The notes under the pieces: generated by a model
Database searches by the model: none
The model's input: only the letters and a program-made list of their open reading frames with translations
What the model was told of the DNA's origin: nothing
Source of the DNA: Lentisphaeria bacterium
Lineage (GTDB): Bacteria > Verrucomicrobiota > Lentisphaeria > Victivallales > UBA1829
NCBI GenBank assembly: GCA_017503375.1
Contig: JAFVTF010000067.1
Location: 4,042-68,041 of the forward strand
Direction of reading: 5' to 3'
Length of the DNA stretch: 64,000 nucleotides
Part shown: piece by piece, positions 1 through 64,000 of the stretch
Numbering within the stretch: the stretch's first letter is position 1
Layout: every line of letters starts with the position of its first letter
Program-made: the position numbers and the translations under genes

Positions 1-1
1 G

Positions 2-358
2 ATGCGGAAAGGAAAACCGGGAGAAATTGAACGGTTCCGTGAGATTTTTGACCGGGTAAACCGTCAAACAGGCAAGAAACAATATATGGATCCGTACTTT
101 ATTTCCAATTTCCCCGGCTGTACACGGAAACAGATGAAAGTAGTGGATGATTTTCTGGTAAAGAATCATTGGGACCCCAGACAGGTACAGGATTATATTC
201 CTTTGCCGATGACCATGGGATGCGCCATGTATTGTTCCGGTATCGACCCGGAGGGAAATCCGATTGAAGTAAACCGCGGATTGGCTGAACGGCGGGATCA
301 GCGGGATATGCTCCGGAGAAAACATACCCGGAACCATAATGTCAAAAAACGGAAATAA
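2..358 (+). CDS. C-terminal fragment of a YgiQ-family (UPF0313) radical SAM protein, 5' end cut by the window edge
   Basis: The ORF is open to the window start. The string GKKQYMDPYFISNFPGC...DPRQVQDYIPLPMTMGCAMYCSGIDP resembles the conserved C-terminal (DUF3362-type) region of YgiQ proteins. Confidence 0.7.
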   Translation: MRKGKPGEIERFREIFDRVNRQTGKKQYMDPYFISNFPGCTRKQMKVVDDFLVKNHWDPRQVQDYIPLPMTMGCAMYCSGIDPEGNPIEVNRGLAERRDQRDMLRRKHTRNHNVKKRK

Positions 359-604
359 TTTTAAATAAATTACTTTTTTACTTTGAAAATATGCAGAACT
401 GGCATATATTATATGCCGTGAGGTCGGTTTAAAACATTTTTGAACCGGCAATAAAGAAAACAATATGGGTAATTTCAAAGGGGCTTTTGAAATTGCCTCA
501 AATATCTATCATTAGTCTTTGTGAATGGTACAGGATAAAAAACGCTGTTCCGCCCATTCCGGAGATTCTATGAAAATACAAAAATAATTGAGGAGGCAGA
601 ACTT

Positions 605-1486
605 ATGAAAAAATTACTGTGTGTCGTCTTGTTGGCTTTCTGGGGAATGATGCTTTTGGCAGATGAAGGCAGAACATTTGAAACGTTGACAAAATACAAA
701 TATAAGAATGTAAGAATTGAAGGAATCACCTGGAAGGGAATCCGGATCCGTCATGATAAAGGAAACCGTTATATAACGGATAAAGATTTGACTGCTGCAG
801 ATAAAGATCTGTTGAAAAAAGAATTGGAAATCTGGCGCGGGAAAGCAGAGAAACATAACCGCCGCAACAGTGTCCGTTCCGGTGCCCGGGCTGAACAGGA
901 AAAAGAATTGAAAGCTCTTCAGACTCAACTTCCCAAGATGAATGGGAAAGCCGTATGCAACTGGTTTCAGCCGAGAATCGGAGCAACTCCGTATGATAAA
1001 GATTTTCGATCAAAGTATTTTTCCGCTTTTGCATACGCCAAGAACGGCCGGGCTGTCATGAAAGCTGTTGAAGCGCGTATGAGAGCGATTGACACGGAAG
1101 AGTTCAATAAATTGAAGGATGCTTGTCTTGGCGGTTCCGTTGCTCAGGCAAACAGTGTCTTGAGAAAACGGATTGGTGCTGCGTATGAACACCCCAATTT
1201 CACTGAAAATTTGCGTATGCGCTTTATCTGGGTTCCCGTCAATGTCAGAACTGCTTTCGTGAATTCTCTGAAGGAAATGGCTGATCAGGAAAAAATTTGC
1301 TGCTTCTGTAAAAAAGAACCTTCCTTGAAACCCGGCAGCTATGGAAAGGCATGTTCTGCCAAAGTCTGTACGAAGTGTCAGAAAAATCTTGTGGAAAAAG
1401 CTGATGCCAACAGCAAAGAGAAGATTTGTGAATCATGTAAGGCGGAAGCCGACGGCGGTGGCGGCGATGAAGTTGCTCCGATGTGA
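605..1486 (+). CDS. Hypothetical secreted protein with a C-terminal Cys-rich (CxC/CxxC) cluster
   Basis: GAGGAGG RBS upstream of ATG 605. Signal-peptide-like MKKLLCVVLLAFWGMMLLA. C-terminus CCFC...CSAKVCTKC...CESC. No family recognised. Confidence 0.6.
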   Translation: MKKLLCVVLLAFWGMMLLADEGRTFETLTKYKYKNVRIEGITWKGIRIRHDKGNRYITDKDLTAADKDLLKKELEIWRGKAEKHNRRNSVRSGARAEQEKELKALQTQLPKMNGKAVCNWFQPRIGATPYDKDFRSKYFSAFAYAKNGRAVMKAVEARMRAIDTEEFNKLKDACLGGSVAQANSVLRKRIGAAYEHPNFTENLRMRFIWVPVNVRTAFVNSLKEMADQEKICCFCKKEPSLKPGSYGKACSAKVCTKCQKNLVEKADANSKEKICESCKAEADGGGGDEVAPM

Positions 1487-1530
1487 TGCTGTAATTTCAA
1501 AGAGTTATCCGGGAAAGGGGTCAATTTTTT

Positions 1531-2712
1531 ATGGGTAAAGTTTTATTGTCAGTTGTAATGTGCTGCGTTGCAGCGTTTGTATTTGCACAGGTGGAAGTTT
1601 CCATCACAGGAAAACAGGGGGATGATACTCTTGTTCTCCGTGATTTCAAGGGCGATATGGTTATGCGCCGCCAGCTGGAACGTGATTTGCGGAATTGCGG
1701 ATGGTTTGATGTCCAGCAAAAAGGTGTGGCAAACTATATGGTCAGCGGTTATTCCCGTGGAAATCAGTTGGAACTGGTTGTTACGGATGGCGCAGGGGCA
1801 CGGATTACAACGGTCCGGGCTTATGGTTCCACACCGGCTCAGGCCTCCCATAAAGCAGTGGATGCTCTGCTGAAATATCTTTATAAAGTAGATGGTATCT
1901 GCAGTTCCAAAATAGCATTTACCGCAGAAATCTCTCCGATGCAGAAAGAGATTTATATTTGCGATTATGATGGAACGAATTTCAAGCGTCTGACCTATAA
2001 CCGGGGACTGTCTCTGGATCCTGTCTGGTCCCCCAACGGAAACAGTGTCGTTTACAGTTACATCGGCAATGCGTATACCGTTCTGATGGAACATCATGTA
2101 GCAAGCGGACAATCCCGGCAGCTTGCAAAATTCCGCGGCTTGAACGCCGGAGGCGCAATCTCTCCGAATGGTACACATGTCGCTTTGGTTTTGAGTAAAG
2201 ATAATCAGGTCGATCTTTATGTCCGGCCTTTGAACGGCGGAACATTGCGCCGCCTGACCCGGGATAAAGCGGTGGAGGCCTCTCCCTGCTGGTCTCCTGA
2301 CGGAACAAAGATCTGCTATGTTTCCGATTCCGGTTACGGCAGACCCCGGCTTTATGTCATCTCTGTAAACGGCGGAAGAGCGGTCCGGCTTCCCGGAAGT
2401 CTGGGCAGCGAAAGCGTTTCTCCCTCCTGGGGAAAAGATGGAAAGATCACCTATTGTGCCAAGAGCGGAAATTACAGCGTATATGTTGTTGATCCGAACG
2501 GCGTTTCAGCGAATGAGCCCAGACAGAAAATCGGTCGGGTCGTGAACGCCGGAGGCGATTGGGAAAGTCCCTCCTGGGCTCCGGATAACCGGCATATCGT
2601 CTGTTCCCATAACGGAGGTCTTTATGTCGTTGACACCTGGTCCGGAAAGAGCCGTCAGATTGTAGGCGGAAAATCCAAATGTACACTTCCGGACTGGTCT
2701 CCGCTGAACTGA
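1531..2712 (+). CDS. tolB: TolB-like periplasmic beta-propeller protein
   Basis: Signal peptide, then repeated PD40/WD40-like signatures (WSPNG, ISPNG, WSPDG, SWGKDG, SWAPD) after a short N-terminal domain. The size (393 aa) is close to TolB. Confidence 0.6.
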   Translation: MGKVLLSVVMCCVAAFVFAQVEVSITGKQGDDTLVLRDFKGDMVMRRQLERDLRNCGWFDVQQKGVANYMVSGYSRGNQLELVVTDGAGARITTVRAYGSTPAQASHKAVDALLKYLYKVDGICSSKIAFTAEISPMQKEIYICDYDGTNFKRLTYNRGLSLDPVWSPNGNSVVYSYIGNAYTVLMEHHVASGQSRQLAKFRGLNAGGAISPNGTHVALVLSKDNQVDLYVRPLNGGTLRRLTRDKAVEASPCWSPDGTKICYVSDSGYGRPRLYVISVNGGRAVRLPGSLGSESVSPSWGKDGKITYCAKSGNYSVYVVDPNGVSANEPRQKIGRVVNAGGDWESPSWAPDNRHIVCSHNGGLYVVDTWSGKSRQIVGGKSKCTLPDWSPLN

Positions 2713-2719
2713 GTTTTTT

Positions 2720-3985
2720 ATGGCTTACGATATCGAATGGCTGAATTCAACCGGTTTTTTTACGATTAAACTCGGTTTGGAGCGGATGGAAGAGCTGCTG
2801 GAACGGATGGGGCGGCCTCAGGATTCTTTGCGTTTTGTTCATGTAGCGGGAAGTAATGGGAAAGGGTCGGTCTGTTCTTTGACAGAAACAGCGTTGCGGA
2901 AAATGGGGTATAAAACCGGATTTTACAGTTCTCCGCATTTGATCAAGCTCACAGAACGTTTCCGGGTCAATGGAACGCCTGCCGGGGATGAATGTTTTAT
3001 CCGCAGTGCCGAATCCGTCAGAAAACATGTGGAAGCGATGAGAAAAAACAACAACTCGCCTTCTTATTTTGAGATAACGACTGCCATTGCATTGGAAATT
3101 TTCCGTTCAGAGAATGTGGATTTTGTGATATGGGAAACCGGACTTGGCGGCAGATTGGACGCCACGAATGTGGTTATTCCGGAACTGTCCGTCATAACGG
3201 GGATTTCTCTGGAACATACAGCTTATCTTGGAACAACTTTGAGTGCAGTTGCCGGAGAGAAAGCCGGAATTATCAAACCGGGCGTTCCGGTGATTTGCGG
3301 GCCGATGCCGGAAGAAGCCCGTTCTGTTATAGCTCAAAAAGCCGCTGACTTGAATGCTCCTTTTGTACAGGTTCCTGCTTATACCGGAGCATATCAAATC
3401 AACCGGGAACAGTTTTGTCAGAAGATCACTGTGGATGGTCAGCAGTTTTTGCTGAGCCTGCCGGGTGCGTATCAGCGCAATAATGCTTCCACAGCGTTTT
3501 ACGGTTTGAAATATCTTGCCTCAAAATATGATTTTGATTTTTCAACAGCACTTTCCGGTTTCGGTGAAACCCGCTGGAGTGCCAGATTTCAGTATATTCC
3601 AGAGAAAAATCTGTTGATAGACGGTGCGCATAATCCGGAGGGAATGCAGGCTTTGGCATCAGCTTTGCAGGATTATTTCCCCGGAGAACGCTTTCATTTT
3701 CTTGCCGGATGTTTTGCGGATAAAAATGCGGAAGAGGTCGTGGCTGCCTTTGCACCGCTTGCTGAAGATGTTTCATTTATCGCTTTCGACGGTTCCGGCA
3801 GAGAGATTTGCTCTCCGGCCCAGTTGGGCGGTTTACTGGAAAAATATGCTCCCGGAATTTCCTGGCGTGAGGCAGATTTGGCAGAATCTTTGCAGAAACT
3901 CACGGCTGAATCTGGAATAACAGTCCTTTGCGGTTCTCTTCACATGTGCGGAGAAGCTTTGGAATTGCTCGGCTTGCCGGGATAA
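2720..3985 (+). CDS. folC: Folylpolyglutamate synthase / dihydrofolate synthase
   Basis: Mur-ligase P-loop VAGSNGKGS, an IDGAHNPEG motif, 421 aa. Confidence 0.85.
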   Translation: MAYDIEWLNSTGFFTIKLGLERMEELLERMGRPQDSLRFVHVAGSNGKGSVCSLTETALRKMGYKTGFYSSPHLIKLTERFRVNGTPAGDECFIRSAESVRKHVEAMRKNNNSPSYFEITTAIALEIFRSENVDFVIWETGLGGRLDATNVVIPELSVITGISLEHTAYLGTTLSAVAGEKAGIIKPGVPVICGPMPEEARSVIAQKAADLNAPFVQVPAYTGAYQINREQFCQKITVDGQQFLLSLPGAYQRNNASTAFYGLKYLASKYDFDFSTALSGFGETRWSARFQYIPEKNLLIDGAHNPEGMQALASALQDYFPGERFHFLAGCFADKNAEEVVAAFAPLAEDVSFIAFDGSGREICSPAQLGGLLEKYAPGISWREADLAESLQKLTAESGITVLCGSLHMCGEALELLGLPG

Positions 3986-3995
3986 TTTCCGGAAA

Positions 3996-4934
3996 TCAAT
4001 CCTTCTTATCTCCGATAAAATCATCAAAATCGCCGAAAGAGTCCGGATCTTCTTTTTTGTCTTCAATACGATCCATGAACGGAAGATCTTTGATTTCTTC
4101 ATAGTCCACATCTTTTGTAGCGATTCTTCCACCATCAATAATGACAGAACCGTCACTGGGATTGCTGACAAGAAACGGAGTCGTTGTTGTTCGGAGATAA
4201 ACCTGACGTTTTTCAAGTTTTCCGTTGAAATTATATCTGTAGTAGATAAAGACCTTCTGTGTGACATGAATCATTGCATGGAGTCTTGCCGTGGAATCGA
4301 CCAGTAATTGCGGACGGTAATCCGGTCCCAAATCGAATCCGAGACGTTTGACAGCATACACGTTTTCTGCATCTTCAATGATGAGATAATAAAGCTGTGC
4401 GGTTCCGTTATTGAAGATTCTGATATTATAATTTCTGGTTGGGACTTTTTGCGTGACCAGCCGTTTTCCCGTATAATCCGGAACTCCGAAAAGCCGTTTC
4501 CAGTAAAGAGAACCGTTTCCGACACTGAAACTGGTTTCATTGGAACGGTAGCTGCCGGATAATCTGGGATGTTTGACAATTGCTGTCACACTGTAATCTC
4601 CCAGTTCCTGAAGGGGATAATAGTTGGAAAGATTGATTGTGATATTGCGGGTTTCCCCGGGTTTCAGAATCAAACCGGAGAGAATCGGTTTTTTTCCGGG
4701 AAGCCGTTCCAGTAATTTTCTGTTTTTGTGGTAGATGACAAAATCCAGTTCCCCGCGCAGTTGTTTACTGTGACCGAAGGTGATCGGCATGGATGAATAA
4801 TTTTTGAGGTAAATTCTGAGCCGCACTGCATCGTACTGCATAAAATCAGTATGGCTGGGCTTGATGTTGAGCGAAATCTGAGCGAATCCCTGCAAGCCGG
4901 CAAGCATCAGAAGCAGTAATAATATTTTTTTCAT
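3996..4934 (-). CDS. Hypothetical secreted protein with an acidic C-terminal tail
   Basis: Signal peptide MKKILLLLLMLAGLQGFAQ. Long clean ORF. C-terminus EDKKEDPDSFGDFDDFIGDKKD. No family recognised. Confidence 0.6.
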   Translation of the reverse strand: MKKILLLLLMLAGLQGFAQISLNIKPSHTDFMQYDAVRLRIYLKNYSSMPITFGHSKQLRGELDFVIYHKNRKLLERLPGKKPILSGLILKPGETRNITINLSNYYPLQELGDYSVTAIVKHPRLSGSYRSNETSFSVGNGSLYWKRLFGVPDYTGKRLVTQKVPTRNYNIRIFNNGTAQLYYLIIEDAENVYAVKRLGFDLGPDYRPQLLVDSTARLHAMIHVTQKVFIYYRYNFNGKLEKRQVYLRTTTTPFLVSNPSDGSVIIDGGRIATKDVDYEEIKDLPFMDRIEDKKEDPDSFGDFDDFIGDKKD

Positions 4935-5144
4935 AGTGTATCTCTCCGTTCATAATGATTGGATTTGTAAATTACATCATAAATGGTTACTTTTCAAATG
5001 CAAAAAATAAAAAAATCCTTAAAACAGAGGAAGTTTACCGAAAAATATATTGAATCAGGAATGAATTCATTTTTTTCGGACTTGATTTTTTACCGTTTTT
5101 GTGCTAATTTAATTAGATAAACCTAAAAACGTCAGGAAGTTTTT

Positions 5145-6047
5145 ATGACAATTACAGCCGCAATACTTGTTTTTATTTCCGTGTTCATGCACGCTGCATG
5201 GAATTTGATGTCCAAAACCACCCAGCCATCCACGGCATTTTATCTGATTATGAACTTTGTCGGAGGGATCATCTGGCTGCCGTTTTTTATCATGAGTGCA
5301 AACTCCTTCTGGGGACTGCCTCCGCTGTTTTATTGGCTTTTCGCAGCGACTTGCGTGTTTGAAGTCCTTTACATGTATGGATTGGCACATGGATACAAGC
5401 ATGGAGATATCTCTCTGATTTATCCGCTCGTGCGAACTCTTCCGGTATTGATGCTTGCGGTAATCACTCTTGTTGCCGGAATCGGTAAACCGTTCGGAGC
5501 CATTACAATGTTCGGTATGATCGTGATCGCATGCGGCTGCCTGATCATGCCATTTCAATCATTCCGGAATATTTCTTTCAAAAATCTGAATGGAATCGCT
5601 CTGGTCTTTGTATGTCTCGGTGCAATCGGAACGACCGGGTATACTTTGTGTGACAGTGAGGCGTTGAAACTTGTCGCTCCCGATGGGAATGTTTCAGCCG
5701 TCTGTACACTGGGTTATCTGTTTCTGATGCAGACCGGTTTGACTCTCGGAGAAGTTCCGCTGGTTGTTTTTGACAAAAAAGAACACGAAGCAATGAAAAA
5801 CATCTGGGGAAAGAAAATTATTTATCCGGTTCTTGCCGGGGTAGTCAGCTCTATGGCATATGCCTTGATTCTGATTGCTATGCAGTATGTCACCAATGTC
5901 AGTTACATTCAGGCATTCCGTCAGCTCAGTCTGCCGATCGGCTTTGTTGCCGGAGTGATCTTCCTGCATGAAAAAAGTTCTGCGACCAAAGTTGTCGGTC
6001 TTTCCCTGATTCTGATCGGGTTGATCGTTGTGGCTTTTACAAAATAG
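5145..6047 (+). CDS. EamA/DMT-superfamily multi-pass membrane transporter
   Basis: 300-aa, highly hydrophobic protein with about 10 helical segments in two halves. AGGAAG RBS before ATG 5145. Confidence 0.6.
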   Translation: MTITAAILVFISVFMHAAWNLMSKTTQPSTAFYLIMNFVGGIIWLPFFIMSANSFWGLPPLFYWLFAATCVFEVLYMYGLAHGYKHGDISLIYPLVRTLPVLMLAVITLVAGIGKPFGAITMFGMIVIACGCLIMPFQSFRNISFKNLNGIALVFVCLGAIGTTGYTLCDSEALKLVAPDGNVSAVCTLGYLFLMQTGLTLGEVPLVVFDKKEHEAMKNIWGKKIIYPVLAGVVSSMAYALILIAMQYVTNVSYIQAFRQLSLPIGFVAGVIFLHEKSSATKVVGLSLILIGLIVVAFTK

Positions 6048-6060
6048 TCCGCATAAAATT

Positions 6061-6124
6061 CCGGAAAATTTTCTTCAAAAGTTTTCCTTTTTTTCCCGGT
6101 CACAAATCAATCATTATTGGAAAG
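6061..6124 (+). repeat. Partial copy (hairpin-2 plus tail) of the ~150-nt intergenic repeat family
   Basis: ggaaaattttcttcaaaagttttcc...ggtcacaaatcaatcattattggaaag aligns with 6254-6318 and 28052-28111. Confidence 0.6.
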
Positions 6125-6165
6125 CTCTGTTCCCAATAAGGGTTGATAAATCTTTCTGTTATTTT

Positions 6166-6316
6166 AACCCCAAAATGGCATTTTGATTTCTGCTGATACA
6201 AAAATCGGAATGCCGCAAAAAGGTTTGAAAAAGGATGATGGGGTTTGGGGAAGAAGGGAAAAACTTTCCTGAAAAGTTTTTCCCATCTTCCCCGATCACA
6301 AATCAACCTTTATTGG
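6166..6316 (+). repeat. Full copy 1 of the ~150-nt two-hairpin intergenic repeat (possible REP/BIME-like element or small RNA)
   Basis: About 90% identical to 27965-28111 in the same orientation. Hairpin 1 is 6177-6214 (13 bp including two G-U pairs that only work on the + strand). Hairpin 2 is 6247-6293 (21-bp stem). It lies between convergent genes. Confidence 0.8.
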
Positions 6317-6357
6317 AAACAAAGCCACAATGGAAAGCTGACTGTTTCAGCCTGCGG

Positions 6358-9297
6358 TTACTTCTGAACCCGTTCCAGAGAGAACTGATCAACATAAACT
6401 TTGTTCGGATTCACATTTTTCTTATGGAAACCTCCCAGATAGAAAAATGCATCCTGACTCAGTTTCACAGGACCAAGCCGGAACAGTTTATAATCCTTTC
6501 CGGAATAATCTTTTATTTTAAGTTTTTTCGTATAAATAACCTTTTTTGTAAACTGATCGTAAAATCCAACGCTGTTTGTCAAATCCGGGTCAACGGCATC
6601 TGTTCTGATTCTCAGATTGACATAGTATTCCGCTTTTTCGATCGGTCCGAGTTTGCACCACATGCTCCAGCCTTTATTGCCGTCAGTGACAACACTCTTT
6701 CCATCCAGTGCTGCCGGATCATTGCAGAATGATTTCAGCATGAATTTTGATTCCGGATAGACGATTTCCGGCATACTGATTCTGCCGAACTGCTTCAATC
6801 CATTCCGGTATCCGAGAGTGAAGAACAGCGGAGACCATGCAGCTGTCGGTTCTTTTGCAGGCAGCGTTCGGAAAAAGTTCGCAGTCATTCCTGTTTTCAT
6901 CTGATTGAATGGTAATTGTTTCAACGGAATCGCCATCATCCATTCCCATGTATTGCCGGAAAGATTGTTGATAAAACGCGGCGTAAGTTTTCCTTTTTCG
7001 CGTTCTTCTTTTCCGTCCTTCATGAAGAATTTCAACTGCTCGATTTTTCCTGCAGGGGAGATCGCTATGTGCCATAATGGTCTTGCAGCATATTCCGAAA
7101 AGAATAACTCTACACAATCGCTCCAGAAATCCCGGTTGGAAACGATCACCCCGCCGGGATTGTTTTCTGTGTATTTCAGGTAAAGATACTGTTTATCTGC
7201 TGCCGCAAGCATGGAGATATTGCGGGCATGTGCTTTTCCATCTTTGTTCTGAAGCCAAAGACCGGTGGAGTTTGCTTTTGACCAGTTGACTTTTTCCGGA
7301 TTACCTCCGGCATTCGAGACCATGGCGGGAATCAATTTTTTCTGTTTGGTCTTGCCCATATTTGCCATTTTCTGTTCGTACTGGAGTTTGCCTTTTCTTG
7401 CTTCTTCCCATACACCTTTGATAAATCTTTGAAGATTCGCTTTTTCAAAAGGTGTTTTAACCAGAACAGATGCTTCTTTCAGAAGGGCTTCTATTTGATT
7501 GAAACGTTCGTTGCTGCCGATTTTCCAGTTGATATCTTCTGTATGGAGTCCGGTTCCCCAATAGGGATTATGCGCGCCCCGCGGACCATAAGGTTTGGAA
7601 ATATCGTCTGTCCATTCTTTCGGGTAATTATTTTTATTCCACCATGCGTCTTCGCTGATCCTGTAAATCTTTTTCATCGCAGGAGCAGCTTTTCCGTAAC
7701 TTGCATTGAACCAGTCATCAATGATCTTATCCGGATCGAGAGAGGGATCAAAAGCCAGCTTTGCCGCAACGTATGCTTCCAGAAGGCTGTATTGCAGTTC
7801 GACTTCCGTAAACCATCCTTTCACTCCGCTGGAGAACAGTTTTTTCATCATTTCCCCGTTTTTCCAAGGATAAAGCCCCGGGAAACTGTGATATTGAAAA
7901 TGTACTTTTGAATCCCAGTGCGGTGAAAAGATATAAGTCCAGAGCATTACAGGACGCTTTTTTGCCTCGTTTTTGATCCATTTGCTGTATTCCAGTTCCT
8001 GAGCTGCTCTGATGCCGGGATGCCACCAGGAATAGGTTGTCAGACACAAGGTGACAGAAATATTTTCCGGAAGTTTGAGTTTATCCGGATACGGAAGTGT
8101 CTGGATATATGCCAGCGTTGAAATTCCTGTTCCTTTTTGAAGAGCAGAGGCTTTTTTGGCGATCTCTGAAATAAAATGGAACTTCTGATGGGATGTTTTA
8201 TAATCTCCTTTCAAATCCGGGAACAATGCTTTGCAATTTTCACATTTACAGAACAGATTGCTGTCTGCCGGTTCCACCGGATAGAAGAACGGTTTGCCCG
8301 GAATACGCGGTGTCAGACATTTTTCCGGAGAAACTTTTCCGTTTGCGTTCCACCATCCGCCCCGGACATTTTTTCCCTGAGCATAACGGGCTGCAACTTC
8401 AGCAAAATGTTTATGGGTATCCGGATGAGTGAAACAAGGCTGAGGTGGAAGATCAGTATCGGCAGGGTATTTGCTTCTGACAGCTTTATCAGAATAACTG
8501 TTGGCACCTTTATATCCGGCAGCGAACAATTCCGGACGTTTCTGTTTGAATTCTCCTGCCAGATTCGGATCTTTTGCTTTATCCCAATACTGGAAATAAA
8601 GAGTATAATAGTTGTGAGCAGTTTTTCCGTAAATTTCACACTGTCTCCAGCGGAAAGACCACAAACGGCGTTCACGTTCAGAGAATGGAAGAACCGTATA
8701 GTTTCTGTCATCCGTATAAATTTCCCGGAATCCATCCAGCGGCGGCGTGAATTTTTTATCAAGAGGTGATACTGTCAGTGTTTTTTTCCGGGGATAAGCA
8801 ATGGAATCTTCCCAGGGTCCGGTAAAGAGAACACCGCAGCGGTTTTCCAGAAAATCGTAAACAGCGAATAAGGTTCCATAGGTTTGAAAATGAGGAATCG
8901 GGAATGTATTGTAATTCTGATAATTAACTTTTCCAAAATCCGGAGTATCATTTCCCGTCAGAAAAATCTGATCTCCTTCGGTTTTGATTTGGTAGGTTTC
9001 TCCGGAAAATTTTTCCGGTGTCAATCCGATCTCCCGGGCTGCTTTTGTATTCCCGATATAAATTTTCACTTTTTCCGGAGCTGATTCTGTCCGGATCGGC
9101 AGTTCTGCTCCGGAGATCAATTTTACAAAGTTCCTGAGTTCCAAGGCTCCGAGTTGGGCGGCCTTTGTCGGTTTTTTTCCGAGAATGATTGCCGCATTTG
9201 CGTTACCGTCTTTGACAAGAACGAGTTCTGCTGCCGAAAGGGAGAACATTCCCGGTAACAGAAACAACATAAATAAGATAACAGGTTTGTAAAACAT
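6358..9297 (-). CDS. Secreted DUF4838-type putative glycoside hydrolase with a CBM9-like C-terminal region
   Basis: Signal peptide. The N-terminus AELVLVKDGNANAAIILGKKPTKAAQLGALELRNFVKLISGAELPI is the typical DUF4838 opening. A DFWSDCVELFFS motif lies in the C-terminal third. GAAAGGA RBS. Confidence 0.6.
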   Translation of the reverse strand: MFYKPVILFMLFLLPGMFSLSAAELVLVKDGNANAAIILGKKPTKAAQLGALELRNFVKLISGAELPIRTESAPEKVKIYIGNTKAAREIGLTPEKFSGETYQIKTEGDQIFLTGNDTPDFGKVNYQNYNTFPIPHFQTYGTLFAVYDFLENRCGVLFTGPWEDSIAYPRKKTLTVSPLDKKFTPPLDGFREIYTDDRNYTVLPFSERERRLWSFRWRQCEIYGKTAHNYYTLYFQYWDKAKDPNLAGEFKQKRPELFAAGYKGANSYSDKAVRSKYPADTDLPPQPCFTHPDTHKHFAEVAARYAQGKNVRGGWWNANGKVSPEKCLTPRIPGKPFFYPVEPADSNLFCKCENCKALFPDLKGDYKTSHQKFHFISEIAKKASALQKGTGISTLAYIQTLPYPDKLKLPENISVTLCLTTYSWWHPGIRAAQELEYSKWIKNEAKKRPVMLWTYIFSPHWDSKVHFQYHSFPGLYPWKNGEMMKKLFSSGVKGWFTEVELQYSLLEAYVAAKLAFDPSLDPDKIIDDWFNASYGKAAPAMKKIYRISEDAWWNKNNYPKEWTDDISKPYGPRGAHNPYWGTGLHTEDINWKIGSNERFNQIEALLKEASVLVKTPFEKANLQRFIKGVWEEARKGKLQYEQKMANMGKTKQKKLIPAMVSNAGGNPEKVNWSKANSTGLWLQNKDGKAHARNISMLAAADKQYLYLKYTENNPGGVIVSNRDFWSDCVELFFSEYAARPLWHIAISPAGKIEQLKFFMKDGKEEREKGKLTPRFINNLSGNTWEWMMAIPLKQLPFNQMKTGMTANFFRTLPAKEPTAAWSPLFFTLGYRNGLKQFGRISMPEIVYPESKFMLKSFCNDPAALDGKSVVTDGNKGWSMWCKLGPIEKAEYYVNLRIRTDAVDPDLTNSVGFYDQFTKKVIYTKKLKIKDYSGKDYKLFRLGPVKLSQDAFFYLGGFHKKNVNPNKVYVDQFSLERVQK

Positions 9298-9314
9298 AAA
9301 AAAATCCTTTCCGG

Positions 9315-10106
9315 TTAATTGGCTGATTTGACTTTTAGCGTTTCAGAAGGTGTTTTTCCTTCCTTATAGTAAATATAATTCCAATTGTTATATGCCTTTT
9401 CACTGCAGAGTTCCATGTGGATCTTTCCCGGTGAAGTTGTTGCTGTATGACCATCGGCATACATGATATTGGCTTTTTCATTATGTCTTGTATGAATCTG
9501 GGATTTATCGGATTCTGTTGTCAGTTCAATGTAGAAATATTGTCCTCCGTACCATGTTCCGACAGAACCCATATGCAGCGAATCAGCTCCGATCAGCTCA
9601 CTGGATGGGCTTTTTGATTTCCCAATACGGTAAAGACGATCATAATAAGCCCCGTTTTTGATTTCAAAAGCCCGTGAAGGATCAGTTGTAAGAAATACAT
9701 CAAGGGGGAAGATTCCGTACGTTGATTTCATCCGGCTTGTAAGCATGGGATTGGCAACAGCCTGCGGCTGAATTGTCGGACATGACAGAACCTTTGTATC
9801 TGTAAGATATCCTCCCTGATAAGCCTTGAAAAGCCACCCCGGATTGCTTGAAGCATCTGTCGCGTTGTAAACCCGGTATGCATACAGACCGTTGTATTCA
9901 TCGGAATACATTCCGACTCCCAGCATGACTTGTTTCTGATTATTGAGACATGACGAGGTTTGAGCCGCTTTTCTTGCATTGTTCAGTGCGGGCAACAGCA
10001 TTCCCGCCAGAATCGCAATGATGGCGATCACAACCAGAAGTTCGATCAGGGTGAATGGAACAATGACTGAATGGCATTTCCGGCATGAAAAACTTTTGTT
10101 AATCAT
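9315..10106 (-). CDS. Prepilin-type N-terminal domain protein of the H-X9-DG / DUF1559 family
   Basis: [33 protein letters not shown]-terminal helix. C-terminal [12 protein letters not shown] (H-X9-DG). AAGGAG RBS. Position -1 is Pro, not Gly. Confidence 0.85.
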
Positions 10107-10123
10107 CTTTTTTCTCCTTGAAT

Positions 10124-11935
10124 TTATATTATAGTTGGATTTTCCGGTAAATCAAATGAAAAATCTTCATTCCACAATTTTATATTGTTCTTTTTACAGC
10201 TGACAAGCAGTTCATTTACAGCCCGGATCAATGCTCCGGAGGCTGTCGTGAACCATGGAAGTTTTTTCAGTTCATACACTTCAAAACATTCATAAAAACA
10301 CCCCGTAGAATTTTCTGCGGCATCTTTCAGATATTTCAGAGCCTTCCGGAAATCCCCTCTGCGGATTTCTGCCGTTGCAATCACTCCGGCATACCAGGAT
10401 GAAATGTTTTTTCCGCCGGAATATTGTCCTGCAAACTCTGCAATATTCGCTTCTGTTTCTTCCAGAGCTTTCTGCTGAAGCGGATCTTTCGGGCAGACTG
10501 TCTGATAGGGAAAAATTCCATGATACATTGCAATTGAATTCTGTTTGCATCCGGGATAGGGAACATATCGTTCATTTTCAGCTGGAAGTGCATGGGTCAG
10601 CTCTTCAGAAAGTTTCTTCCATTTTTGCCGGAGTTCATGATCACAATCAAGATATTCCGCTATTTCCGCCGCAGCCCGGAAAACTGCGATCCCGCCGCAA
10701 GTTGTTGAGTACCCCCTTTCAATGAATTCCCCAAAACGTTCCATATCGGTACATTTCCCGATGTATGCTCCGGTAACGGAATCGTAATAAACAGCACTGC
10801 GCCGGTAATATTCTGCGCACCCATGAATCAGCGGATATAACACTTCCGAAAGCAGTTGTCTGTCCTGAAGAAATTTCCAGCATTCCCATGCACTGACTGC
10901 AACATTCGCCATGTGAACATATCGGTCCATCCAGAAGCCCGGCGGGGAACCTTCCGAACCGTCTTCCCGTGTTTCCCACGGATAACGTGCCGCAAGATTT
11001 TCTTTCGGACATATATGAGTATAGCATGTTCTTTGAATCGCATTTTCCAATACGGAAAAACGGAAACGGTCGATTTTTACCGCTTCTTTGAAATGACCGC
11101 TTGTCAGAAATGCTCCGTGTACATAAAATTCATCATAGGCGAAAAATCTGCCTTCCCAGTGTGATGGAAATAAGCCGGTCGGAACAGACCAGGGAGTTGA
11201 GGAAATTTTCAAATGGTATTGTGCCGTCCGGTACATTTTCATAAGAGCTTCATCGGGAATAGAAATCCAGCTTTCATTCCAGTATTTTTCCCATTCAGAA
11301 CAATGCGTTTTATACAGAGTATCAAAGTTTTCTCCTTTTGCTTCATCATCAAAACAGAGCAAAATATCAACGTTTGAATTTTTTGTTGTAATTGCCAATT
11401 CATGATCGGAAGAACAGAATTCTGCATCCGGAGCAATCATTTTTATAAAGCCGGAATGATTCCCGGAATTATATTCCAGCCGATCTGTTCCCTGTTGGAC
11501 AATCTGAATGGAACGTTCTTTCGGAAGATTGTAGCTGAATTTGTATCCCGGAACATCTCCCTCTGAGATGATGTTTTTCCGGATCGCAATGATTTCCCGT
11601 TCTGCATGACAGAAAATTTTTGTATGGATTTCAATCCCAGAGCTGTATTTGACGTTACATTCACAATATGCGTGATCAAGATCGATTGATTGGGAAAATT
11701 CCAGAACATCTCCGCTTTTTTCCGGGGATTGCACAAAATTCCCGAACCGGATCAGATTCATACTCTGATCATTATAACGTTTCCCGGAACGGACGATGAC
11801 CGGCTGCATCCCGCAATATTTCTGCTGCTTCATTTCTCCTTCATAATCGACCATGAAGGATAGTTTCCCGTTTCCCATCGCCAGGGGAACATAATGCCGT
11901 TTCCTTTGACTTTTATCACTGTATGATATTTTCAT
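10124..11935 (-). CDS. GH65-like (alpha/alpha)6 glycoside hydrolase/phosphorylase, no signal peptide
   Basis: [19 protein letters not shown] and [16 protein letters not shown] resemble the GH65 catalytic-domain motifs (FWD.E.F and PW.S...G.E). The start is moved to ATG 11935, which has a GGAG 6 nt upstream. The ORF-track start at 11947 lacks an RBS. Confidence 0.5.
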
Positions 11936-12056
11936 GGTGTACTCCATATTTATTCCGCTGTTAATAATTTATATTGAAAATAACTTGAAATCAAGAAGTT
12001 ATTGTGCTATTTTATACATGAACTGGTCATAATCAATACATAAAACAGGAATAATA

Positions 12057-12890
12057 ATGAGAGAAAAAGAAGATTATAAAGTAAATTTTTTGCGGTATCA
12101 GGATATGAGTGAACTGCCGATTTACCCTTTTTGTGCTGAAATTTCATTGCGTTATATTCCGCGAAAAGTCAACAGAAATCAATATCCGTTTTTATTGATT
12201 TGCGGAATTCAGGAAGGAAGCGTGCGTTTCGTTTTCGATGACCGGAAAATAACGCTGAACGCAAATGATGTGCTGCTGATTCCACCTTATACTCCATATT
12301 ATTTTGAATCATATTCGACAGGCGGACATTACAAAAAACTTGCCTTGGAATTACAGGGAAAACTGCTGAATGAATATCTTGATTGTTTGAAGATAAAACA
12401 GGTTTGCTGCCATAAAAAAGAATTATGGGAAGAATTTATTTCCGCATTTGAAAAAATCAATGAATTCAATGCAGCAGGAAATAAAGGGGAAATCCCGGAG
12501 ATATCTGCTGTTATTATCAGACTGCTGCACCATTTCTCTCTTCGGAATCAAACTGAAAACGATAATGGAGATTCTCTTTTGCTGATGGCTTGCAGATGGA
12601 TCGATCAGAACCTGGATAAACCGATAGATCTCCGTTCATTGGAACAACATCTGAACGTCAGCCGTTCAACTCTGGGACGGATTTTCCGGAAAGGAAAAAC
12701 AGTCAGTCCGAAAGAATATTGGATCCGCCGCAGATTGGAAAAATCAGAATACCTTTTGAATCATTCGGAATATTCCATCAAAGAAATCTCTTTCCAGCTG
12801 GGATATTCCTCACAATTCCATTTTTCCAATGAATTCAGACGGTTCTATGGGCTTTCCCCGCTGGCGTACCGGAAACTCGGACAAAACTGA
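12057..12890 (+). CDS. AraC-family transcriptional regulator (cupin-like sensor plus HTH)
   Basis: C-terminal SIKEISFQLGYSSQFHFSNEFRRFYGLSPLAYRK AraC HTH signature. Divergent from the GH65-like operon. Confidence 0.85.
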   Translation: MREKEDYKVNFLRYQDMSELPIYPFCAEISLRYIPRKVNRNQYPFLLICGIQEGSVRFVFDDRKITLNANDVLLIPPYTPYYFESYSTGGHYKKLALELQGKLLNEYLDCLKIKQVCCHKKELWEEFISAFEKINEFNAAGNKGEIPEISAVIIRLLHHFSLRNQTENDNGDSLLLMACRWIDQNLDKPIDLRSLEQHLNVSRSTLGRIFRKGKTVSPKEYWIRRRLEKSEYLLNHSEYSIKEISFQLGYSSQFHFSNEFRRFYGLSPLAYRKLGQN

Positions 12891-12911
12891 GTTTCCGGCA
12901 ATCAATTCGGT

Positions 12912-14756
12912 TCAGAGCTTTTCAATCGCAATATGAACAGTTAAACCATCTTTTCCTTCAGCGGCAAAGGTGTCATAATGTCCATTCCGGTTCCGGGCAG
13001 GGCGTTTCAGATCGCTGATCGTTCCACCTGTGACTGTATAACGGCAGACATATCCGCCAAATTCAATTTCCAGAACCTTTTCTTTTTGCGTGACTTTTGT
13101 ATTTTCTTCCCCGTTGAACCGGAAGACCGGGAGCAGACAACGTACTTTATTTTTTCCGGAAATCTTGATTTGAAGTCCGTTTTTATCCAGCACATAACTG
13201 CTTGCAACAGTTTGACCGCCGGGGAATTTACATTCCACTTCCGCTTTAGCTGTTTCTCCTGATGCAGAATGGCTTTTCACGGTATGGATAACTTCCTGTT
13301 CCTCTGCATCAATCCATTTTCCGTCAGCAAATATTCCCGGAACAATAGAAAGCATTGCCGGATTTTCTATGTCGACAGTGTAGCTTGATTTTGCAGGGCA
13401 GGGGGTGCTGAGACAAAGTTCAGATGGCGCACCTTTTTTGAGAAGGCGTCCCAAACCGCTGCAATCATAATGATAGTTTGCGTTATAATCATATTGAGCA
13501 GTATATTCCCCTGCATGTAAAAACAGCTGATGGAATTTATCGGAGGTTTTCCAGCTTCTTCCCATGTTATCATTGATTTCTCCGGCTGGGATTGAGTCAT
13601 CGCAAATCCGGTATGCAACATAAAGAAAAGAGGCTGCCGTAATCATGTACTTATCGAAATAAGCATAGTCTTCGCAACCGTACTTTGTATCCAGCGGAAA
13701 ACGGTTTTTGATATGAAGGATCGGAGTTTTTTTCAACCAGCCGGAGATCTTTTCCACGGCGCGGATTGCTCTGGCACGGAATTCTCCGGCAGTTTTCATA
13801 TCGCCTTTTGCGGCAAAGCGTCTCGCATAATATTCCATCATAATGGCTAAATGGGATTCATTATGCAGGAATTGATTGCTCCGTCCGCCGAAGGGCATTT
13901 CACCCGTAACGGATTGCAGGTCAAGTGTCAGCAATGCACTGGAATCCAATGCATCCTGCCAGACTTGCTTATATTTTCCCTGATATCCTTCATGAAGAAG
14001 GATCGCGAAAAGTCCGCGGGTGACAAAATCATAAACTGCAGGTTCCCCCGGATCGCGGTACATCTTGTTTTCATCCAGATGCCGCAGCTGAGAATATGCC
14101 TGCAAATCAATAAAATCCGCATAAGAATCAGCCAATCCCATTTTCTGCCGCATAAATTCGCTGACCATTGTGAATGCCGCCCAGTTGTAAACGATATGTT
14201 CTGTGTCTCTTGCATAAACATTATAACATGTATAGGGATTGATCGTTTTCAAAAGATTTTTCCATTCCTGCATCTTTTCAGCGGGAATCACTTTGCTGTT
14301 TTCCAATTCTTCCAGACAGAAAATGATTTCTTTCACGGAAAAATCATTTGCAGCTTTGACTTTCGGGATCTGCTGACAGCAGAAGTCCATCATCTGAATG
14401 AAAATATCTTTCAGATCCTGTCGTTTTCCATGAGCCATGAGGATTCCGATATTGGCAGTCAATCGGGGAAAACCATGTTCAGTCAACCCTTCTTTTTTGA
14501 CCTGATTGAAATAACGGTTGATGTGTTCCATGCTGTATGCAGAAAGCGTGGTTTCCATCAGATCAAGATAGTATGTCTTTTTCATGATCTTTTCCTTTGT
14601 CTTGATTTTTGCTGATTGTTTTATCTGATCGGAATCTTTGATTGTCTGTGTTTGCAGACCGCATCCGGTAAAGGAAAACAATACAGTGATTCCTGTAAAT
14701 ACCGGAAGGATGAACGCCGTTGATTGGATGAACATTTTCTTTTTGTCCATTTCCAT
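12912..14756 (-). CDS. Hypothetical lipoprotein-like protein, function unknown (possibly a helical-toroid glycan enzyme)
   Basis: N-terminal hydrophobic segment ending in FTGC (lipobox-like). It has its own promoter (14783-14811). ATG 14750 has better AGGAG spacing than 14756. No family recognised. Confidence 0.5.
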   Translation of the reverse strand: MEMDKKKMFIQSTAFILPVFTGITVLFSFTGCGLQTQTIKDSDQIKQSAKIKTKEKIMKKTYYLDLMETTLSAYSMEHINRYFNQVKKEGLTEHGFPRLTANIGILMAHGKRQDLKDIFIQMMDFCCQQIPKVKAANDFSVKEIIFCLEELENSKVIPAEKMQEWKNLLKTINPYTCYNVYARDTEHIVYNWAAFTMVSEFMRQKMGLADSYADFIDLQAYSQLRHLDENKMYRDPGEPAVYDFVTRGLFAILLHEGYQGKYKQVWQDALDSSALLTLDLQSVTGEMPFGGRSNQFLHNESHLAIMMEYYARRFAAKGDMKTAGEFRARAIRAVEKISGWLKKTPILHIKNRFPLDTKYGCEDYAYFDKYMITAASFLYVAYRICDDSIPAGEINDNMGRSWKTSDKFHQLFLHAGEYTAQYDYNANYHYDCSGLGRLLKKGAPSELCLSTPCPAKSSYTVDIENPAMLSIVPGIFADGKWIDAEEQEVIHTVKSHSASGETAKAEVECKFPGGQTVASSYVLDKNGLQIKISGKNKVRCLLPVFRFNGEENTKVTQKEKVLEIEFGGYVCRYTVTGGTISDLKRPARNRNGHYDTFAAEGKDGLTVHIAIEKL

Positions 14757-14782
14757 TTACTCCTGTCTTTTTACTGAAAAGT

Positions 14783-14811
14783 AATATACCCCCTTGAAAA
14801 ATAAATGTCAA
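14783..14811 (-). promoter_or_regulatory. Sigma70-type promoter for the 12912-14756 gene
   Basis: Minus strand reads TTGACA-17 nt-TATATT, directly after the upstream terminator. Confidence 0.55.
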
Positions 14812-14814
14812 GAA

Positions 14815-14851
14815 TAAAAAAGGGATATCTCAGATTTTTTCTCAGATATCC
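14815..14851 (-). terminator. Rho-independent terminator ending the DUF4838 operon (locus 2)
   Basis: Minus strand: ggatatctgaga-aaaaa-tctgagatatcc stem (one mismatch) followed by cTTTTTT. Confidence 0.6.
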
Positions 14852-14908
14852 TATGCTTTTTGAGCTGCAGTTCCGGATCACGGAAAACTGCAGAAGTTTG
14901 AGCGGTAT

Positions 14909-17782
14909 TTACAGGAATTTCAGTGTAACATCAGAAATTGCCGCCGCCTCTGTTCCGCGCATTTTGAAGAAGATCATCAGGAATTTATTCCCTTTCAGAG
15001 CATCCCCCTTTACACGGAATTTGACCGGTGCAAAACCTTTGTTGGAAACCGGACGTGCCCAGAGAACATTCTGCCCCGCAACCCAGTTATTCTTCTTCCA
15101 TTCGTAGATGATTACACCGATTTTACCGGATTTACTTTCCGCCGGACGCGCCGCATTCAAGGTCACTTCCATGACGTTTCCGGGTTTTTTGTTCCAGTTG
15201 AAGAGATAATGTCCGATGGTATATGCGTTCGGATTCCGGTTGACCATTGCTGTTTTTCCGAACAGTTTTTCATGGGTCGATTTTTCACGGGGAACGATCT
15301 TCGCAGAAGAAATTTTCTTTTCCCGTGTTTGTGATTTCTGCGCGGCAGCATCGCCAATCCGGATCAGACGGATATCTGCAATATACAGAGGTTCATTGAC
15401 TTTGAACCGGGATGGACGGATAATGATATTCGCTCCGGTATGCCGGGGAAGAACTGTCGCAACCTGTGTGAAAGTCTGCCATTCATTTGCCGGAATGCGG
15501 ATCTGCCGCAGATCTTCCCATGCGTTGTTGACTCCGTTGGTGCAGACCCAGAGGGAAAGATCCATGATCGCCTGCTGTGATTTTGACAGAACCTTGAGCG
15601 ATACCGCCCAGATTCCGGGATCAAGTTTCTCCGTGATCGTGAATGAAACGATATGACTCAACATGATATCATCCGGATTCGGTACTCCGTTGGGATGCGC
15701 CGGAAGGAGCTTGAGAGTCTTTTCGCCCTTGTAAAGCACTTCACTGGTAATTTCATAAGGAACTGAAGTTTTGATCTTCATTACACTTACCGGTTTTTCC
15801 AGTTTCGGGTTGGAGAAATAATTTTTGGCTTTATCTCCCTGAGTAACAAGAGAAATCATTTCTTTGACCGCCTTCGGCATATCCGGCAGAGCGGAAAGAG
15901 CTTTCAATCCCTCCTGAACTTCTTTGTGTTCCATAAAACGCAGAGATTTGAGAAGTCCGGCAGAAAGTAGTACTGAGGCATCCGGCTCATATAATTTCCG
16001 GGTGATATAATACTGTTTTGCTTTTTCATTAGAAAAATCCGCATTGGTGAAATAAGCAGCGGCACGTTTATGTTGAGCAATCAGACGCGGAAACTCCTTT
16101 TTCAGGAAATGAAAGTATGCCAGTGTATCTTTAACATTTTTGAATTCTCCGTTATCTGCTGCCCGGTATGCCATTCCTTGGAACGTTGCAATACAATCCA
16201 GATTTTCCATTTGACGGACAAGCAGGGCAGCACGGGCTTTTTCTCCGGGTGTTTTTGCCAATGTTTCCACTTTGAGCGCAAGGTCAAGCAGTTCTTTGGT
16301 GAAGCCCGGTTTCAGCGCAAACATGTGGTTTTCATTCGGATACATGTAAATATAGTTCCGTGCGCGGAAGATGGGTGTCTTTTTCATTTCTTCGGAAAGC
16401 CAGTAATTTTCGCACTTCTGATAGAGTTCTTTCAGGTACGGAGCGGCTGCTTTTCCGGCATAGCGGTTATACCACTCTTCCAGAAGTTTTTCCGGATCTG
16501 CATTGATATCTTTCAGAAGATTTGCAACAAGATAGGTCTTCGGACCGTCAAGAGCATCTGCCATACGGGAGTTTTCTCCGAAATAGGCTCTGCCGCCGTT
16601 GGCATAAAGATATTTCAGCAACGCAGCATGATTCTTGAAGTTCACGCGGGGGACCAGAAAGTTTCTGCCCCAGCAGTAATCCCAGATCCCGGTTTCTTTG
16701 ACCATTTTCCCCCACTCATTGATCACTCCCCAGTGACGTTCCTTTACTTTCGGATCCAATGCTCCCAGAACAGAATCCAGAGTCATCATGGGAACCACAT
16801 TTTTGTGAACCGGGAAATCCGGAGTCATAATGGTTCCGGTATAAGCGAGAATACCGATCCGGAGATCAGGATATTCTTTACAAACTGCTTCTGCAACACG
16901 GTTTACAAATGTGTAATAACTGTTCGCATGATTCTGTCTGTCATTGACAAATATTCCCTTGCGAAGCCCTTTATTCATGTTCTTGCAGCTTTCACATTCA
17001 CAGAATCCGCTATTGTCGTTGACGCCCAATGTGATGGATTGCGCCGGTCGTTTTTTCAAGATCTCAAGCGTATTTTTTACAGCTTCTTTTGCGGTCTCCG
17101 GATTGGAATAACAGGGTTGCCAGTTATTATAAATATTTGCAGGCGGTTTCACCAGTTTTTTTCCGCGGATGACCGGCATAATTGCAGCGGGCCAGCCTTT
17201 CCGGTATTTATGCGGCGGAAAAGAATAGACAGGAATCCCATGCGTGTATTGGAATTTTCCATTATCATAAAAACCAAGTTCCACAAGGTGATTCGGGAGC
17301 AGCCAGGTTGAACGCCGCAGAGAAAAACCTTCTTTGGATTTCATCGGTTCTGTCGGAACCTGAACATTTTTCATCGGTTCATACTGGAACATGCAATTTT
17401 CGATTCCGAGAAAACGGGTGTCTGCTCCCTTTTCCAGAACAGCATTCAACGCCTGAAATATGGAGGTGTCCGTTGCGGTGATCTTCATCACTTTTTCTGA
17501 CGGAAATTCGATTTCCCAATTGAAATGAGTTCCCAGTTTCGGATTCTTTTCCAGCACGACCTGAATGGTGTACGGAAGATTTTTATTTGTCTTCGGTAAT
17601 TCCGTTCCTGTGACTTTTTTCAGATAAGAGTTAAAAAGATCAATATGTTCAAGACTTTTTTCATCCGTATCTTTTGCCAGTTGAATTTGAGCGGTCGGTT
17701 TTGCATTTTTGACCAGATGGAATTCTGCAGCGGTCAATCCGCTGACAGCCAGCAATCCCATCAATAAAATTTTATGTTTCAT
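14909..17782 (-). CDS. Secreted DUF4838-type putative glycoside hydrolase (paralog of 6358-9297)
   Basis: Signal peptide. AEFHLVKNAKPTAQIQLAKDTDEKSLEHIDLFNSYLKKVTGTELPK opening. AGGAGG RBS. Confidence 0.6.
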   Translation of the reverse strand: MKHKILLMGLLAVSGLTAAEFHLVKNAKPTAQIQLAKDTDEKSLEHIDLFNSYLKKVTGTELPKTNKNLPYTIQVVLEKNPKLGTHFNWEIEFPSEKVMKITATDTSIFQALNAVLEKGADTRFLGIENCMFQYEPMKNVQVPTEPMKSKEGFSLRRSTWLLPNHLVELGFYDNGKFQYTHGIPVYSFPPHKYRKGWPAAIMPVIRGKKLVKPPANIYNNWQPCYSNPETAKEAVKNTLEILKKRPAQSITLGVNDNSGFCECESCKNMNKGLRKGIFVNDRQNHANSYYTFVNRVAEAVCKEYPDLRIGILAYTGTIMTPDFPVHKNVVPMMTLDSVLGALDPKVKERHWGVINEWGKMVKETGIWDYCWGRNFLVPRVNFKNHAALLKYLYANGGRAYFGENSRMADALDGPKTYLVANLLKDINADPEKLLEEWYNRYAGKAAAPYLKELYQKCENYWLSEEMKKTPIFRARNYIYMYPNENHMFALKPGFTKELLDLALKVETLAKTPGEKARAALLVRQMENLDCIATFQGMAYRAADNGEFKNVKDTLAYFHFLKKEFPRLIAQHKRAAAYFTNADFSNEKAKQYYITRKLYEPDASVLLSAGLLKSLRFMEHKEVQEGLKALSALPDMPKAVKEMISLVTQGDKAKNYFSNPKLEKPVSVMKIKTSVPYEITSEVLYKGEKTLKLLPAHPNGVPNPDDIMLSHIVSFTITEKLDPGIWAVSLKVLSKSQQAIMDLSLWVCTNGVNNAWEDLRQIRIPANEWQTFTQVATVLPRHTGANIIIRPSRFKVNEPLYIADIRLIRIGDAAAQKSQTREKKISSAKIVPREKSTHEKLFGKTAMVNRNPNAYTIGHYLFNWNKKPGNVMEVTLNAARPAESKSGKIGVIIYEWKKNNWVAGQNVLWARPVSNKGFAPVKFRVKGDALKGNKFLMIFFKMRGTEAAAISDVTLKFL

Positions 17783-17803
17783 CCTTGATTCCTCCTTTGT
17801 ATA

Positions 17804-18568
17804 TTATTCTGAATAAGTGAAAATCGGGGCAGATGGGGGTTGAAACGTTGTTGTATTGGCCCAATGGAATTCACCTCTGTGGCTGACTGTATTACCGGCA
17901 ACAGTCACGACATTATCAACACCCTGGTGGTGGGAATCCGGCTTATCTGTCAGACGTCTGGTATTATATTCTGCCAAACCATATATATTGGGATTTGATT
18001 GTGCTGCATAACTGTGAGTATCTGTCATAAAAATTATTTTTGAAGCTGGAACCTTTGATTTCCCAAGTTTATAAGGGGAATAGAATTTAGGAGGCGCCTG
18101 AAAATATCCCAGCAATTGGTTTACAGTGTAGCTTCTGTTGATAGTTTTTCCGCCTTCCTTCTGGAACTCATAATTATACGTTCCGTTGGCAACCATACCG
18201 ACACCCCGGGAACGGTCACCCGGACAATCGAAAATTTTGATGGAAACTCCTCCTCGTTTGATGTCGGTGTAACCGGCATAATAAATGGTATGGAAAGGCG
18301 AGAGTTTTGCATGGGTAGATTTATTGTATGCAATCGGGAAAAAATCATTCTGGTCACCGGCATAGGATGTAAAAACCTGATGCGCCTGTTTCAGATTGGA
18401 AATACAGGATGCACTGATTCCCTTTGCTCTGGATTTGTTCAGAGCCGGAAGCAGCATTCCCGCAAGAATTGCAATGATCGCAATAACCACGAGCAATTCG
18501 ATCAGCGTGAAGCACATGTGCTTCATGCCTGTACACAGGCATGAACCGTTGTTCTTTGACATTTTCAT
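17804..18568 (-). CDS. Prepilin-type N-terminal domain protein, H-X9-DG family variant (H-X9-AG)
   Basis: [30 protein letters not shown]-terminal [12 protein letters not shown]. The start is set at ATG 18568 (MKMSKNN...), preceded by AAAGGAAAC. The ORF-track start at 18613 is an upstream extension. Confidence 0.8.
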
Positions 18569-18720
18569 AATGTTTCCTTTCTTGTTTGTTATTATAAAAA
18601 CAGTATACGACACTGCATCAAAGATTCCGGAAATCTTTGAAATCGTTTCTCCGGTGATATTTTGAAAAACCCCGGTTATACTTTTTTTCTTTCAAAACGG
18701 AACGTTCAACGCTGTCAAAA

Positions 18721-20103
18721 TCACTCGTAAAAACGCAAAACGTTCTGAATGACTTTATCTTTCGTGATCGTTCCATTCAAATATTGCTCAAAATAAGGCA
18801 TCATGGCACAGCCCACCGGAGTCGGATAACGTTTCGGGTTCTGACGGCAGCGGGCAAAATATTTCAATAATTCCTTTTCAGGAGCAATATCAATAGTAGA
18901 AATGGATTCTGTTCTGACAGGAGCGGAATGCAGTTTTGTCCAAATTTCATCCTGAACAGATTTTGATAAGAGGTATTCGATAAACAAGAGTGCATGATGA
19001 ATGTTTTCAGAATGTTTCCCGATCCCGATCATACCGCTTCCACCCCAGTAATAACAGTCTTTCCGCGGGTTATGATAAATCGAAGAAATATATTGTTCTT
19101 CTGCAGTAATTCCGGTTGAGAATACAGAATTTGAATAGGAGGGAACACAGAACACATTCATTTCAGAATTTCCATTCAGAATTCCCCAGGAGATTTCATT
19201 TGTCATGAAGACATTTTTTCTCTCTTTGACCAGTTCGATCCGGTCAAAGACAATATTACAATGTTCCCGGATGATTTCCGGAGTAAAATCCACAGGAACA
19301 CCCAGATCGCGGCAGATATCATAATAGAGATTAAAAACCGGATATTTTTCCGGCAGAAACTGATTCACTTTCCGGAGCATTTCTTCCATCGGCATATTTC
19401 CGGCGGAAACACCATCGAATAAATGAAATTGTTTCAGCCATTGGACACGCTGAAATGTGAACATGTAAGTGTACGCATATTCATTTTGCAGCGGAAATGT
19501 TTCGTTGAGCATTCCGGAAAGAAACTCATCAGAATGGAAAAGTTTTTTCCAGGAAGGCTTGACTGGCATCAGCTGGTCCAGGTAACTTTTTGCCTGGAAA
19601 ATAGGTGTCGGCATCACTGCCAGATCAAAATTCCCGGACTGAAAATAATCCCAGTAAGAGGTATCGATACTTTCAAAATTATTACAGTATTGAGCTTTCA
19701 GATGCACCGTGGGAACCAGTTGATTGAATTTTTCGATTAATGAGTTCCAGAAATTGATCTGATCAGGCTTCGTCTCCGGAAGGAGGAGCGTCATGCTCTT
19801 ATTCATAGATCCGGTAACTTTATTATATGCACCACGTGGTGTATTGTTTTCTGCTTTTTTGTGATTGACATAGGTTTCTTTTCCGCGCCGGACCAATCTT
19901 CCGGATTCCAGAAACGGTTCCAGTGCTTTGCGGATCGTCCGCCTGTTCACTTTGATTTCCGCTGCAAGTTCACGTTCCGATGGAAAACGCATATTATGTT
20001 CAGATTTAAGGATCCAGTAATGAAACTGGTGTCTTAAGATCAGATAAAGCGGCTTGTCTGTCCGATTTATATAGAAAGGCTCTTTCAGTATTTCCGGAAT
20101 CAT
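18721..20103 (-). CDS. One-component regulator: GntR-type winged HTH fused to an ABC-type sugar/solute-binding-protein-like domain
   Basis: N-terminal FPSERELAAEIKVNRRTIRKALEPFLESGRLVRRGKETYV (GntR HTH). The C-terminal ~370 aa include WGGSGMIGIGKHSENIHHALLFIEYLLSKSVQDEIW, typical of family-1 extracellular solute-binding proteins. No signal peptide. Confidence 0.7.
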   Translation of the reverse strand: MIPEILKEPFYINRTDKPLYLILRHQFHYWILKSEHNMRFPSERELAAEIKVNRRTIRKALEPFLESGRLVRRGKETYVNHKKAENNTPRGAYNKVTGSMNKSMTLLLPETKPDQINFWNSLIEKFNQLVPTVHLKAQYCNNFESIDTSYWDYFQSGNFDLAVMPTPIFQAKSYLDQLMPVKPSWKKLFHSDEFLSGMLNETFPLQNEYAYTYMFTFQRVQWLKQFHLFDGVSAGNMPMEEMLRKVNQFLPEKYPVFNLYYDICRDLGVPVDFTPEIIREHCNIVFDRIELVKERKNVFMTNEISWGILNGNSEMNVFCVPSYSNSVFSTGITAEEQYISSIYHNPRKDCYYWGGSGMIGIGKHSENIHHALLFIEYLLSKSVQDEIWTKLHSAPVRTESISTIDIAPEKELLKYFARCRQNPKRYPTPVGCAMMPYFEQYLNGTITKDKVIQNVLRFYE

Positions 20104-20125
20104 AAAAAAATCCTTGAATTTATTG

Positions 20126-20148
20126 CACCATATACACCAACTGCACCA
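20126..20148 (-). promoter_or_regulatory. Three TGGTG pentamers at 9-bp period in the regulator leader (candidate operator)
   Basis: CACCA on the + strand at 20126, 20135 and 20144, located between the -10 box and ATG 20103. Confidence 0.4.
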
Positions 20149-20155
20149 TGAAGAT

Positions 20156-20183
20156 ATTATAGCATGAATATTTTATTTGTCAA
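20156..20183 (-). promoter_or_regulatory. Sigma70-type promoter of the locus-2 regulator
   Basis: Minus strand reads TTGACA-16 nt-TATAAT. Confidence 0.6.
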
Positions 20184-20203
20184 GAAGGGAAAATAAAAAA
20201 ATC

Positions 20204-20256
20204 TCAAAAAAAAATGGCTCAGTTCCCAAACAAGGGCCCTTGATTGGGAACTGAGC
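20204..20256 (-). terminator. Rho-independent terminator (ancestral yggU terminator, now behind the inserted gene)
   Basis: 13-bp arms gctcagttcccaa / ttgggaactgagc around a GGGCCC-centred loop (20217-20256), followed on the minus strand by a run of 9 T. Confidence 0.8.
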
Positions 20257-20257
20257 T

Positions 20258-20365
20258 ATAAAAAAACGGAAAATCAAAGATTTTTATTGAGTTCCTGCTG
20301 CAATATTGGGATTGTCCGAACATGGCTGATTCCGCAGACTTTCACGACTTTTTTCCGGGATGTCT
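20258..20365 (-). pseudogene. Displaced duplicate of the yggU 3' end (direct repeat copy A)
   Basis: About 90% identical to 22171-22277 (about 10 mismatches and 1 indel by hand alignment). It still reads in frame as TSRKKVVKVCGISHVRTIPILQQELNKNL*, but has no upstream coding body. Confidence 0.75.
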
Positions 20366-20468
20366 TTGACAAACTGTTTGAATATATGCTTTCGCAATAA
20401 ATGAGTTCAAATTCAAGGCAACTCTTTTTATCCGATCAGTACAAGTGTAAAAACAATCACCGGAACAT

Positions 20469-22052
20469 TTACTTCATAATCAGCTCATCTTCCCAGCCGA
20501 TGAGATTGCCTTTTTCTGAATCAAAGTTCACTCCGATGATGTAGATTTCCCGTTTGTCAAGCAAATACTTTTTATAGTATTCTTTTTCCTTGATCTGTTC
20601 CAATGCTGTCGGATCGTTGTCGAGTTTGAATTCAAAGATGAATATAGCATCTTTGGTCTGCACCACAGCATCTATTCTGCCGTCATTGGTTGCTGATTCT
20701 GCTTCAATATACAATCCAAGCAAGCGGAATATGGAGAAAAAGATTGTCTGGAAAGTCGATTCCTGCTTCTTGTGTGAAGTATAAGGAATTCCGGCAAAGA
20801 ATACTTCCATTGCTTTGCGGAGTTTTTTCAAATCCTTATTCAACAAAGCCGTTGCTATTTCAGCAGTAAACTGCACTGACACAGTTTGAGTCTTGCCGGC
20901 ATAACTGTTCAGAATGTAGGCACTGAATGCTCCTGCGACCTCACGGTTGGGAAAATCCAGAAAATACCAGGTCTGTCCGAAACGTTCTTCGGTTCCTTTT
21001 ATTGTAATGTAGCCTGTTTGCAGCAGTAACGTCAACGGGTCGATATTATCGATTTCAAAGGCATTGAATGCAACTTGCGGTACAGCGTCTTTCAATGCTG
21101 TCTCGAAATTAAAATCTTTTTGCTTGGTCAGCTCCATCAAAAATGATGGTGTTCCGGTGGAAAACCAATAATTATTGAATTCTCCACCATTTTCAAAGAA
21201 GTACGCCAGAGACACGGGATTATAAACCGTTTTTGCATTTTTGTGGAATCGATAACCGTTGTACCAATTTTTGATTTCAGTTTTGTATACTTCTATATCC
21301 GTCTCTCCGGCAAGAGCCGCAATGCGGTCGTCGAAGTTTGCTTCCAACTCGTCCTGGGTATAACCAAACATCGTTGCATAACGGGCATCCATAGTGATAT
21401 CCGTCAGATTATTCAAATCAGAGAATAATGAAACATGACAAAACTTACTGACTCCGGTAATAAAAACAAAACGCAACATGCCGTTTTTTTCTTTTATCAC
21501 AGAGTAAAATGTCCTTAATGCTTCAAGGAAACGAGAACGTTTTTCTTGAGTTATATTGTTGAGAATAGGTTTGTCATACTCATCCAGCAGTATGACAACA
21601 TCACCATCTCTGTCATGTAATTTCTTTATCAAAACATGGAACATTGTATCAGAAGATGATACCTGCAGTTCTATATTATTGATGCTTGCCTGTTCAAGAA
21701 GCATTTGCTGAAAACGCTCTTCCATTTTTTCGAGAGTACTGAAATCCCGCCCATTCATATCCAAATGAATCACAGGATGTTTTTTCCAGTCATAAGGTTT
21801 GTCATAGATGGCAAGCCCTTTGAAAAGTTCTTTTTTGCCTTCAAAGAGTGCCTTCAGTGTAGACACGGTGAGAGACTTGCCAAAACGGCGCGGACGTGAC
21901 AAAAAATACATTCCCCGGGCAGGTCTTATCAACTGCCAAATGTATTCTGTCTTATCTACATACAGGAAATTTCCCTGTATCAGGTCTTCAAAATTGTAAA
22001 CACTGCTGGTAATATCTTTCATGGTATCTACTCCCGTTGCTGTAATATACAC
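20469..22052 (-). CDS. Predicted AAA-ATPase (N-terminal) fused to a PD-(D/E)XK nuclease-like domain (C-terminal)
   Basis: FEDLIQGNFLYVDKTEYIWQL...YFLSRPRRFGKSLTVSTLKALF is the hallmark opening of the 'predicted AAA-ATPase' family. C-terminal GRIDAVVQTKDAIFIFEFKLDN...ALEQIKEKEYYKKY is PD-(D/E)XK-like. Confidence 0.85.
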   Translation of the reverse strand: MYITATGVDTMKDITSSVYNFEDLIQGNFLYVDKTEYIWQLIRPARGMYFLSRPRRFGKSLTVSTLKALFEGKKELFKGLAIYDKPYDWKKHPVIHLDMNGRDFSTLEKMEERFQQMLLEQASINNIELQVSSSDTMFHVLIKKLHDRDGDVVILLDEYDKPILNNITQEKRSRFLEALRTFYSVIKEKNGMLRFVFITGVSKFCHVSLFSDLNNLTDITMDARYATMFGYTQDELEANFDDRIAALAGETDIEVYKTEIKNWYNGYRFHKNAKTVYNPVSLAYFFENGGEFNNYWFSTGTPSFLMELTKQKDFNFETALKDAVPQVAFNAFEIDNIDPLTLLLQTGYITIKGTEERFGQTWYFLDFPNREVAGAFSAYILNSYAGKTQTVSVQFTAEIATALLNKDLKKLRKAMEVFFAGIPYTSHKKQESTFQTIFFSIFRLLGLYIEAESATNDGRIDAVVQTKDAIFIFEFKLDNDPTALEQIKEKEYYKKYLLDKREIYIIGVNFDSEKGNLIGWEDELIMK

Positions 22053-22170
22053 CTCTGGAAATGCTTTTTCAATTGTTTGTTCCTGAAAAAACGCTTTTTA
22101 TTGAAGAGATGAGCCGAAACGGAATTGTTTTGAATAAAGCTCCGCTTTAGAGATGCTGGATACTTTGTTC

Positions 22171-22277
22171 ATAAAAAAACGGAAATCAAAGATTTTTATT
22201 GAGTTCCTGCTGCAATATTTGGATAGCCTGAGCATGGTTGATTCCGCAGACTTCCACGACTTTGTCCCGTGATGTCT
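22171..22277 (-). repeat. Direct repeat copy B (functional yggU 3' end plus 15 nt downstream)
   Basis: See copy A. The pair brackets an 1805-bp segment that carries only the AAA-ATPase/PD-(D/E)XK gene. Confidence 0.75.
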
Positions 22278-22509
22278 GTCCGGAATGAAGAGAGACTGAG
22301 GATTTTGATAAATCAAGAATATCTGCCAGAAAAGCACAGAGTGCCGCATTGGCTTTCCCGTCAACAGGCGGAGTGTTGAGAGAAATTTTAACAGCAGAAC
22401 CATGCATTCCGCGGATTCCCTGTTTTGAGGCTCGCGGTTGAACCCGGCAGGCAATCCGCACTATGCCGGGTTCAACTTGAGTAACTGCTGATTCTACAGA
22501 TTCAGCCAT
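22186..22509 (-). CDS. yggU: YggU/DUF167-family protein
   Basis: PRASKQGIRGMHGSAVKISLNTPPVDGKANAALCAFLADIL motif. ATG 22509 overlaps the ftsH TGA by 1 nt (TGATG). The ORF-track start at 22512 is a GTG. Confidence 0.8.
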   Translation of the reverse strand: MAESVESAVTQVEPGIVRIACRVQPRASKQGIRGMHGSAVKISLNTPPVDGKANAALCAFLADILDLSKSSVSLHSGQTSRDKVVEVCGINHAQAIQILQQELNKNL

Positions 22510-24566
22510 CACACACTTTCCGGTGGAATCGGTTCTGTTTCAGCAGGAATTTCTTCAGCCGGGATCTCTTTCACGAGTTCCTGTTTGGGCTGAGGCATAT
22601 CAAGCAGTTCATAAACCTGAGCTGCATCAAGGGTTTCTTTTTCCAGCAGAGCTTCTGCAAGTTTATCCAGCTTGTCACGGTGTTCCGTAAGAATATTCCG
22701 GGCGGAATCCATTGCTTCATCCACCAGTTTCTTGATTTCCAGGTCAATGATCCGTGCAGTTTCTTCACTGTATGCTTCACTGCGGGTGATGTCTCTGCCG
22801 AGATAAATATGATCGGACCGTTCTCCATACTGGATCGGACCGAGTTTGTCACTCATACCGAAAGCACAAACCATGGCACGGGCAACTTTTGTTGCGTGAG
22901 AAATATCAGCAGATGCACCGCTGGTGACATCCGTGAAAACGATCTCTTCCGCTGCGCGTCCGCCCATGTCGACTTTCATCAGATCTTTCATTTCCAGCAT
23001 ACTCTGGGAGTAACGGTCTTCTTCCGGAACCATCATTGTCAAACCGAGAGCCTGACCGCGGGGAATGATCGTGACTTTATGGAGCGGAACGGAATGTTCG
23101 CAGAAAATATTGACAATGGTATGTCCTGCTTCGTGCCATGCAGTGAGACGGCGTTCCCGTTCGGGGATCAGACGGCTCTTGCGTTCTCTGCCGAAACAGA
23201 CTTTGTCGCGTGCTTCTTCCAGGTCGTGCTGGTCTGCTGCTGTTTTGTTATAACGGGCAGCAAGGAGAGCCGCTTCATTGATCAGATTTGCGAGATCCGC
23301 ACCGGAGAATCCGGAGGTGGAACGGGCAACAGAATCCAGATCAACATCCGGAGCAAGTTTGATATTTTTTGCATGGACATCAAGAATCTTGCGGCGTCCG
23401 GCAATATCGGGATAGTCAATAACGATCTGGCGGTCGAAACGTCCGGGACGGAGCAGGGCAGGGTCAAGGACATCAGCTCTGTTTGTCGCAGCCAGAACGA
23501 TCACGCCTTCCTGTGTTTCCAGACCATCCATTTCCACAAGCATTGCGTTGAGGGTCTGTTCCCGTTCATCGTGGCCGCCGCCGATTCCGGAGAAACGGGA
23601 GCGTCCGACAGCATCGATTTCATCAATGAAAATCACGCAGGGAGCATGTTTTCTTGCCTGTTCAAACATATCGCGGACACGGCTTGCACCGACACCGACG
23701 AACATTTCCACGAAGTCGGAACCGCTGATGGCGAAGAATGCCACTCCGGCTTCTCCGGCAACAGCCTTTGCCATCAGAGTTTTCCCGGTTCCCGGCGGTC
23801 CGGTGAGCAGGGCTCCGCGGGGAATCTTGCCGCCGAGCAGTTTGAATTTCAGCGGATCTTTCAGATAATCCACGATTTCTTTGGTTTCTTCCTTTGCCTC
23901 ATCGCAACCTGCAACATCGTCAAAAGTCTTGCTGTTTTCGCCGGGCAGGATCATTCTGGCTCTGGATTTGCCGAAATCCGTTGCATTTTTTCCAGCCATC
24001 CGCATCTGCCGTGCAAAGAGAAAATAGAGCAGCCCGATGACAAGAATCCCGATCACAACGTTTCCGAGCAGGGATTTCCACCAGGAATCCCGTTCCAGAA
24101 TATTGGTTTCAACTTTCTGCAGACCTTCCATGACAGCCGGAGTTTTGATGACCCGGGTACGATAATAGTTCTTGGTCATTTTCAACTCTTCCGGAGTATC
24201 AGAACTTTTGGTTTCCCCGGTCAGGTCGGTACCGCGTTTCTTCGCAGGGACAGTAACCTTCTTATCACCTTCTGCTTTTTTATTATCAACGGGAGCTGCC
24301 AGTTCTGTTTTATCATAGACCCCTTCGATTTGAAGGACATCTTCCGTTTCGGGGAGAATGACGGCGGTCTTGATCCATCCTTTGCTCAGCCAGCTTTCAA
24401 ATTCTGACTGGGAAAGATCTTTGGAGTTTGCAAGAGAGGGCGTGAACTTGTAAATGAACAGAGTCACGATCATAACGAGAACGAGCAGCCAGATAAAAAC
24501 AGCTGCGGGCGGTCTCTTAGAGGGCATGCCTCCCTGTGGAGGCGGATTTTCCTGTTTGTTACTCAT
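22509..24566 (-). CDS. ftsH: ATP-dependent zinc metalloprotease FtsH
   Basis: N-terminal TM segments, Walker A GPPGTGKT, the AAA second region of homology, and the HEAGH zinc motif. Confidence 0.95.
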
Positions 24567-24633
24567 AAAAAAATATCCTGTTGCTGGCGGGGGAACGTCT
24601 GCTGAAAAAAATAATAACTGTTGTTTTTAATGA

Positions 24634-25140
24634 TTACAAAACGCGGCTGAAAACTACAATTCCGAGAACCAGAAGCGCGACAAGAAGTACACCAATGATT
24701 CCGACAAGGATGATACGTTCCTTTTTATCGGACGGGGAGGTTGAAACCGGAGCTGAACCGAGATTTACAGTGTCAAGATCAATATCTGTAATCGTGATAC
24801 CAGTGGAGGTCTTCTGAGTTGTGGTGGAACGGGAACCTTCCTTGTTATCGGCATCAAAGAGAACTTCGATTCCGCCAAACTGAATGATATCGCTGTTCAT
24901 CAGTTCCTGTTCAGAGACAGGAACATTATTGATACGGGTTCCGTTTGTGGAGTTATTATCGCGCACGATGAACGTTTCTCCGGAACGGATGATATCGCAG
25001 TGATGGGAAGAAAGAGAGGAATCTTTGATACAGATATCCCGCTCATCAGATCTTCCGACTGTATAAAAATCATTTGTAAGCTCGAACTGTTTTCCTCTGA
25101 ACTGAGAAGAAAGTACGATTAATTTTGGTGTACCTGCCAT
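24634..25140 (-). CDS. FHA-domain protein with a C-terminal transmembrane anchor
   Basis: YTVGRSDERDICIKDSSLSSHHCDIIRSGETFIVRDNNSTNGTRINN FHA signature. C-terminal IILVGIIGVLLVALLVLGIVVF. AAGGAG RBS. Confidence 0.8.
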   Translation of the reverse strand: MAGTPKLIVLSSQFRGKQFELTNDFYTVGRSDERDICIKDSSLSSHHCDIIRSGETFIVRDNNSTNGTRINNVPVSEQELMNSDIIQFGGIEVLFDADNKEGSRSTTTQKTSTGITITDIDLDTVNLGSAPVSTSPSDKKERIILVGIIGVLLVALLVLGIVVFSRVL

Positions 25141-25423
25141 AATACAAAACTCCTTAGATATGGCTGAATGCAGCTCATTCGCCGTTATTCGTTATTATAA
25201 TCGCTTTCACAGAAAGATAACACAATTCCTGAAAATTTCAATGTCAAAATTAATTAAAATTAAAAAAAAATACGGAAAATGCGCAGTATGGTCTCTTCCT
25301 TTACATGAAACAGCATTTTATTCTCTGCAAAATAGAAGTACCGTATACCGTAAAGTTTGATAATAAATGACGGATTTATCAACAAAAACAGTATGGTCAA
25401 ACAAGTACAGAGACAAAAGTTGT

Positions 25424-26218
25424 TTAACATTTAAGATGCTGTTCTTTGTATTTATTCGGAGATATACCATAGAATTTTTTGAAACGGTTGGAAAAATAAA
25501 AAACCGAACTGTAATTTAATTCAGCTGCAATTTCACTGATTGTCTTATTTTCTTTCAGAAGCAGCTCTTTTGCCTGGGCCATTTTCATCTGTTCTTTGTA
25601 TTTTCCGGGCGGTATACCGAAACTTTCTTTGAATTTAAAGAAAAAAGAAGATCTGGAAACGCCGCATCCTTTTGCAATTTCTTCAACATTTTTATCAAAC
25701 GGGAGATAAAAACTTTTCAATGTTACATCATCAGGTTCTGAACTCTTTTCCGAACAGGAAAGCATATTTCCATAAAGCAGGATTGTATGAACCAGACAAT
25801 ATGCGAGTTCATACCAGCCGGGTCGACGTATTGCACAAATCCTGCGCAGTTCGGAAAACAGATATTTCAACCGTTGGAAATCCTCCGGTTCAATCGCTGT
25901 TTTGAATACAAACGGAGTTAGCTTTGTCCATTTGACCGGTGCTGTGATATATGTTCCGAAATTGAAATGACACCATTCCGTTGACCATCGGGAAGACAAC
26001 GATGTAAAATATCTGTCAGGCCCGGGTTTGATCAGAACCATCTCACCTTTCTGCAGTTTTATATTCTGATCATCAATAGTCAGAACCACTTCTCCGCTTT
26101 CCAACAGAAGAATATTCCAATTTTCGCCATATCCATAGTGTGGTTTCCCGGAACGGAAAGAACTCTTTTGACAAAAAATCTCCCGCCCCGTAACGCTGCT
26201 GTAATGATTCTGTAGCAT
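25424..26218 (-). CDS. AraC-family transcriptional regulator
   Basis: C-terminal ISEIAAELNYSSVFYFSNRFKKFYGISPNKYK HTH. The start is moved to ATG 26218 (MLQNHY...). The ORF-track extension to 26395 runs through the divergent promoter and into the neighbouring gene. Confidence 0.8.
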   Translation of the reverse strand: MLQNHYSSVTGREIFCQKSSFRSGKPHYGYGENWNILLLESGEVVLTIDDQNIKLQKGEMVLIKPGPDRYFTSLSSRWSTEWCHFNFGTYITAPVKWTKLTPFVFKTAIEPEDFQRLKYLFSELRRICAIRRPGWYELAYCLVHTILLYGNMLSCSEKSSEPDDVTLKSFYLPFDKNVEEIAKGCGVSRSSFFFKFKESFGIPPGKYKEQMKMAQAKELLLKENKTISEIAAELNYSSVFYFSNRFKKFYGISPNKYKEQHLKC

Positions 26219-26234
26219 TTTTATTCTCCGTTTT

Positions 26235-26275
26235 TTTTGGACGATGTTATATATATTTTGGACTATATTATATAT
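26235..26275 (+). promoter_or_regulatory. Two 20-nt direct repeats at 21-bp spacing (candidate AraC-type half-sites)
   Basis: ttttggacgatgttatatat (26235-26254) and ttttggactatattatatat (26256-26275) match at 18/20 positions, just upstream of the -35 box. Confidence 0.5.
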
Positions 26276-26293
26276 TGTTTTGCAAAAAAAATA

Positions 26294-26322
26294 TTGATAT
26301 TTTTCCGGCAATGTATTATAAT
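26294..26322 (+). promoter_or_regulatory. Sigma70-type promoter of the ADP-ribosylglycohydrolase-family gene
   Basis: TTGATA-17 nt-TATAAT, about 45 nt upstream of ATG 26368, with an AGGAG RBS. Confidence 0.6.
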
Positions 26323-26367
26323 ATATCAGAGAAACGAATAAAAAACAAGTAGAAACAGGAGAAAAAA

Positions 26368-27858
26368 ATGCTTGATGTAAAAAAATTGAAGTCACAAATC
26401 ACGGGCTGCTGGCTGGGGAAAAATATCGGGGGAACATTGGGAGCTCCCTTTGAAGGAACGAAAGAGGTTCTGGATTTGACATTTTATACTCAGAAAGATC
26501 TTTATGGCAAACCCGTTCCGAATGATGACCTGGACTTGCAGATCGTTTGGCTGTCCCTGGTGGAATATTACGGTCTCTTCCGTTTGAACTCCCGTCTGAT
26601 GGGAGAATACTGGATGAATAATATCATTGGACCGTGGAATGAATATTCAATCTGCCGCAACAACTGTCAGAACGGATTTTATCCGCCCCTTTCCGGAAGC
26701 TGCAATAACGACCTGTGGAAATGGAGTAACGGAGCGTGGATACGCAGCGAACTCTGGGCATGTCTGTTTCCGGGTGACCCAGATTCAGCTTTGAAGTTTG
26801 CATGGCTTGATGCCTCTTGCGACCATTCCGGTGAAGGAATCTATGCAGAAATGTTTACTGTTGCGCTGGAATCCGCCGCTTTTGTTGAAAAAGATATCTG
26901 TCAACTGATACGGATCGGCTTGAGTAAAATTCCTGAAACTTCCCGTCTTTATGAATCTGTCAAACTTGTTTGCGATTGTTATGATTCAGGTTGTGATTGG
27001 AAAACAACACGGCAGAAAGTTGTGGAACTGAACAGCGATCTGGGATTTTTCCAGGCCCCCGGAAATGTTTCATTCGTGGTTATCGGGCTTTTGTACGGCG
27101 AAGGCGATTTTTCAAAGACGATTTGCACAGCAGTGAATTGCGGTGATGATGCAGACTGTACTGCCGCTGCCGCAGGGGCTATTATGGGAATCATTCTTGG
27201 GGAAGAAAACTTGCCGGAAGAATGGATCAAACCGATTGGCAGAAGTATCATTACGGTTGCGATCAGTCCTCATGGACTTCCGCAGCCGGTACCGAAGACC
27301 ATTGATGAAATGACTGCAAGAATTATGAAACAGCTGGAAATCATCCGGACGGAATATCCCTCCTTGAATGAACCTCCGGAAGATCTCTGTTCTCAAAAAG
27401 AAGCAGAACGGATATGGAATAAATCACCTTATGAACTCTGGTTCAATATTGACTGGGGAGAAGTCGGCGTGGAATATATAAACGGTCCCTGGATCTCTTC
27501 GGGAGAAGCATGTCAGATCAAATTGCATATACGGAATATGACTATGGCCAACTCTGAAGTCCGGTATCGCTGGAGAGTGCCGGAAGGCTGGAGTTCCTCT
27601 GCAAAAACCGGTGCAATGGGCGGCAGTCATTTCTGTGATACCGCCGTTGATACGGATCTGATTCCAGCCGGAGTGCCTGAAGAGCCGACTGTTGTGGTTG
27701 AACTGGAAATAACCTCCGGCGATCGCAGAATCCCGCAAATCATTTCCGTACCGATGCAATGGAAAAATACGGTTCACTATCCAAGACTCAAGCAGGACAA
27801 AGATTGTCCGAGACTCCCCCTTGTCTATGCCAGAGTAAAGGAAGTCAGAGATAAGTAA
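26368..27858 (+). CDS. ADP-ribosylglycohydrolase-family protein with an extra ~160-aa C-terminal domain
   Basis: GCWLGKNIGGTLGAPFEG opening and a GDDADCTAAAAGAIMG metal-site motif typical of the ARH fold. No signal peptide. Confidence 0.75.
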   Translation: MLDVKKLKSQITGCWLGKNIGGTLGAPFEGTKEVLDLTFYTQKDLYGKPVPNDDLDLQIVWLSLVEYYGLFRLNSRLMGEYWMNNIIGPWNEYSICRNNCQNGFYPPLSGSCNNDLWKWSNGAWIRSELWACLFPGDPDSALKFAWLDASCDHSGEGIYAEMFTVALESAAFVEKDICQLIRIGLSKIPETSRLYESVKLVCDCYDSGCDWKTTRQKVVELNSDLGFFQAPGNVSFVVIGLLYGEGDFSKTICTAVNCGDDADCTAAAAGAIMGIILGEENLPEEWIKPIGRSIITVAISPHGLPQPVPKTIDEMTARIMKQLEIIRTEYPSLNEPPEDLCSQKEAERIWNKSPYELWFNIDWGEVGVEYINGPWISSGEACQIKLHIRNMTMANSEVRYRWRVPEGWSSSAKTGAMGGSHFCDTAVDTDLIPAGVPEEPTVVVELEITSGDRRIPQIISVPMQWKNTVHYPRLKQDKDCPRLPLVYARVKEVRDK

Positions 27859-27964
27859 AAAGGGGCTGTTGCTCAAAAATTAATTTTTCATTGGTAACAG
27901 AGCCTCGAGAAAAATCAGTACGGTCGAACGTATATACCGCAGATATTTTCGGTACAGTACCCCC

Positions 27965-28111
27965 AACCCCAAGATGGCATTTTGATTTTTGCGTTGCAAA
28001 AATCGGAATGCCGCAAAAAGGTTTGAAAAAGGATGATAGGGTTCGGGGAAGAAGGAAAAAACTTTCCTTAAAAGTTTTTCCCTTCTTCCCCGATTACAAA
28101 TCAACCTTTAT
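27965..28111 (+). repeat. Copy 2 of the ~150-nt two-hairpin intergenic repeat
   Basis: About 90% identical to 6166-6316. Hairpin 1 is 27976-28012 and hairpin 2 is 28045-28091. It also lies between convergent genes. Confidence 0.8.
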
Positions 28112-28157
28112 CAGGTACCTGTTGCCTGAATTTTTTAACGATTCAGAATAACAGGGA

Positions 28158-29381
28158 TTACTTTTTGTTTCTGGTGATGTTTTCCGGAATCGAACGGGCT
28201 GTTATTTTTGCAAATTTAAAATCAACAGCCCCTTCACGGAAGAACGGTTTTAATTCTTCCGGTACAACATTAATTCCTTTGTTATGCATGATGTTGTTGG
28301 AAATCTGGAATCTGCAATTTTCCATTCCCCGCGGATTTTTCTTCATTTCAGCCGGGATATTCAAAGAAGGATCGCAAACGATCAGAGGGATCCCGCCGAT
28401 TGCATAACAATCCCGGATTGTCAGCTGCATAGGTATTGCAAAAAGACGGACCAGTGCACCGTTTTCCCGGACAACCTGACCGCATGCTGTAAGACAATTC
28501 CGGAGGACCACTCTTCCTCCGTCCGAATGCGGATGGATCGCAGCTGCCTTTGCATAATTGTAAACTGCCGGGATTCCGCCGCCTTCACCGCCGAAACGGA
28601 CACTATCCGCCTCAAAACGGTCGTAATTATCCACCCAGCGGGCATTGTGGTAATAATCCTGTCCCTTGGGCGGATTTGCGCTGGGGGTCAGACAGCAGAA
28701 TGAAAGCCTCATGGTTCCGTACCGGTTGATAAATGCAGCTCCATCGGTCATGTTCGGCTGTGTCTGATCAACCCAGCAGTTGCGGATCTCCATCAAATCT
28801 CCGAAATTTTGCACACAACGGAAATTCTTGGAGAAGAGACATCCCTCGATCAAAGACTGACAGGACAGGTGAGAGATTCCTCTGGGCGGTTCCAGTTTGA
28901 CTGCCATCTCTGAGGCATAAAGAAACTGACAATCCCGGATCGTGACCATAGTCTTATCCAGATTTCTGTTTGTTACCAGAACCTGAACTCCTCCACCGAG
29001 AAATACCAGCTTTTCAATCCGGTTTCTGTATGCATTGATCTGGAACATCAAGCCGTTTTCCGCACCTGCCCATTTGAGAACAGCGGTCGTGTTTGAACCG
29101 GACATATTCACGAAACCGGAGACATTGATCGTGGACGTGATTTTATAAACACCGTGAGGAAATACCACGGTTGGCCCGGAGCCGAAATAACTGGATGCCG
29201 GATATTTTCCATAAGACCTGAATCCTCTCACAGATTTTGCCGCCGCATCAAATGCCTTCTGGATTGCTTTCGTATCATCAACCTGTCCGTTTCCGACAGC
29301 TCCATATTTTTTTACGTTGAATCCTTCGCCAAAGGAACAGAGTGTGCAAAGACACAGCAGGGTTATAAAAATTCTTTTCAT
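28158..29381 (-). CDS. Secreted right-handed beta-helix protein (pectate-lyase-superfamily fold), unknown specificity
   Basis: Signal peptide. FNVKKYGAVGNGQVDDTKAIQKAFDAA opening typical of beta-helix glycan enzymes. Shares RFGGEGGG..AVYN.AK with its upstream paralog. Confidence 0.65.
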   Translation of the reverse strand: MKRIFITLLCLCTLCSFGEGFNVKKYGAVGNGQVDDTKAIQKAFDAAAKSVRGFRSYGKYPASSYFGSGPTVVFPHGVYKITSTINVSGFVNMSGSNTTAVLKWAGAENGLMFQINAYRNRIEKLVFLGGGVQVLVTNRNLDKTMVTIRDCQFLYASEMAVKLEPPRGISHLSCQSLIEGCLFSKNFRCVQNFGDLMEIRNCWVDQTQPNMTDGAAFINRYGTMRLSFCCLTPSANPPKGQDYYHNARWVDNYDRFEADSVRFGGEGGGIPAVYNYAKAAAIHPHSDGGRVVLRNCLTACGQVVRENGALVRLFAIPMQLTIRDCYAIGGIPLIVCDPSLNIPAEMKKNPRGMENCRFQISNNIMHNKGINVVPEELKPFFREGAVDFKFAKITARSIPENITRNKK

Positions 29382-29395
29382 ATTTTATTGTACCT

Positions 29396-31039
29396 TTATT
29401 TGGTAAAAAGCGGTTTTTTGTTCAAACCGAATTCATGGATTTCCAGGACACTTCCGGGTGCAGCAAGTTCATATCTGTGCGGAATCTTGCCCTTACGGGG
29501 ATGGTATTCCTGTCCAATGTAATAAATCCGGAATGTCAAAGTCCGTTTTCCTTTCAGAGCAGGAACAGCTTTGGCGACATTTACTTCCCGTTTTCCGATG
29601 GGAAGCTGGCGCACGAAAAATGTGTACAGCTTTCCGGTTGCTTCATCAACCATTTTAACTGCAAATTCGGCCGGCTGACTGGAACGTACATCCATCGTCA
29701 GATAAGGGGTTTTACTGAAATCAACTTCCACATGTTTGACTTCAACAAAGGGGGCATCTCCATTTTTTCCGGAAAGACGGCGCATCAAACAGACCGGATA
29801 ACTGTCTTTATGGAAGACTGCAAGGAGGTCTCTGTTGTAAATCGCAGAACCGTCCATGTAGTTATCAAAGGAAAGTTTTACACCTTTCATGGTCAGAATA
29901 TTGATTTCACTTTTCGGTTTGATGGAGGTGACTTTGTATTCTTTGATCTTCTTTTCCAGTTCTTTGCCTGCCAGATGACCTGCCGGCATGGGGAGAGGAT
30001 TTACCTTTGCTGTCTGCAGGTCTGCCGGAATGACGAAACCTTTGAATCCCACATTTCCGTGAGCATGGAAGTTAAAGACATTTTTTTCGCCGAAGAAATA
30101 GTTGTCCAGCTTGATTGCAGGATTCACAACCACGCCCTTGCTGAATGTGGAATGGCAGTTTTCGATTGCCACAAGGTTCGGAACTTCCACGCAGTAAACT
30201 GCACAGTTCTGCAATCCGCTTGTATGGGCATCCACTTCACATTCCCGAAGTACGACAGTATTGGGCAGAGTGGGCAGTTTGGAATATTTTGCGAAATTAT
30301 AAACAGCAGTAAAACCGCCGCCTTCACCGCCGAAACGGCAGTTCGTTGCTGTGAGCCGTCCGTAGTTGTCGATCCAGCGTTGGCTCTGTCCGTTGCAGAG
30401 GGGAACACCGAGAAGATTGTCAACGGTCATATAACCGTGACGGTTCACGATGACAGCACTGTTTTTCATATCCTTATTATTCATGATCCATACATCCCGG
30501 ATCACGGTCCAGTCGGAATCGCTGTCAATGGAACCGATACAATGAATGAATTCACTCTTTTCAATGGTAAAAAGTGTGCTTTGCGCGCCCTTGCGTGTCA
30601 TGAGAGCGGTTCCGGTACACCAGAAAAATTTACAGTTTTCCACAAAGAAAAGAGATTTATCCAGGTTGTCATTGACTGCGGCAATATGACCTTTCCCGCC
30701 TTTGAAGACCAAACCTTTCACGGAAGCGTGCCAGAAGTTGATATAATCAAAGGTCGTTGCCTCCGGGTCCTGCTGAACAATGACTGCATTGTTGCCCCGC
30801 AGAGAAACCCGGTCAACTTTCAAAGTTCCTTTCACCAGATAAACTCCGGAGGGGAAATAAACGGTTTGGGGATTGTATGGATCACGGATCTTTTTTGCCG
30901 CGGCTTTCAGCGCGGCAGCGATCGCTGCAGTATCATCTTTTTTACTGTCTCCGGCTGCCCCGAAATCTTTCACATTGATTTCTCCGGCAAACAGTATTGC
31001 AGCAAGTGCTGCAGCCAATACGGTTAACAACTTTTTCAT
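29396..31039 (-). CDS. Secreted right-handed beta-helix protein (paralog) with a C-terminal extension
   Basis: Signal peptide. INVKDFGAAGDSKKDDTAAIAAALKAAAK opening. RFGGEGGGFTAVYNFAKY motif. AAAGGA RBS. Confidence 0.65.
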   Translation of the reverse strand: MKKLLTVLAAALAAILFAGEINVKDFGAAGDSKKDDTAAIAAALKAAAKKIRDPYNPQTVYFPSGVYLVKGTLKVDRVSLRGNNAVIVQQDPEATTFDYINFWHASVKGLVFKGGKGHIAAVNDNLDKSLFFVENCKFFWCTGTALMTRKGAQSTLFTIEKSEFIHCIGSIDSDSDWTVIRDVWIMNNKDMKNSAVIVNRHGYMTVDNLLGVPLCNGQSQRWIDNYGRLTATNCRFGGEGGGFTAVYNFAKYSKLPTLPNTVVLRECEVDAHTSGLQNCAVYCVEVPNLVAIENCHSTFSKGVVVNPAIKLDNYFFGEKNVFNFHAHGNVGFKGFVIPADLQTAKVNPLPMPAGHLAGKELEKKIKEYKVTSIKPKSEINILTMKGVKLSFDNYMDGSAIYNRDLLAVFHKDSYPVCLMRRLSGKNGDAPFVEVKHVEVDFSKTPYLTMDVRSSQPAEFAVKMVDEATGKLYTFFVRQLPIGKREVNVAKAVPALKGKRTLTFRIYYIGQEYHPRKGKIPHRYELAAPGSVLEIHEFGLNKKPLFTK

Positions 31040-31070
31040 TCAAGATATCCTTTCAAATTGCTTTTGTATT

Positions 31071-31793
31071 TCAATATGGGCTGTCATAGGTTCCATCGGG
31101 CTGGGGGGCGGATTGCATTCCGTAGGTTCCGGAGCTTTTCAGGGGAATCTGGGAATATCTCAAAGATGCAACATGTCCATCATGGAATGCAAAATTTGCA
31201 CTTCTGTTGTGACGGAATTTCAAGTTCTGGTATTGTGCCTGACTGGGCGGTTCATGAACTCTGCCGATTCCGAATCCGGGGCCGAACTGCGTTTCAATGT
31301 CAGCAAGCTGTGCACGGGTGGATGTCGCTTTGATTTTTGTGATTTTTGCAAAAGTGACATGTTCCCAATATGTTGTTGTTGAATTTGGCCAGCCGCCATT
31401 GGTATTTGAGTTGATCCCGTAATCTGCAAAACAGCCGCTGACACCATTATTCCCACGGTATTTTTCAACCGGACAGCGCCATACAGCTTTCGGATTCCAG
31501 GCATCTCCGGCAAATAAGTCATATTTTTCCGTATGAAAAAAGGCTGTCCAATAGGAACCGCTCCCGGTTTTCCGGATGTGAGATGGCAACAGCATATCAT
31601 CATTTTCCTGTGTATAACGCATCAGAATATTGTTCACCTGACGGATATTGTTTTTACATTGAACCTCCAGAGCTCTTCCTCTGGCATTATTCAATGCCGG
31701 CAGCAGCATCCCGGCAAGAATTGCTATTATTGCAATTACAACCAGCAACTCTATCAGCGTGAAACTTTTTTGACTGAAACGATTTTTTTTCAT
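31071..31793 (-). CDS. Prepilin-type N-terminal domain protein of the H-X9-DG / DUF1559 family
   Basis: [33 protein letters not shown]-terminal [22 protein letters not shown]. Confidence 0.85.
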
Positions 31794-31918
31794 TTTTCTC
31801 TCCTGTTATTGTTATTATTCTGATGACATTTTTTGGGTCTGTTGACGGGTTCTGTTCTTTTTGAGCAGTCTCATGAGAATATCCTTTCTATGACCTGCGG
31901 CAAAAACACGATGATTTC

Positions 31919-31946
31919 TGATGACGGTTTGCTGAACCTGTCATCA
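31919..31946. promoter_or_regulatory. Inverted repeat TGATGAC-N14-GTCATCA between the regulator and the pilin-like gene (candidate operator)
   Basis: tgatgacgg...cctgtcatca. The 10-mer ttctgatgac recurs at 31818-31827 (about 25 nt upstream of the pilin-like ATG) and at 31916-31925. Confidence 0.4.
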
Positions 31947-31985
31947 TTGGCATTTTCAAGCTGCGGCGTATTTTCTTCATTTTTA

Positions 31986-33044
31986 TTAACTTTTCAAATA
32001 TGGTTTGATATAGACATTTTTACGAAGCTCAACAGGGGTGCGGACTTGTTCCAGTAATGCCCTAGCACATTCCTCCGGTGAAACAATGATGCTCGGGAAT
32101 GTAAAACCACCCAATCCCCGGCACCAATCTGTGTTCAAACAGCCAATATAGTGTTTCGGGATATATCCACATTCCTTTGCGATTGTCAGAACCAGATTCA
32201 GAGAACTGTCATTTCCTGTATAAATTCCATCCGGCTGACTTTTCGGATGGGAGAATATTTCGTATATTGCATCAGCCAGTTTTTTCTTTTTTGAATAGGA
32301 AATGTAAATATGCGAAGCGGGATCGAATCCATTTTCTTTCAAGACATCTGCGAATCCATCCATAATGAGTTTGCTCCGGTGATGGGAAAAATCCTCCGGA
32401 TCAAAACGCCGGAACATATCAGGTCCGTCACAATCAATCAGTAACGGACGCTTGCACCCCTTTTCAATCAAATAAGACGCTCCGATTCTGCCGATTTCAT
32501 AATAATCAATAAAAACCCCCGTTGCATTTTCCGGGATATCGTAATCAATGTAATCGAAGAAAACCGGATTCTTTTTCAGGAGCTTGTCGATCATTGGATA
32601 AGCTTTATAGATATATCCGTCAAGGATCATGTAATTTGTTTCCAGGGAAGAAAGAGTCGTGAGTCCGCGCCGGATATGTTTTCTCAGTTTCGGCTGGTCA
32701 AATCCCCAAACATCGACCGCTTGAATACACAATCCTGCCTCTGCAGTCATTCTTTGCAGATGAGCATAGACATCTTCGTGAAAATGCCCGCCGTAACGCA
32801 GGACGGCACCGATCAGTTTTGCTGGATTGTAGTTTCTGCTTATCATTGTGCCGAGCCGTTTTTTCCGCTCAATAACGCCTTCTGAAACCAAATGTTCCAA
32901 TGCGTGACGGACTGTTCCGCGGGCAACACCGAACTGGCTGGCAAGTTCAGTCTCTTTGGGTAATAATGAGTTATCCCACGTTCCGGACCGAATCCCATCC
33001 CGCAGGTATTCCAGTATTTTTTCTGATTTTTCGCCGCGTTCCAT
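31986..33044 (-). CDS. GntR-family regulator with a LacI/PBP1-type sugar-binding effector domain
   Basis: LPKETELASQFGVARGTVRHALEHLVSEGVIERKKRLGTMI HTH. The start is moved to ATG 33044, which has a CAGGAG RBS 9 nt upstream. Confidence 0.75.
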   Translation of the reverse strand: MERGEKSEKILEYLRDGIRSGTWDNSLLPKETELASQFGVARGTVRHALEHLVSEGVIERKKRLGTMISRNYNPAKLIGAVLRYGGHFHEDVYAHLQRMTAEAGLCIQAVDVWGFDQPKLRKHIRRGLTTLSSLETNYMILDGYIYKAYPMIDKLLKKNPVFFDYIDYDIPENATGVFIDYYEIGRIGASYLIEKGCKRPLLIDCDGPDMFRRFDPEDFSHHRSKLIMDGFADVLKENGFDPASHIYISYSKKKKLADAIYEIFSHPKSQPDGIYTGNDSSLNLVLTIAKECGYIPKHYIGCLNTDWCRGLGGFTFPSIIVSPEECARALLEQVRTPVELRKNVYIKPYLKS

Positions 33045-33079
33045 ACTGAAAAACTCCTGAAAATATTTCGTACAACACA

Positions 33080-33108
33080 ATTATAGCATACAGTTCAAAA
33101 AAAATCAA
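33080..33108 (-). promoter_or_regulatory. Sigma70-type promoter of the locus-3 regulator
   Basis: Minus strand reads TTGATT-17 nt-TATAAT. Confidence 0.55.
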
Positions 33109-33397
33109 CAGGACATATTTTTATATATTCGTAAAAAAAAGATGTTTTGAAATGGACATATTTTTTCAGCCAATATGTATTGTCTCTGTTATTTTGTTGA
33201 AAATGAAAATGTTCAGCATTTTTTCTGTTTTTTTTATGAGAAAATCAGGAAAAACAGAGGAAAAATCAAAAAAAATCATTTATGCACTGGAAAAAACTGC
33301 AAACTGGAGTTATATTTCCGGATTATCACTGTATTTTAAAAATAACGGGCTTTTTCTCAAAAAAGTCCAAACTAAAGGTTTAGAAAGGTTACAGCAC

Positions 33398-34732
33398 ATG
33401 TCTAAGAAAGAAAATGCACTGATGACTGCTATGACAATGGAACTGAAAGAAGTTTCCGCATGCACAAAGACTGCTGAATTCTGCGTTCCCGCAGAAGCTG
33501 TCAAAGCTGAATTTGCCGCTGTTGCAAAAGAATTTGCTTCTCAGGTTCAGATCGGCGGATTCCGTAAAGGAAAGACCCCCGTTTCTCTGGTTCTTGCCAG
33601 ATATGGCGCAAAACTTGCAGAAGATGTTGAACGTTCCATTCAGCGCACCGCTGCAGAAAAAGTTCAGGATGCATGCAAAGTTGTTGCAATTCCCGATTAC
33701 AAAGCAAAAGATGATGCAAAGCCCGCAGCCGACAAAGCTTTTGAGTTCACTTTCACCGTTGATGTCGCTCCCAGCTTTGATCTCCCCGCTTATGCCGATT
33801 TTGAAATCGAAGTTCCCGCACAGCCCTCTCTCGATGAAGAAGCTGCAAAAGAACTCGAATACCTCAAAGAACTCTATTCCGACTATGCAACAGTGGAAGA
33901 CCCCGCTGTCAACGGCGATATGCTGAAAGTCACCTACACCAGCGATTTCACACCTGCTGAAGATGCATCTGCTTCTCTGAAACGTATGGCAGGCGCAGAA
34001 GATTCCTGGATCTGGCTGAGCGAAAATGATTTCGTTCCCGGAGCAACTGCTGCTCTCACCGGCGCAAAGACCGGAGATGTGAAAGAATTCACCGCTGAAT
34101 TCCCCGAAGACTGGCGCGAAAGCGGACTCGCAGGCAAGAAAGTTGCTTACAAGTTCACCGTCAAAGAAGTTCAGCACAAGACCCCCATCACCGATGACAA
34201 AGTTCTTGCTGAAAAGCTCCGCATGGATGATGTTGAAAAGATGAAAGAAATGCTCAAGAAACAGGCTGAAAACAAGCTCGTTTCCGAACGCAAATCTGCC
34301 ATCCAGGAAAAACTGATTGCAAAACTCGTGGAAGCTGTCGGAGCATTTGAACTCCCCACCTCCTCTGTTGAAACCGAAAAGAGAAGAATCTTCTCCTCCA
34401 TCGCAAACAACACTGTCAAGTCCGAAGCGGATGCTGAAAAGTTCAAAGCTGATATGGATAAACATCTTGCAGAAGCGGAAGAAGAAGCACGCAAGAAACT
34501 TTCCCGCAACTTCATCCTTACTGCAATCGCAGAACAGGAAAAAGTGGAAGTTTCCCCCGCAGAATTCGATCAGCATCTGGAAGAACTTGCAGGCTACTAC
34601 CGCTGCAAGAAGCAGGATATCATCAAGCGTCTTCAGGAAAATGATGCATTCGGTGATTTCCATGCTGATCTGGTTATCGGAAAGACCCTTGACGTGCTTT
34701 GCGACAAAGTAAAAGTCAAAGAAGTGAAATAA
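33398..34732 (+). CDS. tig: Trigger factor
   Basis: GGFRKGKTPVSLVLARYG motif, a central PPIase-like region and an acidic C-terminus, followed by clpP-clpX. The start is uncertain (ATG 33398 with GAAAGG, or ATGs at 33422-33437). The ORF-track start at 33152 is an unlikely extension. Confidence 0.85.
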   Translation: MSKKENALMTAMTMELKEVSACTKTAEFCVPAEAVKAEFAAVAKEFASQVQIGGFRKGKTPVSLVLARYGAKLAEDVERSIQRTAAEKVQDACKVVAIPDYKAKDDAKPAADKAFEFTFTVDVAPSFDLPAYADFEIEVPAQPSLDEEAAKELEYLKELYSDYATVEDPAVNGDMLKVTYTSDFTPAEDASASLKRMAGAEDSWIWLSENDFVPGATAALTGAKTGDVKEFTAEFPEDWRESGLAGKKVAYKFTVKEVQHKTPITDDKVLAEKLRMDDVEKMKEMLKKQAENKLVSERKSAIQEKLIAKLVEAVGAFELPTSSVETEKRRIFSSIANNTVKSEADAEKFKADMDKHLAEAEEEARKKLSRNFILTAIAEQEKVEVSPAEFDQHLEELAGYYRCKKQDIIKRLQENDAFGDFHADLVIGKTLDVLCDKVKVKEVK

Positions 34733-34843
34733 TTCCGGTCCTTCACCGTATAAACTATTGAAAGCCAATTCTGCAGGACAGCTTCCGCTGAGCTTGGAGG
34801 ATTGGCTTCATAGTAAAATCAGATTAACAGAAGGAGAAAGACT

Positions 34844-35440
34844 ATGAGTAAAGCTATGTATGTTCCTATGGTTGTAGAACAAACCGGACAGGGTGAACGC
34901 GGATATGATATCTATTCCCGTCTTTTGAAAGACAGAATCATTTTCCTCGGGACACCGATTGATGATGCTGTTGCAAACCTGATTGTTGCAGAACTTCTCT
35001 TTCTGCAATCTGAAGACCCCAAAAAAGATATCGATCTTTACATCAACAGTCCCGGCGGTTCTGTGACAGCAGGGCTTGCGATCCTTGACTGTATGAAAGT
35101 CATTTCCTGTGATGTCAAGACCTACTGCGTTGGACAGGCTGCCAGTATGGGTGCAGTTCTGCTCAGTGCAGGTACAAAAGGCAAACGTTTTGCTCTTCCC
35201 AATGCACGGGTCATGATCCATCAGCCCAGCGGCGGAAGCGAAGGTACCGCTGCGGATATTGATATCCAGGCAAGAGAAATCCTCAAGATTCGTACAACCT
35301 TGAACGGCATCCTTGCTGAAAATACCGGAAACCCCGTGAAAAAAATCGCTCATGATACAGAACGTGACTATTTCATGTCTGCTCAGGAGGCTTTGGAATA
35401 CGGGATCGTTGACAGCATCATCCCTCATAAGAAAGCGTAA
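34844..35440 (+). CDS. clpP: ATP-dependent Clp protease proteolytic subunit
   Basis: [24 protein letters not shown] (catalytic Ser) and MIHQPSGG (His) motifs. AAGGAG RBS. Confidence 0.95.
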
Positions 35441-35452
35441 GAGAGTTCTTTT

Positions 35453-36721
35453 ATGGCAAAACATACTCATGGTGATGGTGAAATCCCGCGCTGTTCGTTT
35501 TGCGGACGTCCGGCAGGAACCGCTGGTCTGGGCAATCTGATCAGCAGTCCTTCCGGGGCTTCCATTTGCGAAAACTGCGTGGAATTATGCCGTCAGTACA
35601 TGCGGGGAAAAGACTCCGCACCCAAGAAGAAAAATTCTGAAATTCTGCCTCTGGAAATTCCGAAACCGGCTGAAATCAAAGCCGAACTCGATAAATATGT
35701 CATCGGTCAGGATGAAGCTAAAAAGTTTCTGTCCGTGGCAGTTCACAACCATTATAAACGTCTGGTCTCTCACGATCAGGAAGTAGATGATATCGATATT
35801 GAAAAGAGTAATGTGCTTCTGCTGGGGCCCACAGGTTCCGGTAAAACACTGCTTGCACGTACTCTTGCAAAGATGTTGAACGTTCCTTTCTGCATTGCCG
35901 ATGCAACCACTCTTACAGAGGCCGGATATGTCGGCGAGGACGTGGAAAATATCCTGCTCCGTCTTTTACAGGCTGCTGATTTCGATGTGGAAAAAGCTCA
36001 GATCGGTATCGTTTATGTGGATGAAATCGATAAAATCGCAAGAAAGACTGAGAATGTTTCCATCACCCGTGATGTTTCCGGGGAAGGTGTGCAGCAGGCT
36101 CTCCTGAAAATTCTGGAAGGTACTGTGGCAAACGTTCCGCCGAAAGGTGGACGCAAACATCCGGACCAGGAATATATTAAGGTTGATACCACCAATATTC
36201 TTTTCATCTGCGGTGGTGCATTTGTCGGATTGGATAAAATCATTCAGCGCAGAGTCGGAAAGCATGTCCTCGGATTCAATCAGGATGCAACGGATGAAGT
36301 TGTCATTGACCCAAACTCTCCTGAAATTCTGAAATTGACAGAACCGGAAGATCTGGTTCATTTCGGGATCATTCCCGAATTTATCGGACGTCTGCCGATT
36401 GTCACCTCTCTGATGCCTTTGAAAGAGGCTGATCTGGTGAGAATCCTCACAGAGCCCAAGAATGCGTTGACCCGTCAGTATCAGAAACTGCTGGGAATGG
36501 AAAACGTGAAATTGGAGTTCAAGAAGGAAGCTCTGGAAGCATTGGCGGAAAAATCTGTCAAACGCGGAACAGGTGCCCGCGGGTTACGCTCCATCCTTGA
36601 AAATATGATGATGGATATCATGTACGATATCCCGTCACGCGGGGATGTGGAAAAATGCGTGATTACCCGGAAAACCGTGGAAGGCGGTAAACCGGAACTT
36701 ACCTTGAAGAAAAAGAAATAA
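35453..36721 (+). CDS. clpX: ATP-dependent Clp protease ATP-binding subunit ClpX
   Basis: N-terminal zinc-binding CSFCG...CENC, Walker [12 protein letters not shown]-loop region, 422 aa. Confidence 0.95.
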
Positions 36722-36741
36722 GATTAAAAACTTTTTTTCTC

Positions 36742-36870
36742 GGAACCACGGAAGACACGGAAAGACACAGAATAAAAGATCAACTCTTTTGCGTTTTAAT
36801 TTTTGCACGGCAAAAATTAAAACGCAATCATAAAAAATTTCCGTGAAACTTCCGTGTATTCCGTGTTTTC
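36742..36870. repeat. Composite palindromic element: a perfect 17-bp central hairpin flanked by inverted arms, each with three CACGGAA-type heptads
   Basis: Central stem 36789-36805 / 36811-36827. Left-arm heptads at 36747, 36756 and 36766 (CACGGAA, CACGGAA, CACAGAA). Right-arm TTCCGTG at 36839, 36850 and 36859. Between convergent clpX and nif3. Confidence 0.75.
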
Positions 36871-36880
36871 TCAAAAGAAC

Positions 36881-37654
36881 TCAAAGCCCTGTCGGGAGTT
36901 CCCGGAAGGCACATTCAATACCGAATTCTTCCGCAACAATATTCATCACATTCAGGACACCGGGGATTTCTGTCCGGTAGTGTCCGGCGGCGACAACTGC
37001 CACATCTGCCTCTTTTGCATAGTGCCATGCCTGATGAGTGAACTCACCTGTCAGAAGACAATCGACTTTTCCTGCGATCATTTCCTGGAAGAAGGGAACA
37101 CAAGCCCCGCCGCCGGAGACAACAGCCACTGTTTTAACGGATTTGTCATCGTTGAAACAGGTATAGGAATATCCGGGGTAAGGAAGATTTGTACAGAATT
37201 CCATTCCGAGTTTTTTGGCTTTCATTGCCCGGGGAAGTTCACCAACGAAACCGATCTGAACACCGTCATAAAAACCGAACGGACGGATATTTTTCAATCC
37301 CATCATCTTTGCGATTGCCGCATTATGTCCGATTTCCGGATGAGCATCCAATGGAAGATGTGCGGCATAAAGGGACATGTTATTCTGAGCCAGCTGAGTG
37401 ATTCTTGCAGCATCAAGAGAACCGATTCTTTTGAGACTTCCGCCCCAGCTCAAACCGTGATGAACAAAGATAAAGTCTGCTTCATCTTCTGCGGCAAAAT
37501 CGAACAGATCTTTACATGCATCCACACCGAAGACTGCACGTTCGACTTCATTTCCTGCATCAAACTGCAAGCCGTTGTTGGAGGAATCCCCGCCGAACGC
37601 TTTCAGATTCAGCAAGTCATTCAGAAACATTGAAATTTCATAAGCTGTTGCCAT
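36881..37654 (-). CDS. Nif3-family dinuclear metal centre protein (GTP cyclohydrolase 1 type 2 homolog)
   Basis: SSNNGLQFDAG...DFIFVHHGLSWGG...YAAHLPLDAHPEIGHN motifs. Confidence 0.8.
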   Translation of the reverse strand: MATAYEISMFLNDLLNLKAFGGDSSNNGLQFDAGNEVERAVFGVDACKDLFDFAAEDEADFIFVHHGLSWGGSLKRIGSLDAARITQLAQNNMSLYAAHLPLDAHPEIGHNAAIAKMMGLKNIRPFGFYDGVQIGFVGELPRAMKAKKLGMEFCTNLPYPGYSYTCFNDDKSVKTVAVVSGGGACVPFFQEMIAGKVDCLLTGEFTHQAWHYAKEADVAVVAAGHYRTEIPGVLNVMNIVAEEFGIECAFRELPTGL

Positions 37655-37671
37655 AATACGGTCTCCTTCTG

Positions 37672-38928
37672 TTATCGGATCTGTCCGTTTCCGCGGACTT
37701 TGTATTTGTAAACAGTCAACTCATCCAGACCCATGGGACCTCTGGCATGGATCTTATCCGTGCTGATTCCGATTTCTGCACCCATTCCGAATTCTCCGCC
37801 GTCGGTGAACCGTGTGGAGGAATTTGCATAAACAGCGGCAGAATCCACTTCATTCAGGAACTGTTCGGCTGCTTCTGCGTTATTGGTCAGAATGGAATCA
37901 CTGTGTCCGGAACCGTAAGTGTTGATATGGTCGATCGCTTCCCGGATATCTTTCACTGTTTTGACAGCCAGTTCCAAACAGAGATATTCTTTCGGCCAAT
38001 CGGAATCTTCCGCTGCAACTGATCTGGGAACCAGAGCTTTGAATGCAGGGTCCGCATGGAAGGTGACATCATGGAGCGCAGCATCGATCATCGGCGCAAA
38101 TTTCTGCAGAACAGATTCGTTGATAAGAAGCGTTTCCAGTGCGTTGCAGACACCGGGTCTCTGACATTTTGCATTGCGGATAATTTCACAGGCGCGTTCC
38201 AGATCGCAATCGGAATCAACGTAAATATGGCAAACTCCCTTATAATGCTTGATCACGGGCATGGTTGCCTGTTCCACTACAGCACGGATCAATCCTTCTC
38301 CGCCGCGGGGAATTACCAGACTGATATACTGATCCATTTTTACCATCATGGAAACTGCGGCTCTGTCCGTGCATGGAATCACACAGACTGCTCCTGCAGG
38401 CATTCCGGCTTTTTCTCCGGCTTTGCTGATACATTCTGCCAGTGCAATATTGGAGCGGATCGCTTCAGAACCGCCGCGCAGAACTACCGGATTTCCCGCT
38501 TTCAAACAGAGAACCGTGGAGTCAACTGTAACGTTCGGACGGGATTCATAGATAATTCCAATGACACCGATAGGAACGGAAACTTTCTGGATAAGCAAGC
38601 CGTTCGGGCGTGTTGTTTCAGAGAGAATTCTGCCGACAGGATCGGGCAGGGAAATGACATGGCGGACTCCGTCGGACATGGATTTGATTCTTGCATGGTC
38701 GAGTTTGAGACGGTCCAGCATTGCGGAAGAAAGTCCTGCTTTTGCCGCTTCTTCCATATCAATCGCATTGGCTGCAATGATTTCTGCTTCGGAAGCATCT
38801 ATCGCATCCGCCATTGCTGCAAGCCATTTATTTTTTTCTTCAGTAGTAGCTGTTGCCAGTTTCCGGGCAGCACTTTTCGCTTTTGCGCCCAGTGATTCCA
38901 GCATATTTTTCATTTCTGTCTGATCCAT
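37672..38928 (-). CDS. proA: Glutamate-5-semialdehyde dehydrogenase (gamma-glutamyl phosphate reductase)
   Basis: VCNALETLLI catalytic-Cys motif and aldehyde-dehydrogenase fold signatures. The start is moved to ATG 38928 (GAGGAG 9 nt upstream). The ORF-track start at 38958 is a TTG. Confidence 0.9.
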   Translation of the reverse strand: MDQTEMKNMLESLGAKAKSAARKLATATTEEKNKWLAAMADAIDASEAEIIAANAIDMEEAAKAGLSSAMLDRLKLDHARIKSMSDGVRHVISLPDPVGRILSETTRPNGLLIQKVSVPIGVIGIIYESRPNVTVDSTVLCLKAGNPVVLRGGSEAIRSNIALAECISKAGEKAGMPAGAVCVIPCTDRAAVSMMVKMDQYISLVIPRGGEGLIRAVVEQATMPVIKHYKGVCHIYVDSDCDLERACEIIRNAKCQRPGVCNALETLLINESVLQKFAPMIDAALHDVTFHADPAFKALVPRSVAAEDSDWPKEYLCLELAVKTVKDIREAIDHINTYGSGHSDSILTNNAEAAEQFLNEVDSAAVYANSSTRFTDGGEFGMGAEIGISTDKIHARGPMGLDELTVYKYKVRGNGQIR

Positions 38929-39045
38929 TGCTTCGATTCTCCTCAGATGTTGTTTCAATACGGGAATATAGCATGTTTTTTTTGAGAATCAATCACAAAA
39001 GAGGTGCCTTAAAACTATTTTTTTTGAAAAACAGCTATTTTCCAG

Positions 39046-39093
39046 ACAAAAAAAGATATCATGAAAGATTTTAGAACACTCTCATGATATCTT
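39046..39093 (-). terminator. Rho-independent terminator after the GH94 gene
   Basis: 12-bp stem aagatatcatga / tcatgatatctt (39053-39093), followed on the minus strand by a 7-T run. Confidence 0.7.
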
Positions 39094-39120
39094 TTGAGTT
39101 ATACGGAGATGCTTTTACAA

Positions 39121-41514
39121 TCAGATGATGGTGACATCCACCTTGACTTTTGTTCCTTTCGGAGCGCGGGGAATCAGATTCCCTTCGATGGGCGTTCCAT
39201 CGACAGAGATCTTCACGTTCGGTCCATTTTTGTGTTCCGGGTTCTGAACTTCAATGTGATAAAGAGCACCGGAAAGAATACGGTCAACACAGTACCCGCT
39301 CCAATCTGCCGGAATGCAGGGAACGATTCTCAGTCCATCTGCTTCCGGACGGACACCAAGGAGATATTCTGTTGCCGCACGGTAAATCCATGCCGCACCG
39401 CCTGTCAGATGGGTCAGTGATGCTTTTCCGCAGTTGCTGTTGATCGGACCGTAAACCCATGAGGCAAAAGCATAGGGTTCCCGTTCATAAAGATCGGCAT
39501 CCTTCGCTGTACGGTAATCCGGACGGATGTTCCGGAAATATTCCCATGCGCGGTCTGCATTTCCTCTGGAGGCTTCCGCAATGACTGCCCAGGTGTTTGC
39601 ATGATAGAAGAGTCCGGAGTTTTCGCCTGCACCCGGTGCATTACCGCAATATCTTGTACCATCCATGAGCTTGGTGAACGGAGGATAGAACAGCTGGATT
39701 CCGTAACGGGTATGCAGCTGGTCATAGACACTGTTCATTGCTTTTTCAATATGTTCCGGATCAAGAGTTCCGGCAAGAGATGCCCAGGTCTGAGCATTCA
39801 GGAAGATACTTCCTTCTTCGTTTTCTGCAGAACCCATTTTTTCTGCAGGGAAGAGCAGACGGCGGTACCAGTTTCCATCCCAGACATCTTCGGAATCCAA
39901 TGCTTTTGTGAAATCGGCGATCTTCTGATTCAGGAATGCCACATCGTCAGCATATTTGTCTCCCAGCATATTGATCAGCATCTTTGCCGCAACGATGTAC
40001 TGCATTGCGACCATGGTACTTTCTCCATCGCTCAGGATCGCACTGATGATCACAAGAGAATCATTCCAGTCACAGTTGTAAAGTTTCGGCAATCCGTGTT
40101 TCCCGACACTTGTTCCGGTGAATCTCATTGCGCGGAGCAGAAGATCAATGACTGTGGATTCTGTTCCTTCATAATCGGCAACAGGTGTGTTCAGAAATTC
40201 TTTGTCACCTGTTTCCGCAATATACTTTGCAATGGTGAAAATCCCCCATACGATTGCATCGCAGCGGAAATGTTCCGGATTGGAACATTTCAGAGAGACC
40301 GGATCAATATTGGTTACGATCTGTCCGTTTTCACGGATGGAGTGCATAAGGAGAAGGATATTTTCTTTTGTTTCTTCCGGGAAGAAAAGACTGCCTGCCA
40401 TGATATCCTGCATGGTATCACGGAATGTTTTGGAGGTTCCGCTTCCGGTGTGACGGTGAGAAATGGAGCGTCCGCAGCGCATGGTTGTTTTGATATTCTT
40501 TGGGAACCAGACGTTGAGCATTTCGTTCAAACCCTTTTCCGGAGTGTAAACCTGATTTTTCTCCAGAATGGAATCCCACCAGTCTCCGAAATTCTTTGCT
40601 GCTGCATCAACAACTGCAAGATCGTCATATTTTTTGAGCAATGCGCCTGCATCTTCCAGTTTCCGGCTTGCTGCAAGTTTGATGACAACCCGTTCAGATG
40701 CGCCCGGAGCAAGTTTGAAATTGAGTTTGAATGTCCCGCAAATATGGAATCCGGCTCCGGTAACTTCAGAGTTCGCAAGAACTCCGCTTTCCAGAGCTTC
40801 CGGATTTGCTTCGGAACGGCAGCGTCCGATGAATGTATCCCGACGCATGTCATAATTATTGAATTTTTTCGTTGCATTGAACAGGGTGAATCCCGGATGA
40901 TGTGCTTCAAATGCAAAGTAATCCAATGAAAGAGCATTGTATTCATCATTGTAATTTGCGGTCATCTGGTTGCCGCAGAAATGATAGTACATCACATCTT
41001 TTATGATATCGCGCATGGAGAAATCCAGATACGGATAGGCGGAGAAAACCATCTCTTCAGAGGTGTTGTTGGTGAATGTGACATCCCACAGCATGACAGG
41101 ATCTTCTGCCGGAATGAAATATTTTACCTGAGCCCGGAGTCCGTTCTTTTCAGAATCAAACTTTGTGTAATACATCCCGTGACGGCATTCGTATTTATCC
41201 AGCTTTGTAAATGTGGGAGAGGCTGACGGATTCCATACAGTTCCGTCGAGCTGGCGGATATAGAGATAAAATCCCGGATGATCTTCAGGGGTCGCCATGT
41301 ACTGATAACGGGTCAGACGTCCGGTGTGCGGCTGTTTGTACCAGACGGTTCCGCCTGCACGGTTGGAAACAAATGCATCCAGATCGCCAACTCCGCCAAG
41401 ATAATTGATCCAGGCTTTCGGAGTATAGGGCGAGGTGATGACATATTCTCTGTTTTCAGAGTCAAAATATCCATACTTGCATTTGCTTGTGTCAATAGAC
41501 GGTTCTCTGCTCAT
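39121..41514 (-). CDS. GH94-family glycan phosphorylase (cellobiose/chitobiose phosphorylase-like), cytoplasmic
   Basis: N-terminus KYGYFDSENREYVITSPYTPKAWINYLGG is the characteristic GH94 opening. About 800 aa, no signal peptide, AAAGGA RBS. Confidence 0.75.
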   Translation of the reverse strand: MSREPSIDTSKCKYGYFDSENREYVITSPYTPKAWINYLGGVGDLDAFVSNRAGGTVWYKQPHTGRLTRYQYMATPEDHPGFYLYIRQLDGTVWNPSASPTFTKLDKYECRHGMYYTKFDSEKNGLRAQVKYFIPAEDPVMLWDVTFTNNTSEEMVFSAYPYLDFSMRDIIKDVMYYHFCGNQMTANYNDEYNALSLDYFAFEAHHPGFTLFNATKKFNNYDMRRDTFIGRCRSEANPEALESGVLANSEVTGAGFHICGTFKLNFKLAPGASERVVIKLAASRKLEDAGALLKKYDDLAVVDAAAKNFGDWWDSILEKNQVYTPEKGLNEMLNVWFPKNIKTTMRCGRSISHRHTGSGTSKTFRDTMQDIMAGSLFFPEETKENILLLMHSIRENGQIVTNIDPVSLKCSNPEHFRCDAIVWGIFTIAKYIAETGDKEFLNTPVADYEGTESTVIDLLLRAMRFTGTSVGKHGLPKLYNCDWNDSLVIISAILSDGESTMVAMQYIVAAKMLINMLGDKYADDVAFLNQKIADFTKALDSEDVWDGNWYRRLLFPAEKMGSAENEEGSIFLNAQTWASLAGTLDPEHIEKAMNSVYDQLHTRYGIQLFYPPFTKLMDGTRYCGNAPGAGENSGLFYHANTWAVIAEASRGNADRAWEYFRNIRPDYRTAKDADLYEREPYAFASWVYGPINSNCGKASLTHLTGGAAWIYRAATEYLLGVRPEADGLRIVPCIPADWSGYCVDRILSGALYHIEVQNPEHKNGPNVKISVDGTPIEGNLIPRAPKGTKVKVDVTII

Positions 41515-41591
41515 AATATGATCCTTTCATACGGTTGATTATGAGACAATATACCCCGTGAATGACGATTGTCAAGGAATATTTTGAAAAA

Positions 41592-42611
41592 TCAGTAAAC
41601 AGGTTTCCCTGTTACGATAAAATCCACTCCGCAACGGGTTATTTTCATCCCTTCAACAGGGATTGCTTCAGATAACGTTATCGGGTCTGCTCCGTCACAG
41701 ACAGTACGGCTCCCGGCTCCACAGAGAATTTTCGGTGCATAGTGAAATTCTATTTCATTGACAGCTTTTGCCGCCAGTGCGGATGCCGCAAGGGTTCCTC
41801 CGCCTTCAATCAACAGCTGCATAACACCGCGTCTGCCAAGCTCCTGCAGAAAATTTTCCCATGCCACCGCTGTGGAAAGATTCACAAATTCCCAGCCCTC
41901 TCTCTGTTCCAAACGTTCCGGATGGGCTGTTGCAGCAAACCGCAGCGGCGTCCGCAAGACTTTTCCGGCAGCGGTTCGTATGGTCAATGAAGGATGATCC
42001 AACCGATAGGTTTCTGCTCCTACCAGAATTGCATCTGAATTTTTCCGCAATAACTGAACACGTTTCCGTGCTTGTTCCGAGGTGATCCATTGGGAGTTTC
42101 CCGAGGCAGTCGCAATCTTTCCATCCAGCGTGGATGCCATCTTCAGAATCACGAACGGTTTATGATTGGTTATGTGATAAAAAAATGCCCGGTTTGCCTG
42201 AAGACATTTTTCTTCCAGTATTCCGGTTTCCACAGTGATTCCGGCTGCCCGGAGAATTTCAAAACCTTTTCCCGCATGTTTTCCATTGGAATCTGTACAT
42301 CCTGCGAATACCCGTGCAATTCCGGCATTGATGATTGCAGAAGTGCAGGGCGGTGTTCTTCCTGTTGTGCAGCAAGGTTCCAGAGTGACATAAATATCTG
42401 CCCCTTTCAGGGAACGTTTTCCTGCAAAACGGATGGCTTCGACTTCCGCATGAGGCTGTCCGGCTCCATGATGCCAGCCCTCTCCGATGATTGTTCCATT
42501 TTTTACAATAACTGCTCCGACAACCGGATTCGGGGCGGTGAAACCTCTGGCACGCTCCGCCAGATTCAATGCCCGCTGCATCATCTTTTTATGAAATGTT
42601 TGCTGTTCCAT
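41592..42611 (-). CDS. ribD: Bifunctional riboflavin biosynthesis deaminase/reductase RibD
   Basis: CMP/dCMP deaminase zinc motifs HAEVEA...PCCTTGRTPPC, then a reductase domain. Start is either ATG 42611 or a GTG at 42626 that overlaps the upstream stop codon. Confidence 0.9.
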   Translation of the reverse strand: MEQQTFHKKMMQRALNLAERARGFTAPNPVVGAVIVKNGTIIGEGWHHGAGQPHAEVEAIRFAGKRSLKGADIYVTLEPCCTTGRTPPCTSAIINAGIARVFAGCTDSNGKHAGKGFEILRAAGITVETGILEEKCLQANRAFFYHITNHKPFVILKMASTLDGKIATASGNSQWITSEQARKRVQLLRKNSDAILVGAETYRLDHPSLTIRTAAGKVLRTPLRFAATAHPERLEQREGWEFVNLSTAVAWENFLQELGRRGVMQLLIEGGGTLAASALAAKAVNEIEFHYAPKILCGAGSRTVCDGADPITLSEAIPVEGMKITRCGVDFIVTGKPVY

Positions 42612-42622
42612 AATAAACTTTC

Positions 42623-43948
42623 TCACTTTTCAACGGAAATCGTATAGGCAGCCAGAGTGATTGCCCATGCCTGATCGAAAGGCATGGTTTTGAATTCATG
42701 ACCTTCTCCCCAACAGTCTGTATAAATGATTGTTCGTGTGGAATTATTGAAACCTATGATCAGACGCATGTGAGTCATCGGCGGTTTCGCCGGAAGATTT
42801 TCTTCTTTGATAACGCCCAGAACCGTATACCAGACCAGAGGCTGTCCTGTCATGACATTTTTCATGATATTGCTTTGAAACGTTGATGCTGCATGATCGT
42901 CTTTTCTGATTTTCACAAGAATATCTGCATCCATTTTCAAAAATGATGCTGCAGCTGCGACTTTTCCTTTTTTCGGAATTTCCATTTTCTTTTTACCGGA
43001 ACTTTTTGCAGAACGGTTATATTTTCCCAGAAGATTCTGCAGCCGTCTCAGTGATCTGTCTCCTGTAAAATAGACAAAATCCTCTTTGATTTTCAGCTTG
43101 TTTTTAATGCAGGTTGTCTTTAATACGATCTGTAAATCTTCAACATCTGAGTACAATTTTGCATCTTTTTTTAACGCTTCCGCTGCAATCGGTTTTTCCG
43201 GTTTTATTCCATGATATTCCATGATTCTCTGAATAACAGCCGCAGCGCAATTCCCTTTTTCACCTTGCTCAAACATCGGAAATTTCTCCAGAAAAACATT
43301 CCCGTTTGCTTCGCGTTTGACGGAAAAACGGTTTTCCTGAATTCCGTACGGACGGTCGTAAGCTGTCTGTGAGATAAAACGCTGCAATGGGTTCTTTCCC
43401 GGCTGGACGGTTTCAAATTCTATCTGAAGAAAGCCCGGATCATCTCCCATGTTCTCCAAGCGTTTGATTCCCCATTTCATGACACACACATATTTCCCTG
43501 CAACCCAGACAACCGCATTCAGCCGCAAATTACCCGAGCTGCGTCTCAATAATTTTGCTTTCACACCGGGGTAGCGTTTTTTCAGCGCATCATAGATCTT
43601 TTTCATATTATTCCGGAAGATATTTGCCGGCATAATTTCTCCACTTCTGCTTTCATACAGGGTGAGACAGAGGAATGACGGGGTTTTATCATAGAATTTG
43701 ACATAAGCATTTGAAACGTTGAATCCAAGGAATGTAAACTTTTCTTTGCTTTTGGGATCAGCCGGATAATAGGCCTCATTTTTCGCCGCATTACTCCACA
43801 TGAAAAGATTTTTTTCCCCATCCGGAACAATAAGCTGATCTTTGGTTTTTGAGAAAAACTCATGTCCGTTTCCAATAAATTTCAGCATGTCCTCTGCAAA
43901 AACAGTTGCAGTCAGCATGAGCAGAACCGGAATAAAAAACTTTTTCAT
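42623..43948 (-). CDS. Secreted hypothetical protein with a papain-fold (C39-like) Q-C-H-D signature (paralog B)
   Basis: Start at ATG 43948 (MKKFFIPVLLMLTATVFA signal peptide). QGEKGNCAAAVIQRIMEYHGI, then THMRLIIGFN, then IIYTDCWGEGHEF. Confidence 0.6.
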   Translation of the reverse strand: MKKFFIPVLLMLTATVFAEDMLKFIGNGHEFFSKTKDQLIVPDGEKNLFMWSNAAKNEAYYPADPKSKEKFTFLGFNVSNAYVKFYDKTPSFLCLTLYESRSGEIMPANIFRNNMKKIYDALKKRYPGVKAKLLRRSSGNLRLNAVVWVAGKYVCVMKWGIKRLENMGDDPGFLQIEFETVQPGKNPLQRFISQTAYDRPYGIQENRFSVKREANGNVFLEKFPMFEQGEKGNCAAAVIQRIMEYHGIKPEKPIAAEALKKDAKLYSDVEDLQIVLKTTCIKNKLKIKEDFVYFTGDRSLRRLQNLLGKYNRSAKSSGKKKMEIPKKGKVAAAASFLKMDADILVKIRKDDHAASTFQSNIMKNVMTGQPLVWYTVLGVIKEENLPAKPPMTHMRLIIGFNNSTRTIIYTDCWGEGHEFKTMPFDQAWAITLAAYTISVEK

Positions 43949-43968
43949 TCTATAGAACCTTCTGTTTA

Positions 43969-45315
43969 TTAATACATTTTCCGTTCTCTGGGAAGAAGAT
44001 AGAGCAATCTGTTTGTAATTGTCCATGCATATTGAATCGGCATGGATTTCAATTCATGACCAATTCCCCAGGTGTCTGTGTAAAGAATTTCCTGATTCTT
44101 TTCATTGAATCCGATAATCAAACGCATATGACCGCCTTTGGATTGAAGCGAGAGTTTTTCCTCCGGCATAATCCCAAGCATAACACACCAGATCACCGGA
44201 ATTCCCTCCTGGATATTTTTCATGATAATTTTTTGAAATTTCCGGAATTCAGAATCACCGTTCCGTACTTTTGAATAAAGCTCCGGATCCATACTGTAAA
44301 TCGTTTCATCCAGATAAACAGTTCTGTTCCGGACAATCATTTTCATTTCCGGTTTCTTCTCTTTTTTTGCCAGCCGGTTGTAAGATGACACTATTTTTTT
44401 CAAATTTTTTATGGCTTCATTCCGGGAAAATAAATTATATTCATTCCGGAGTTTTACTCCGAATTTTCCACTGACATTTTCCAGAGTCTTTACCATGTTT
44501 TCCACAGAAGTTCCGCCGGAAGCAGTCGTCCCGCAAAGCTGCGCAATCGTATGCTGATTGACCGGAATGTTGTAATATCTTAAAACCCGTTCCAGAACTG
44601 CTGCAACACAATACCCCTTTTGTCCCTGATCAACCATTGGGATATTGGCTATATAGACATTCCCGTTGGGTTCCCTCCGGATATTTTCCGGAAGATTTTT
44701 CCGGGATGTGATTTCCGTGCGGTCTGCCTTCACCAGAGAACGTTTCGCTGGATCGTTCGCAGGATTGAACGGTTCAAATTCAACTTGAAGATATTCCGGC
44801 TTTTCTTTCCGTTTGGTTTTTCCGCTGAGACTCCATTTCATGATACAGGAGTATTTCTTTCCGCGCCAGACCACTCCGTGAACATACATCCCGTCAGAGA
44901 GTTTTTCCCGCAGCCGGACCGGTTTTTCTCCCGGATATACCGTTTTTATGTAATTATACAATTCCTGCGTTTTTTTCTGGAATTGAGCAACCGTAATTGG
45001 CTGATTGTCTCCACGGTTGTAAACAGAAATATAGATACGGCTGACACTGTTGTCCTTAAAATCTACAATGACTTCTGAAACGGGATTTCCCAGCAATGTC
45101 AATTTATCCGGGATTTTAGGGTGCACCGGATAGCGTGCGGACGTCTTTTCGTCAGATGTCCAACGGAAAAATCGGGCATTGGAGGGTTTTATGAAAAGAG
45201 GACGGTTTTCGGAAAAAATCTGAAAATCTTTCCCGATGATTTTCATGAGATCTTCCGCTGCGGTATGTATGGAAAACAGACACAAGAGACTCAAAAAAAC
45301 AATTTTTCCTTTCAT
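43969..45315 (-). CDS. Secreted hypothetical protein with a papain-fold (C39-like) Q-C-H-D signature (paralog A)
   Basis: Signal peptide MKGKIVFLSLLCLFSIHTAA. QGQKGYCVAAVLERVLRYYNI, then GGHMRLIIGFN, then ILYTDTWGIGHEL. Collinear with paralog B over the full length. Confidence 0.6.
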   Translation of the reverse strand: MKGKIVFLSLLCLFSIHTAAEDLMKIIGKDFQIFSENRPLFIKPSNARFFRWTSDEKTSARYPVHPKIPDKLTLLGNPVSEVIVDFKDNSVSRIYISVYNRGDNQPITVAQFQKKTQELYNYIKTVYPGEKPVRLREKLSDGMYVHGVVWRGKKYSCIMKWSLSGKTKRKEKPEYLQVEFEPFNPANDPAKRSLVKADRTEITSRKNLPENIRREPNGNVYIANIPMVDQGQKGYCVAAVLERVLRYYNIPVNQHTIAQLCGTTASGGTSVENMVKTLENVSGKFGVKLRNEYNLFSRNEAIKNLKKIVSSYNRLAKKEKKPEMKMIVRNRTVYLDETIYSMDPELYSKVRNGDSEFRKFQKIIMKNIQEGIPVIWCVMLGIMPEEKLSLQSKGGHMRLIIGFNEKNQEILYTDTWGIGHELKSMPIQYAWTITNRLLYLLPRERKMY

Positions 45316-45333
45316 AAAACACCCCTCCCGGTT

Positions 45334-46257
45334 TTAATCTTCCTCCAGCCCGAACATTGCGGAGGCATAACTTTTCGGATCAAATTCCTGAAGATCTTCC
45401 GGCTGTTCTCCGAATCCGGCAAACAGAACAGGAAGCTGAAATTCCGTTTGAATTCTGACAGCACAACCGCCTTTTCCTGTGCCATCCAGTTTTGTCAGGA
45501 CAACACCTGTGACCCCTGCTGTTTCTGAAAACTCTTTTGCCTGGGAAAGCATATTCATTCCCATGGAAGTATCCAGCGTGAGCAGGGTTTCATGAGGTGC
45601 ATCCGGAAGCAGTTTCGTAATGATTCTGCGCATCTTGGCAAGTTCATCCATCAGCGATTTTTTATTCTGCTGACGTCCGGCTGTATCTATGATGAGGTAA
45701 TCCGCTTTCTGTGCGATTGCAGATGAAACTGCATCGTATGCCACCGCAGCAGGGTCCGCTCCGGTCTTGGAGGCAACAATGCCTGCACCTGTCCGTTCTG
45801 CCCACAGTTTCAGCTGTTCTGAAGCTGCGGCCCGGAACGTATCACAGGCTCCCAGCATGACTTTCTTTCCCGCCCGCGTGAAAATCCAGGCAAGTTTTCC
45901 TGCTGTTGTGGTCTTTCCGCTTCCGTTGACTCCAACCATCAGAATAACAGTAGGGCCTTCCGGTGCAAGATTCAATGTTGACCGCCGGGTCTGCATCAGC
46001 GCAGTGATATCTCCTGCAGCGATTTCCAGAATATTTTCACTTCCGGAGAGAAGCCCTCTGTCATAGCGGTCTTTGATATCTTCCTTGATCTTTTTTGCGG
46101 CTTCTGCGCCGAAATCCGCTTCCAAAAGGACATGTTCCAGATTGGTAAAGGTGGAGGCATCCCACTTCTGAACATCTGTGAATATAGCGGTCACACCGCG
46201 GGTAATCGCCGTGGCTGTCTTTTGAAGTCCTTTTTTGAATACAGAAAACAATCCCAT
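45334..46257 (-). CDS. ftsY: Signal recognition particle receptor FtsY
   Basis: GVNGSGKTTTAGKLA, DTAGR and TKLDG SRP-GTPase motifs. The start is moved to ATG 46257 (MGLFSVFKKGLQKT), which abuts the nusB stop. Confidence 0.9.
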   Translation of the reverse strand: MGLFSVFKKGLQKTATAITRGVTAIFTDVQKWDASTFTNLEHVLLEADFGAEAAKKIKEDIKDRYDRGLLSGSENILEIAAGDITALMQTRRSTLNLAPEGPTVILMVGVNGSGKTTTAGKLAWIFTRAGKKVMLGACDTFRAAASEQLKLWAERTGAGIVASKTGADPAAVAYDAVSSAIAQKADYLIIDTAGRQQNKKSLMDELAKMRRIITKLLPDAPHETLLTLDTSMGMNMLSQAKEFSETAGVTGVVLTKLDGTGKGGCAVRIQTEFQLPVLFAGFGEQPEDLQEFDPKSYASAMFGLEED

Positions 46258-46258
46258 A

Positions 46259-46777
46259 TTACTCAATACCCTTATCTTTTGCATCCGGGGGGAGGGAGTC
46301 CTTGACACCATTCAGGATGCCGTTGATGAAGACTCCGGATTTTTCTGTTGCGTATGACTTGGAAATTTCGATTGCCTCGTCAATGCTGACAAGAATCGGG
46401 ATTTCCGGACAATATTTCAGTTCATAGACTGCGATACGGATGATATTCCGGTCTACTGCCGCCATGCGTTTGATATCCCATTTTTCTGAGAAAGATTCCA
46501 GAACACCGTCAATTTCATTCAGGTAAAAAAGAACACCGTCAATCATTTTTTCAGCATAATTTTTTGCCTTTTTGAAAACACGGTCATCAGAAGTCAAATC
46601 ACCTTCTGCGGCCTGTTCCCAGAACATTTCCCGGGCTTTTTCCACATCTTCTGCTGTATCTGTCTCCGGAGTCATATCACGGAGATAAAGATACTGCATG
46701 GCAAGTTCTCTGCCCAAACGTTTGAAGTGCGTCTGAGCATTTACCCGCACTGCCATATTCTTACGAGGAAGATTCAT
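46259..46777 (-). CDS. nusB: Transcription antitermination factor NusB
   Basis: RELAMQYLY...DRNIIRIAVYEL...AIEISKSY signatures, and the conserved ribH-nusB linkage. Confidence 0.85.
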   Translation of the reverse strand: MNLPRKNMAVRVNAQTHFKRLGRELAMQYLYLRDMTPETDTAEDVEKAREMFWEQAAEGDLTSDDRVFKKAKNYAEKMIDGVLFYLNEIDGVLESFSEKWDIKRMAAVDRNIIRIAVYELKYCPEIPILVSIDEAIEISKSYATEKSGVFINGILNGVKDSLPPDAKDKGIE

Positions 46778-46780
46778 TGC

Positions 46781-47272
46781 TTACTTTTTGCCTTTCTGAT
46801 TCATGGCCTTTGCAAGATTTGCCATTTCGATCGCAGAAACTGTTACGTCAAAACCGCGGTTTCCTGCCTTGGTTCCGCTGCGTTCAATAGCCTGTTCGAT
46901 ATTTTCTGTGGTTAAAACACCGTAAATCACAGGAATTCCGCTTTCCAGAGAAAGCTGTCCCAGAGATTTGGAAACCTGACCGTTGATGTAGGATGCGTGA
47001 GCTGTTGCTCCCTGAATCACACAGCCGAGTGCGATCACTGCATCATATTTTCCATTTGCAAGGAAACGGGAGGCAACGTAGGGAAGTTCATAACTTCCGG
47101 GGCACCATGCCACATCAACATTATCAAGACTGCCGCCGTGGCGTACAATGGCGTCATACGCTCCATCCAGAAGTTTTTCCACAAAAAAGGTGTTGAATCT
47201 GGAACAGGCAATTGCAATCTTCAGCCCTTTGGCATCCAGTTTTCCTTCAAAAACGTTCGCAGGTGTATTCAT
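46781..47272 (-). CDS. ribH: 6,7-dimethyl-8-ribityllumazine synthase
   Basis: IACSRFN...PGSYELP...ALGCVIQGATAHASYI...GVLT motifs, 163 aa. Confidence 0.9.
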   Translation of the reverse strand: MNTPANVFEGKLDAKGLKIAIACSRFNTFFVEKLLDGAYDAIVRHGGSLDNVDVAWCPGSYELPYVASRFLANGKYDAVIALGCVIQGATAHASYINGQVSKSLGQLSLESGIPVIYGVLTTENIEQAIERSGTKAGNRGFDVTVSAIEMANLAKAMNQKGKK

Positions 47273-47292
47273 TTTCTTTCCTCCTGTCTTTT

Positions 47293-48510
47293 TTATTTAT
47301 CTTGAAATATTTCGTTGAATATATGACCCATGCGTTCCTGTTTGGTACGCAGATATTTTTCATCATGCTGCTGCGGCGGAATTTCAATGGGAAGCCGTTC
47401 CCGGATCTCAAGTCCATATCCGGAAATTCCAACCAGTTTCTGCGGGTTGTTTGTCAGAAGACGGACTCCCTTGATACCAAGGTCTGTCAGAATCTGTGCT
47501 CCAACTCCATATTCTCTCAAGTCAGCGGCAAAACCCAGCTTTTCATTCGCTTCAATCGTGTCACAGCCGGCTTCCTGAAGTTTGTAGGCATGGATCTTGT
47601 TTTCCAAACCGATTCCTCTGCCTTCCTGCCGCAGATAAACAAGCACTCCATTGCCTTCCGCTGCAATCATCTGCATCGCTTTGGAAAGCTGATCTCCGCA
47701 ATCACATCTGGAAGAACCGAACACATCTCCGGTCAGACATTCACTGTGAACACGGGTCAAAACATTATCTTTCCCGGCAACATCTCCGCAGACCAGGGCA
47801 AGGTGCGTGCTCTGATCCACAAGAGAACGGTAAAGGTAAAGATCAAAATCGCCGTAACGGGTCGGAAGTTTGACTTTTTCTTCGCAGACAACCAGTTTTT
47901 CTTTCCGGCGGCGGTATTCCACAATATCCGCTACGGTACAGAGACAGAGTCCATGTTTTTTTGCAAATTCTCTCAATCCATCCAGCCGGAGCATCCGTCC
48001 GTCATCGCCCATGATTTCACAAATCACTCCGGCAGGTTTCAAACCGGCAAGTTTGGCAAGATCAACAGCCGCTTCCGTATGACCGATTCTCTGAAGAACT
48101 CCTCCCGGACGTGCTGCCAGCGGAAATGTATGTCCCGGACGGGCAAATGCACTTGCCGGAACGGAATCATCAAGCAAATCCTGAATGGTACGGACCCGGT
48201 CATAAGCGGAAATACCCGTTGAGGTTCCAATCATACTGTCAACACTTTCCGTGAATGCTGTCCCGAAATGGTCCGTTGAGGGCGGACGGGAAATTCCCAA
48301 TGCTTTGGCTCTGGCTTCCGGAATGGGAGTACAGATCAAACCTCTTGCATGGGTTGCCATGAATACGATTGTTTCCGGTGTAACAAGCTCTACCGCACAG
48401 ACAAGGTCCCCTTCGTTTTCGCGGGATTCATCATCCACAACGATGACCATTTTTCCTGCCTTGATCGCAGAAACTGTTTCTTCTACTGTACTGAAAATTT
48501 TTTCTTCCAT
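47293..48510 (-). CDS. ribBA: Bifunctional 3,4-dihydroxy-2-butanone-4-phosphate synthase / GTP cyclohydrolase II
   Basis: [11 protein letters not shown] (DHBP synthase) and [19 protein letters not shown] (GCH II zinc site), 405 aa. Confidence 0.9.
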
Positions 48511-48539
48511 AACGCTGCTGCGCCTCCTTGTTGTTTTTT

Positions 48540-48735
48540 GAGCCGGCGCACGCAGAATATCAAAACCATTTTAATATCCGCTGCGACCCTCTCCCTTCCA
48601 GACTCGCAGAATCCCTTCTGCATCACTGTCGGTTCCGGAGTTTCACCGGATCTGTCCTGTTCAGGACTCGCGGACTTTACCGCCGGTCGGGATTTGCCAT
48701 CAGGCTCACCCAGCCCCGAAGATCGCTCTCTTTTC
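48540..48735 (-). promoter_or_regulatory. FMN riboswitch (RFN element) leader of ribBA
   Basis: Minus strand reads cttcggggctgggtga...aatcccgaccggcggtaaagtccgcgag...gatccggtgaaactccggaaccgacagt...agtctggaagggagag. P1 is gcgatcttc / gagagggtcgc. Downstream, ctgcgtgcgcc can pair with ggcgcagcag, which overlaps the AAGGAGG RBS. Confidence 0.9.
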
Positions 48736-48827
48736 TTTAGTCTGGAGGCAATTTCAAAAGTCTTCCAAGACTTTTGAAATTACCTCTCTATATAATATAC
48801 AGCAATTTCCGTTTTATTCAAGGGGAA

Positions 48828-49229
48828 TCAGTGAGTTTTTCCTTCTTCCGGAGGGATTAAAAGTTCACATAACCCCTTGTCCGCTTCCAGAAAATCAAGC
48901 TCCCGCATCCCTTTTAATGGAATCCAGCGGAACTGCTGTCCTTCTTTTGCAACCGGCTCTTTCTCATTTTTCCGCAGACAACGTAAAAAAACAAGTCGTA
49001 TCGCACCCGCAGGATAGTGATGGATAATGTCAAAAATAACATCCATCGGAATCACATCCAGTGCCAGTTCCTCCTGCATTTCCCGGATGATACAGTCCCC
49101 GAAACTTTCTCCCGGCTCCACTTTGCCTCCGGGAAATTCCCACTTCCCGGCAGCCGCTTTGCTGTCAGGACGGTTTGAAACAAGAATCATTCCCTTTTCC
49201 CGGATGATCGCCGCACAGACCGTTTTCAT
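48828..49229 (-). CDS. NUDIX hydrolase (MutT-like)
   Basis: Nudix box GKWEFPGGKVEPGESFGDCIIREMQEELAL. 4-nt overlap with the upstream MATE gene. Confidence 0.85.
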   Translation of the reverse strand: MKTVCAAIIREKGMILVSNRPDSKAAAGKWEFPGGKVEPGESFGDCIIREMQEELALDVIPMDVIFDIIHHYPAGAIRLVFLRCLRKNEKEPVAKEGQQFRWIPLKGMRELDFLEADKGLCELLIPPEEGKTH

Positions 49230-50587
49230 TTTGCCTCACTCTCCCGCAGCAGCCGCCATGTCAAACGGTGTGCAAAAATCATGCCGATCGTTCCGGATAA
49301 AACATCAGCTGCCAGACGGGCGGCAAATATCCAATTCATATCTCCGAACGCCGCTGCCAATAACGTAAATGGAATCAGACAGCCGATGATTCTTAACCCA
49401 CTCAGCCAGGCAGATGCCGCAGGACGGTTGCATCCGGTAAAAGTAAAACCGGAGTAACGGTGCGCTTCCAGAAAACCGAATCCAAACGGAACGATCCGGA
49501 GGTACTGCGTCATGACTTTTGCCGCTTCCGGACTCTCACTGCAGAAAAATTGAGAAATCTGCGGAGCAAATATACAGATAATAATGGCAAGGAACATTTC
49601 ATACGATAACGCAAAGCGCATGGCAAAACGACGGCACTGATTGATCCGGTCAAAACGCTTTGCCCCGAAATTCTGCCCAATCATCGGCATCATGGACATA
49701 CCAAGAGCCATCGGAACCAGAAATGCAACCGTTTCCAATCGGGCGGCTGCGTTCGTTCCAGCTACACTCGCTGAACCGAAATCAGAAACCACTTTCGTGA
49801 CAATCGCACTGCCGATAGGCATCAGGATCATTCCGAGAATAGAAGGAATCGCAACCCGGAGAACCATCATCCAGCTCTTGAATATGAAACGGAAATCCAG
49901 CGGGATTCTGGAGAGCAAGTGATGTTTTTTCCAGATGAGAAACAGGATGATCACTGAAGATAAGCCCTGCGAGATCACTGTTGCAAGAGCTCCGCCGAAG
50001 ATGCCCGTCGCCGGAATGATCCACCATCCGAAAATCAAAACAGGGTCAAGAATCACATTGACAACCATCCCGAAAATCATCATTGTACTGGCAAGTTTTG
50101 AATCCGCTGCTGTAATCAGAATCGAGTTCCCTGCCATACCTATCACCGCCAGGGGTGTTCCGATATACCAGACAAGCATATATTCCCGGATCATTCCGAA
50201 CAGCTCCGGCTTTGCTCCCAAAAGAGAAAAAACCGGATTCATGGTGAAGATTCCAATCAATGCAAGCAGACTGGTCAGTAAGACAACCAGCGCAAGTCCG
50301 GCAGTCGTGATAGAGGCGGCCCGTTCCCTGCGTTCACCGCCAAGAGAGTGGGCAACCAATGTCATGATTCCTGTTCCCAAACCATGAAAAATACATCCGG
50401 CAAACATGGCAACCGGCATAGTAAAACCAACTGCCGCAAGAGGTGCTTCACCCAATTTCCCAATAAAATAGGTGTCTGCAATATTGTATCCTGACATGGC
50501 AAGTGTGCCAGCCAGCATTGGAACCGCTGTACGGATCATCGTCAAGCCGATGGGGGCCGTAATAAAATCAGATTTCTGTGGAGGCAT
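49226..50587 (-). CDS. MATE-family efflux transporter
   Basis: 453 aa, about 12 hydrophobic helices. The N-terminal IRTAVPMLAGTLAMSGYNIADTYFIGKLG pattern is typical of MATE proteins. Confidence 0.8.
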   Translation of the reverse strand: MPPQKSDFITAPIGLTMIRTAVPMLAGTLAMSGYNIADTYFIGKLGEAPLAAVGFTMPVAMFAGCIFHGLGTGIMTLVAHSLGGERRERAASITTAGLALVVLLTSLLALIGIFTMNPVFSLLGAKPELFGMIREYMLVWYIGTPLAVIGMAGNSILITAADSKLASTMMIFGMVVNVILDPVLIFGWWIIPATGIFGGALATVISQGLSSVIILFLIWKKHHLLSRIPLDFRFIFKSWMMVLRVAIPSILGMILMPIGSAIVTKVVSDFGSASVAGTNAAARLETVAFLVPMALGMSMMPMIGQNFGAKRFDRINQCRRFAMRFALSYEMFLAIIICIFAPQISQFFCSESPEAAKVMTQYLRIVPFGFGFLEAHRYSGFTFTGCNRPAASAWLSGLRIIGCLIPFTLLAAAFGDMNWIFAARLAADVLSGTIGMIFAHRLTWRLLRESEAK

Positions 50588-50798
50588 AGTTTTTCCCGGA
50601 TCAGTAGATGATCCGTCCTCCCATGGGCTGAACTTCCCAGTTTGACTGGGAATTGAATGGTTTCGGATTTATTCCGGAACGTTCCTGCGGCGTGGAAAAA
50701 AATGCACATCCGCCGCAGAAAAACAGAAGAATCATTCCGGAAAAGAATAAAATACTGTGTCGCAATTTCATAAAAAAAGTATTTCCTGTAATAACAAA

Positions 50799-50833
50799 GA
50801 TACTGCAAAAGAACTTTTACCCCTTGCAGTATC
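50799..50833 (-). terminator. Probable terminator hairpin after the coiled-coil gene / small ORF unit
   Basis: 10-bp stem gatactgcaa / ttgcagtatc, followed on the minus strand by tttgtt (a weak U-tract). Confidence 0.45.
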
Positions 50834-50890
50834 TTCAAATTTTATTTGAGCCGATTTCAAACTTGTCTGTGTATTTTTTGAAACCGTCTC

Positions 50891-51028
50891 CTATTTTCCT
50901 GTAACCTTCTGGATCAGCGACTGCAAATCACCGTATGCATCCAATTCCATGAGTTGGATTCCAATCGCAGCGCAGAGAAGGAGGAACGTTACGATTCCAA
51001 CGATTGTAAATGTTGTTGATCTGAACAT
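50891..51028 (-). CDS. Candidate 45-aa single-pass membrane protein (below the ORF-track cutoff)
   Basis: AAAGGA RBS 9 nt upstream of ATG 51028. Translation is MFRSTTFTIVGIVTFLLLCAAIGIQLMELDAYGDLQSLIQKVTGK*. It lies 26 nt after the upstream gene's stop and before a hairpin. Confidence 0.4.
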   Translation of the reverse strand: MFRSTTFTIVGIVTFLLLCAAIGIQLMELDAYGDLQSLIQKVTGK

Positions 51029-51054
51029 TTTCAAAAATCCTTTCTCATAGAATA

Positions 51055-52296
51055 TTACTTCTTGAGGAGTTTTTCAATATCAGCCTTGAGAAGTTTCATG
51101 TCATCTTCAAGGAAAATCACTGCATCGCCTTCCTGAATCTTGTCACGGAGAGTATTGAGCTGGATATCAGCATTGGAGTAATCAGCATGAACATCTCTCA
51201 AAGTGATTTTTCCGATGACTTTCGGAGTATTGGTTGAGATTCCGCGGACGATTGTCATTGTCTTTCCGGGGGTGATGTTCAGGAGCGTCTTATAGGTTCT
51301 TCCGGCAAAGGTCTGCTGGACTTCTCTCTTTGCACCCAGGTCGATTGTGACAAAGTTCCATTTTGTATCGACTCTCTTGACCTGATTTCTGACGAGAGCG
51401 TAAAGGTTCAGGTAATACTGAGCATCTTTCTTCTGGTATTCAATCCGGTTGATGTCAGGGTTGTTCGTCGGATTGATTCTCTTTTTCAGATCTGCAATTT
51501 CAGCAGCTTTCTTTTTATTATCAGTGACGTATCTGTCTTTTTCTCTGGTCAAGCTGGTGATTCTGTTGTTGAGTTTTGTGATTTCAGAAGTCTTTCTTCT
51601 GTTTTCAGCTTTTTCCTTGTTCAGCTCAGCTTTCTGTTTTGCAACAGCTTTGGTGATTTCATCCTGATTGGAAGCTCCAACTCCAACAGTCTGAGCGATC
51701 TTCTGCAGTCTGGCATCTCTTTCTGCAATTTTAGCATTCTGAGCATCAACAGCCTTATGGATTCTGCTGACATAGGCTCTGCCCTGGTCACCCTTATCGT
51801 CTTTAATAGCGTTTGCTGTTGTTGCAACACTGAGTCTGGAACCTGCTGTGGAGAAAACCTGAGCAATCGCATCATTTTTTCTCTTATACTGATTGACTTT
51901 TGCTTTCAGCTCATCTTTGTGTGCAACATAGGAGTTGACATCAAGCAGGGTTTCTTTGTCTGCTGTAACACCAACTGCTGCGGAAATGTCGCAGATAGCC
52001 TGTGCAAGTTCATCTCTCTGTTTGACAACTTTATCAGCACCTGCAGAAAGTTTCTGAAGCCTGCTTTCCATATCAGCCAGATTGCGGTGGCTGAATTCTT
52101 TTGTCTTAATCTGATCCGCCACGTTTGTTTTGGAACCTTTGTCAAGGTTTTTCGCTGTTGCATCAATTTGATTTGCCATCAAATCCCATCCCTTTAACAA
52201 ATCTGTTCTTTTCTCAAACAGAAAGTATGAGAGAATGGTTGCCCCTGCTGCTGCCAGCAGGATAAGGATTAACACGATTCGGTTGAGAACACCCAT
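51055..52296 (-). CDS. Membrane-anchored coiled-coil protein with a C-terminal beta-rich domain, function unknown
   Basis: N-terminal TM segment VLNRIVLILILLAAAGATILSYFLF, about 250 aa of heptad-rich K/E/A sequence, and a C-terminal WNFVTIDLGAKREV...VIGKITLRDV domain. Confidence 0.6.
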   Translation of the reverse strand: MGVLNRIVLILILLAAAGATILSYFLFEKRTDLLKGWDLMANQIDATAKNLDKGSKTNVADQIKTKEFSHRNLADMESRLQKLSAGADKVVKQRDELAQAICDISAAVGVTADKETLLDVNSYVAHKDELKAKVNQYKRKNDAIAQVFSTAGSRLSVATTANAIKDDKGDQGRAYVSRIHKAVDAQNAKIAERDARLQKIAQTVGVGASNQDEITKAVAKQKAELNKEKAENRRKTSEITKLNNRITSLTREKDRYVTDNKKKAAEIADLKKRINPTNNPDINRIEYQKKDAQYYLNLYALVRNQVKRVDTKWNFVTIDLGAKREVQQTFAGRTYKTLLNITPGKTMTIVRGISTNTPKVIGKITLRDVHADYSNADIQLNTLRDKIQEGDAVIFLEDDMKLLKADIEKLLKK

Positions 52297-52531
52297 GGAG
52301 GACTCCTTCGTTTTTTATATTATTTTTAATACGTTATTCTTCTTCCTTGAAGCATTACCTGTAAATCTATATTGAAAAGTGCGTTTTGTCAAATTGAAAA
52401 ACGTTTTTTTTTCATATTTTTTTACAGTTTTCTTCCCTTTTTGCCAGTTTATAACAGGTGGTAATATATCATACATCTTGTTAAATGTCAAAAAAAAAGA
52501 TGACGAAACTTCCTTTTTTTTGTAAAAATAC

Positions 52532-52569
52532 AGAAAAAATGCCGGTTCCAATGTTTGAAAACCGGCATT
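52532..52569 (-). terminator. Rho-independent terminator closing the locus-4 operon
   Basis: 10-bp stem aatgccggtt / aaccggcatt (52538-52569), followed on the minus strand by TTTTTT. Confidence 0.7.
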
Positions 52570-52586
52570 TTGTATGTTTTGTCGTT

Positions 52587-55500
52587 TTATCGCGTCCATT
52601 CCCGAACAGTTTTGGTTCCGGAGGCAAGTTCTTCCGCTTCCAGTTTCCATTTTCCGTTCGGCTCATTCTGACCGGGAACATATACAAATTCCGCAGAACC
52701 GTTTTTGGCAGAGATGAACTGTTCCATTTTCTGTCCGTTCGGCATCGTCAGCAGAACACGGATCGGCTGGATTCCTTTCAGCTGTTTCTGTTTTCCATTC
52801 AGAACAGAAATCTTGAAGACAGCTTTTTTACCTGCCTGGAATGTTGGAATGTTTTCAACTTTCACTGCACCGACAGCTTCAGGGTAGACAATCAGAAGTT
52901 TTCCTTCCACGGGTTTGAAGTCAAGAGAAACCTTTCCGTTTTTCAACTCAAGTTTCTTCTTTGCCGGGAATTCATAGACAGCTCCATTTGTTTTAAGAGA
53001 AACATCCGCTTTCAGCGGCAGACCTGCATCGTAAACAGATTTATATTTTTTACCGAAGTAATCTCCGAATGTCCGTTTGTCATTCATCAGGAATACATAT
53101 TTGCAGTCGCCGGATTGAAGAGTCCGGATGTACAGTTCTGTGGATTCTGTATCGGCAAATGTGGAACCTGCCTGTTTGAATTTCCGCAGAGCTTTTGCAT
53201 AGTTCTGCTGTTCTGCATACATTACATCGGCAGTAAATCCCTTTTTATGCTTGACACTCCAATAAGTCGTGTCGGTGATTTTCTCGGTTTCGATGGGGAA
53301 CTTGACCGCTTTCGGGAACAGTTTTGCCCAGGGGGAATCCGGTTCCGTCAGGATCTTTCCGCCTTTATCAGCAAATGTTTTGAGTTTATCAAAGACATCC
53401 TGCGGCAGATGACTTGTACGGTAAAGCAGGATCTGGTCATAGTTAGCCAGTTCTCCTTTCCGGATGGTTTCTTCTGTGATGATCGCTGTCGGAATATTTG
53501 CTTTCCAGAAGAGATTCAAAATCGTATTCGCAGATGAATTTCCATAACCGCCCCAGTAGGATCTGTTGAAGATCTGGGAACCGAAAGAAAGCATCAGAGC
53601 TGTTTTGGGCTGTTCTCTTTCAAGATGGCGTGTTGCACTCCAGAGAGGTTTGACAAATTTCTTTGCAAAATCACTGACCGTCTGTCTGATGTGCTTTTCC
53701 CGGAATTCCGGTTTTGAAGTCGGCAGCAGGAAATTCAAATCGTAAATTTCGATCATTTCCGGTTTTGCTGCAAAGCCGAGATGAAGTGCTGTCAGATAAA
53801 TATTTGCAGGCTGAACACCTGCCCAGCGTCCTTTGGCAGGACCGATCTTATAACTGTAAAGCCAGAGACTGGGGTCAAGCTGGAATTTTTCCGGACGGCC
53901 GCCGGCACGGCAGGCGGAAAGCATGCTTTCCACAGCCATAAATGTTTCTCCGGCATCCGGATGACAATAGAACCATGTTCCGGCAAAATCCATTCCTTCC
54001 ATACGGGAGGAAAGAGGCACATTGCGGTACGGGTCATGATAGACTTGAATATCGGGACGTTCTTTTTTGATGATTTTTGCGACCTGAGCGCGGATGAGGT
54101 TATCTCCGGCACCGCGGTCCCAGAACCATGACATGAAACGGTAGTATTTGTTGTCCGTCGGGAAAACTGCGGGGGTGGCTTTTTTCACACTCTGCGGGAT
54201 TCTGACAACGCGGCCTGCGGTATTGTCGATTTCCATATTGGCAGTTTCAGAGATCGGCGGTTCAAAGCCCAGTTCTTTTCTGGCTCTGTCAATATCTTCT
54301 TTTGCGTATCCCTGTTCCAGAAAGTTTTCAATTTCAGAGTCCAGAAGAATACGGTTGATTGCAGGATAATCTTTGAGGAATTTTGCAATTTTTTCCATGC
54401 CGGAACAGATGTATTTGATGGTTTTTTCATTCCGTGCATTCAGCCGAATGCTGCGGGTTCCGTCTTTGCGGACAACGCACATATCGTTTCCGCCTGCGGG
54501 AACAGCGGAGAGAAGTGCAATCTGAATCCCGATCGACATATTGTTCAGCATGGCGTAGTCTGTCCGGGAGGCAATCATTTTTTTGCGGTACTGAACATCA
54601 TCTTTCGGGGTAAGATTCAGGTTGATGCCGTTGAAACCGTTTGCATTCATGACAGCAAGATCGCCGCCTGTCCAGCAGTAGAAACGGTAAAGATCTTTCT
54701 GCGGGCGTCTCACAACGGTGATATTCATTTCAGCAGACAGCTTTCCGTCGGTGACTTTGACTGTGTTTTTTCCGTAATTCAGGTCAGAAGCTTTGACGGA
54801 AATTGCCTGTTTGACTGTTCCTGTTGCGGGAACTGTTGAAACCGAACGGGATTCTTTTTTCTTCTGATACACCACTTGCATTTTTCCGGGTTTCATCGCA
54901 TCGGGTGTCCGGTTGATGAATTCAGCGGTCATAGCGATGGTTTCATCATCATAAAAAACGGTACGGCAGGTATCTGTGCTCAAACGGATTTCCTGTTTCG
55001 GGAGTGCCACAGGTTTTTTCTCAACGGCATATCCGGAATAGCTCTTGACAGAAACTTCTGCAAACTGAGCTTTCCGTTCGTGTACGCCGATTGCAACAGT
55101 TCCTTTCTTGAAGGTATCATCCAATGTCTGCAAAAGTTCAATGCTGTTGAGACGGACGTGGATCATTCCTTCATGTCTGCCGATGGAGATTGTCAGCGGG
55201 GCTGTTCTGCTTCCGGATGTCGGAATCTGAGTATCAACAGATGTTCTGGAAGCAAGCAGAGAAGCCTTTCCTTTTTCCACTTTGTAAAGATTCAGTTCAC
55301 GCTGGGTGTTGTTTCCATCCAGAACAAGACGGTAACAGTTGTTATTATCCTGACGGCAAAATTCCAGAATGATTTTTCCCATATTGTCGACAGTAATGAC
55401 ACGTGCGGTCAGAACGAAACTTTCGGGCATGATTTTGTCATTGACTGCCAGCGCATTAACGTCGATATGATCACTAAATTCTCTGTATCCGAATTTATCT

Positions 55501-56087
55501 GAATACCATTTCCCGCTGACAGGTTTGAACGGGATATTTTTGGAGGGCGCAACAAAATGAAGGTGAGTTGTTTCAGTTCCTGCGGAGGTGAATTTTTCCG
55601 GACGGACAACTTTTTCAAGAATTTTAACGTTTGTGACTTTTCCGGGGAAAATAAATCTGTTTCCGGGATATTTTCCGATCTGAAGTGAGTGCTGATTGAC
55701 GAGCGGCATCGTGATGTTTTCTTTTTCGCCGATCTTGGTTCCATTCAGATAAATTTCTCCTTTTCCGTTTTCAAAACAGAGGGTGATCCTGCTTGTTTTG
55801 AAAAGTTCCAGTTCCACGGGAGCGGAAATTCCTTTGCCGCGGTTGACCCGGAAGTTCAAATGAGATTTGGCTCCGAATCTTCCTCTGGAATAGTCCAGAG
55901 ACCAGGAGTGTTGAGCTGAATCATATCCTTTGGTCAGAATTTGAGTTCTGTGTGCGGCGGGAAATTCTCCCATGGGGAAAACATCCGCCTGAATGGTCAT
56001 TCCTTTGTTCTGTGCTACCGCTGAAAGGGATAATAATCCGATTCCGCAAAGCAGCAGACGTTTCATTGTTTTGTGAAGGTGGTTCAT
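52587..56087 (-). CDS. 1166-aa secreted multidomain protein (LamG/concanavalin-like N-terminal modules plus a putative glycan-enzyme core)
   Basis: Signal peptide MKRLLLCGIGLLSLSAVAQ. LamG-like segment GEIYLNGTKIGEKEN...IGKYPGNRFIFPGKVTNVKILEK. The rest was not confidently assigned. AGGAG RBS. Confidence 0.55.
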   Translation of the reverse strand: MNHLHKTMKRLLLCGIGLLSLSAVAQNKGMTIQADVFPMGEFPAAHRTQILTKGYDSAQHSWSLDYSRGRFGAKSHLNFRVNRGKGISAPVELELFKTSRITLCFENGKGEIYLNGTKIGEKENITMPLVNQHSLQIGKYPGNRFIFPGKVTNVKILEKVVRPEKFTSAGTETTHLHFVAPSKNIPFKPVSGKWYSDKFGYREFSDHIDVNALAVNDKIMPESFVLTARVITVDNMGKIILEFCRQDNNNCYRLVLDGNNTQRELNLYKVEKGKASLLASRTSVDTQIPTSGSRTAPLTISIGRHEGMIHVRLNSIELLQTLDDTFKKGTVAIGVHERKAQFAEVSVKSYSGYAVEKKPVALPKQEIRLSTDTCRTVFYDDETIAMTAEFINRTPDAMKPGKMQVVYQKKKESRSVSTVPATGTVKQAISVKASDLNYGKNTVKVTDGKLSAEMNITVVRRPQKDLYRFYCWTGGDLAVMNANGFNGINLNLTPKDDVQYRKKMIASRTDYAMLNNMSIGIQIALLSAVPAGGNDMCVVRKDGTRSIRLNARNEKTIKYICSGMEKIAKFLKDYPAINRILLDSEIENFLEQGYAKEDIDRARKELGFEPPISETANMEIDNTAGRVVRIPQSVKKATPAVFPTDNKYYRFMSWFWDRGAGDNLIRAQVAKIIKKERPDIQVYHDPYRNVPLSSRMEGMDFAGTWFYCHPDAGETFMAVESMLSACRAGGRPEKFQLDPSLWLYSYKIGPAKGRWAGVQPANIYLTALHLGFAAKPEMIEIYDLNFLLPTSKPEFREKHIRQTVSDFAKKFVKPLWSATRHLEREQPKTALMLSFGSQIFNRSYWGGYGNSSANTILNLFWKANIPTAIITEETIRKGELANYDQILLYRTSHLPQDVFDKLKTFADKGGKILTEPDSPWAKLFPKAVKFPIETEKITDTTYWSVKHKKGFTADVMYAEQQNYAKALRKFKQAGSTFADTESTELYIRTLQSGDCKYVFLMNDKRTFGDYFGKKYKSVYDAGLPLKADVSLKTNGAVYEFPAKKKLELKNGKVSLDFKPVEGKLLIVYPEAVGAVKVENIPTFQAGKKAVFKISVLNGKQKQLKGIQPIRVLLTMPNGQKMEQFISAKNGSAEFVYVPGQNEPNGKWKLEAEELASGTKTVREWTR

Positions 56088-56107
56088 ATTTGTGTATCTC
56101 CTGTATT

Positions 56108-56857
56108 TTAGTTGCTCCCGGGGTTTCCGAAATATCTGTTTCCATCAATAAACCACATGGGACGGTTCAGTCTGAGAGGCCCTGTTGTGAATTTTGTGAT
56201 GTCGACATGCCCATCAGCACGTCCTGTCACATTATTGAAGTTATGTCTCATTTTAACATCTATCGGAACCGGGAGTTTATCTGAATCGTATCCGCTGTAG
56301 TAGGGATCTGTTCCACTGACAGAAAAGGTTGTGCCGTCGTTCCATTCCATCATATAGACCAGAACTGACGGCTTCAGAATATTGGTTCTTTTCCGGAGTT
56401 TTCCCGCATTGCTTCCGGCGGAGTCCACTGAAAGAAAACAACTTCCGTTTGTACGGTAACTCAAAGCGAATCCATAATGTCCGTACGGTTCCTTTTTCAT
56501 GAATAAATGCGGGTCGGAAGGACAACTGAAGAGGTTATTTTCTTTCACTGCTGAATTTGTCTTTTTGTAGTAGAGATTTGCAGCGTGCATCCAGTACGGT
56601 GTTGAATAAAACTTGTTCTGATAATTTGCATGAGAGCCGCCGGGGGCGATAAAATCATCATAATCATCACTGTAAAAGTTCAGATAAGTCAGGAGGGACT
56701 TCTCGTTATTGACGCACTGCGTTCTTTTTGCAGAACCTCGGGCGTTGTTCAATGCGGGCAATAACATTCCGGCAAGGATTGCGATAATTGCGATCACAAC
56801 GAGCAGTTCAATCAGTGTGAAACTCATGTGTTTTTCTCTGTTTCGGAAATTTTTCAT
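56108..56857 (-). CDS. Prepilin-type N-terminal domain protein of the H-X9-DG / DUF1559 family
   Basis: [44 protein letters not shown]-terminal [12 protein letters not shown]. The start is set at ATG 56857 by identity with the paralog at 58928, including the AAAGGA RBS. Confidence 0.85.
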
Positions 56858-56876
56858 TTTTTTCCTTTCTGTTATT

Positions 56877-58214
56877 TTATTTTTCAATCATTTTACCATT
56901 CAGATTCAGCGGTTTGCCGAATTTACAGTTTTCCATTTCTGTATCTTTGTCGTTGAAAGTTACAACTCCATATTTCCAGCCGGGTTCCTCATTCCATTTA
57001 ATTCTGATCCGGTTGAAACGGACATCCTTTGCATGGGCAATGTAAAACGCCCCTTCCGATTGTGTCTTGCCCCATTCTCCGTAAGGACCTTCAATATTAT
57101 CGGAATGTGGAGTGTGCGTTCCGATACATTCCAGTTCCATATCTTCAAAGGAAATATTTTCAATTCCGGTTCCGGCATTTCCGCTGACGGATATATTTTT
57201 ACTGAAGGTTCCCCGGATATGACGGAAACTGATATTTTTGATCATTTTTGCTGCAGGTTCCGGTCTGGCGCCTTTAACATTGCTCAGAACAAGAATCGGG
57301 TTTTCCACGTTCATTTGCAGATTGGAAAATGAGATGTTTTCGATCTGAACACCAGTATCCGGTTTGGCAAGATAATTGGAAATGATGGCAATGGCGGTTC
57401 TTGTATTGTAGAAGACGATATTGGAGAACGTGGCATTGCGGACAATACCATTTCCCACTCCTATGCGGATTGCGTTGCAGTTCGTATGAAGAATACAGTT
57501 TGTGACAGTCACCAATTCACAGGGCTTTTTGTTTTTGATTCTGGCGTCGGAACCGCGCAACGTGATGCAGTCATCACCGGCATCAATGATGCAGTCGGAA
57601 ATCGTCACCCGGCGGCAGCAGTCAATGTCGATTCCATCCCCGTTGAAAGTCCGCTGATCGTTCAGAACCCTCAAACCGTGGATCTGTACATCATCGCTGC
57701 CATGCACAAAGCAAGTCCAGTACGGAGCATTGTAAAGTTTCAGATCAAGAATCTTGACATTTCTGCATTCCTCGAAAAAGATCATCTGACCGGGACGCCA
57801 GATGCGCATGAGTTCTTCCGGTGAGAATTTTCCATCGATCCTGTCGCAGGTCGGCTGGGTTTTATCCCCGTAAAACGCCTGACGGTTTCCGTCAATGATT
57901 CCGGTTCCGGAAAGGGTGATATTTTCCTGTTCCACAGCAACGATAAAATGAGCTCCGCTGACAAATTCCTGGGAAAATACCAGATTTTGCGGACAGAAAT
58001 CATCTTTATTGTAGTCTTCTTTATCAGGGCTTGCTTTCAAGGTTGCGCCGGTTTCCAGATGCAACCCTCCGTTTGATTTCAGATAAAGGGTTCCGGAAAG
58101 GTAAGTTCCGGGCGGAAAGTAAACCATGCCGCCCGCATCAATAGCTTTCTGGATAGCTGCTGTATCTTTTGTGATTCCATCACCGACAGCACCGTAATCT
58201 TTTACGTTCCGCAT
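56877..58214 (-). CDS. GH28-family glycoside hydrolase (polygalacturonase-like), no signal peptide
   Basis: [26 protein letters not shown] opening, [18 protein letters not shown], and a beta-helix repeat pattern. Confidence 0.75.
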
Positions 58215-58232
58215 AAGTAAATAACCTCAAAA

Positions 58233-58928
58233 TTAATTATACCGGGAGCCAGTCCTAGTCCATTTATAAAGATCATTCATGCAAGCATCTGTCGGCAGTT
58301 TCATGATTTCCACATGTCCATCAGCATGACCGGTATTTGCTTTCATATTATGTCTTGCCATCAGCCAGTCGATACGTTCCTGACTTGCGAGATTTCCCCA
58401 TCCGGAATAATAAGTTGCAGTACCGCTAGGACTGAAATTTGTTGATTTTTCCATATCCCACATCCAAACGTGTTTGGACGGCTGTCTGATGGAGACCCGT
58501 TTATGCCGGAGTGTTGCGTTGTCGTAGGGGAAGCAGTTTGTATTTACCCAGTAACTGAGTCTGTAACCATAGAATCCGCTGGTCCAGAGATGTTTGTCGG
58601 AAGGACAGCTGAAAAGACTGTTTTTACCCGTAGCTTTCGGGGTCTTGTAGTAGTTGTGATGAATGACCCCCATCCAGGTATCATTCGTTGCTGTAGGAGT
58701 TTTCATTCTGCTGAGCGGCATGAAACCGTCACTGTCATCACTGTATGCATTGATGAACAAAAGCAGCTGTTTGATATTTCCCTTGCAGGAAGCCATTCTG
58801 CTGTTTTCCCGTGCGTTGTTCAGAGCAGGAAGCAGCATCCCGGCGAGAATTGCGATAATTGCGATCACAACGAGCAGTTCAATCAGTGTGAAACTCATGT
58901 GTTTTTCTCTGTTTCGGAAATTTTTCAT
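58233..58928 (-). CDS. Prepilin-type N-terminal domain protein of the H-X9-DG / DUF1559 family
   Basis: [44 protein letters not shown]-terminal [12 protein letters not shown]. Confidence 0.85.
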
Positions 58929-58948
58929 TTTTTTTCCTTTCTTTATGG

Positions 58949-60409
58949 TTATACAACAATTTTCTCTTGAATTTCGATTCTCTGTTTCAGACTTTCAAAC
59001 TTGTTTTTCATTGCTTTTATAAACTCATCAACGGTCATGGAACCGTACAGCAATTCTTTCAGTTCCTCTCTCAGATAGAAAATGATGAGATCTGAAAAGC
59101 AATGACTGTTTTTATCCTGATCTTTCCGCGGAGCAAGGTTTTGAAGAAATTCAGCTGTCATTTGTTTTGTCTGATGATATTTATTTTTCATGTGTTCAAA
59201 AAACAGCTGTTTATGGACAGGGAAGTTTCCTTTGAATTCAGCACAAGGTTTCTGTACTTCATACGAGAGCAGGTAATGCAGGAAATCTGCTGCGGCGTGA
59301 ACATTGAGACAATTTTTGGAAATTGCAATTTTCAGGAATTCCACAGACAGATTTTTTTGGCTTGGAAACGTGAGAAAACCACATCGGAAATTCGGCGGGT
59401 CAAGCACTTGAAGATGGGAAAGCTGTCCCAGGAGAAAGAGCCGCTGACCTTGCAGAAAGTTTTCCAGATTGTCAAAGGTATATTTCTGGTCTGTAACAAA
59501 AAGCTTGTCAATATTATTTCCGGCTGACCTTCCAGCTTGAACAAGTTTTTCCAGAATTGGACGGAATCTGTTCATATCATTGATATTTTCCAGATCCGTC
59601 TGTAAATAGAGATAATCCCAGATCCTGACACCGGAGAGACATCCATCGGGCAGTTTTTCAGCTGAATCCATAAGAAGATCAAGCAGTTTTCCGCCGCTTA
59701 CTTTTTCAGGGATTCCGGAAATTCCGATTTTTTCTGCCAGTTCCTGATTCCAGAGAATAATGGGTGCAGAAAGATAGAACGGAACAGAATAGGTTAGATC
59801 AATATTCAAATCTTTCAGTATGTAAGAATCTGAATTTTCAACGGATTTCAGCCTTGCCGGGATTTTTATGAAGTCTTTTTCGTAATTCAGTCTGAACAAA
59901 TGCGACAACATCATGATATCAATTTTTTGGGATTGAATGATCTCTTTGATGTTATTTTGCCGGGAAAGATTTTCCATCCATACAGGTTCGACAGTAACAG
60001 ATCCATTCCTGTTGTTGTAATTATCAATCACTGTTTCCCAGAATTTTCTTTGAATGGGAAGATCCTCATAGATCAGAAAACGCAAAGGCGGCTGATGCAT
60101 GATTTCATGCTGCATACCGGGGATGAACGGGTTTGGCTGAATGGAACGGCATTGTTTCTTCGGAGCAACCATTGTACCCAGTCTTCCGTGGCGGATGATA
60201 GCTCCACTGACATAGAACTTATTCAGCGCACTCCGGACGGTGACACGGCTGATCTGCAATGATTCAGAAATCATGCGTTCCGGGGGGAGAGGAGTTCCTG
60301 CCTCCAGATTTTCGATCAGTTTTTCCAGCTGGTTTTCCAATTGACTTTTCAGAGACTTAGGAGAAGTCCTGTCAATCATCAGTACCTGCAGCATTTCATC
60401 GGTCGTCAT
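58949..60409 (-). CDS. One-component regulator: GntR-type winged HTH fused to a solute-binding-protein-like domain (paralog of 18721-20103)
   Basis: [43 protein letters not shown]. The C-terminal ~400 aa have the same SBP-like layout (…[25 protein letters not shown]…). No signal peptide. Confidence 0.7.
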
Positions 60410-60437
60410 AATTCTGAAACTTTATTTTGTTTGTTTT

Positions 60438-60455
60438 AATACCAATAATACCAAT
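60438..60455 (-). promoter_or_regulatory. Tandem 9-bp repeat ATTGGTATT x2 in the regulator leader (candidate operator)
   Basis: The + strand reads aataccaat twice in tandem, located between the -10 box and ATG 60409. Confidence 0.4.
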
Positions 60456-60464
60456 TGTTACCCT

Positions 60465-60493
60465 ATTATACCACAAATAAATCAGATTGTCAA
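60465..60493 (-). promoter_or_regulatory. Sigma70-type promoter of the locus-4 operon
   Basis: Minus strand reads TTGACA-17 nt-TATAAT. Confidence 0.6.
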
Positions 60494-60777
60494 GCCCCCT
60501 GAATGATAAAAAAGAGAGAAAAAACAGGTATTGTGCAAGAAATTGAATTGTTTTTTACAAGATCGAACAAAGAATAGAAAAGAATTTCTCAAACATATTA
60601 CGAAGGACTTTCAAGTTTTTTTAATTTTTTGAAATTACCTCTTTTATTTGCAGTTTTGTTTTGATAAAATAGAGAAAAAGGCAAAAAATTAGTTTTTTCA
60701 GTATTGAAATTTCTGAAAAATGTGATATATTAGGGCTCCGATTACTGAATAGAGCAAGTCAGGAAAGGAAACAGACA

Positions 60778-63700
60778 ATGCCGAAACGCACGGACATTAA
60801 GAAGGTCTTGATCATTGGGTCAGGTCCCATCATCATCGGTCAGGCATGTGAGTTCGATTACTCCGGAACTCAGGCATGCAAGGCACTCCGCAATCTTGGT
60901 TATGAAATCGTTCTCGTGAACTCCAACCCCGCAACGATCATGACCGACCCCGGAACTGCTGATCACACCTACATTGAACCTCTCACAGTTGACAGGCTGG
61001 AAAAGATCATCGAAAAAGAACGTCCGGATGCACTTCTGCCCAACCTGGGCGGTCAGACAGCTCTGAACCTTTCCACCGCACTTCATGAAGAAGGTATTCT
61101 CAAGAAATACGGCGTGAAAGTGATTGGTGTCGACCTCGAAGCTATTCAGCGCGGCGAAGACCGTATCATCTTCAAAGAAACCATGAAGAAAATCGGGGTT
61201 CCCATGGCAAAGTCCGAACCCTGTACCACTGTCGAAGGCGCAGAAAAAATCGCCAATGATTTCGGCTATCCTGTCGTTCTCCGTCCCGCTTACACTATGG
61301 GCGGAACAGGCGGCGGTATCGTTTACAATGTGGAAGAACTCCGTGAAGTTTGTGCCCGCGGTCTGGAAGCAAGTTTGATTCATCAGGTCCTCGTTGAAGA
61401 ATGTGTCACCGGATGGATGGAATTGGAACTGGAAGTCGTCCGCGATGCTGAAGGCAATAAGATTACTGTCTGTTTCATTGAAAACGTTGACCCGATGGGA
61501 ACTCATACCGGAGACAGCTTCTGCGTTGCTCCCATGCTGACCGTTCCGGAATCCCTGCAGAAGCGTTTGCAGGATTATGCTTACAGAATCGTTGATGAAG
61601 TCGGTATCACAGGCGGCGGAAACGTTCAGTTCTCCTACAATCCTGCTGATGACCGCATCATTGTGATTGAAATCAACCCCAGAACCTCCCGTTCCTCTGC
61701 TCTGGCATCCAAAGCAACCGGATTCCCGATTGCAAGTGTTTCCACTCAGCTCGCAGCAGGATTGACTCTGAAGGAACTGCCCTACTGGAAAGAAGGAACT
61801 CTGGAAAAATATGTTCCCACCGGCGATTATGTCGTTGTAAAATTCGCACGCTGGGCATTTGAAAAATTCCCGCAGGCAGCGGATTGCCTCGGAACCCAGA
61901 TGAAGGCTGTCGGAGAAATGATGAGTATCGGACAGAACTTCAAGGAAGCGTTCCAGAAAGGTATCCGTTCTCTTGAAATCGGCAGATACGGACTCGGTTT
62001 TGTCAAGAAGATCGAAAAGCTTTCTGCTGAAGAACTGAAACAGAGGATCGTCACTCCCAACAGTCAGCGTTTCTTCCAGATTTATGAAGCAATGAAGAAG
62101 GGCGTGACCGTTGATGAAGTTGTCAAAGCTACCAAGATCACCCGTTACTTCATCGAACAGATGTATGAACTGGTTCAGTCCGAACTCAATATGATCGCCA
62201 AAGGCTGGAAGGGTATCACGGATGCGGAACTCGTTCAGGCAAAGCGTGATGGTTTCGCAGATAAATATCTTGCCCGGATTTTCGATGTTACAGAGAAAGA
62301 AGTCCGTGACCGCAGACGCGCAGCAGGTGCAAAGGTTGTTTACCGCGCTATTCCCGTTTCCGGTGTGGAAAATCAGGAATATTATTACTCCACCTATGCA
62401 GATGTGGAAGATAATGTAAAAGTTTCCGATAAACGCAAGATCATGATTCTCGGCGGCGGACCCAACCGTATCGGTCAGGGGATTGAATTTGACTACACCT
62501 GCGTTCATGCAGCATTTGCACTCCGCGATGAAGATTGTGAATCTGTGATGATCAACTGTAACCCGGAAACAGTTTCCACCGACTATGACACAAGCAACAA
62601 ACTCTACTTTGAACCTCTCACAGTGGAAGATGTGCTGGCTGTCTACGAAAAGGAAAAACCGGAAGGTGTCATCGTTCAGTTCGGTGGACAGACTCCGTTG
62701 AATATTGCTCAGGAACTGAAAGATGCCGGATTGAATATTCTCGGAACCCAGCCGGAAGGGATCCGTCTGGCAGAAGACCGTGAATATTTCCGTGAACGGA
62801 TGATCGCTCTTGGAATTCCGCAGCCGAAGAGCGGAACAGCGATCTCTCTGGAAGAAGCTATCGCACTCGGAAATGAAGTCGGTTATCCTGTGATGGTCCG
62901 TCCCTCCTTTGTTCTCGGCGGACGCGGTATGGCAGTTCTTCACAACGAAGAAGAACTCAAGAAATATGCTGTTGAAGCAATCCAGGTCAGCCCGGAATAT
63001 CCCATGCTGATCGACCGCTTCCTTGATAATGCAACCGAATGTGAAGTGGATGCCCTTTCCGATGGAAAGACCACCTTCCTTGCAACTGTGATGGAACACA
63101 TTGAGCTTGCCGGTATTCACTCCGGAGACTCAGCATGTGCAATTCCTCCTGTGACATTGAAGCAGGAACACCTTGACACCATCGAACGTTACTCTGCAGC
63201 AATTGCGGCTGACTTCAAGGTGGAAGGTATTCTGAACGTTCAGTATGCGGTTTGCGATGATGTTGTTTATATCATTGAAGCCAACCCACGTGCATCCAGA
63301 ACCGTGCCTCTGGTGGCAAAAGTCACCGGCGTTCCTCTTGCAAGAATTGCAACCGGTTTGATGCTCGGACACCCGATGGAAGAATTCAAACCTCTGCTGA
63401 AACGCAAGTCCTCCAGCTACTATGGTGTGAAGGAAGCAGTCTTCCCGTTCAATATGTTCCCCGAAGTTGACCCGATTCTCGGACCTGAAATGCGTGCAAC
63501 CGGTGAAGTGATGGGCTTGGCTGACAACTTCGGTCTTGCCTACTTCAAGGCTCAGGAAGCAGCCGGTGGAAAACTTCCGCTGGAAGGAACCGCTCTCATC
63601 TCTGTCAACAAGAAAGAACGTCAGTATCTTCTCCCCGTTGCTCAGGGCCTGCAGAAACTCGGTTTCCCGATTTATGCAACAGAAGGTACCAGTGCATTCC

Positions 63701-63984
63701 TTACAGAAAACGGAATTGAAAACACCATGATCAACAAGATCGGTGAAGGAAGACCGGATGTCAGCGATCTGATCAAGAATCATACAGTGAACCTGATCAT
63801 CAATACTCCGAAGGATAAGACGGAAAAACGCGATGACAGCTATATCCGCATGATGGCGATTCAGTACAAGATTCCGTTCATGACAACGATTGCTGCTGCC
63901 AAAGCAAGTATTTCCGGTATTGAAGCCGCACGGAAACAGGCGATTCCGCCGAAATCCCTGCAGGAATACCATTCCGGAAAATAA
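60778..63984 (+). CDS. carB: Carbamoyl-phosphate synthase large subunit
   Basis: 1068 aa with duplicated ATP-grasp halves. IIGSGPIIIGQACEFDYSGTQA opening, a second GGGPNRIGQGIEFDY repeat, and an MGS-like C-terminus. Confidence 0.95.
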   Translation: MPKRTDIKKVLIIGSGPIIIGQACEFDYSGTQACKALRNLGYEIVLVNSNPATIMTDPGTADHTYIEPLTVDRLEKIIEKERPDALLPNLGGQTALNLSTALHEEGILKKYGVKVIGVDLEAIQRGEDRIIFKETMKKIGVPMAKSEPCTTVEGAEKIANDFGYPVVLRPAYTMGGTGGGIVYNVEELREVCARGLEASLIHQVLVEECVTGWMELELEVVRDAEGNKITVCFIENVDPMGTHTGDSFCVAPMLTVPESLQKRLQDYAYRIVDEVGITGGGNVQFSYNPADDRIIVIEINPRTSRSSALASKATGFPIASVSTQLAAGLTLKELPYWKEGTLEKYVPTGDYVVVKFARWAFEKFPQAADCLGTQMKAVGEMMSIGQNFKEAFQKGIRSLEIGRYGLGFVKKIEKLSAEELKQRIVTPNSQRFFQIYEAMKKGVTVDEVVKATKITRYFIEQMYELVQSELNMIAKGWKGITDAELVQAKRDGFADKYLARIFDVTEKEVRDRRRAAGAKVVYRAIPVSGVENQEYYYSTYADVEDNVKVSDKRKIMILGGGPNRIGQGIEFDYTCVHAAFALRDEDCESVMINCNPETVSTDYDTSNKLYFEPLTVEDVLAVYEKEKPEGVIVQFGGQTPLNIAQELKDAGLNILGTQPEGIRLAEDREYFRERMIALGIPQPKSGTAISLEEAIALGNEVGYPVMVRPSFVLGGRGMAVLHNEEELKKYAVEAIQVSPEYPMLIDRFLDNATECEVDALSDGKTTFLATVMEHIELAGIHSGDSACAIPPVTLKQEHLDTIERYSAAIAADFKVEGILNVQYAVCDDVVYIIEANPRASRTVPLVAKVTGVPLARIATGLMLGHPMEEFKPLLKRKSSSYYGVKEAVFPFNMFPEVDPILGPEMRATGEVMGLADNFGLAYFKAQEAAGGKLPLEGTALISVNKKERQYLLPVAQGLQKLGFPIYATEGTSAFLTENGIENTMINKIGEGRPDVSDLIKNHTVNLIINTPKDKTEKRDDSYIRMMAIQYKIPFMTTIAAAKASISGIEAARKQAIPPKSLQEYHSGK

Positions 63985-64000
63985 TTGATCGTTCTATCTG

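Follow-up and report, generated by a model that had tools for sequence, protein, structure and literature searches.

The stretch behind yggU in this Lentisphaeria bacterium raises the question of how a single ATPase-nuclease gene came to lie between two copies of the 3' end of a housekeeping gene. We analysed it in a window of 64,000 nt, the whole stretch of DNA under study, and refer to the repeat copy at yggU as copy B and to the one on the far side of the inserted gene as copy A. The features that make up the insertion site are the following.

22509 to 24566, minus strand: ftsH, the upstream gene of the operon (Pfam Peptidase_M41, AAA and FtsH_ext)
22186 to 22509, minus strand: yggU (DUF167), intact, 107 aa from the ATG (PF02594, 92 bits)
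22220 to 22279, minus strand: copy B arm, native yggU sequence bearing all mismatches to copy A
22170 to 22219, minus strand: copy B core, the last 11 codons, the stop codon and 16 nt up to a T-run
22102 to 22169, plus strand: ORF scrap, remnant of a convergent 52-aa ORF, with codons ...EEMSRNGIVLNKAPL and a stop at 22103-22150
22044 to 22072, minus strand: promoter-like site of the DUF1703 gene (TTGAAA-17-TATATT)
20469 to 22022, minus strand: DUF1703 gene (AAA-ATPase_like and PDDEXK_9), 517 aa, intact
20368 to 20468, minus strand: 101-nt spacer between the DUF1703 gene and copy A, conserved in L125
20308 to 20367, minus strand: copy A arm, degenerate yggU-like sequence
20258 to 20307, minus strand: copy A core, equal to the copy B core apart from one extra T
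20205 to 20259, minus strand: intrinsic terminator, a 23-bp hairpin (20214-20259) followed by U9

Alignment and BLAST define the direct repeat as 20258-20367 against 22170-22279, 108 nt with 89.8% identity and one 1-nt indel (E=2.5e-35); a repeat search of the window called a shorter pair, 20261-20365 against 22173-22277, with 88% identity. The initial annotation, which had described direct repeats of about 107 nt with about 90% identity, about 10 mismatches and 1 indel, was thus close: we count 108 nt, 88-90% identity, 11 mismatches and one indel. It had also taken copy B for the live 3' end of yggU and copy A for an orphan remnant beside a strong terminator, and had assigned a single gene to the 1805 bp between the repeats. 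All of this agrees with our results. Copy B comprises the last 31 codons of yggU plus 16 nt, copy A adjoins the minus-strand hairpin and its U9 tract, and 20469-22022 is the sole gene, accompanied by a 69-nt ORF scrap. The hairpin has 23-nt arms and about -29 kcal/mol, and the 106 nt folded around it score z=-4.85; a dispersed repeat family ends in a sequence that matches the first arm of this hairpin. The flanking repeat itself is not a dispersed multi-copy element, a possibility raised at the outset, as no third copy was found in the window or at any unrelated locus.

The mismatches between the two copies are unevenly spread. All 11 of them fall within the first 59 nt and none within the last 50 nt (p about 0.001), and these last 50 nt form an identical core, save for the extra T, next to an arm that in copy A has diverged by 19% from copy B. 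The core holds an imperfect inverted repeat of 9 nt with a 9-nt spacer, GGAACTCAA-N9-TTGATTTCC, as read from the sequence. The repeat begins at a common AGACATC, a candidate microhomology for an illegitimate joint. Copy A translates as ...KTSRKKVVKVCGISHVRTIPILQQELNKNL followed by a stop, and in-frame stop codons lie upstream. Between the copies pN (0.13-0.20) is at least as high as pS (0.10-0.14; 0.20 and 0.14 respectively in the arm), and the substitution D82K in copy A affects a residue invariant across 19 YggU sequences, while yggU itself has dN/dS values of 0.07-0.24 against its orthologues. Copy A is therefore non-functional; it evolves free of constraint and is a pseudogene.

DUF1703 is a very large and uncharacterised family of ATPase-nucleases. 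The product of the inserted gene matches PF09820 with 191.3 bits (cut-off 26.1) and PF08011 with 70.6 bits (cut-off 25.5), both above the gathering score. Its Walker A motif RPRRFGKS (R43-S50), Walker B motif DEYD (D147-D150), D451 and E464/K466 are invariant in 42 homologues, and the signature of the family is precisely a variant Walker A RPRRFGKS, a Walker B DEYD and a catalytic D...E-x-K (Knizewski 2007, PMC1913061). Architecture, variant Walker A, Walker B and an intact PD-(D/E)XK motif are all as in the published family (PMC1913061, PMC6387759) and nothing sets the window protein, a predicted ATPase-nuclease, apart from other members. With dN/dS of 0.07-0.20, the gene is under purifying selection. 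The AF2 model of the protein was poor (pLDDT 59), and Foldseek against the PDB with this model gave nothing at E<=1e-3; Foldseek and PDB sequence searches together gave only insignificant ORC-like and nuclease-like matches. A role in defence was considered as well. With PADLOC the only matches, to nuclease domains of PDC-S41 and Cas4, were sub-threshold (E=0.003-0.008), and NCBIfam added no usable result; a known anti-phage defence system was rejected, since no PADLOC model matched. Rfam contained no RNA family for the locus.

The gene seems to come with little besides its promoter. Homology to an 88% identical paralogue (L123) begins at 22074, and the paralogues share only the gene and about 50 nt of promoter. 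There are no conserved cassette ends, and the non-coding flanks match nothing beyond the same lineage; the 101-nt spacer has no homology in L123, L124 or any other locus, and contains neither an integrase remnant nor an open frame. The closest paralogue at another site has a dS of about 1.0, and the search turned up no near-identical copy in any other setting. Base composition says little about origin. The initial annotation had called the gene low in GC; its hand counts were numerically right but the contrast was overstated, as the gene has 39.7% GC against a window mean of about 44.5%, which is the 5th percentile of 1554-nt windows (mean 44.4%, sd 3.0), and in GC3 (0.429) it differs by less than 1 sd from the average of the ORFs (0.456, sd 0.045). 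The neighbouring GntR-like gene is similar (41.1% GC, GC3 0.434), and the GC outlier is ftsH with 50.7%. Composition was accordingly rejected as a weak sign of foreignness.

The same arrangement occurs in at least eight independent metagenome contigs and is therefore not an assembly artefact; all nine contigs (9/9) with an identical YggU bear the insert. Relatives with 84-91% identical YggU are without it, and also without the next 5.5 kb (7.4 kb in all), so that in them yggU adjoins a homologue of window positions 12912-14756. The sequence that lies beyond the terminator in the window is laid out as follows.

14757 to 20204, minus strand: second lineage-specific block, absent in L020, L021, L008 and L019 (Pfam and NCBIfam annotation)
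18721 to 20103, minus strand: GntR-like regulator, within this block
17804 to 18613, minus strand: prepilin-like protein, within this block
14909 to 17782, minus strand: DUF4838 protein, within this block
12912 to 14756, minus strand: 614-aa gene, whose homologue lies directly 3' of yggU in relatives

The 614-aa gene has about 70% amino acid identity to the gene after yggU in L020, L021, L008 and L019. On these comparisons the DUF1703 gene appears to be an insertion relative to related genomes. Among the contigs of YggU and DUF1703 relatives, none has a precise empty site with yggU joined directly to the hairpin at 20214-20259; the candidates have a different yggU tail and lack the 7.4 kb. We also looked for a displaced yggU tail upstream of the 614-aa gene, where just a 24-nt terminator-like resemblance (14816-14839) was seen and judged generic.

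Two classes of yggU tail can be distinguished. The class I tail, which is the copy B core, is common to the window, L016 and L125-127, and L020, L021 and L008 have another tail, class II, in its place. Class I tails are always accompanied by accessory DNA, class II tails adjoin the next core gene, and the arm/core boundary of the repeat (22219/22220) lies within 3 nt of the point where class II tails diverge (22223). After the core and its T-run, three different sequences start within 2 nt of one position in different strains, namely orf52/DUF1703, the hairpin block and the L016 tail, and three assemblies break within 150 nt after yggU. Over most of the 3' part of ftsH compared, strains L126 and L127 match the window at 72-83% identity, with a 93-98% patch near 22700-22820; from about 22463, in the middle of yggU, through the start of the DUF1703 gene, the identity is 97-100%. 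This step in identity shows that homologous recombination with a breakpoint in yggU has moved the segment between lineages. L020 is 98.3% identical to the window at 28067-32870 and 72-87% identical across 12.9-25 kb. Given the step in L126 and L127, the locus is a recombination mosaic of diverged lineages.

At the left end of the DUF1703 segment, the 52-aa ORF, of which the window retains a scrap, is intact in strain L126, which matches the window up to 22102 only and then continues with the rest of this ORF and other small ORFs, tightly packed beside the core. The DUF1703 segment thus has an illegitimate left junction inside the 52-aa ORF, and with its own junction in another small gene it is a secondary occupant of the site, not the agent of the insertion. 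At the other side, L125 diverges from the window at the centre of the hairpin (20238).

None of the 32 ORFs examined from 0.6 to 57 kb contained an integrase, resolvase or transposase domain, which bears out the initial impression of a non-autonomous unit that has no integrase. The core sequence and two L126 proteins had no match in viral contigs, nor did L126 DNA in phage records or the L126 proteins in PHROGs; the last L126 protein search returned five homologues, none bearing a name. A transposon, IS or MITE was rejected because there are no terminal inverted repeats, the duplication is 108 nt and not short, and the paralogues share no non-coding ends. The att-like geometry proposed initially gains from the identical 50-nt core within diverged arms and from the three sequences after one junction, and loses from the missing recombinase. 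That the repeat duplicates the 3' end of yggU is borne out as well. The copy B arm, however, is native, being 100% identical to L020 over 22313-22254, across the 5' boundary of the repeat. This does not fit the simple model of an element that brings the entire replacement copy while copy A remains as the unaltered original. The locus is a real but fairly ordinary recombination scar and not a working mobile element.

Our leading explanation, put forward tentatively and at somewhat less than even chances, is that the repeats are the junctions of a Campbell-type insertion, a single reciprocal crossover, at the 3' end of yggU. Incoming DNA with its own yggU tail would have crossed over with the chromosomal gene within the 50-nt core at the end of the repeat, which both had in common. 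The native arm and core would then have become copy B, leaving the native yggU intact, and a foreign or degenerate arm with its core would have become the non-functional copy A, pushed against the old terminator. The DNA between the copies would now be a mosaic remnant, a 69-nt scrap of a convergent gene and then a 1.74-kb segment with one promoter-equipped DUF1703 gene, passive cargo and not the agent of insertion. A circularised fragment may have entered by a single crossover, or the route may have been homology-facilitated illegitimate recombination of the C-terminal displacement type; the crossover step itself, a circular or one-sided intermediate and catalysis by RecA are all inferred. 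This reading draws on the repeat geometry, the unconstrained copy A, the mismatch-free core, the native copy B arm, the breakpoint in yggU seen with L126/L127, the identity steps of L020, the illegitimate left junction and the absence of a recombinase among the ORFs checked, together with precedents elsewhere. [quoted passage not shown] Our own scan provides a further case at locus L071, where a 72-nt copy of the 3' end of a CN_hydrolase gene flanks a DUF1703 gene on both sides, the copies differing mostly at synonymous sites, as two diverged alleles would. The same geometry can arise without an integrase from homologous exchange among diverged lineages.

Several observations count against a single crossover. 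In experiments, homology-facilitated events and single crossovers through short homology occur only rarely. The copy A arm is decayed but the core is perfect, so plain recombination needs later gene conversion or a constraint on the core. The arm/core boundary near the class II breakpoint, with three sequences at one junction, is as expected of a site-specific attachment core. Neither a donor arrangement nor an empty site was recovered among the contigs examined. The alternative, proposed initially, is a decayed integrase-type element, which we regard as a real possibility of roughly one in three: the 50-nt core would be the att core of a family that targets the 3' end of yggU and supplies a replacement tail, copy B would be attL and copy A an attP/attR-like site, and the integrase with most of the element would later have been lost by deletion or have given way to the DUF1703 segment, so that a CIME-like remnant is what survives. 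The identical core within diverged arms, its inverted repeat, the coincidence of its boundary with the class I/class II breakpoint, the three occupants, the packed small ORFs of L126 adjoining the core, the three assembly breaks and the constant company of class I tails and accessory DNA would all follow, but not the lack of a recombinase in the 32 ORFs or of an integrase remnant in the spacer, the unmatched core and L126 proteins in the viral and phage searches, or the fact that no class II tail turned up in a displaced position upstream of the 614-aa gene; the second block, moreover, with its regulator, pilin-like and DUF4838 genes, is a module of ordinary chromosomal type with further occurrences in the window. 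Weighing host homologous recombination with DNA of diverged relatives against a dedicated integrase, we give the former a slight preference.

A replication slippage that duplicated the yggU tail in tandem, followed by an unrelated insertion between the copies and decay of copy A, would account for the exactly shared boundaries and for the decay, but it requires two independent events at one spot and leaves unexplained both the mismatch-free core beside a 19% diverged arm and the different occupants after the same junction in other strains; we consider it quite unlikely. More improbable still is that the DUF1703 nuclease cuts near gene 3' ends and that the gene is copied in during repair, with a long duplication of the target, as in homing. 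Members of the family are very numerous and varied, with more than 8000 candidates scored, many among the matches listed share 71-97% identity, most of them on 2-4 kb contigs, the bare gene-plus-promoter homology of the paralogues would suit such a process, and family expansions with intragenic recombination are reported in Cardinium (PMC6387759). L071 and, more loosely, L092 also have flanking duplications of the upstream 3' region. However, when 80 metagenome DUF1703 loci were searched for repeats on either side, by nucleotide and by protein comparison and with random-placement controls, these were found at 5/71 loci versus 10/308 random placements by nucleotide and 5/60 versus 12/235 by tblastx, and flanking repeats as a general rule for DUF1703 genes were rejected for want of enrichment. 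Self-insertion is also at odds with the dS of the nearest paralogue elsewhere and the lack of a near-identical copy in a second context, and since 69 nt separate copy B from the left junction of the gene segment, the duplication does not coincide with the gene's own boundary. It is doubtful, finally, that either of two bolder claims holds, that the core is the attachment site of undescribed small integrative cassettes of gut Lentisphaeria which exchange one gene or a short set of genes at the site behind yggU, or that DUF1703 genes self-insert with long target duplications through their own ATPase-nuclease.

Known systems offer partial parallels to the single-crossover reading and to its rivals. 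Prophage e14 and phage 21 of E. coli integrate into the 3' end of icd, encode an integrase and measure 15-40 kb. As with them, the insertion here is in the 3' end of a conserved coding gene, the gene stays functional and an orphan 3' fragment lies at the far end; unlike them, it has no recombinase, spans 1.8 kb with one chromosomal-type gene, and has in the live copy a native arm instead of an element-derived one. CIMEs (cis-mobilisable elements) are att-flanked remnants without an integrase, defined by their mobilisation in trans by a cognate integrase. The att-like flanking repeats, the small size and the lack of an integrase are similar here, but no cognate element was recovered. C-terminal displacement in rhs/T6SS loci (PMC5361080) is similar in that a newcomer anchors on a conserved upstream gene, the old 3' end is kept downstream as an orphan, no integrase takes part and the loci are recombination mosaics; there, however, the displaced tails are toxins with immunity genes and under selection, whereas here the orphan is a 31-codon housekeeping fragment with no evident function. 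Single-crossover integration (PMC3240628) fits in geometry and in the size of the duplication (108 nt) and needs no dedicated recombinase, although that was an experimental plasmid system and a circular intermediate is here putative. The DUF1703 family, with its expansion in Cardinium (PMC6387759), is multi-copy and recombining.

The locus thus offers a clean and well-delimited case of a gene added behind a housekeeping gene with the old 3' end kept as a fossil, in a poorly studied host group, the gut Lentisphaeria, known only from metagenomes. The space behind yggU is a strain-variable slot exchanged among diverged lineages by recombination, and DUF1703 genes travel as bare gene-plus-promoter units. 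Should the 50-nt core turn out to be a true attachment site, it would mark a new target of integration and allow the corresponding elements to be traced. For now, the value of the finding is local and descriptive.

All relevant features of the yggU/DUF1703 locus lie on the minus strand and are listed here from ftsH onwards.

Features of the yggU/DUF1703 locus
22509-24566, minus: ftsH
22186-22509, minus: yggU/DUF167
22170-22279: copy B of the repeat
118 nt: spacer from yggU to the 517-aa gene
20469-22022, minus: 517-aa gene, Pfam AAA-ATPase_like (191 bits) and PDDEXK_9 (70.6 bits)
101 nt: spacer from the 517-aa gene to copy A
20258-20367, minus: yggU-tail-like fragment (copy A)
3' of copy A, minus: 23-bp hairpin, then U9
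after the hairpin and ahead of the GntR-like gene, minus: consensus promoter TTGACA-16-TATAAT
18721-20103, minus: GntR-like gene

The initial annotation had described a direct repeat of the yggU 3' end around the 517-aa gene, with copy B as the live end and copy A as an orphan, and this description was confirmed. The copies align over 108 nt with 89.8% identity and one indel of 1 nt (E=2.5e-35), the window has no other sequence like them, and the same arrangement is found in at least 8 independent metagenome contigs. Copy B comprises the last 31 codons of the live yggU plus 16 nt, ending in a T-run, and copy A translates as KTSRKKVVKVCGISHVRTIPILQQELNKNL* with in-frame stop codons just upstream. 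The 11 mismatches are all confined to the first 59 nt, here called the arm, and the final 50 nt, the core, match except for one T, a split with a chance of about 0.001 if mismatches were uniformly spread. Because the changes in the copy A arm are 9 non-synonymous versus 2 synonymous, and because the arm carries D82K, where 19 YggU sequences all have the same residue, copy A is a pseudogene fragment. The copy B arm is native yggU sequence: a relative's contig (L020) is 100% identical to the window over 22313-22254, across the 5' boundary of the repeat. A 24-nt resemblance (19/24) to the core end in the terminator upstream of a 614-aa gene (14816-14839) was considered as a displaced relic of the yggU tail, and was judged to be generic terminator composition.

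The source organism is a gut or rumen Lentisphaeria. In L020, L021 and L008 (YggU 84-91% identical) a gene of about 600 aa directly follows yggU, and in the more distant L019 it begins about 150 nt after yggU; this gene is a homologue of window 12912-14756 (about 70% amino-acid identity). Relative to these four contigs the entire 14757-22185 region (7.4 kb) is lineage-specific, comprising the DUF1703 block and a second block with the hairpin, the GntR-like regulator, a prepilin-like protein and a DUF4838 protein. An empty site, with yggU joined straight to the hairpin, was found in none of the relatives' contigs compared. The similarity of L020 to the window ends at 22223, within 3 nt of the arm/core boundary, and together with a comparison of tails this distinguishes two YggU tail classes. 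Accessory DNA invariably comes after class I (...QILQQELNKNL plus T-run; found in the window, L125-127 and L016), and class II (...TILQQEVDQNS) abuts the ~600-aa gene. Past the T-run three unrelated sequences start no more than 2 nt apart: the orf52/DUF1703 block (orf52 being a convergent 52-aa ORF), the hairpin block and the L016 tail. Three mutually independent assemblies of the last type (L016, L017, L018) break near yggU, within 150 nt of this junction. GTGCATT motifs recur in this third sequence type (L016 4067-4204, L017, L018), which also contains an inverted repeat of 11 nt. In L019 (6001-6351) the YggU C-terminus is different and longer (116 aa, ...DKLTGSEGRGFLL), a further sign of repeated rearrangement of the yggU tail.

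The second block, adjoining copy A, is one ordinary copy of a module recurring at 6358-10106, 14909-20103 and 28158-33080, in which a regulator of GntR or AraC type accompanies a prepilin-like (N_methyl) protein and large proteins resembling glycan enzymes (DUF4838 or pectate-lyase-like). The window also has a dispersed repeat, about 150 nt long, which contains two hairpins and has no Rfam match; it lies at 6165-6330 and 27965-28125 (partial copy 6082-6135) and in relatives (L020 4935-4979, L021 13378-13540, L001-L003 402-435), and its AGCTCAGTTCCCAATCAAGG-like end corresponds to the first arm of the terminator hairpin at 20214-20259. Elsewhere in the window, a 138-nt direct repeat (56739-56875 and 58810-58946, 90.6% identical) forms the 5' ends of minus-strand ORFs 56108-56887 and 58233-58928 and probably reflects paralogous N-termini, and an FMN riboswitch (Rfam RF00050, 84 bits; 48582-48727, minus) lies upstream of ribBA (47293-48510).

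Two strains sharing the same YggU, 96% identical to that of the window, are mostly 72-83% identical to it in the 3' part of ftsH compared, with a 93-98% patch near 22700-22820; at about 22463, within yggU, identity rises to 97-100%, and the stretch from there on takes in the start of the DUF1703 gene. L020 (Lentisphaerae bacterium SIG79, contig 1-10144) is 98.3% identical over 28067-32870 and 72-87% over 12.9-25 kb (12912-25162; FHA-ftsH-yggU and the ~600-aa gene). This step coincides with the dispersed repeat at 28.07 kb and could represent either a divergent haplotype imported by recombination or a chimeric low-coverage MAG contig. L125 (97% overall) has a 72-83% patch at 21170-21347 within the DUF1703 gene, the rest of which is 98-100% identical; the patch has the look of a tract converted from a different DUF1703 allele or paralogue. 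It can therefore be seen directly that diverged lineages have exchanged DNA by homologous recombination, with breakpoints in yggU.

Beyond copy B, one of the two strains (L126) matches the window only up to 22102, from where it has different DNA, with the rest of orf52 and further small ORFs; of orf52 itself, only the final 16 codons (22103-22150) remain in the window. The other strain (L127) has the same YggU, yet runs on into the DUF1703 gene like the window. In L123, which has the closest paralogue at a different locus (88% amino-acid identity, dS about 1.0), homology to the window is confined to the stretch from 22074 to the DUF1703 stop codon. The DUF1703 gene and its promoter therefore came in as a bare unit through an illegitimate junction inside orf52, and the gene is cargo or a later replacement rather than the maker of the repeat. 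The alternative occupant in L126 (843-1689), with its membrane-like orf52 convergent with yggU and its tightly packed small ORFs, had no match in PHROG, phage records or viral contigs, and only 5 unnamed homologues were found.

The 517-aa product is a member of DUF1703, the family that Knizewski et al. (PMC1913061) described. It has the variant Walker A (RPRRFGKS), Walker B (DEYD) and the D...ExK residues of the nuclease, all of them invariant in 42 homologues. The gene is under purifying selection, with a dN/dS of 0.20 in comparison with a 97% strain and of 0.07 with the 88% paralogue. DUF1703 is a huge family, with over 8000 candidates scored; the matches listed, many at 71-97% identity, are mostly 2-4 kb contigs from Lentisphaeria and Kiritimatiellia. 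In Cardinium a DUF1703 expansion shows intragenic recombination, with function unknown (PMC6387759). A defence-type search had been proposed; nothing further on this protein came from PADLOC, NCBIfam, a sequence search of PDB or a poor AF2 model. The earlier argument from low GC also proved weak. At 39.7% the gene is at the 5th percentile of windows of its own size (mean 44.4%, sd 3.0). Its GC3 is 0.429, less than one sd from the mean for 42 ORFs (0.456, sd 0.045) and the same as in the GntR-like gene beside it, and the GC outlier is ftsH (50.7%); composition therefore says little about foreign origin.

We surveyed 80 metagenome DUF1703 loci for flanking repeats at nucleotide level and by tblastx, with random placements as control. 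Direct repeats flanked 5 of 71 testable loci versus 10 of 308 random placements (by tblastx, 5/60 versus 12/235); there was no enrichment. That the DUF1703 protein inserts its own gene seems very improbable. A single locus among those surveyed, L071, is a true parallel to the yggU case: 72-nt copies (892-960 and 2628-2699) of the 3' end of the upstream CN_hydrolase gene lie on each side of the DUF1703 gene, the downstream one beginning at its stop codon. They differ mostly synonymously, as would be expected of two diverged alleles. Other DUF1703 genes are flanked by a duplicated 38-nt terminator hairpin (L092, 2723-2760 and 4536-4573) and by a 118-nt palindromic, MITE-like repeat (L112, 979-1094 and 3106-3221).

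Because the repeat geometry requires it, we propose that the yggU tail in the chromosome and incoming DNA with its own tail copy underwent a single reciprocal crossover, which would be a Campbell-type integration or a one-sided variant; a local duplication of the yggU tail with insertion afterwards is very unlikely. As for the catalyst, we lean tentatively towards host homologous recombination, for which experimental precedents exist (PMC3240628; PMC5361080). The visible mosaicism and the L071 case were counted in its support, as was the lack of a recombinase among the 32 ORFs checked. An integrase since lost is also a serious possibility, if a somewhat more doubtful one. Four features speak for it: the core is perfect although its arms have diverged, its boundary falls at the class I/II tail breakpoint, three occupants use one and the same junction, and the core contains a 9-N9-9 inverted repeat. 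The att-site interpretation of the initial annotation is plausible but unproven.

The overall interest of the yggU insertion is modest: the locus is a real insertion scar in a recombination-prone slot behind yggU, and the inserted gene is an ordinary member of a large uncharacterised family.

What the first reader, a model, noticed from the sequence alone, without database searches (positions are those of the whole stretch)
52587..60493. Locus 4: operon of GntR-SBP sensor, H-X9-DG prepilin-like, GH28, a second H-X9-DG prepilin-like and a 1166-aa secreted LamG protein, with no transporter
Five genes are packed with 18-20 nt gaps on the minus strand. They sit between a consensus promoter (TTGACA-17-TATAAT, 60465-60493) and a clean terminator (52532-52569). 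Pilin-like genes alternate with glycan enzymes.

The only predicted membrane-anchored products are the two pilin-like proteins. There is no ABC, MFS or TonB-dependent component.

The same regulator/pilin-like/enzyme order recurs three more times in this window. That argues the H-X9-DG protein is an integral functional part of a PUL-like module rather than a bystander. Candidate roles are glycan capture or presentation on a pseudopilus, or a membrane-tethered binding protein. I recall, but have not verified, that DUF1559 carries the Pfam short name SBP_bac_10. To my knowledge the role of this family is unknown.
Basis: partly seen in the sequence, partly recalled or inferred. Interest (0 to 1): 0.8.

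Follow-up and report, generated by a model that had tools for sequence, protein, structure and literature searches.

The report
Pilin-like genes paired with exported glycan enzymes
A gut Lentisphaeria bacterium has a five-gene, sugar-sensing pectin-type operon in which each large exported enzyme is preceded by its own pilin-like protein of unknown function; this pairing recurs across the phylum and hints at a way of handling polysaccharides that does not use the Bacteroides-type SusC/SusD system.

Summary
Five minus-strand genes with 18-20 nt gaps lie between a perfect TTGACA-17-TATAAT promoter and a strong terminator. The same operon occurs in at least 24 metagenome contigs.

- GH28 has no signal peptide, so it is probably cytoplasmic.
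- The 1166-aa "LamG protein" is an exported, distant GH42-like enzyme.
- The alternation of pilin and enzyme genes comes from a species-specific insertion of GH28 plus pilin B. Orthologous loci read regulator, pilin-A orthologue, 1162-aa enzyme.

The pilin-like proteins have a type IV pilin fold, not a solute-binding-protein fold. Their 28-residue N-terminal helix is invariant although synonymous sites are heavily diverged. Their heads are variable and rich in Trp and Tyr.

In 41 Lentisphaerota loci the gene just after the pilin gene usually encodes a large exported protein (31/37, median 849 aa). The gene just before it is often a GntR, LacI or AraC sugar regulator. This pattern is absent from the Verrucomicrobiota loci. 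The bystander explanation is therefore rejected within Lentisphaerota.

The role itself is not resolved. I favour an operon-specific pseudopilin that partners the exported enzyme (export or tethering). Glycan capture is a close rival.

One oddity: the residue before the cleavage site is almost never Gly in this phylum.

The parts
60465..60493 (-). Sigma-70-type promoter TTGACA-17(TG)-TATAAT of the operon
   Evidence: 12/12 match and the only perfect one in 10.5 kb. Sequence read.
60437..60454 (-). Direct repeat TTGGTATTA x2 just downstream of the -10 box. Candidate operator of the GntR regulator (inferred only).
   Evidence: Read directly. Not tested further.
58949..60409 (-). One-component regulator: GntR winged helix (aa 21-81) plus MalE-like SBP_bac_8 sensor domain (aa 127-401). 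It has no signal peptide and is the first gene of the operon.
   Evidence: Pfam 38.4 and 34.1 bits, both above cutoff. PDB hits cover only the GntR domain. The L001 orthologous locus has the same regulator type upstream of its pilin gene.
58233..58928 (-). Pilin-like protein A (231 aa). Leader [12 protein letters not shown], mature N-terminus FTLIELLVV..., H193-X9-D203-G204-H205.
   Evidence: N_methyl and PF07596 above cutoff. AF2 model pLDDT 86 with a 50-residue helix and a small beta-sheet head. Foldseek matches only the helix of type IV pilins. Orthologues (56% and 47% identity) directly precede the 1162/1163-aa enzyme in L001 and L003.
56877..58214 (-). GH28 pectin-type glycosidase, 445 aa, no signal peptide (probably cytoplasmic)
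   Evidence: PF00295 83.8 bits. Partial matches to polygalacturonase and rhamnogalacturonidase models, all far below their equivalog cutoffs. The ORF cannot be extended upstream. Orthologues at 74, 65 and 59% identity have no pilin neighbour.
56108..56857 (-). Pilin-like protein B (249 aa). Its leader and first 40 residues are identical to those of A. Head about 33% identical to A. H-X9-DG motif present.
   Evidence: N_methyl 22.5 bits. Motif found. The 137-nt repeat 56739-56875 / 58810-58946 is 88% identical.
52587..56087 (-). Exported 1166-aa multidomain enzyme: signal peptide, two LamG/ConA-like domains, an Ig-like domain, a GH42-like TIM barrel (about 469-825, invariant E585), an alpha/beta domain (829-970), a beta-sandwich and an MG2-like domain.
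   Evidence: AF2 pLDDT 93.8. Family profile against PDB hits GH42 beta-galactosidases at E=4.6e-16. Foldseek top hits are GH42 5xb7 and 3tts with TMt 0.52-0.58. 599 family representatives.
52526..52571 (-). Intrinsic terminator (14-bp stem, 5 GC pairs, T run)
28158..33080 (-). Locus 3, same module: GntR plus Peripla_BP regulator, pilin-like (31071-31793), then two exported pectate-lyase-fold proteins
12912..20103 (-). Locus 2, same module: GntR plus SBP-like regulator, pilin-like (17804-18613), exported DUF4838 protein, 614-aa lipoprotein
6358..12890 (.). Locus 1, variant module: divergent AraC (+), cytoplasmic GH95/65-like, pilin-like (9315-10106), exported DUF4838 protein

Best explanation
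Locus 4 is one autoregulated, substrate-inducible operon for a pectin or rhamnogalacturonan-type glycan. It belongs to an uncultured Lentisphaeria bacterium, probably from a gut.

**Proposed working of the operon.** Every step below is inferred from domain content and gene order; none was tested here.
1. The cytoplasmic GntR-SBP protein senses an imported oligosaccharide and controls the single promoter.
2. The exported GH42-like 1166-aa enzyme acts on the polymer outside the cytoplasm.
3. The products enter through a transporter encoded elsewhere.
4. The cytoplasmic GH28 finishes their breakdown.

**Proposed role of the two H-X9-DG proteins.** They are type IV pilin-fold subunits. Their invariant N-terminal helix (F1, E5 and 21 hydrophobic residues) is taken to fit them to one shared type IV filament machine of the T2SS type. 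Their variable, aromatic-rich head supplies the specificity.

The working unit is a two-gene cassette: a pilin-like gene followed by a large exported protein. I think the pilin-like protein is most likely an operon-specific pseudopilin that partners the exported enzyme encoded just downstream. It would escort that enzyme through the secretin or hold it at the cell envelope.

**Shown.**
- The operon anatomy.
- The pilin fold.
- The selection on the helix.
- The adjacency statistics.
- The pairing conserved across different operon contexts.

**Inferred.**
- Processing and assembly of the pilin-like proteins.
- The partnership with the enzyme.
- The identity of the substrate.
For: **Operon structure.**
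- Gene order, gaps, promoter and terminator.
- The same operon in at least 24 contigs.

**Pilin fold and helix.**
- AF2 model has a 50-residue alpha-1 helix and a four-stranded head; its only PDB similarity is to type IV pilins.
- The 28-codon helix is identical in protein among the five window paralogues. They differ at 10-18 of those codons synonymously and at 0-2 non-synonymously. This indicates strong purifying selection, as expected for a shared assembly interface.

**Cassette pattern in Lentisphaerota.**
- The +1 gene is signal-peptide-like in 31/37 cases with median length 849 aa, against 9/18 at +2, 2/8 at +3 and 8/34 at -1.
- The enrichment is significant (p=7e-8).
- In the window the pilin gene lies just before the exported enzyme even when a cytoplasmic enzyme comes first (locus 1). 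The same holds in L003, where RhaA precedes pilin and the 1163-aa enzyme.
- The pilin-A orthologue stays with the 1162/1163-aa enzyme under two different regulators.
- Orthologues of the cytoplasmic GH28 never have a pilin neighbour.

**Link to a secretion machine.**
- Two close homologues of pilin A lie next to two secretin genes.
- The best N-terminal NCBIfam similarity is to GspG.

**Published proteomics.** In Verruconatronum alginivorum a PulG-like pseudopilin with 67 paralogues lies inside an operon induced by alginate. The authors suggest T2SS export (PMC13274419).
Against: - No known T2SS needs a pseudopilin dedicated to each cargo.
- Loci 2 and 3 have one pilin gene for two exported proteins.
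- Tandem arrays of pilin-like genes exist without enzymes (L013, L090).
- One 1167-aa orthologue (L002) has no adjacent pilin gene.
- The -1 residue is not Gly (S in both A and B). By the textbook rule, prepilin peptidase should then not cleave (PMC4471445).
- No filament machine, ATPase or peptidase gene is visible in the window.
- The signal-peptide calls come from my own crude heuristic. It gave a false positive for carB.
- The 80 loci were picked by similarity to pilin A, so the sample is not random.
- Nothing here tests binding between the pilin head and the enzyme.
Confidence: 0.4

Rival explanations
1. Glycan-receptor pilin. Each operon supplies a substrate-specific lectin-like subunit to a shared, possibly retractile, pilus or pseudopilus. 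That filament captures the polysaccharide and may pull it through a secretin into the periplasm, as DNA-uptake pili do with a receptor minor pilin.
For: - The heads are hypervariable and unusually rich in Trp and Tyr: 9.2% against 3.7% in control proteins (p=1e-49). Carbohydrate-binding surfaces are often like this.
- The operons hold no SusC/SusD, TonB-dependent or ABC genes.
- There are PVC precedents. Planctomycetes take up dextran through crateriform structures with fibres (PMC5394234). A type IV-like pilus locus is tied to glycan attachment and use in Akkermansiaceae (PMC13174399).
- One pilin gene per operon with several enzymes (loci 2 and 3) fits one glycan, one receptor.
Against: - No CBM or lectin fold was detected.
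- The partner enzymes already carry LamG, CBM9 and F5/8 binding modules.
- This model does not predict strict adjacency to the exported protein at +1 rather than anywhere in the operon.
- The same doubts apply about cleavage without Gly at -1.
Confidence: 0.3
2. Not a filament subunit. The protein is not cleaved (no Gly at -1) and stays anchored in the inner membrane with a periplasmic head. There it would act as a tethered binding protein or chaperone for the exported enzyme or for oligosaccharides. It might feed an unlinked transporter, in the manner of the archaeal bindosome proteins that carry pilin-type signals.
For: - The -1 residue is S, S, S, P and C in the window, and Gly in only 2 of the 113 closest homologues.
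- Gly or Ala at -1 occurs in 6/62 Lentisphaerota genes against 47/48 in the other loci.
- The review PMC4471445 calls the Gly 'absolutely critical'.
- The Pfam short name is SBP_bac_10.
- Bindosome precedent: PMC3047682.
- A cytoplasmic GH28 and a cytoplasmic sensor imply oligosaccharide import, yet the operon has no transporter.
Against: - The head is a pilin fold, not a periplasmic-binding-protein fold.
- F+1 is found in 117/118 genes and E+5 is invariant, and the helix is under extreme purifying selection. That is hard to explain for a simple membrane anchor.
- Leaders are hypervariable and are swapped between strains of one species, while the mature protein is conserved. This suits a leader that is removed.
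- Two homologues lie beside secretin genes.
Confidence: 0.15
3. Bystander. The pilin-like genes are simply very numerous, and they fall next to CAZyme genes by chance in a CAZyme-rich genome.
For: - Copy number is very high: 5 in 64 kb here, and more than 7900 database homologues scored.
- The sampled Verrucomicrobiota relatives show no association (1/44).
- GH28 orthologues occur without a pilin gene.
Against: - In Lentisphaerota the neighbourhood depends on both position and direction: regulators at -1, large exported proteins at +1, then decay at +2 and +3.
- Gaps are 9-44 nt in many loci.
- The pilin-A orthologue and the enzyme travel together between operon contexts.
- A pseudopilin lies inside an operon induced by alginate in a published proteome (PMC13274419).
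Confidence: 0.05

Closest known systems
Type II secretion pseudopilins (GspG/PulG family) and T2SS-dependent secretion of pectinases and cellulases (for example the Dickeya Out system; Cytophaga hutchinsonii T2SS, cited in PMC13274419)
   Same: - Class III-type N-terminus with F1 and E5.
- A long alpha-1 helix and a small beta-sheet head.
- The best N-terminal HMM similarity is to GspG.
- Some family members lie next to secretin genes.
- The partners are Sec-exported glycan enzymes.
   Different: - Scores are far below the GspG cutoff (30.8 against 88.85 bits).
- The head is larger and carries the H-X9-DG hairpin.
- Judging from 5 copies in this 64-kb window, copy number per genome is probably very high, with copies placed inside catabolic operons rather than in the gsp cluster.
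- The -1 residue is not Gly.
- Cargo-specific pseudopilins are not known in any T2SS.
H-X9-DG / DUF1559 (TIGR04294, PF07596 SBP_bac_10) paralogous families of Planctomycetota, Verrucomicrobiota and Lentisphaerota
   Same: - The same N-terminal helix and the same C-terminal H-X9-DG motif.
- Large paralogous expansion. Planctopirus has 68 paralogues of unknown function, two of them essential (PMC10632474).
   Different: - The window proteins are short, divergent members. PF07596 matches only profile positions 2-53 of 268 in A and does not match B. TIGR04294 is below its cutoff.
- The cassette with an exported enzyme and the Gly-less leader were seen only in Lentisphaerota here.
PulG-like pseudopilin pgaptmp_000050 in the alginate operon of Verruconatronum alginivorum (PMC13274419)
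   Same: A multi-copy (67) pseudopilin gene lies inside a polysaccharide-degradation operon that is up-regulated on its substrate. Its authors propose a link to T2SS export.
   Different: - It comes from a different phylum (Opitutales).
- I could not check that it belongs to the H-X9-DG family.
- That operon contains a uronate transporter.
- No systematic pairing with exported enzymes was described.
Bindosome of Sulfolobus (sugar-binding proteins with class III signal peptides, Bas system; PMC3047682)
   Same: Proteins that carry pilin-type signals and serve sugar acquisition rather than motility or adhesion. Many substrate-specific proteins would share one assembly machine.
   Different: Bindosome proteins are true ABC-type solute-binding proteins encoded with ABC transporters. 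Here the head is a small pilin fold and no ABC genes are linked.
Bacteroidota polysaccharide utilisation loci (SusC/SusD PULs)
   Same: Substrate-induced clusters that combine a sensor or regulator, exported and intracellular glycoside hydrolases, and a non-catalytic envelope protein.
   Different: There is no SusC/SusD pair, no TonB-dependent transporter and no hybrid two-component sensor. The non-catalytic component is a pilin-like protein.
Type IV-like pilus loci for glycan use in PVC bacteria (Akkermansia MUL2, PMC13174399; fibres of planctomycete crateriform structures, PMC5394234)
   Same: PVC bacteria without SusC/SusD in which pilus-like structures are implicated in glycan attachment or uptake.
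   Different: Those are single, dedicated loci (PilM, one archaeal-like pilin). They are not hundreds of operon-embedded paralogues, and no H-X9-DG proteins are described there.
GH42 beta-galactosidases and alpha-L-arabinopyranosidases (comparison for the 1166-aa protein)
   Same: TIM barrel, then an alpha/beta 'trimerisation-type' domain, then a beta-sandwich, in the same order. E585 is invariant at the end of strand beta-4.
   Different: - About 11% sequence identity, and no Pfam GH42 hit.
- It is exported and carries two LamG domains, an Ig-like domain and an MG2-like domain.
- No conserved nucleophile was identified.

Membership tests
Type IV pilin / pseudopilin (class III signal peptide) | Hydrophilic leader that ends in Gly at -1 | tested here: not met
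   The -1 residue is S in A and B, and S, P and C in the three other window paralogues. It is Gly in 2 of the 113 closest homologues. The rule is stated in PMC4471445.
Type IV pilin / pseudopilin (class III signal peptide) | F/M at +1, Glu at +5, and about 21 hydrophobic residues; PF07963 or TIGR02532 above cutoff | tested here: met
   [22 protein letters not shown] in all five. PF07963 scores 22.6 and 22.5 against a cutoff of 21.2. TIGR02532 scores 21.9 and 21.7 against 16.3.
Type IV pilin / pseudopilin (class III signal peptide) | 'Lollipop' fold: an alpha-1 helix of about 50 residues packed on an antiparallel beta-sheet head | tested here: met
   AF2 model of pilin A: pLDDT 86, helix 15-65, strands 127-129, 154-157, 196-201 and 206-210. 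Foldseek matches pilin FimA 3sok with probability 0.96, over the helix only.
Type IV pilin / pseudopilin (class III signal peptide) | Cleavage and N-methylation by a prepilin peptidase, and assembly by an ATPase/platform machine | not testable with these tools
   No machine genes lie in the window. The only hint is that two homologues sit beside secretin genes in L085.
H-X9-DG domain (TIGR04294) | C-terminal H-X9-DG motif and an HMM score above cutoff | tested here: inconclusive
   The motif is present in A (H193...D203-G204) and in B. It is nearly invariant in the alignment. The HMM scores 16.6 against 19 in A and is not reported for B.
DUF1559 (PF07596, SBP_bac_10) | Pfam model above the gathering score | tested here: inconclusive
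   A scores 27.2 against 23.3, but the match covers only profile positions 2-53 of 268. B has no hit at E<=0.01.
T2SS major pseudopilin GspG (TIGR01710 / PF08334) | Equivalog score; homology of the head domain to T2SSG | tested here: not met
   30.8 and 28.7 bits against a cutoff of 88.85, over the N-terminus only. hhalign of the family against a Lentisphaeria T2SSG-domain protein gives E=0.075 and probability below 1%.
Bacterial extracellular solute-binding protein (periplasmic-binding-protein fold) | Two-lobed alpha/beta PBP fold in the globular part | tested here: not met
   The model has one small beta-sheet head of about 165 residues. No SBP appears among the Foldseek PDB hits. The PDB sequence search returns only pilins.
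Bacteroidota-type PUL | Adjacent SusC-like TonB-dependent transporter and SusD-like lipoprotein | tested here: not met
   No such domains occur in any of the four loci.
GH28 | PF00295 above cutoff with a right-handed beta-helix | tested here: met
   83.8 against 22.9 bits, and Pect-lyase_RHGA_epim 63.2 bits. All NCBIfam equivalogs are far below their cutoffs, so the specificity is open.
GH42 (for the 1166-aa protein) | Sequence-family membership and two catalytic Glu residues on strands beta-4 and beta-7 | tested here: inconclusive
   No Pfam GH42 hit. The profile against PDB gives E=4.6e-16 and the fold search gives TMt 0.52-0.58. E585 is invariant, but no conserved nucleophile was found. I treat it as GH42-like, not as a member.
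GntR-family regulator | N-terminal GntR winged helix above cutoff, plus an effector domain | tested here: met
   PF00392 scores 38.4 against 27. The effector domain is SBP_bac_8 at 34.1 against 27, which is none of the effector types I recall for the classical GntR subfamilies.

The most novel reading that the evidence does not exclude
Lentisphaerota may run polysaccharide utilisation through one type IV filament or T2SS-like machine that is reprogrammed by hundreds of operon-encoded, substrate-induced pseudopilins. Each would have an invariant assembly helix, a Gly-less leader that needs a prepilin peptidase of unusual specificity, and a variable head. The head would couple one exported CAZyme, or its glycan, to the machine. 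This would be a modular alternative to the SusC/SusD paradigm that does not depend on it.
Probability: 0.3. Interest if true: 0.85.

Novelty: new variant of a known kind. Interest (0 to 1): 0.62.

Why it matters
PVC bacteria (Lentisphaerota, Kiritimatiellota, Verrucomicrobiota, Planctomycetota) are major degraders of complex and sulfated glycans in guts and oceans, yet they lack the SusC/SusD system that explains glycan capture in Bacteroidota. Their largest paralogous family, DUF1559 / H-X9-DG, has no known function.

A reproducible cassette of regulator, pilin-like gene and large exported enzyme gives that family a concrete, testable role in the export, display or capture steps of glycan use. 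It also flags many large 'hypothetical' exported proteins as likely glycan-active partners, including a 599-representative GH42-like family.

The Gly-less leaders would, if they are cleaved, extend the known specificity of bacterial prepilin peptidases.

Tried and rejected
- **Solute-binding-protein fold for the pilin head.** Rejected. Foldseek and the PDB sequence search return only pilins, and only over the helix.
- **Faster protein evolution of the pilins between strains.** The raw counts suggested it. Most differences turned out to be swapped leader peptides. The mature proteins differ at only 6 and 3 residues, so there is no evidence of diversifying selection.
- **Gene conversion as the cause of the invariant helix.** Rejected. 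Paralogues differ at 10-18 of 28 codons synonymously. Only A and B share a recent 137-nt tract.
- **Co-phylogeny of pilin heads and downstream enzymes.** Only 6 enzyme-homologous pairs were available, and 3 of them come from the same family by design. The trend is positive (median 63 against 22 bits, p=5e-4), but the independent sample is too small.
- **1166-aa family among the 80 pilin-anchored loci.** None found. The partner proteins are extremely diverse.
- **Metagenome scan for close relatives of pilin B.** Nothing found.
- **Literature.** I found nothing that links H-X9-DG or DUF1559 to CAZyme operons. The one relevant paper is the Verruconatronum proteomics study.
- **Rfam and tRNA scans.** They add nothing to the locus; the only hit is an FMN riboswitch elsewhere in the window.

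Full report
**1. The observation**

| Coordinates | Length | Product |
|---|---|---|
| 58949-60409 | 486 aa | regulator |
| 58233-58928 | 231 aa | pilin-like A |
| 56877-58214 | 445 aa | GH28 |
| 56108-56857 | 249 aa from the ATG | pilin-like B |
| 52587-56087 | 1166 aa | exported enzyme |

- The gaps are 20, 18, 19 and 20 nt, and each holds an AGGA/GGAG-type ribosome-binding site.
- The promoter TTGACA-17-TATAAT (60493-60465) matches 12 of 12 positions and has a TG extension. It is the only perfect match in the 10.5 kb scanned.
- A 14-bp stem with a T run (52571-52536) follows the last stop codon by 16 nt.
- A second promoter-like site for the next gene lies beyond the terminator, so the unit is cleanly delimited.
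- The same five genes in the same order occur in at least 24 metagenome contigs of what is clearly the same species.
- In one NCBI MAG ('Lentisphaeria bacterium', tags IKB25_08580 and IKB25_08590) the GH28 and the 1166-aa protein are annotated 'hypothetical protein'.
- Transcription as a single unit is inferred. It was not shown.

**2. What the genes are**

*Regulator.* It has a GntR winged helix (38.4 bits) fused to a MalE-like SBP_bac_8 domain (34.1 bits) and no export signal. It is therefore a cytoplasmic one-component sensor.

*GH28.* The assignment is firm (83.8 bits). The ORF cannot be extended upstream and begins directly with the mature domain. It is therefore probably cytoplasmic. The NCBIfam polygalacturonase and rhamnogalacturonidase equivalogs all score far below their cutoffs. 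The substrate class is pectic, but the exact specificity is open.

*The 1166-aa protein.* It is more than a LamG protein.
- With 80 homologues, AlphaFold gives pLDDT 93.8.
- The model shows a signal peptide, two ConA/LamG-like sandwiches, an Ig-like domain, a TIM barrel (about 469-825), an alpha/beta domain (829-970), a beta-sandwich and an MG2-like domain.
- A profile of the family hits GH42 beta-galactosidases in the PDB at E=4.6e-16.
- The best Foldseek matches are GH42 enzymes (5xb7, 3tts; TMt 0.52-0.58; about 11% identity).
- E585, at the end of strand beta-4, is invariant. I could not identify a conserved nucleophile.
- The family has 599 representatives at 50% clustering.
- In a related genome its orthologue lies in an AraC-linked cluster with RhaA and a GH78 rhamnosidase gene nearby. 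Together with the GH28 here, this points to rhamnogalacturonan-type pectin. That is an inference.

**3. The pilin-like proteins**

*Sequence.*
- Both pass the N_methyl and TIGR02532 models.
- Both carry H-X9-DG.
- PF07596 does have the short name SBP_bac_10. It matches only A, and only at the start of the profile.

*Structure.* The AlphaFold model of A (pLDDT 86, pTM 0.82) has a 50-residue helix followed by a small four-stranded head. The H-X9-DG motif forms the last beta-hairpin. Foldseek and phmmer against the PDB return only type IV pilins, and only over the helix. No solute-binding protein appears.

*Alignment.* Among 115 family members the segment F13-L36 is essentially invariant, as are C48, Y62, C108-P109, Y126, S151, H193 and D203-G204-H205.

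*Selection on the helix.* The five window paralogues encode the same 28-residue helix. They use different codons at 10-18 of the 28 positions, with only 0-2 amino-acid changes. This is purifying selection on the peptide, not recent conversion. It is the pattern expected when many subunits must fit one assembly interface.

*Heads.* The heads are variable, about 30-35% identical. They contain 9.2% Trp plus Tyr, against 3.7% in control proteins from the same loci.

**4. Is the pilin gene part of the module?**

*Orthologous loci of the 1166-aa gene.*
- L001 reads GntR-SBP regulator, pilin, 1162-aa enzyme.
- L003 and L004 read AraC, RhaA, pilin, 1163-aa enzyme.
- In both, the pilin is most similar to window pilin A (56% and 47%), not to B.
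- A fourth context, L002, has no adjacent pilin gene.

*GH28 orthologues.* Those at 74, 65 and 59% identity never have a pilin neighbour.

*Consequence.* The ancestral unit is regulator, pilin A, exported enzyme. GH28 plus pilin B is a species-specific insertion. The 'alternation' is an accident of that insertion.

*Eighty GTDB loci.* I fetched them with the family alignment and called 114 pilin-like genes in them.
- Across all loci, 43% of the co-directional +1 genes are at least 700 aa long, against 6.6% of control genes (p=3e-11).
- 72% of +1 genes have a signal-peptide-like N-terminus, against 25% of controls.
- Pfam tallies of the +1 genes list LamG, DUF4838, CBM9, beta-helix, heparinase, PL8, GH78 and GH71, and many have no Pfam hit at all.
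- The -1 genes are GntR (11), LacI (6) or AraC (2) regulators in 19 of 56 cases, against 7 of 122 controls (p=3e-6).

*Split by phylum.* The effect belongs to Lentisphaerota.
- There, 22 of 61 pilin genes precede a protein of at least 500 aa with a signal-peptide-like N-terminus. Only 11 of 179 control genes are of that kind (p=7e-8).
- In the Verrucomicrobiota and other loci the figure is 1 of 44.

*Position dependence in Lentisphaerota.*

| Position relative to pilin gene | Signal-peptide-like | Median length |
|---|---|---|
| +1 | 31/37 | 849 aa |
| +2 | 9/18 | 456.5 aa |
| +3 | 2/8 | 459 aa |
| -1 | 8/34 | 368.5 aa |

*Caveats.* The signal-peptide test is my own crude heuristic. The gene calls are simple longest-ORF picks. 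The loci were chosen by similarity to pilin A.

**5. How it probably works**

The data support a two-gene cassette, pilin-like gene plus large exported protein, placed under a sugar-sensing regulator.

My preferred reading (about 0.4) is that the pilin-like protein is an operon-specific pseudopilin. Its invariant helix would enter a shared T2SS-type filament machine. Its head would partner the exported enzyme made from the next gene, for passage through the secretin or for retention at the envelope.

Points in favour:
- the strict +1 adjacency, even behind cytoplasmic enzymes (window locus 1, L003);
- the joint movement of pilin and enzyme between different operon contexts;
- the GspG-like N-terminus;
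- two close homologues next to tandem secretin genes;
- a published case in which a PulG-like pseudopilin with 67 paralogues lies inside an alginate-induced operon (PMC13274419).

The glycan-receptor pilin idea (about 0.3) explains three things better:
- the aromatic heads;
- one pilin gene serving several enzymes;
- the absence of any outer-membrane glycan importer.

It also has PVC precedents (PMC5394234; PMC13174399).

A non-filament, membrane-tethered role (about 0.15) is kept alive by the leader anomaly described in section 6. Pure chance is disfavoured (about 0.05).

Whichever is right, a cytoplasmic GH28 and a cytoplasmic sensor mean that oligosaccharides must be imported by a transporter encoded elsewhere. 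Some related loci do carry MFS or SSF genes next to the pilin gene.

**6. An unexpected feature**

Bacterial class III leaders are said to end 'invariably' in Gly, and that Gly is called 'absolutely critical' for cleavage (PMC4471445).
- Here the -1 residue is S, S, S, P and C in the five window proteins.
- It is Gly in only 2 of the 113 closest homologues.
- It is Gly or Ala in 6 of 62 Lentisphaerota genes, against 47 of 48 in the Verrucomicrobiota and other loci.
- F+1 and E+5 nevertheless stay invariant.
- Leaders are hypervariable. Between conspecific strains they are entirely replaced, while the mature proteins differ at 6 and 3 residues.

This suits a leader that is removed by a peptidase with unusual specificity. 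It could also mean there is no cleavage at all. I could not decide between the two.

**7. Comparison with what is known, and novelty**

- The protein families (PF07963, PF07596, TIGR04294, GH28, GntR) are known.
- The function of DUF1559 / H-X9-DG is not. Planctopirus has 68 paralogues of unknown function, two of them essential (PMC10632474).
- In the searchable literature I found no description of a regular pairing with exported glycan enzymes, and none of the Gly-less leaders.
- The locus is not a Bacteroidota-type PUL, because it has no SusC/SusD pair.
- It is not a bindosome, because the head is not a solute-binding protein.
- By score, the pilin-like proteins are not GspG.
- I rate the locus a new variant of a known kind: type IV filament subunits recruited, one per operon, into glycan-utilisation modules.
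- Interest is moderate to high. The pattern is robust in Lentisphaerota and it turns the function of a very large orphan family into a testable question. The mechanism is still inferred.

Noticed in passing
window 56858-56893, 58893-58928, 31764-31793, 10056-10106, 18512-18568 (leaders); loci L005-L084: [quoted passage not shown] In the Verrucomicrobiota and other relatives it is Gly or Ala in 47/48. F+1 and E+5 stay invariant. This contradicts the textbook rule for bacterial prepilins.
   Followed up: partly
window 56739-56875 and 58810-58946: A 137-nt direct repeat (88% identical) covers the ribosome-binding site, the leader and the first codons of pilin A and pilin B. It gives both the identical leader [13 protein letters not shown] conspecific strain (L094) has two different leaders (..MKLRS and METKRKC). 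This suggests a recent gene conversion between the two 5' ends in this strain.
   Followed up: partly
window 58949-60409 and 18721-20103: Two regulators fuse a GntR DNA-binding domain to a MalE-like extracellular-solute-binding-protein domain (SBP_bac_8) with no export signal. As far as I recall, none of the classical GntR subfamilies has this effector domain. It may define an oligosaccharide-sensing subfamily.
   Followed up: no
window 60437-60454: The direct repeat TTGGTATTA TTGGTATTA lies immediately downstream of the -10 box of the operon promoter. It is a candidate operator.
   Followed up: no
L085 1-5129: Two H-X9-DG pilin-like genes (37-39% identical to pilin A) are transcribed divergently from two tandem secretin-domain genes (548 and 491 aa). 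This is the only link to a filament or secretion machine that I saw.
   Followed up: partly
L013 (six copies), L090 622-3454 (four to five copies): Tandem arrays of H-X9-DG pilin-like genes occur with no enzyme genes between them. Not all family members sit in enzyme cassettes.
   Followed up: no
L040, L055, L063, L064, L080 (gene just downstream of the pilin-like gene): In the Verrucomicrobiota relatives the pilin-like gene is often followed by a lipoprotein of about 135-150 aa that looks helix-rich from its sequence, instead of a large enzyme. The L063 and L064 copies are 42% identical.
   Followed up: no
window 6358-9297 and 14909-17782: Two large exported DUF4838 proteins (979 and 957 aa) are the +1 partners of the pilin-like genes in loci 1 and 2. 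The first also has a weak GH67 C-terminal match. They are probably uncharacterised glycosidases.
   Followed up: no
L088 14504-15049: A 181-aa protein with a T2SSG (GspG head) domain has an ordinary N-terminal membrane anchor instead of a class III signal peptide.
   Followed up: no
window 48582-48727 (-): An FMN riboswitch (84 bits) lies upstream of ribBA, in a riboflavin-biosynthesis cluster that also contains nusB (about 41.6-48.5 kb). This is ordinary.
   Followed up: yes
window 20469-22052; 25424-27858; 39121-41514; 42623-45315: Other genes seen while annotating the window:
- An AAA-ATPase_like plus PD-(D/E)XK_9 protein, also present next to the orthologous operon in L001.
- An AraC regulator overlapping an ADP-ribosylglycohydrolase gene on the opposite strand.
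- A GH94 phosphorylase.
- Two adjacent exported proteins with C39-like peptidase domains.
   Followed up: no
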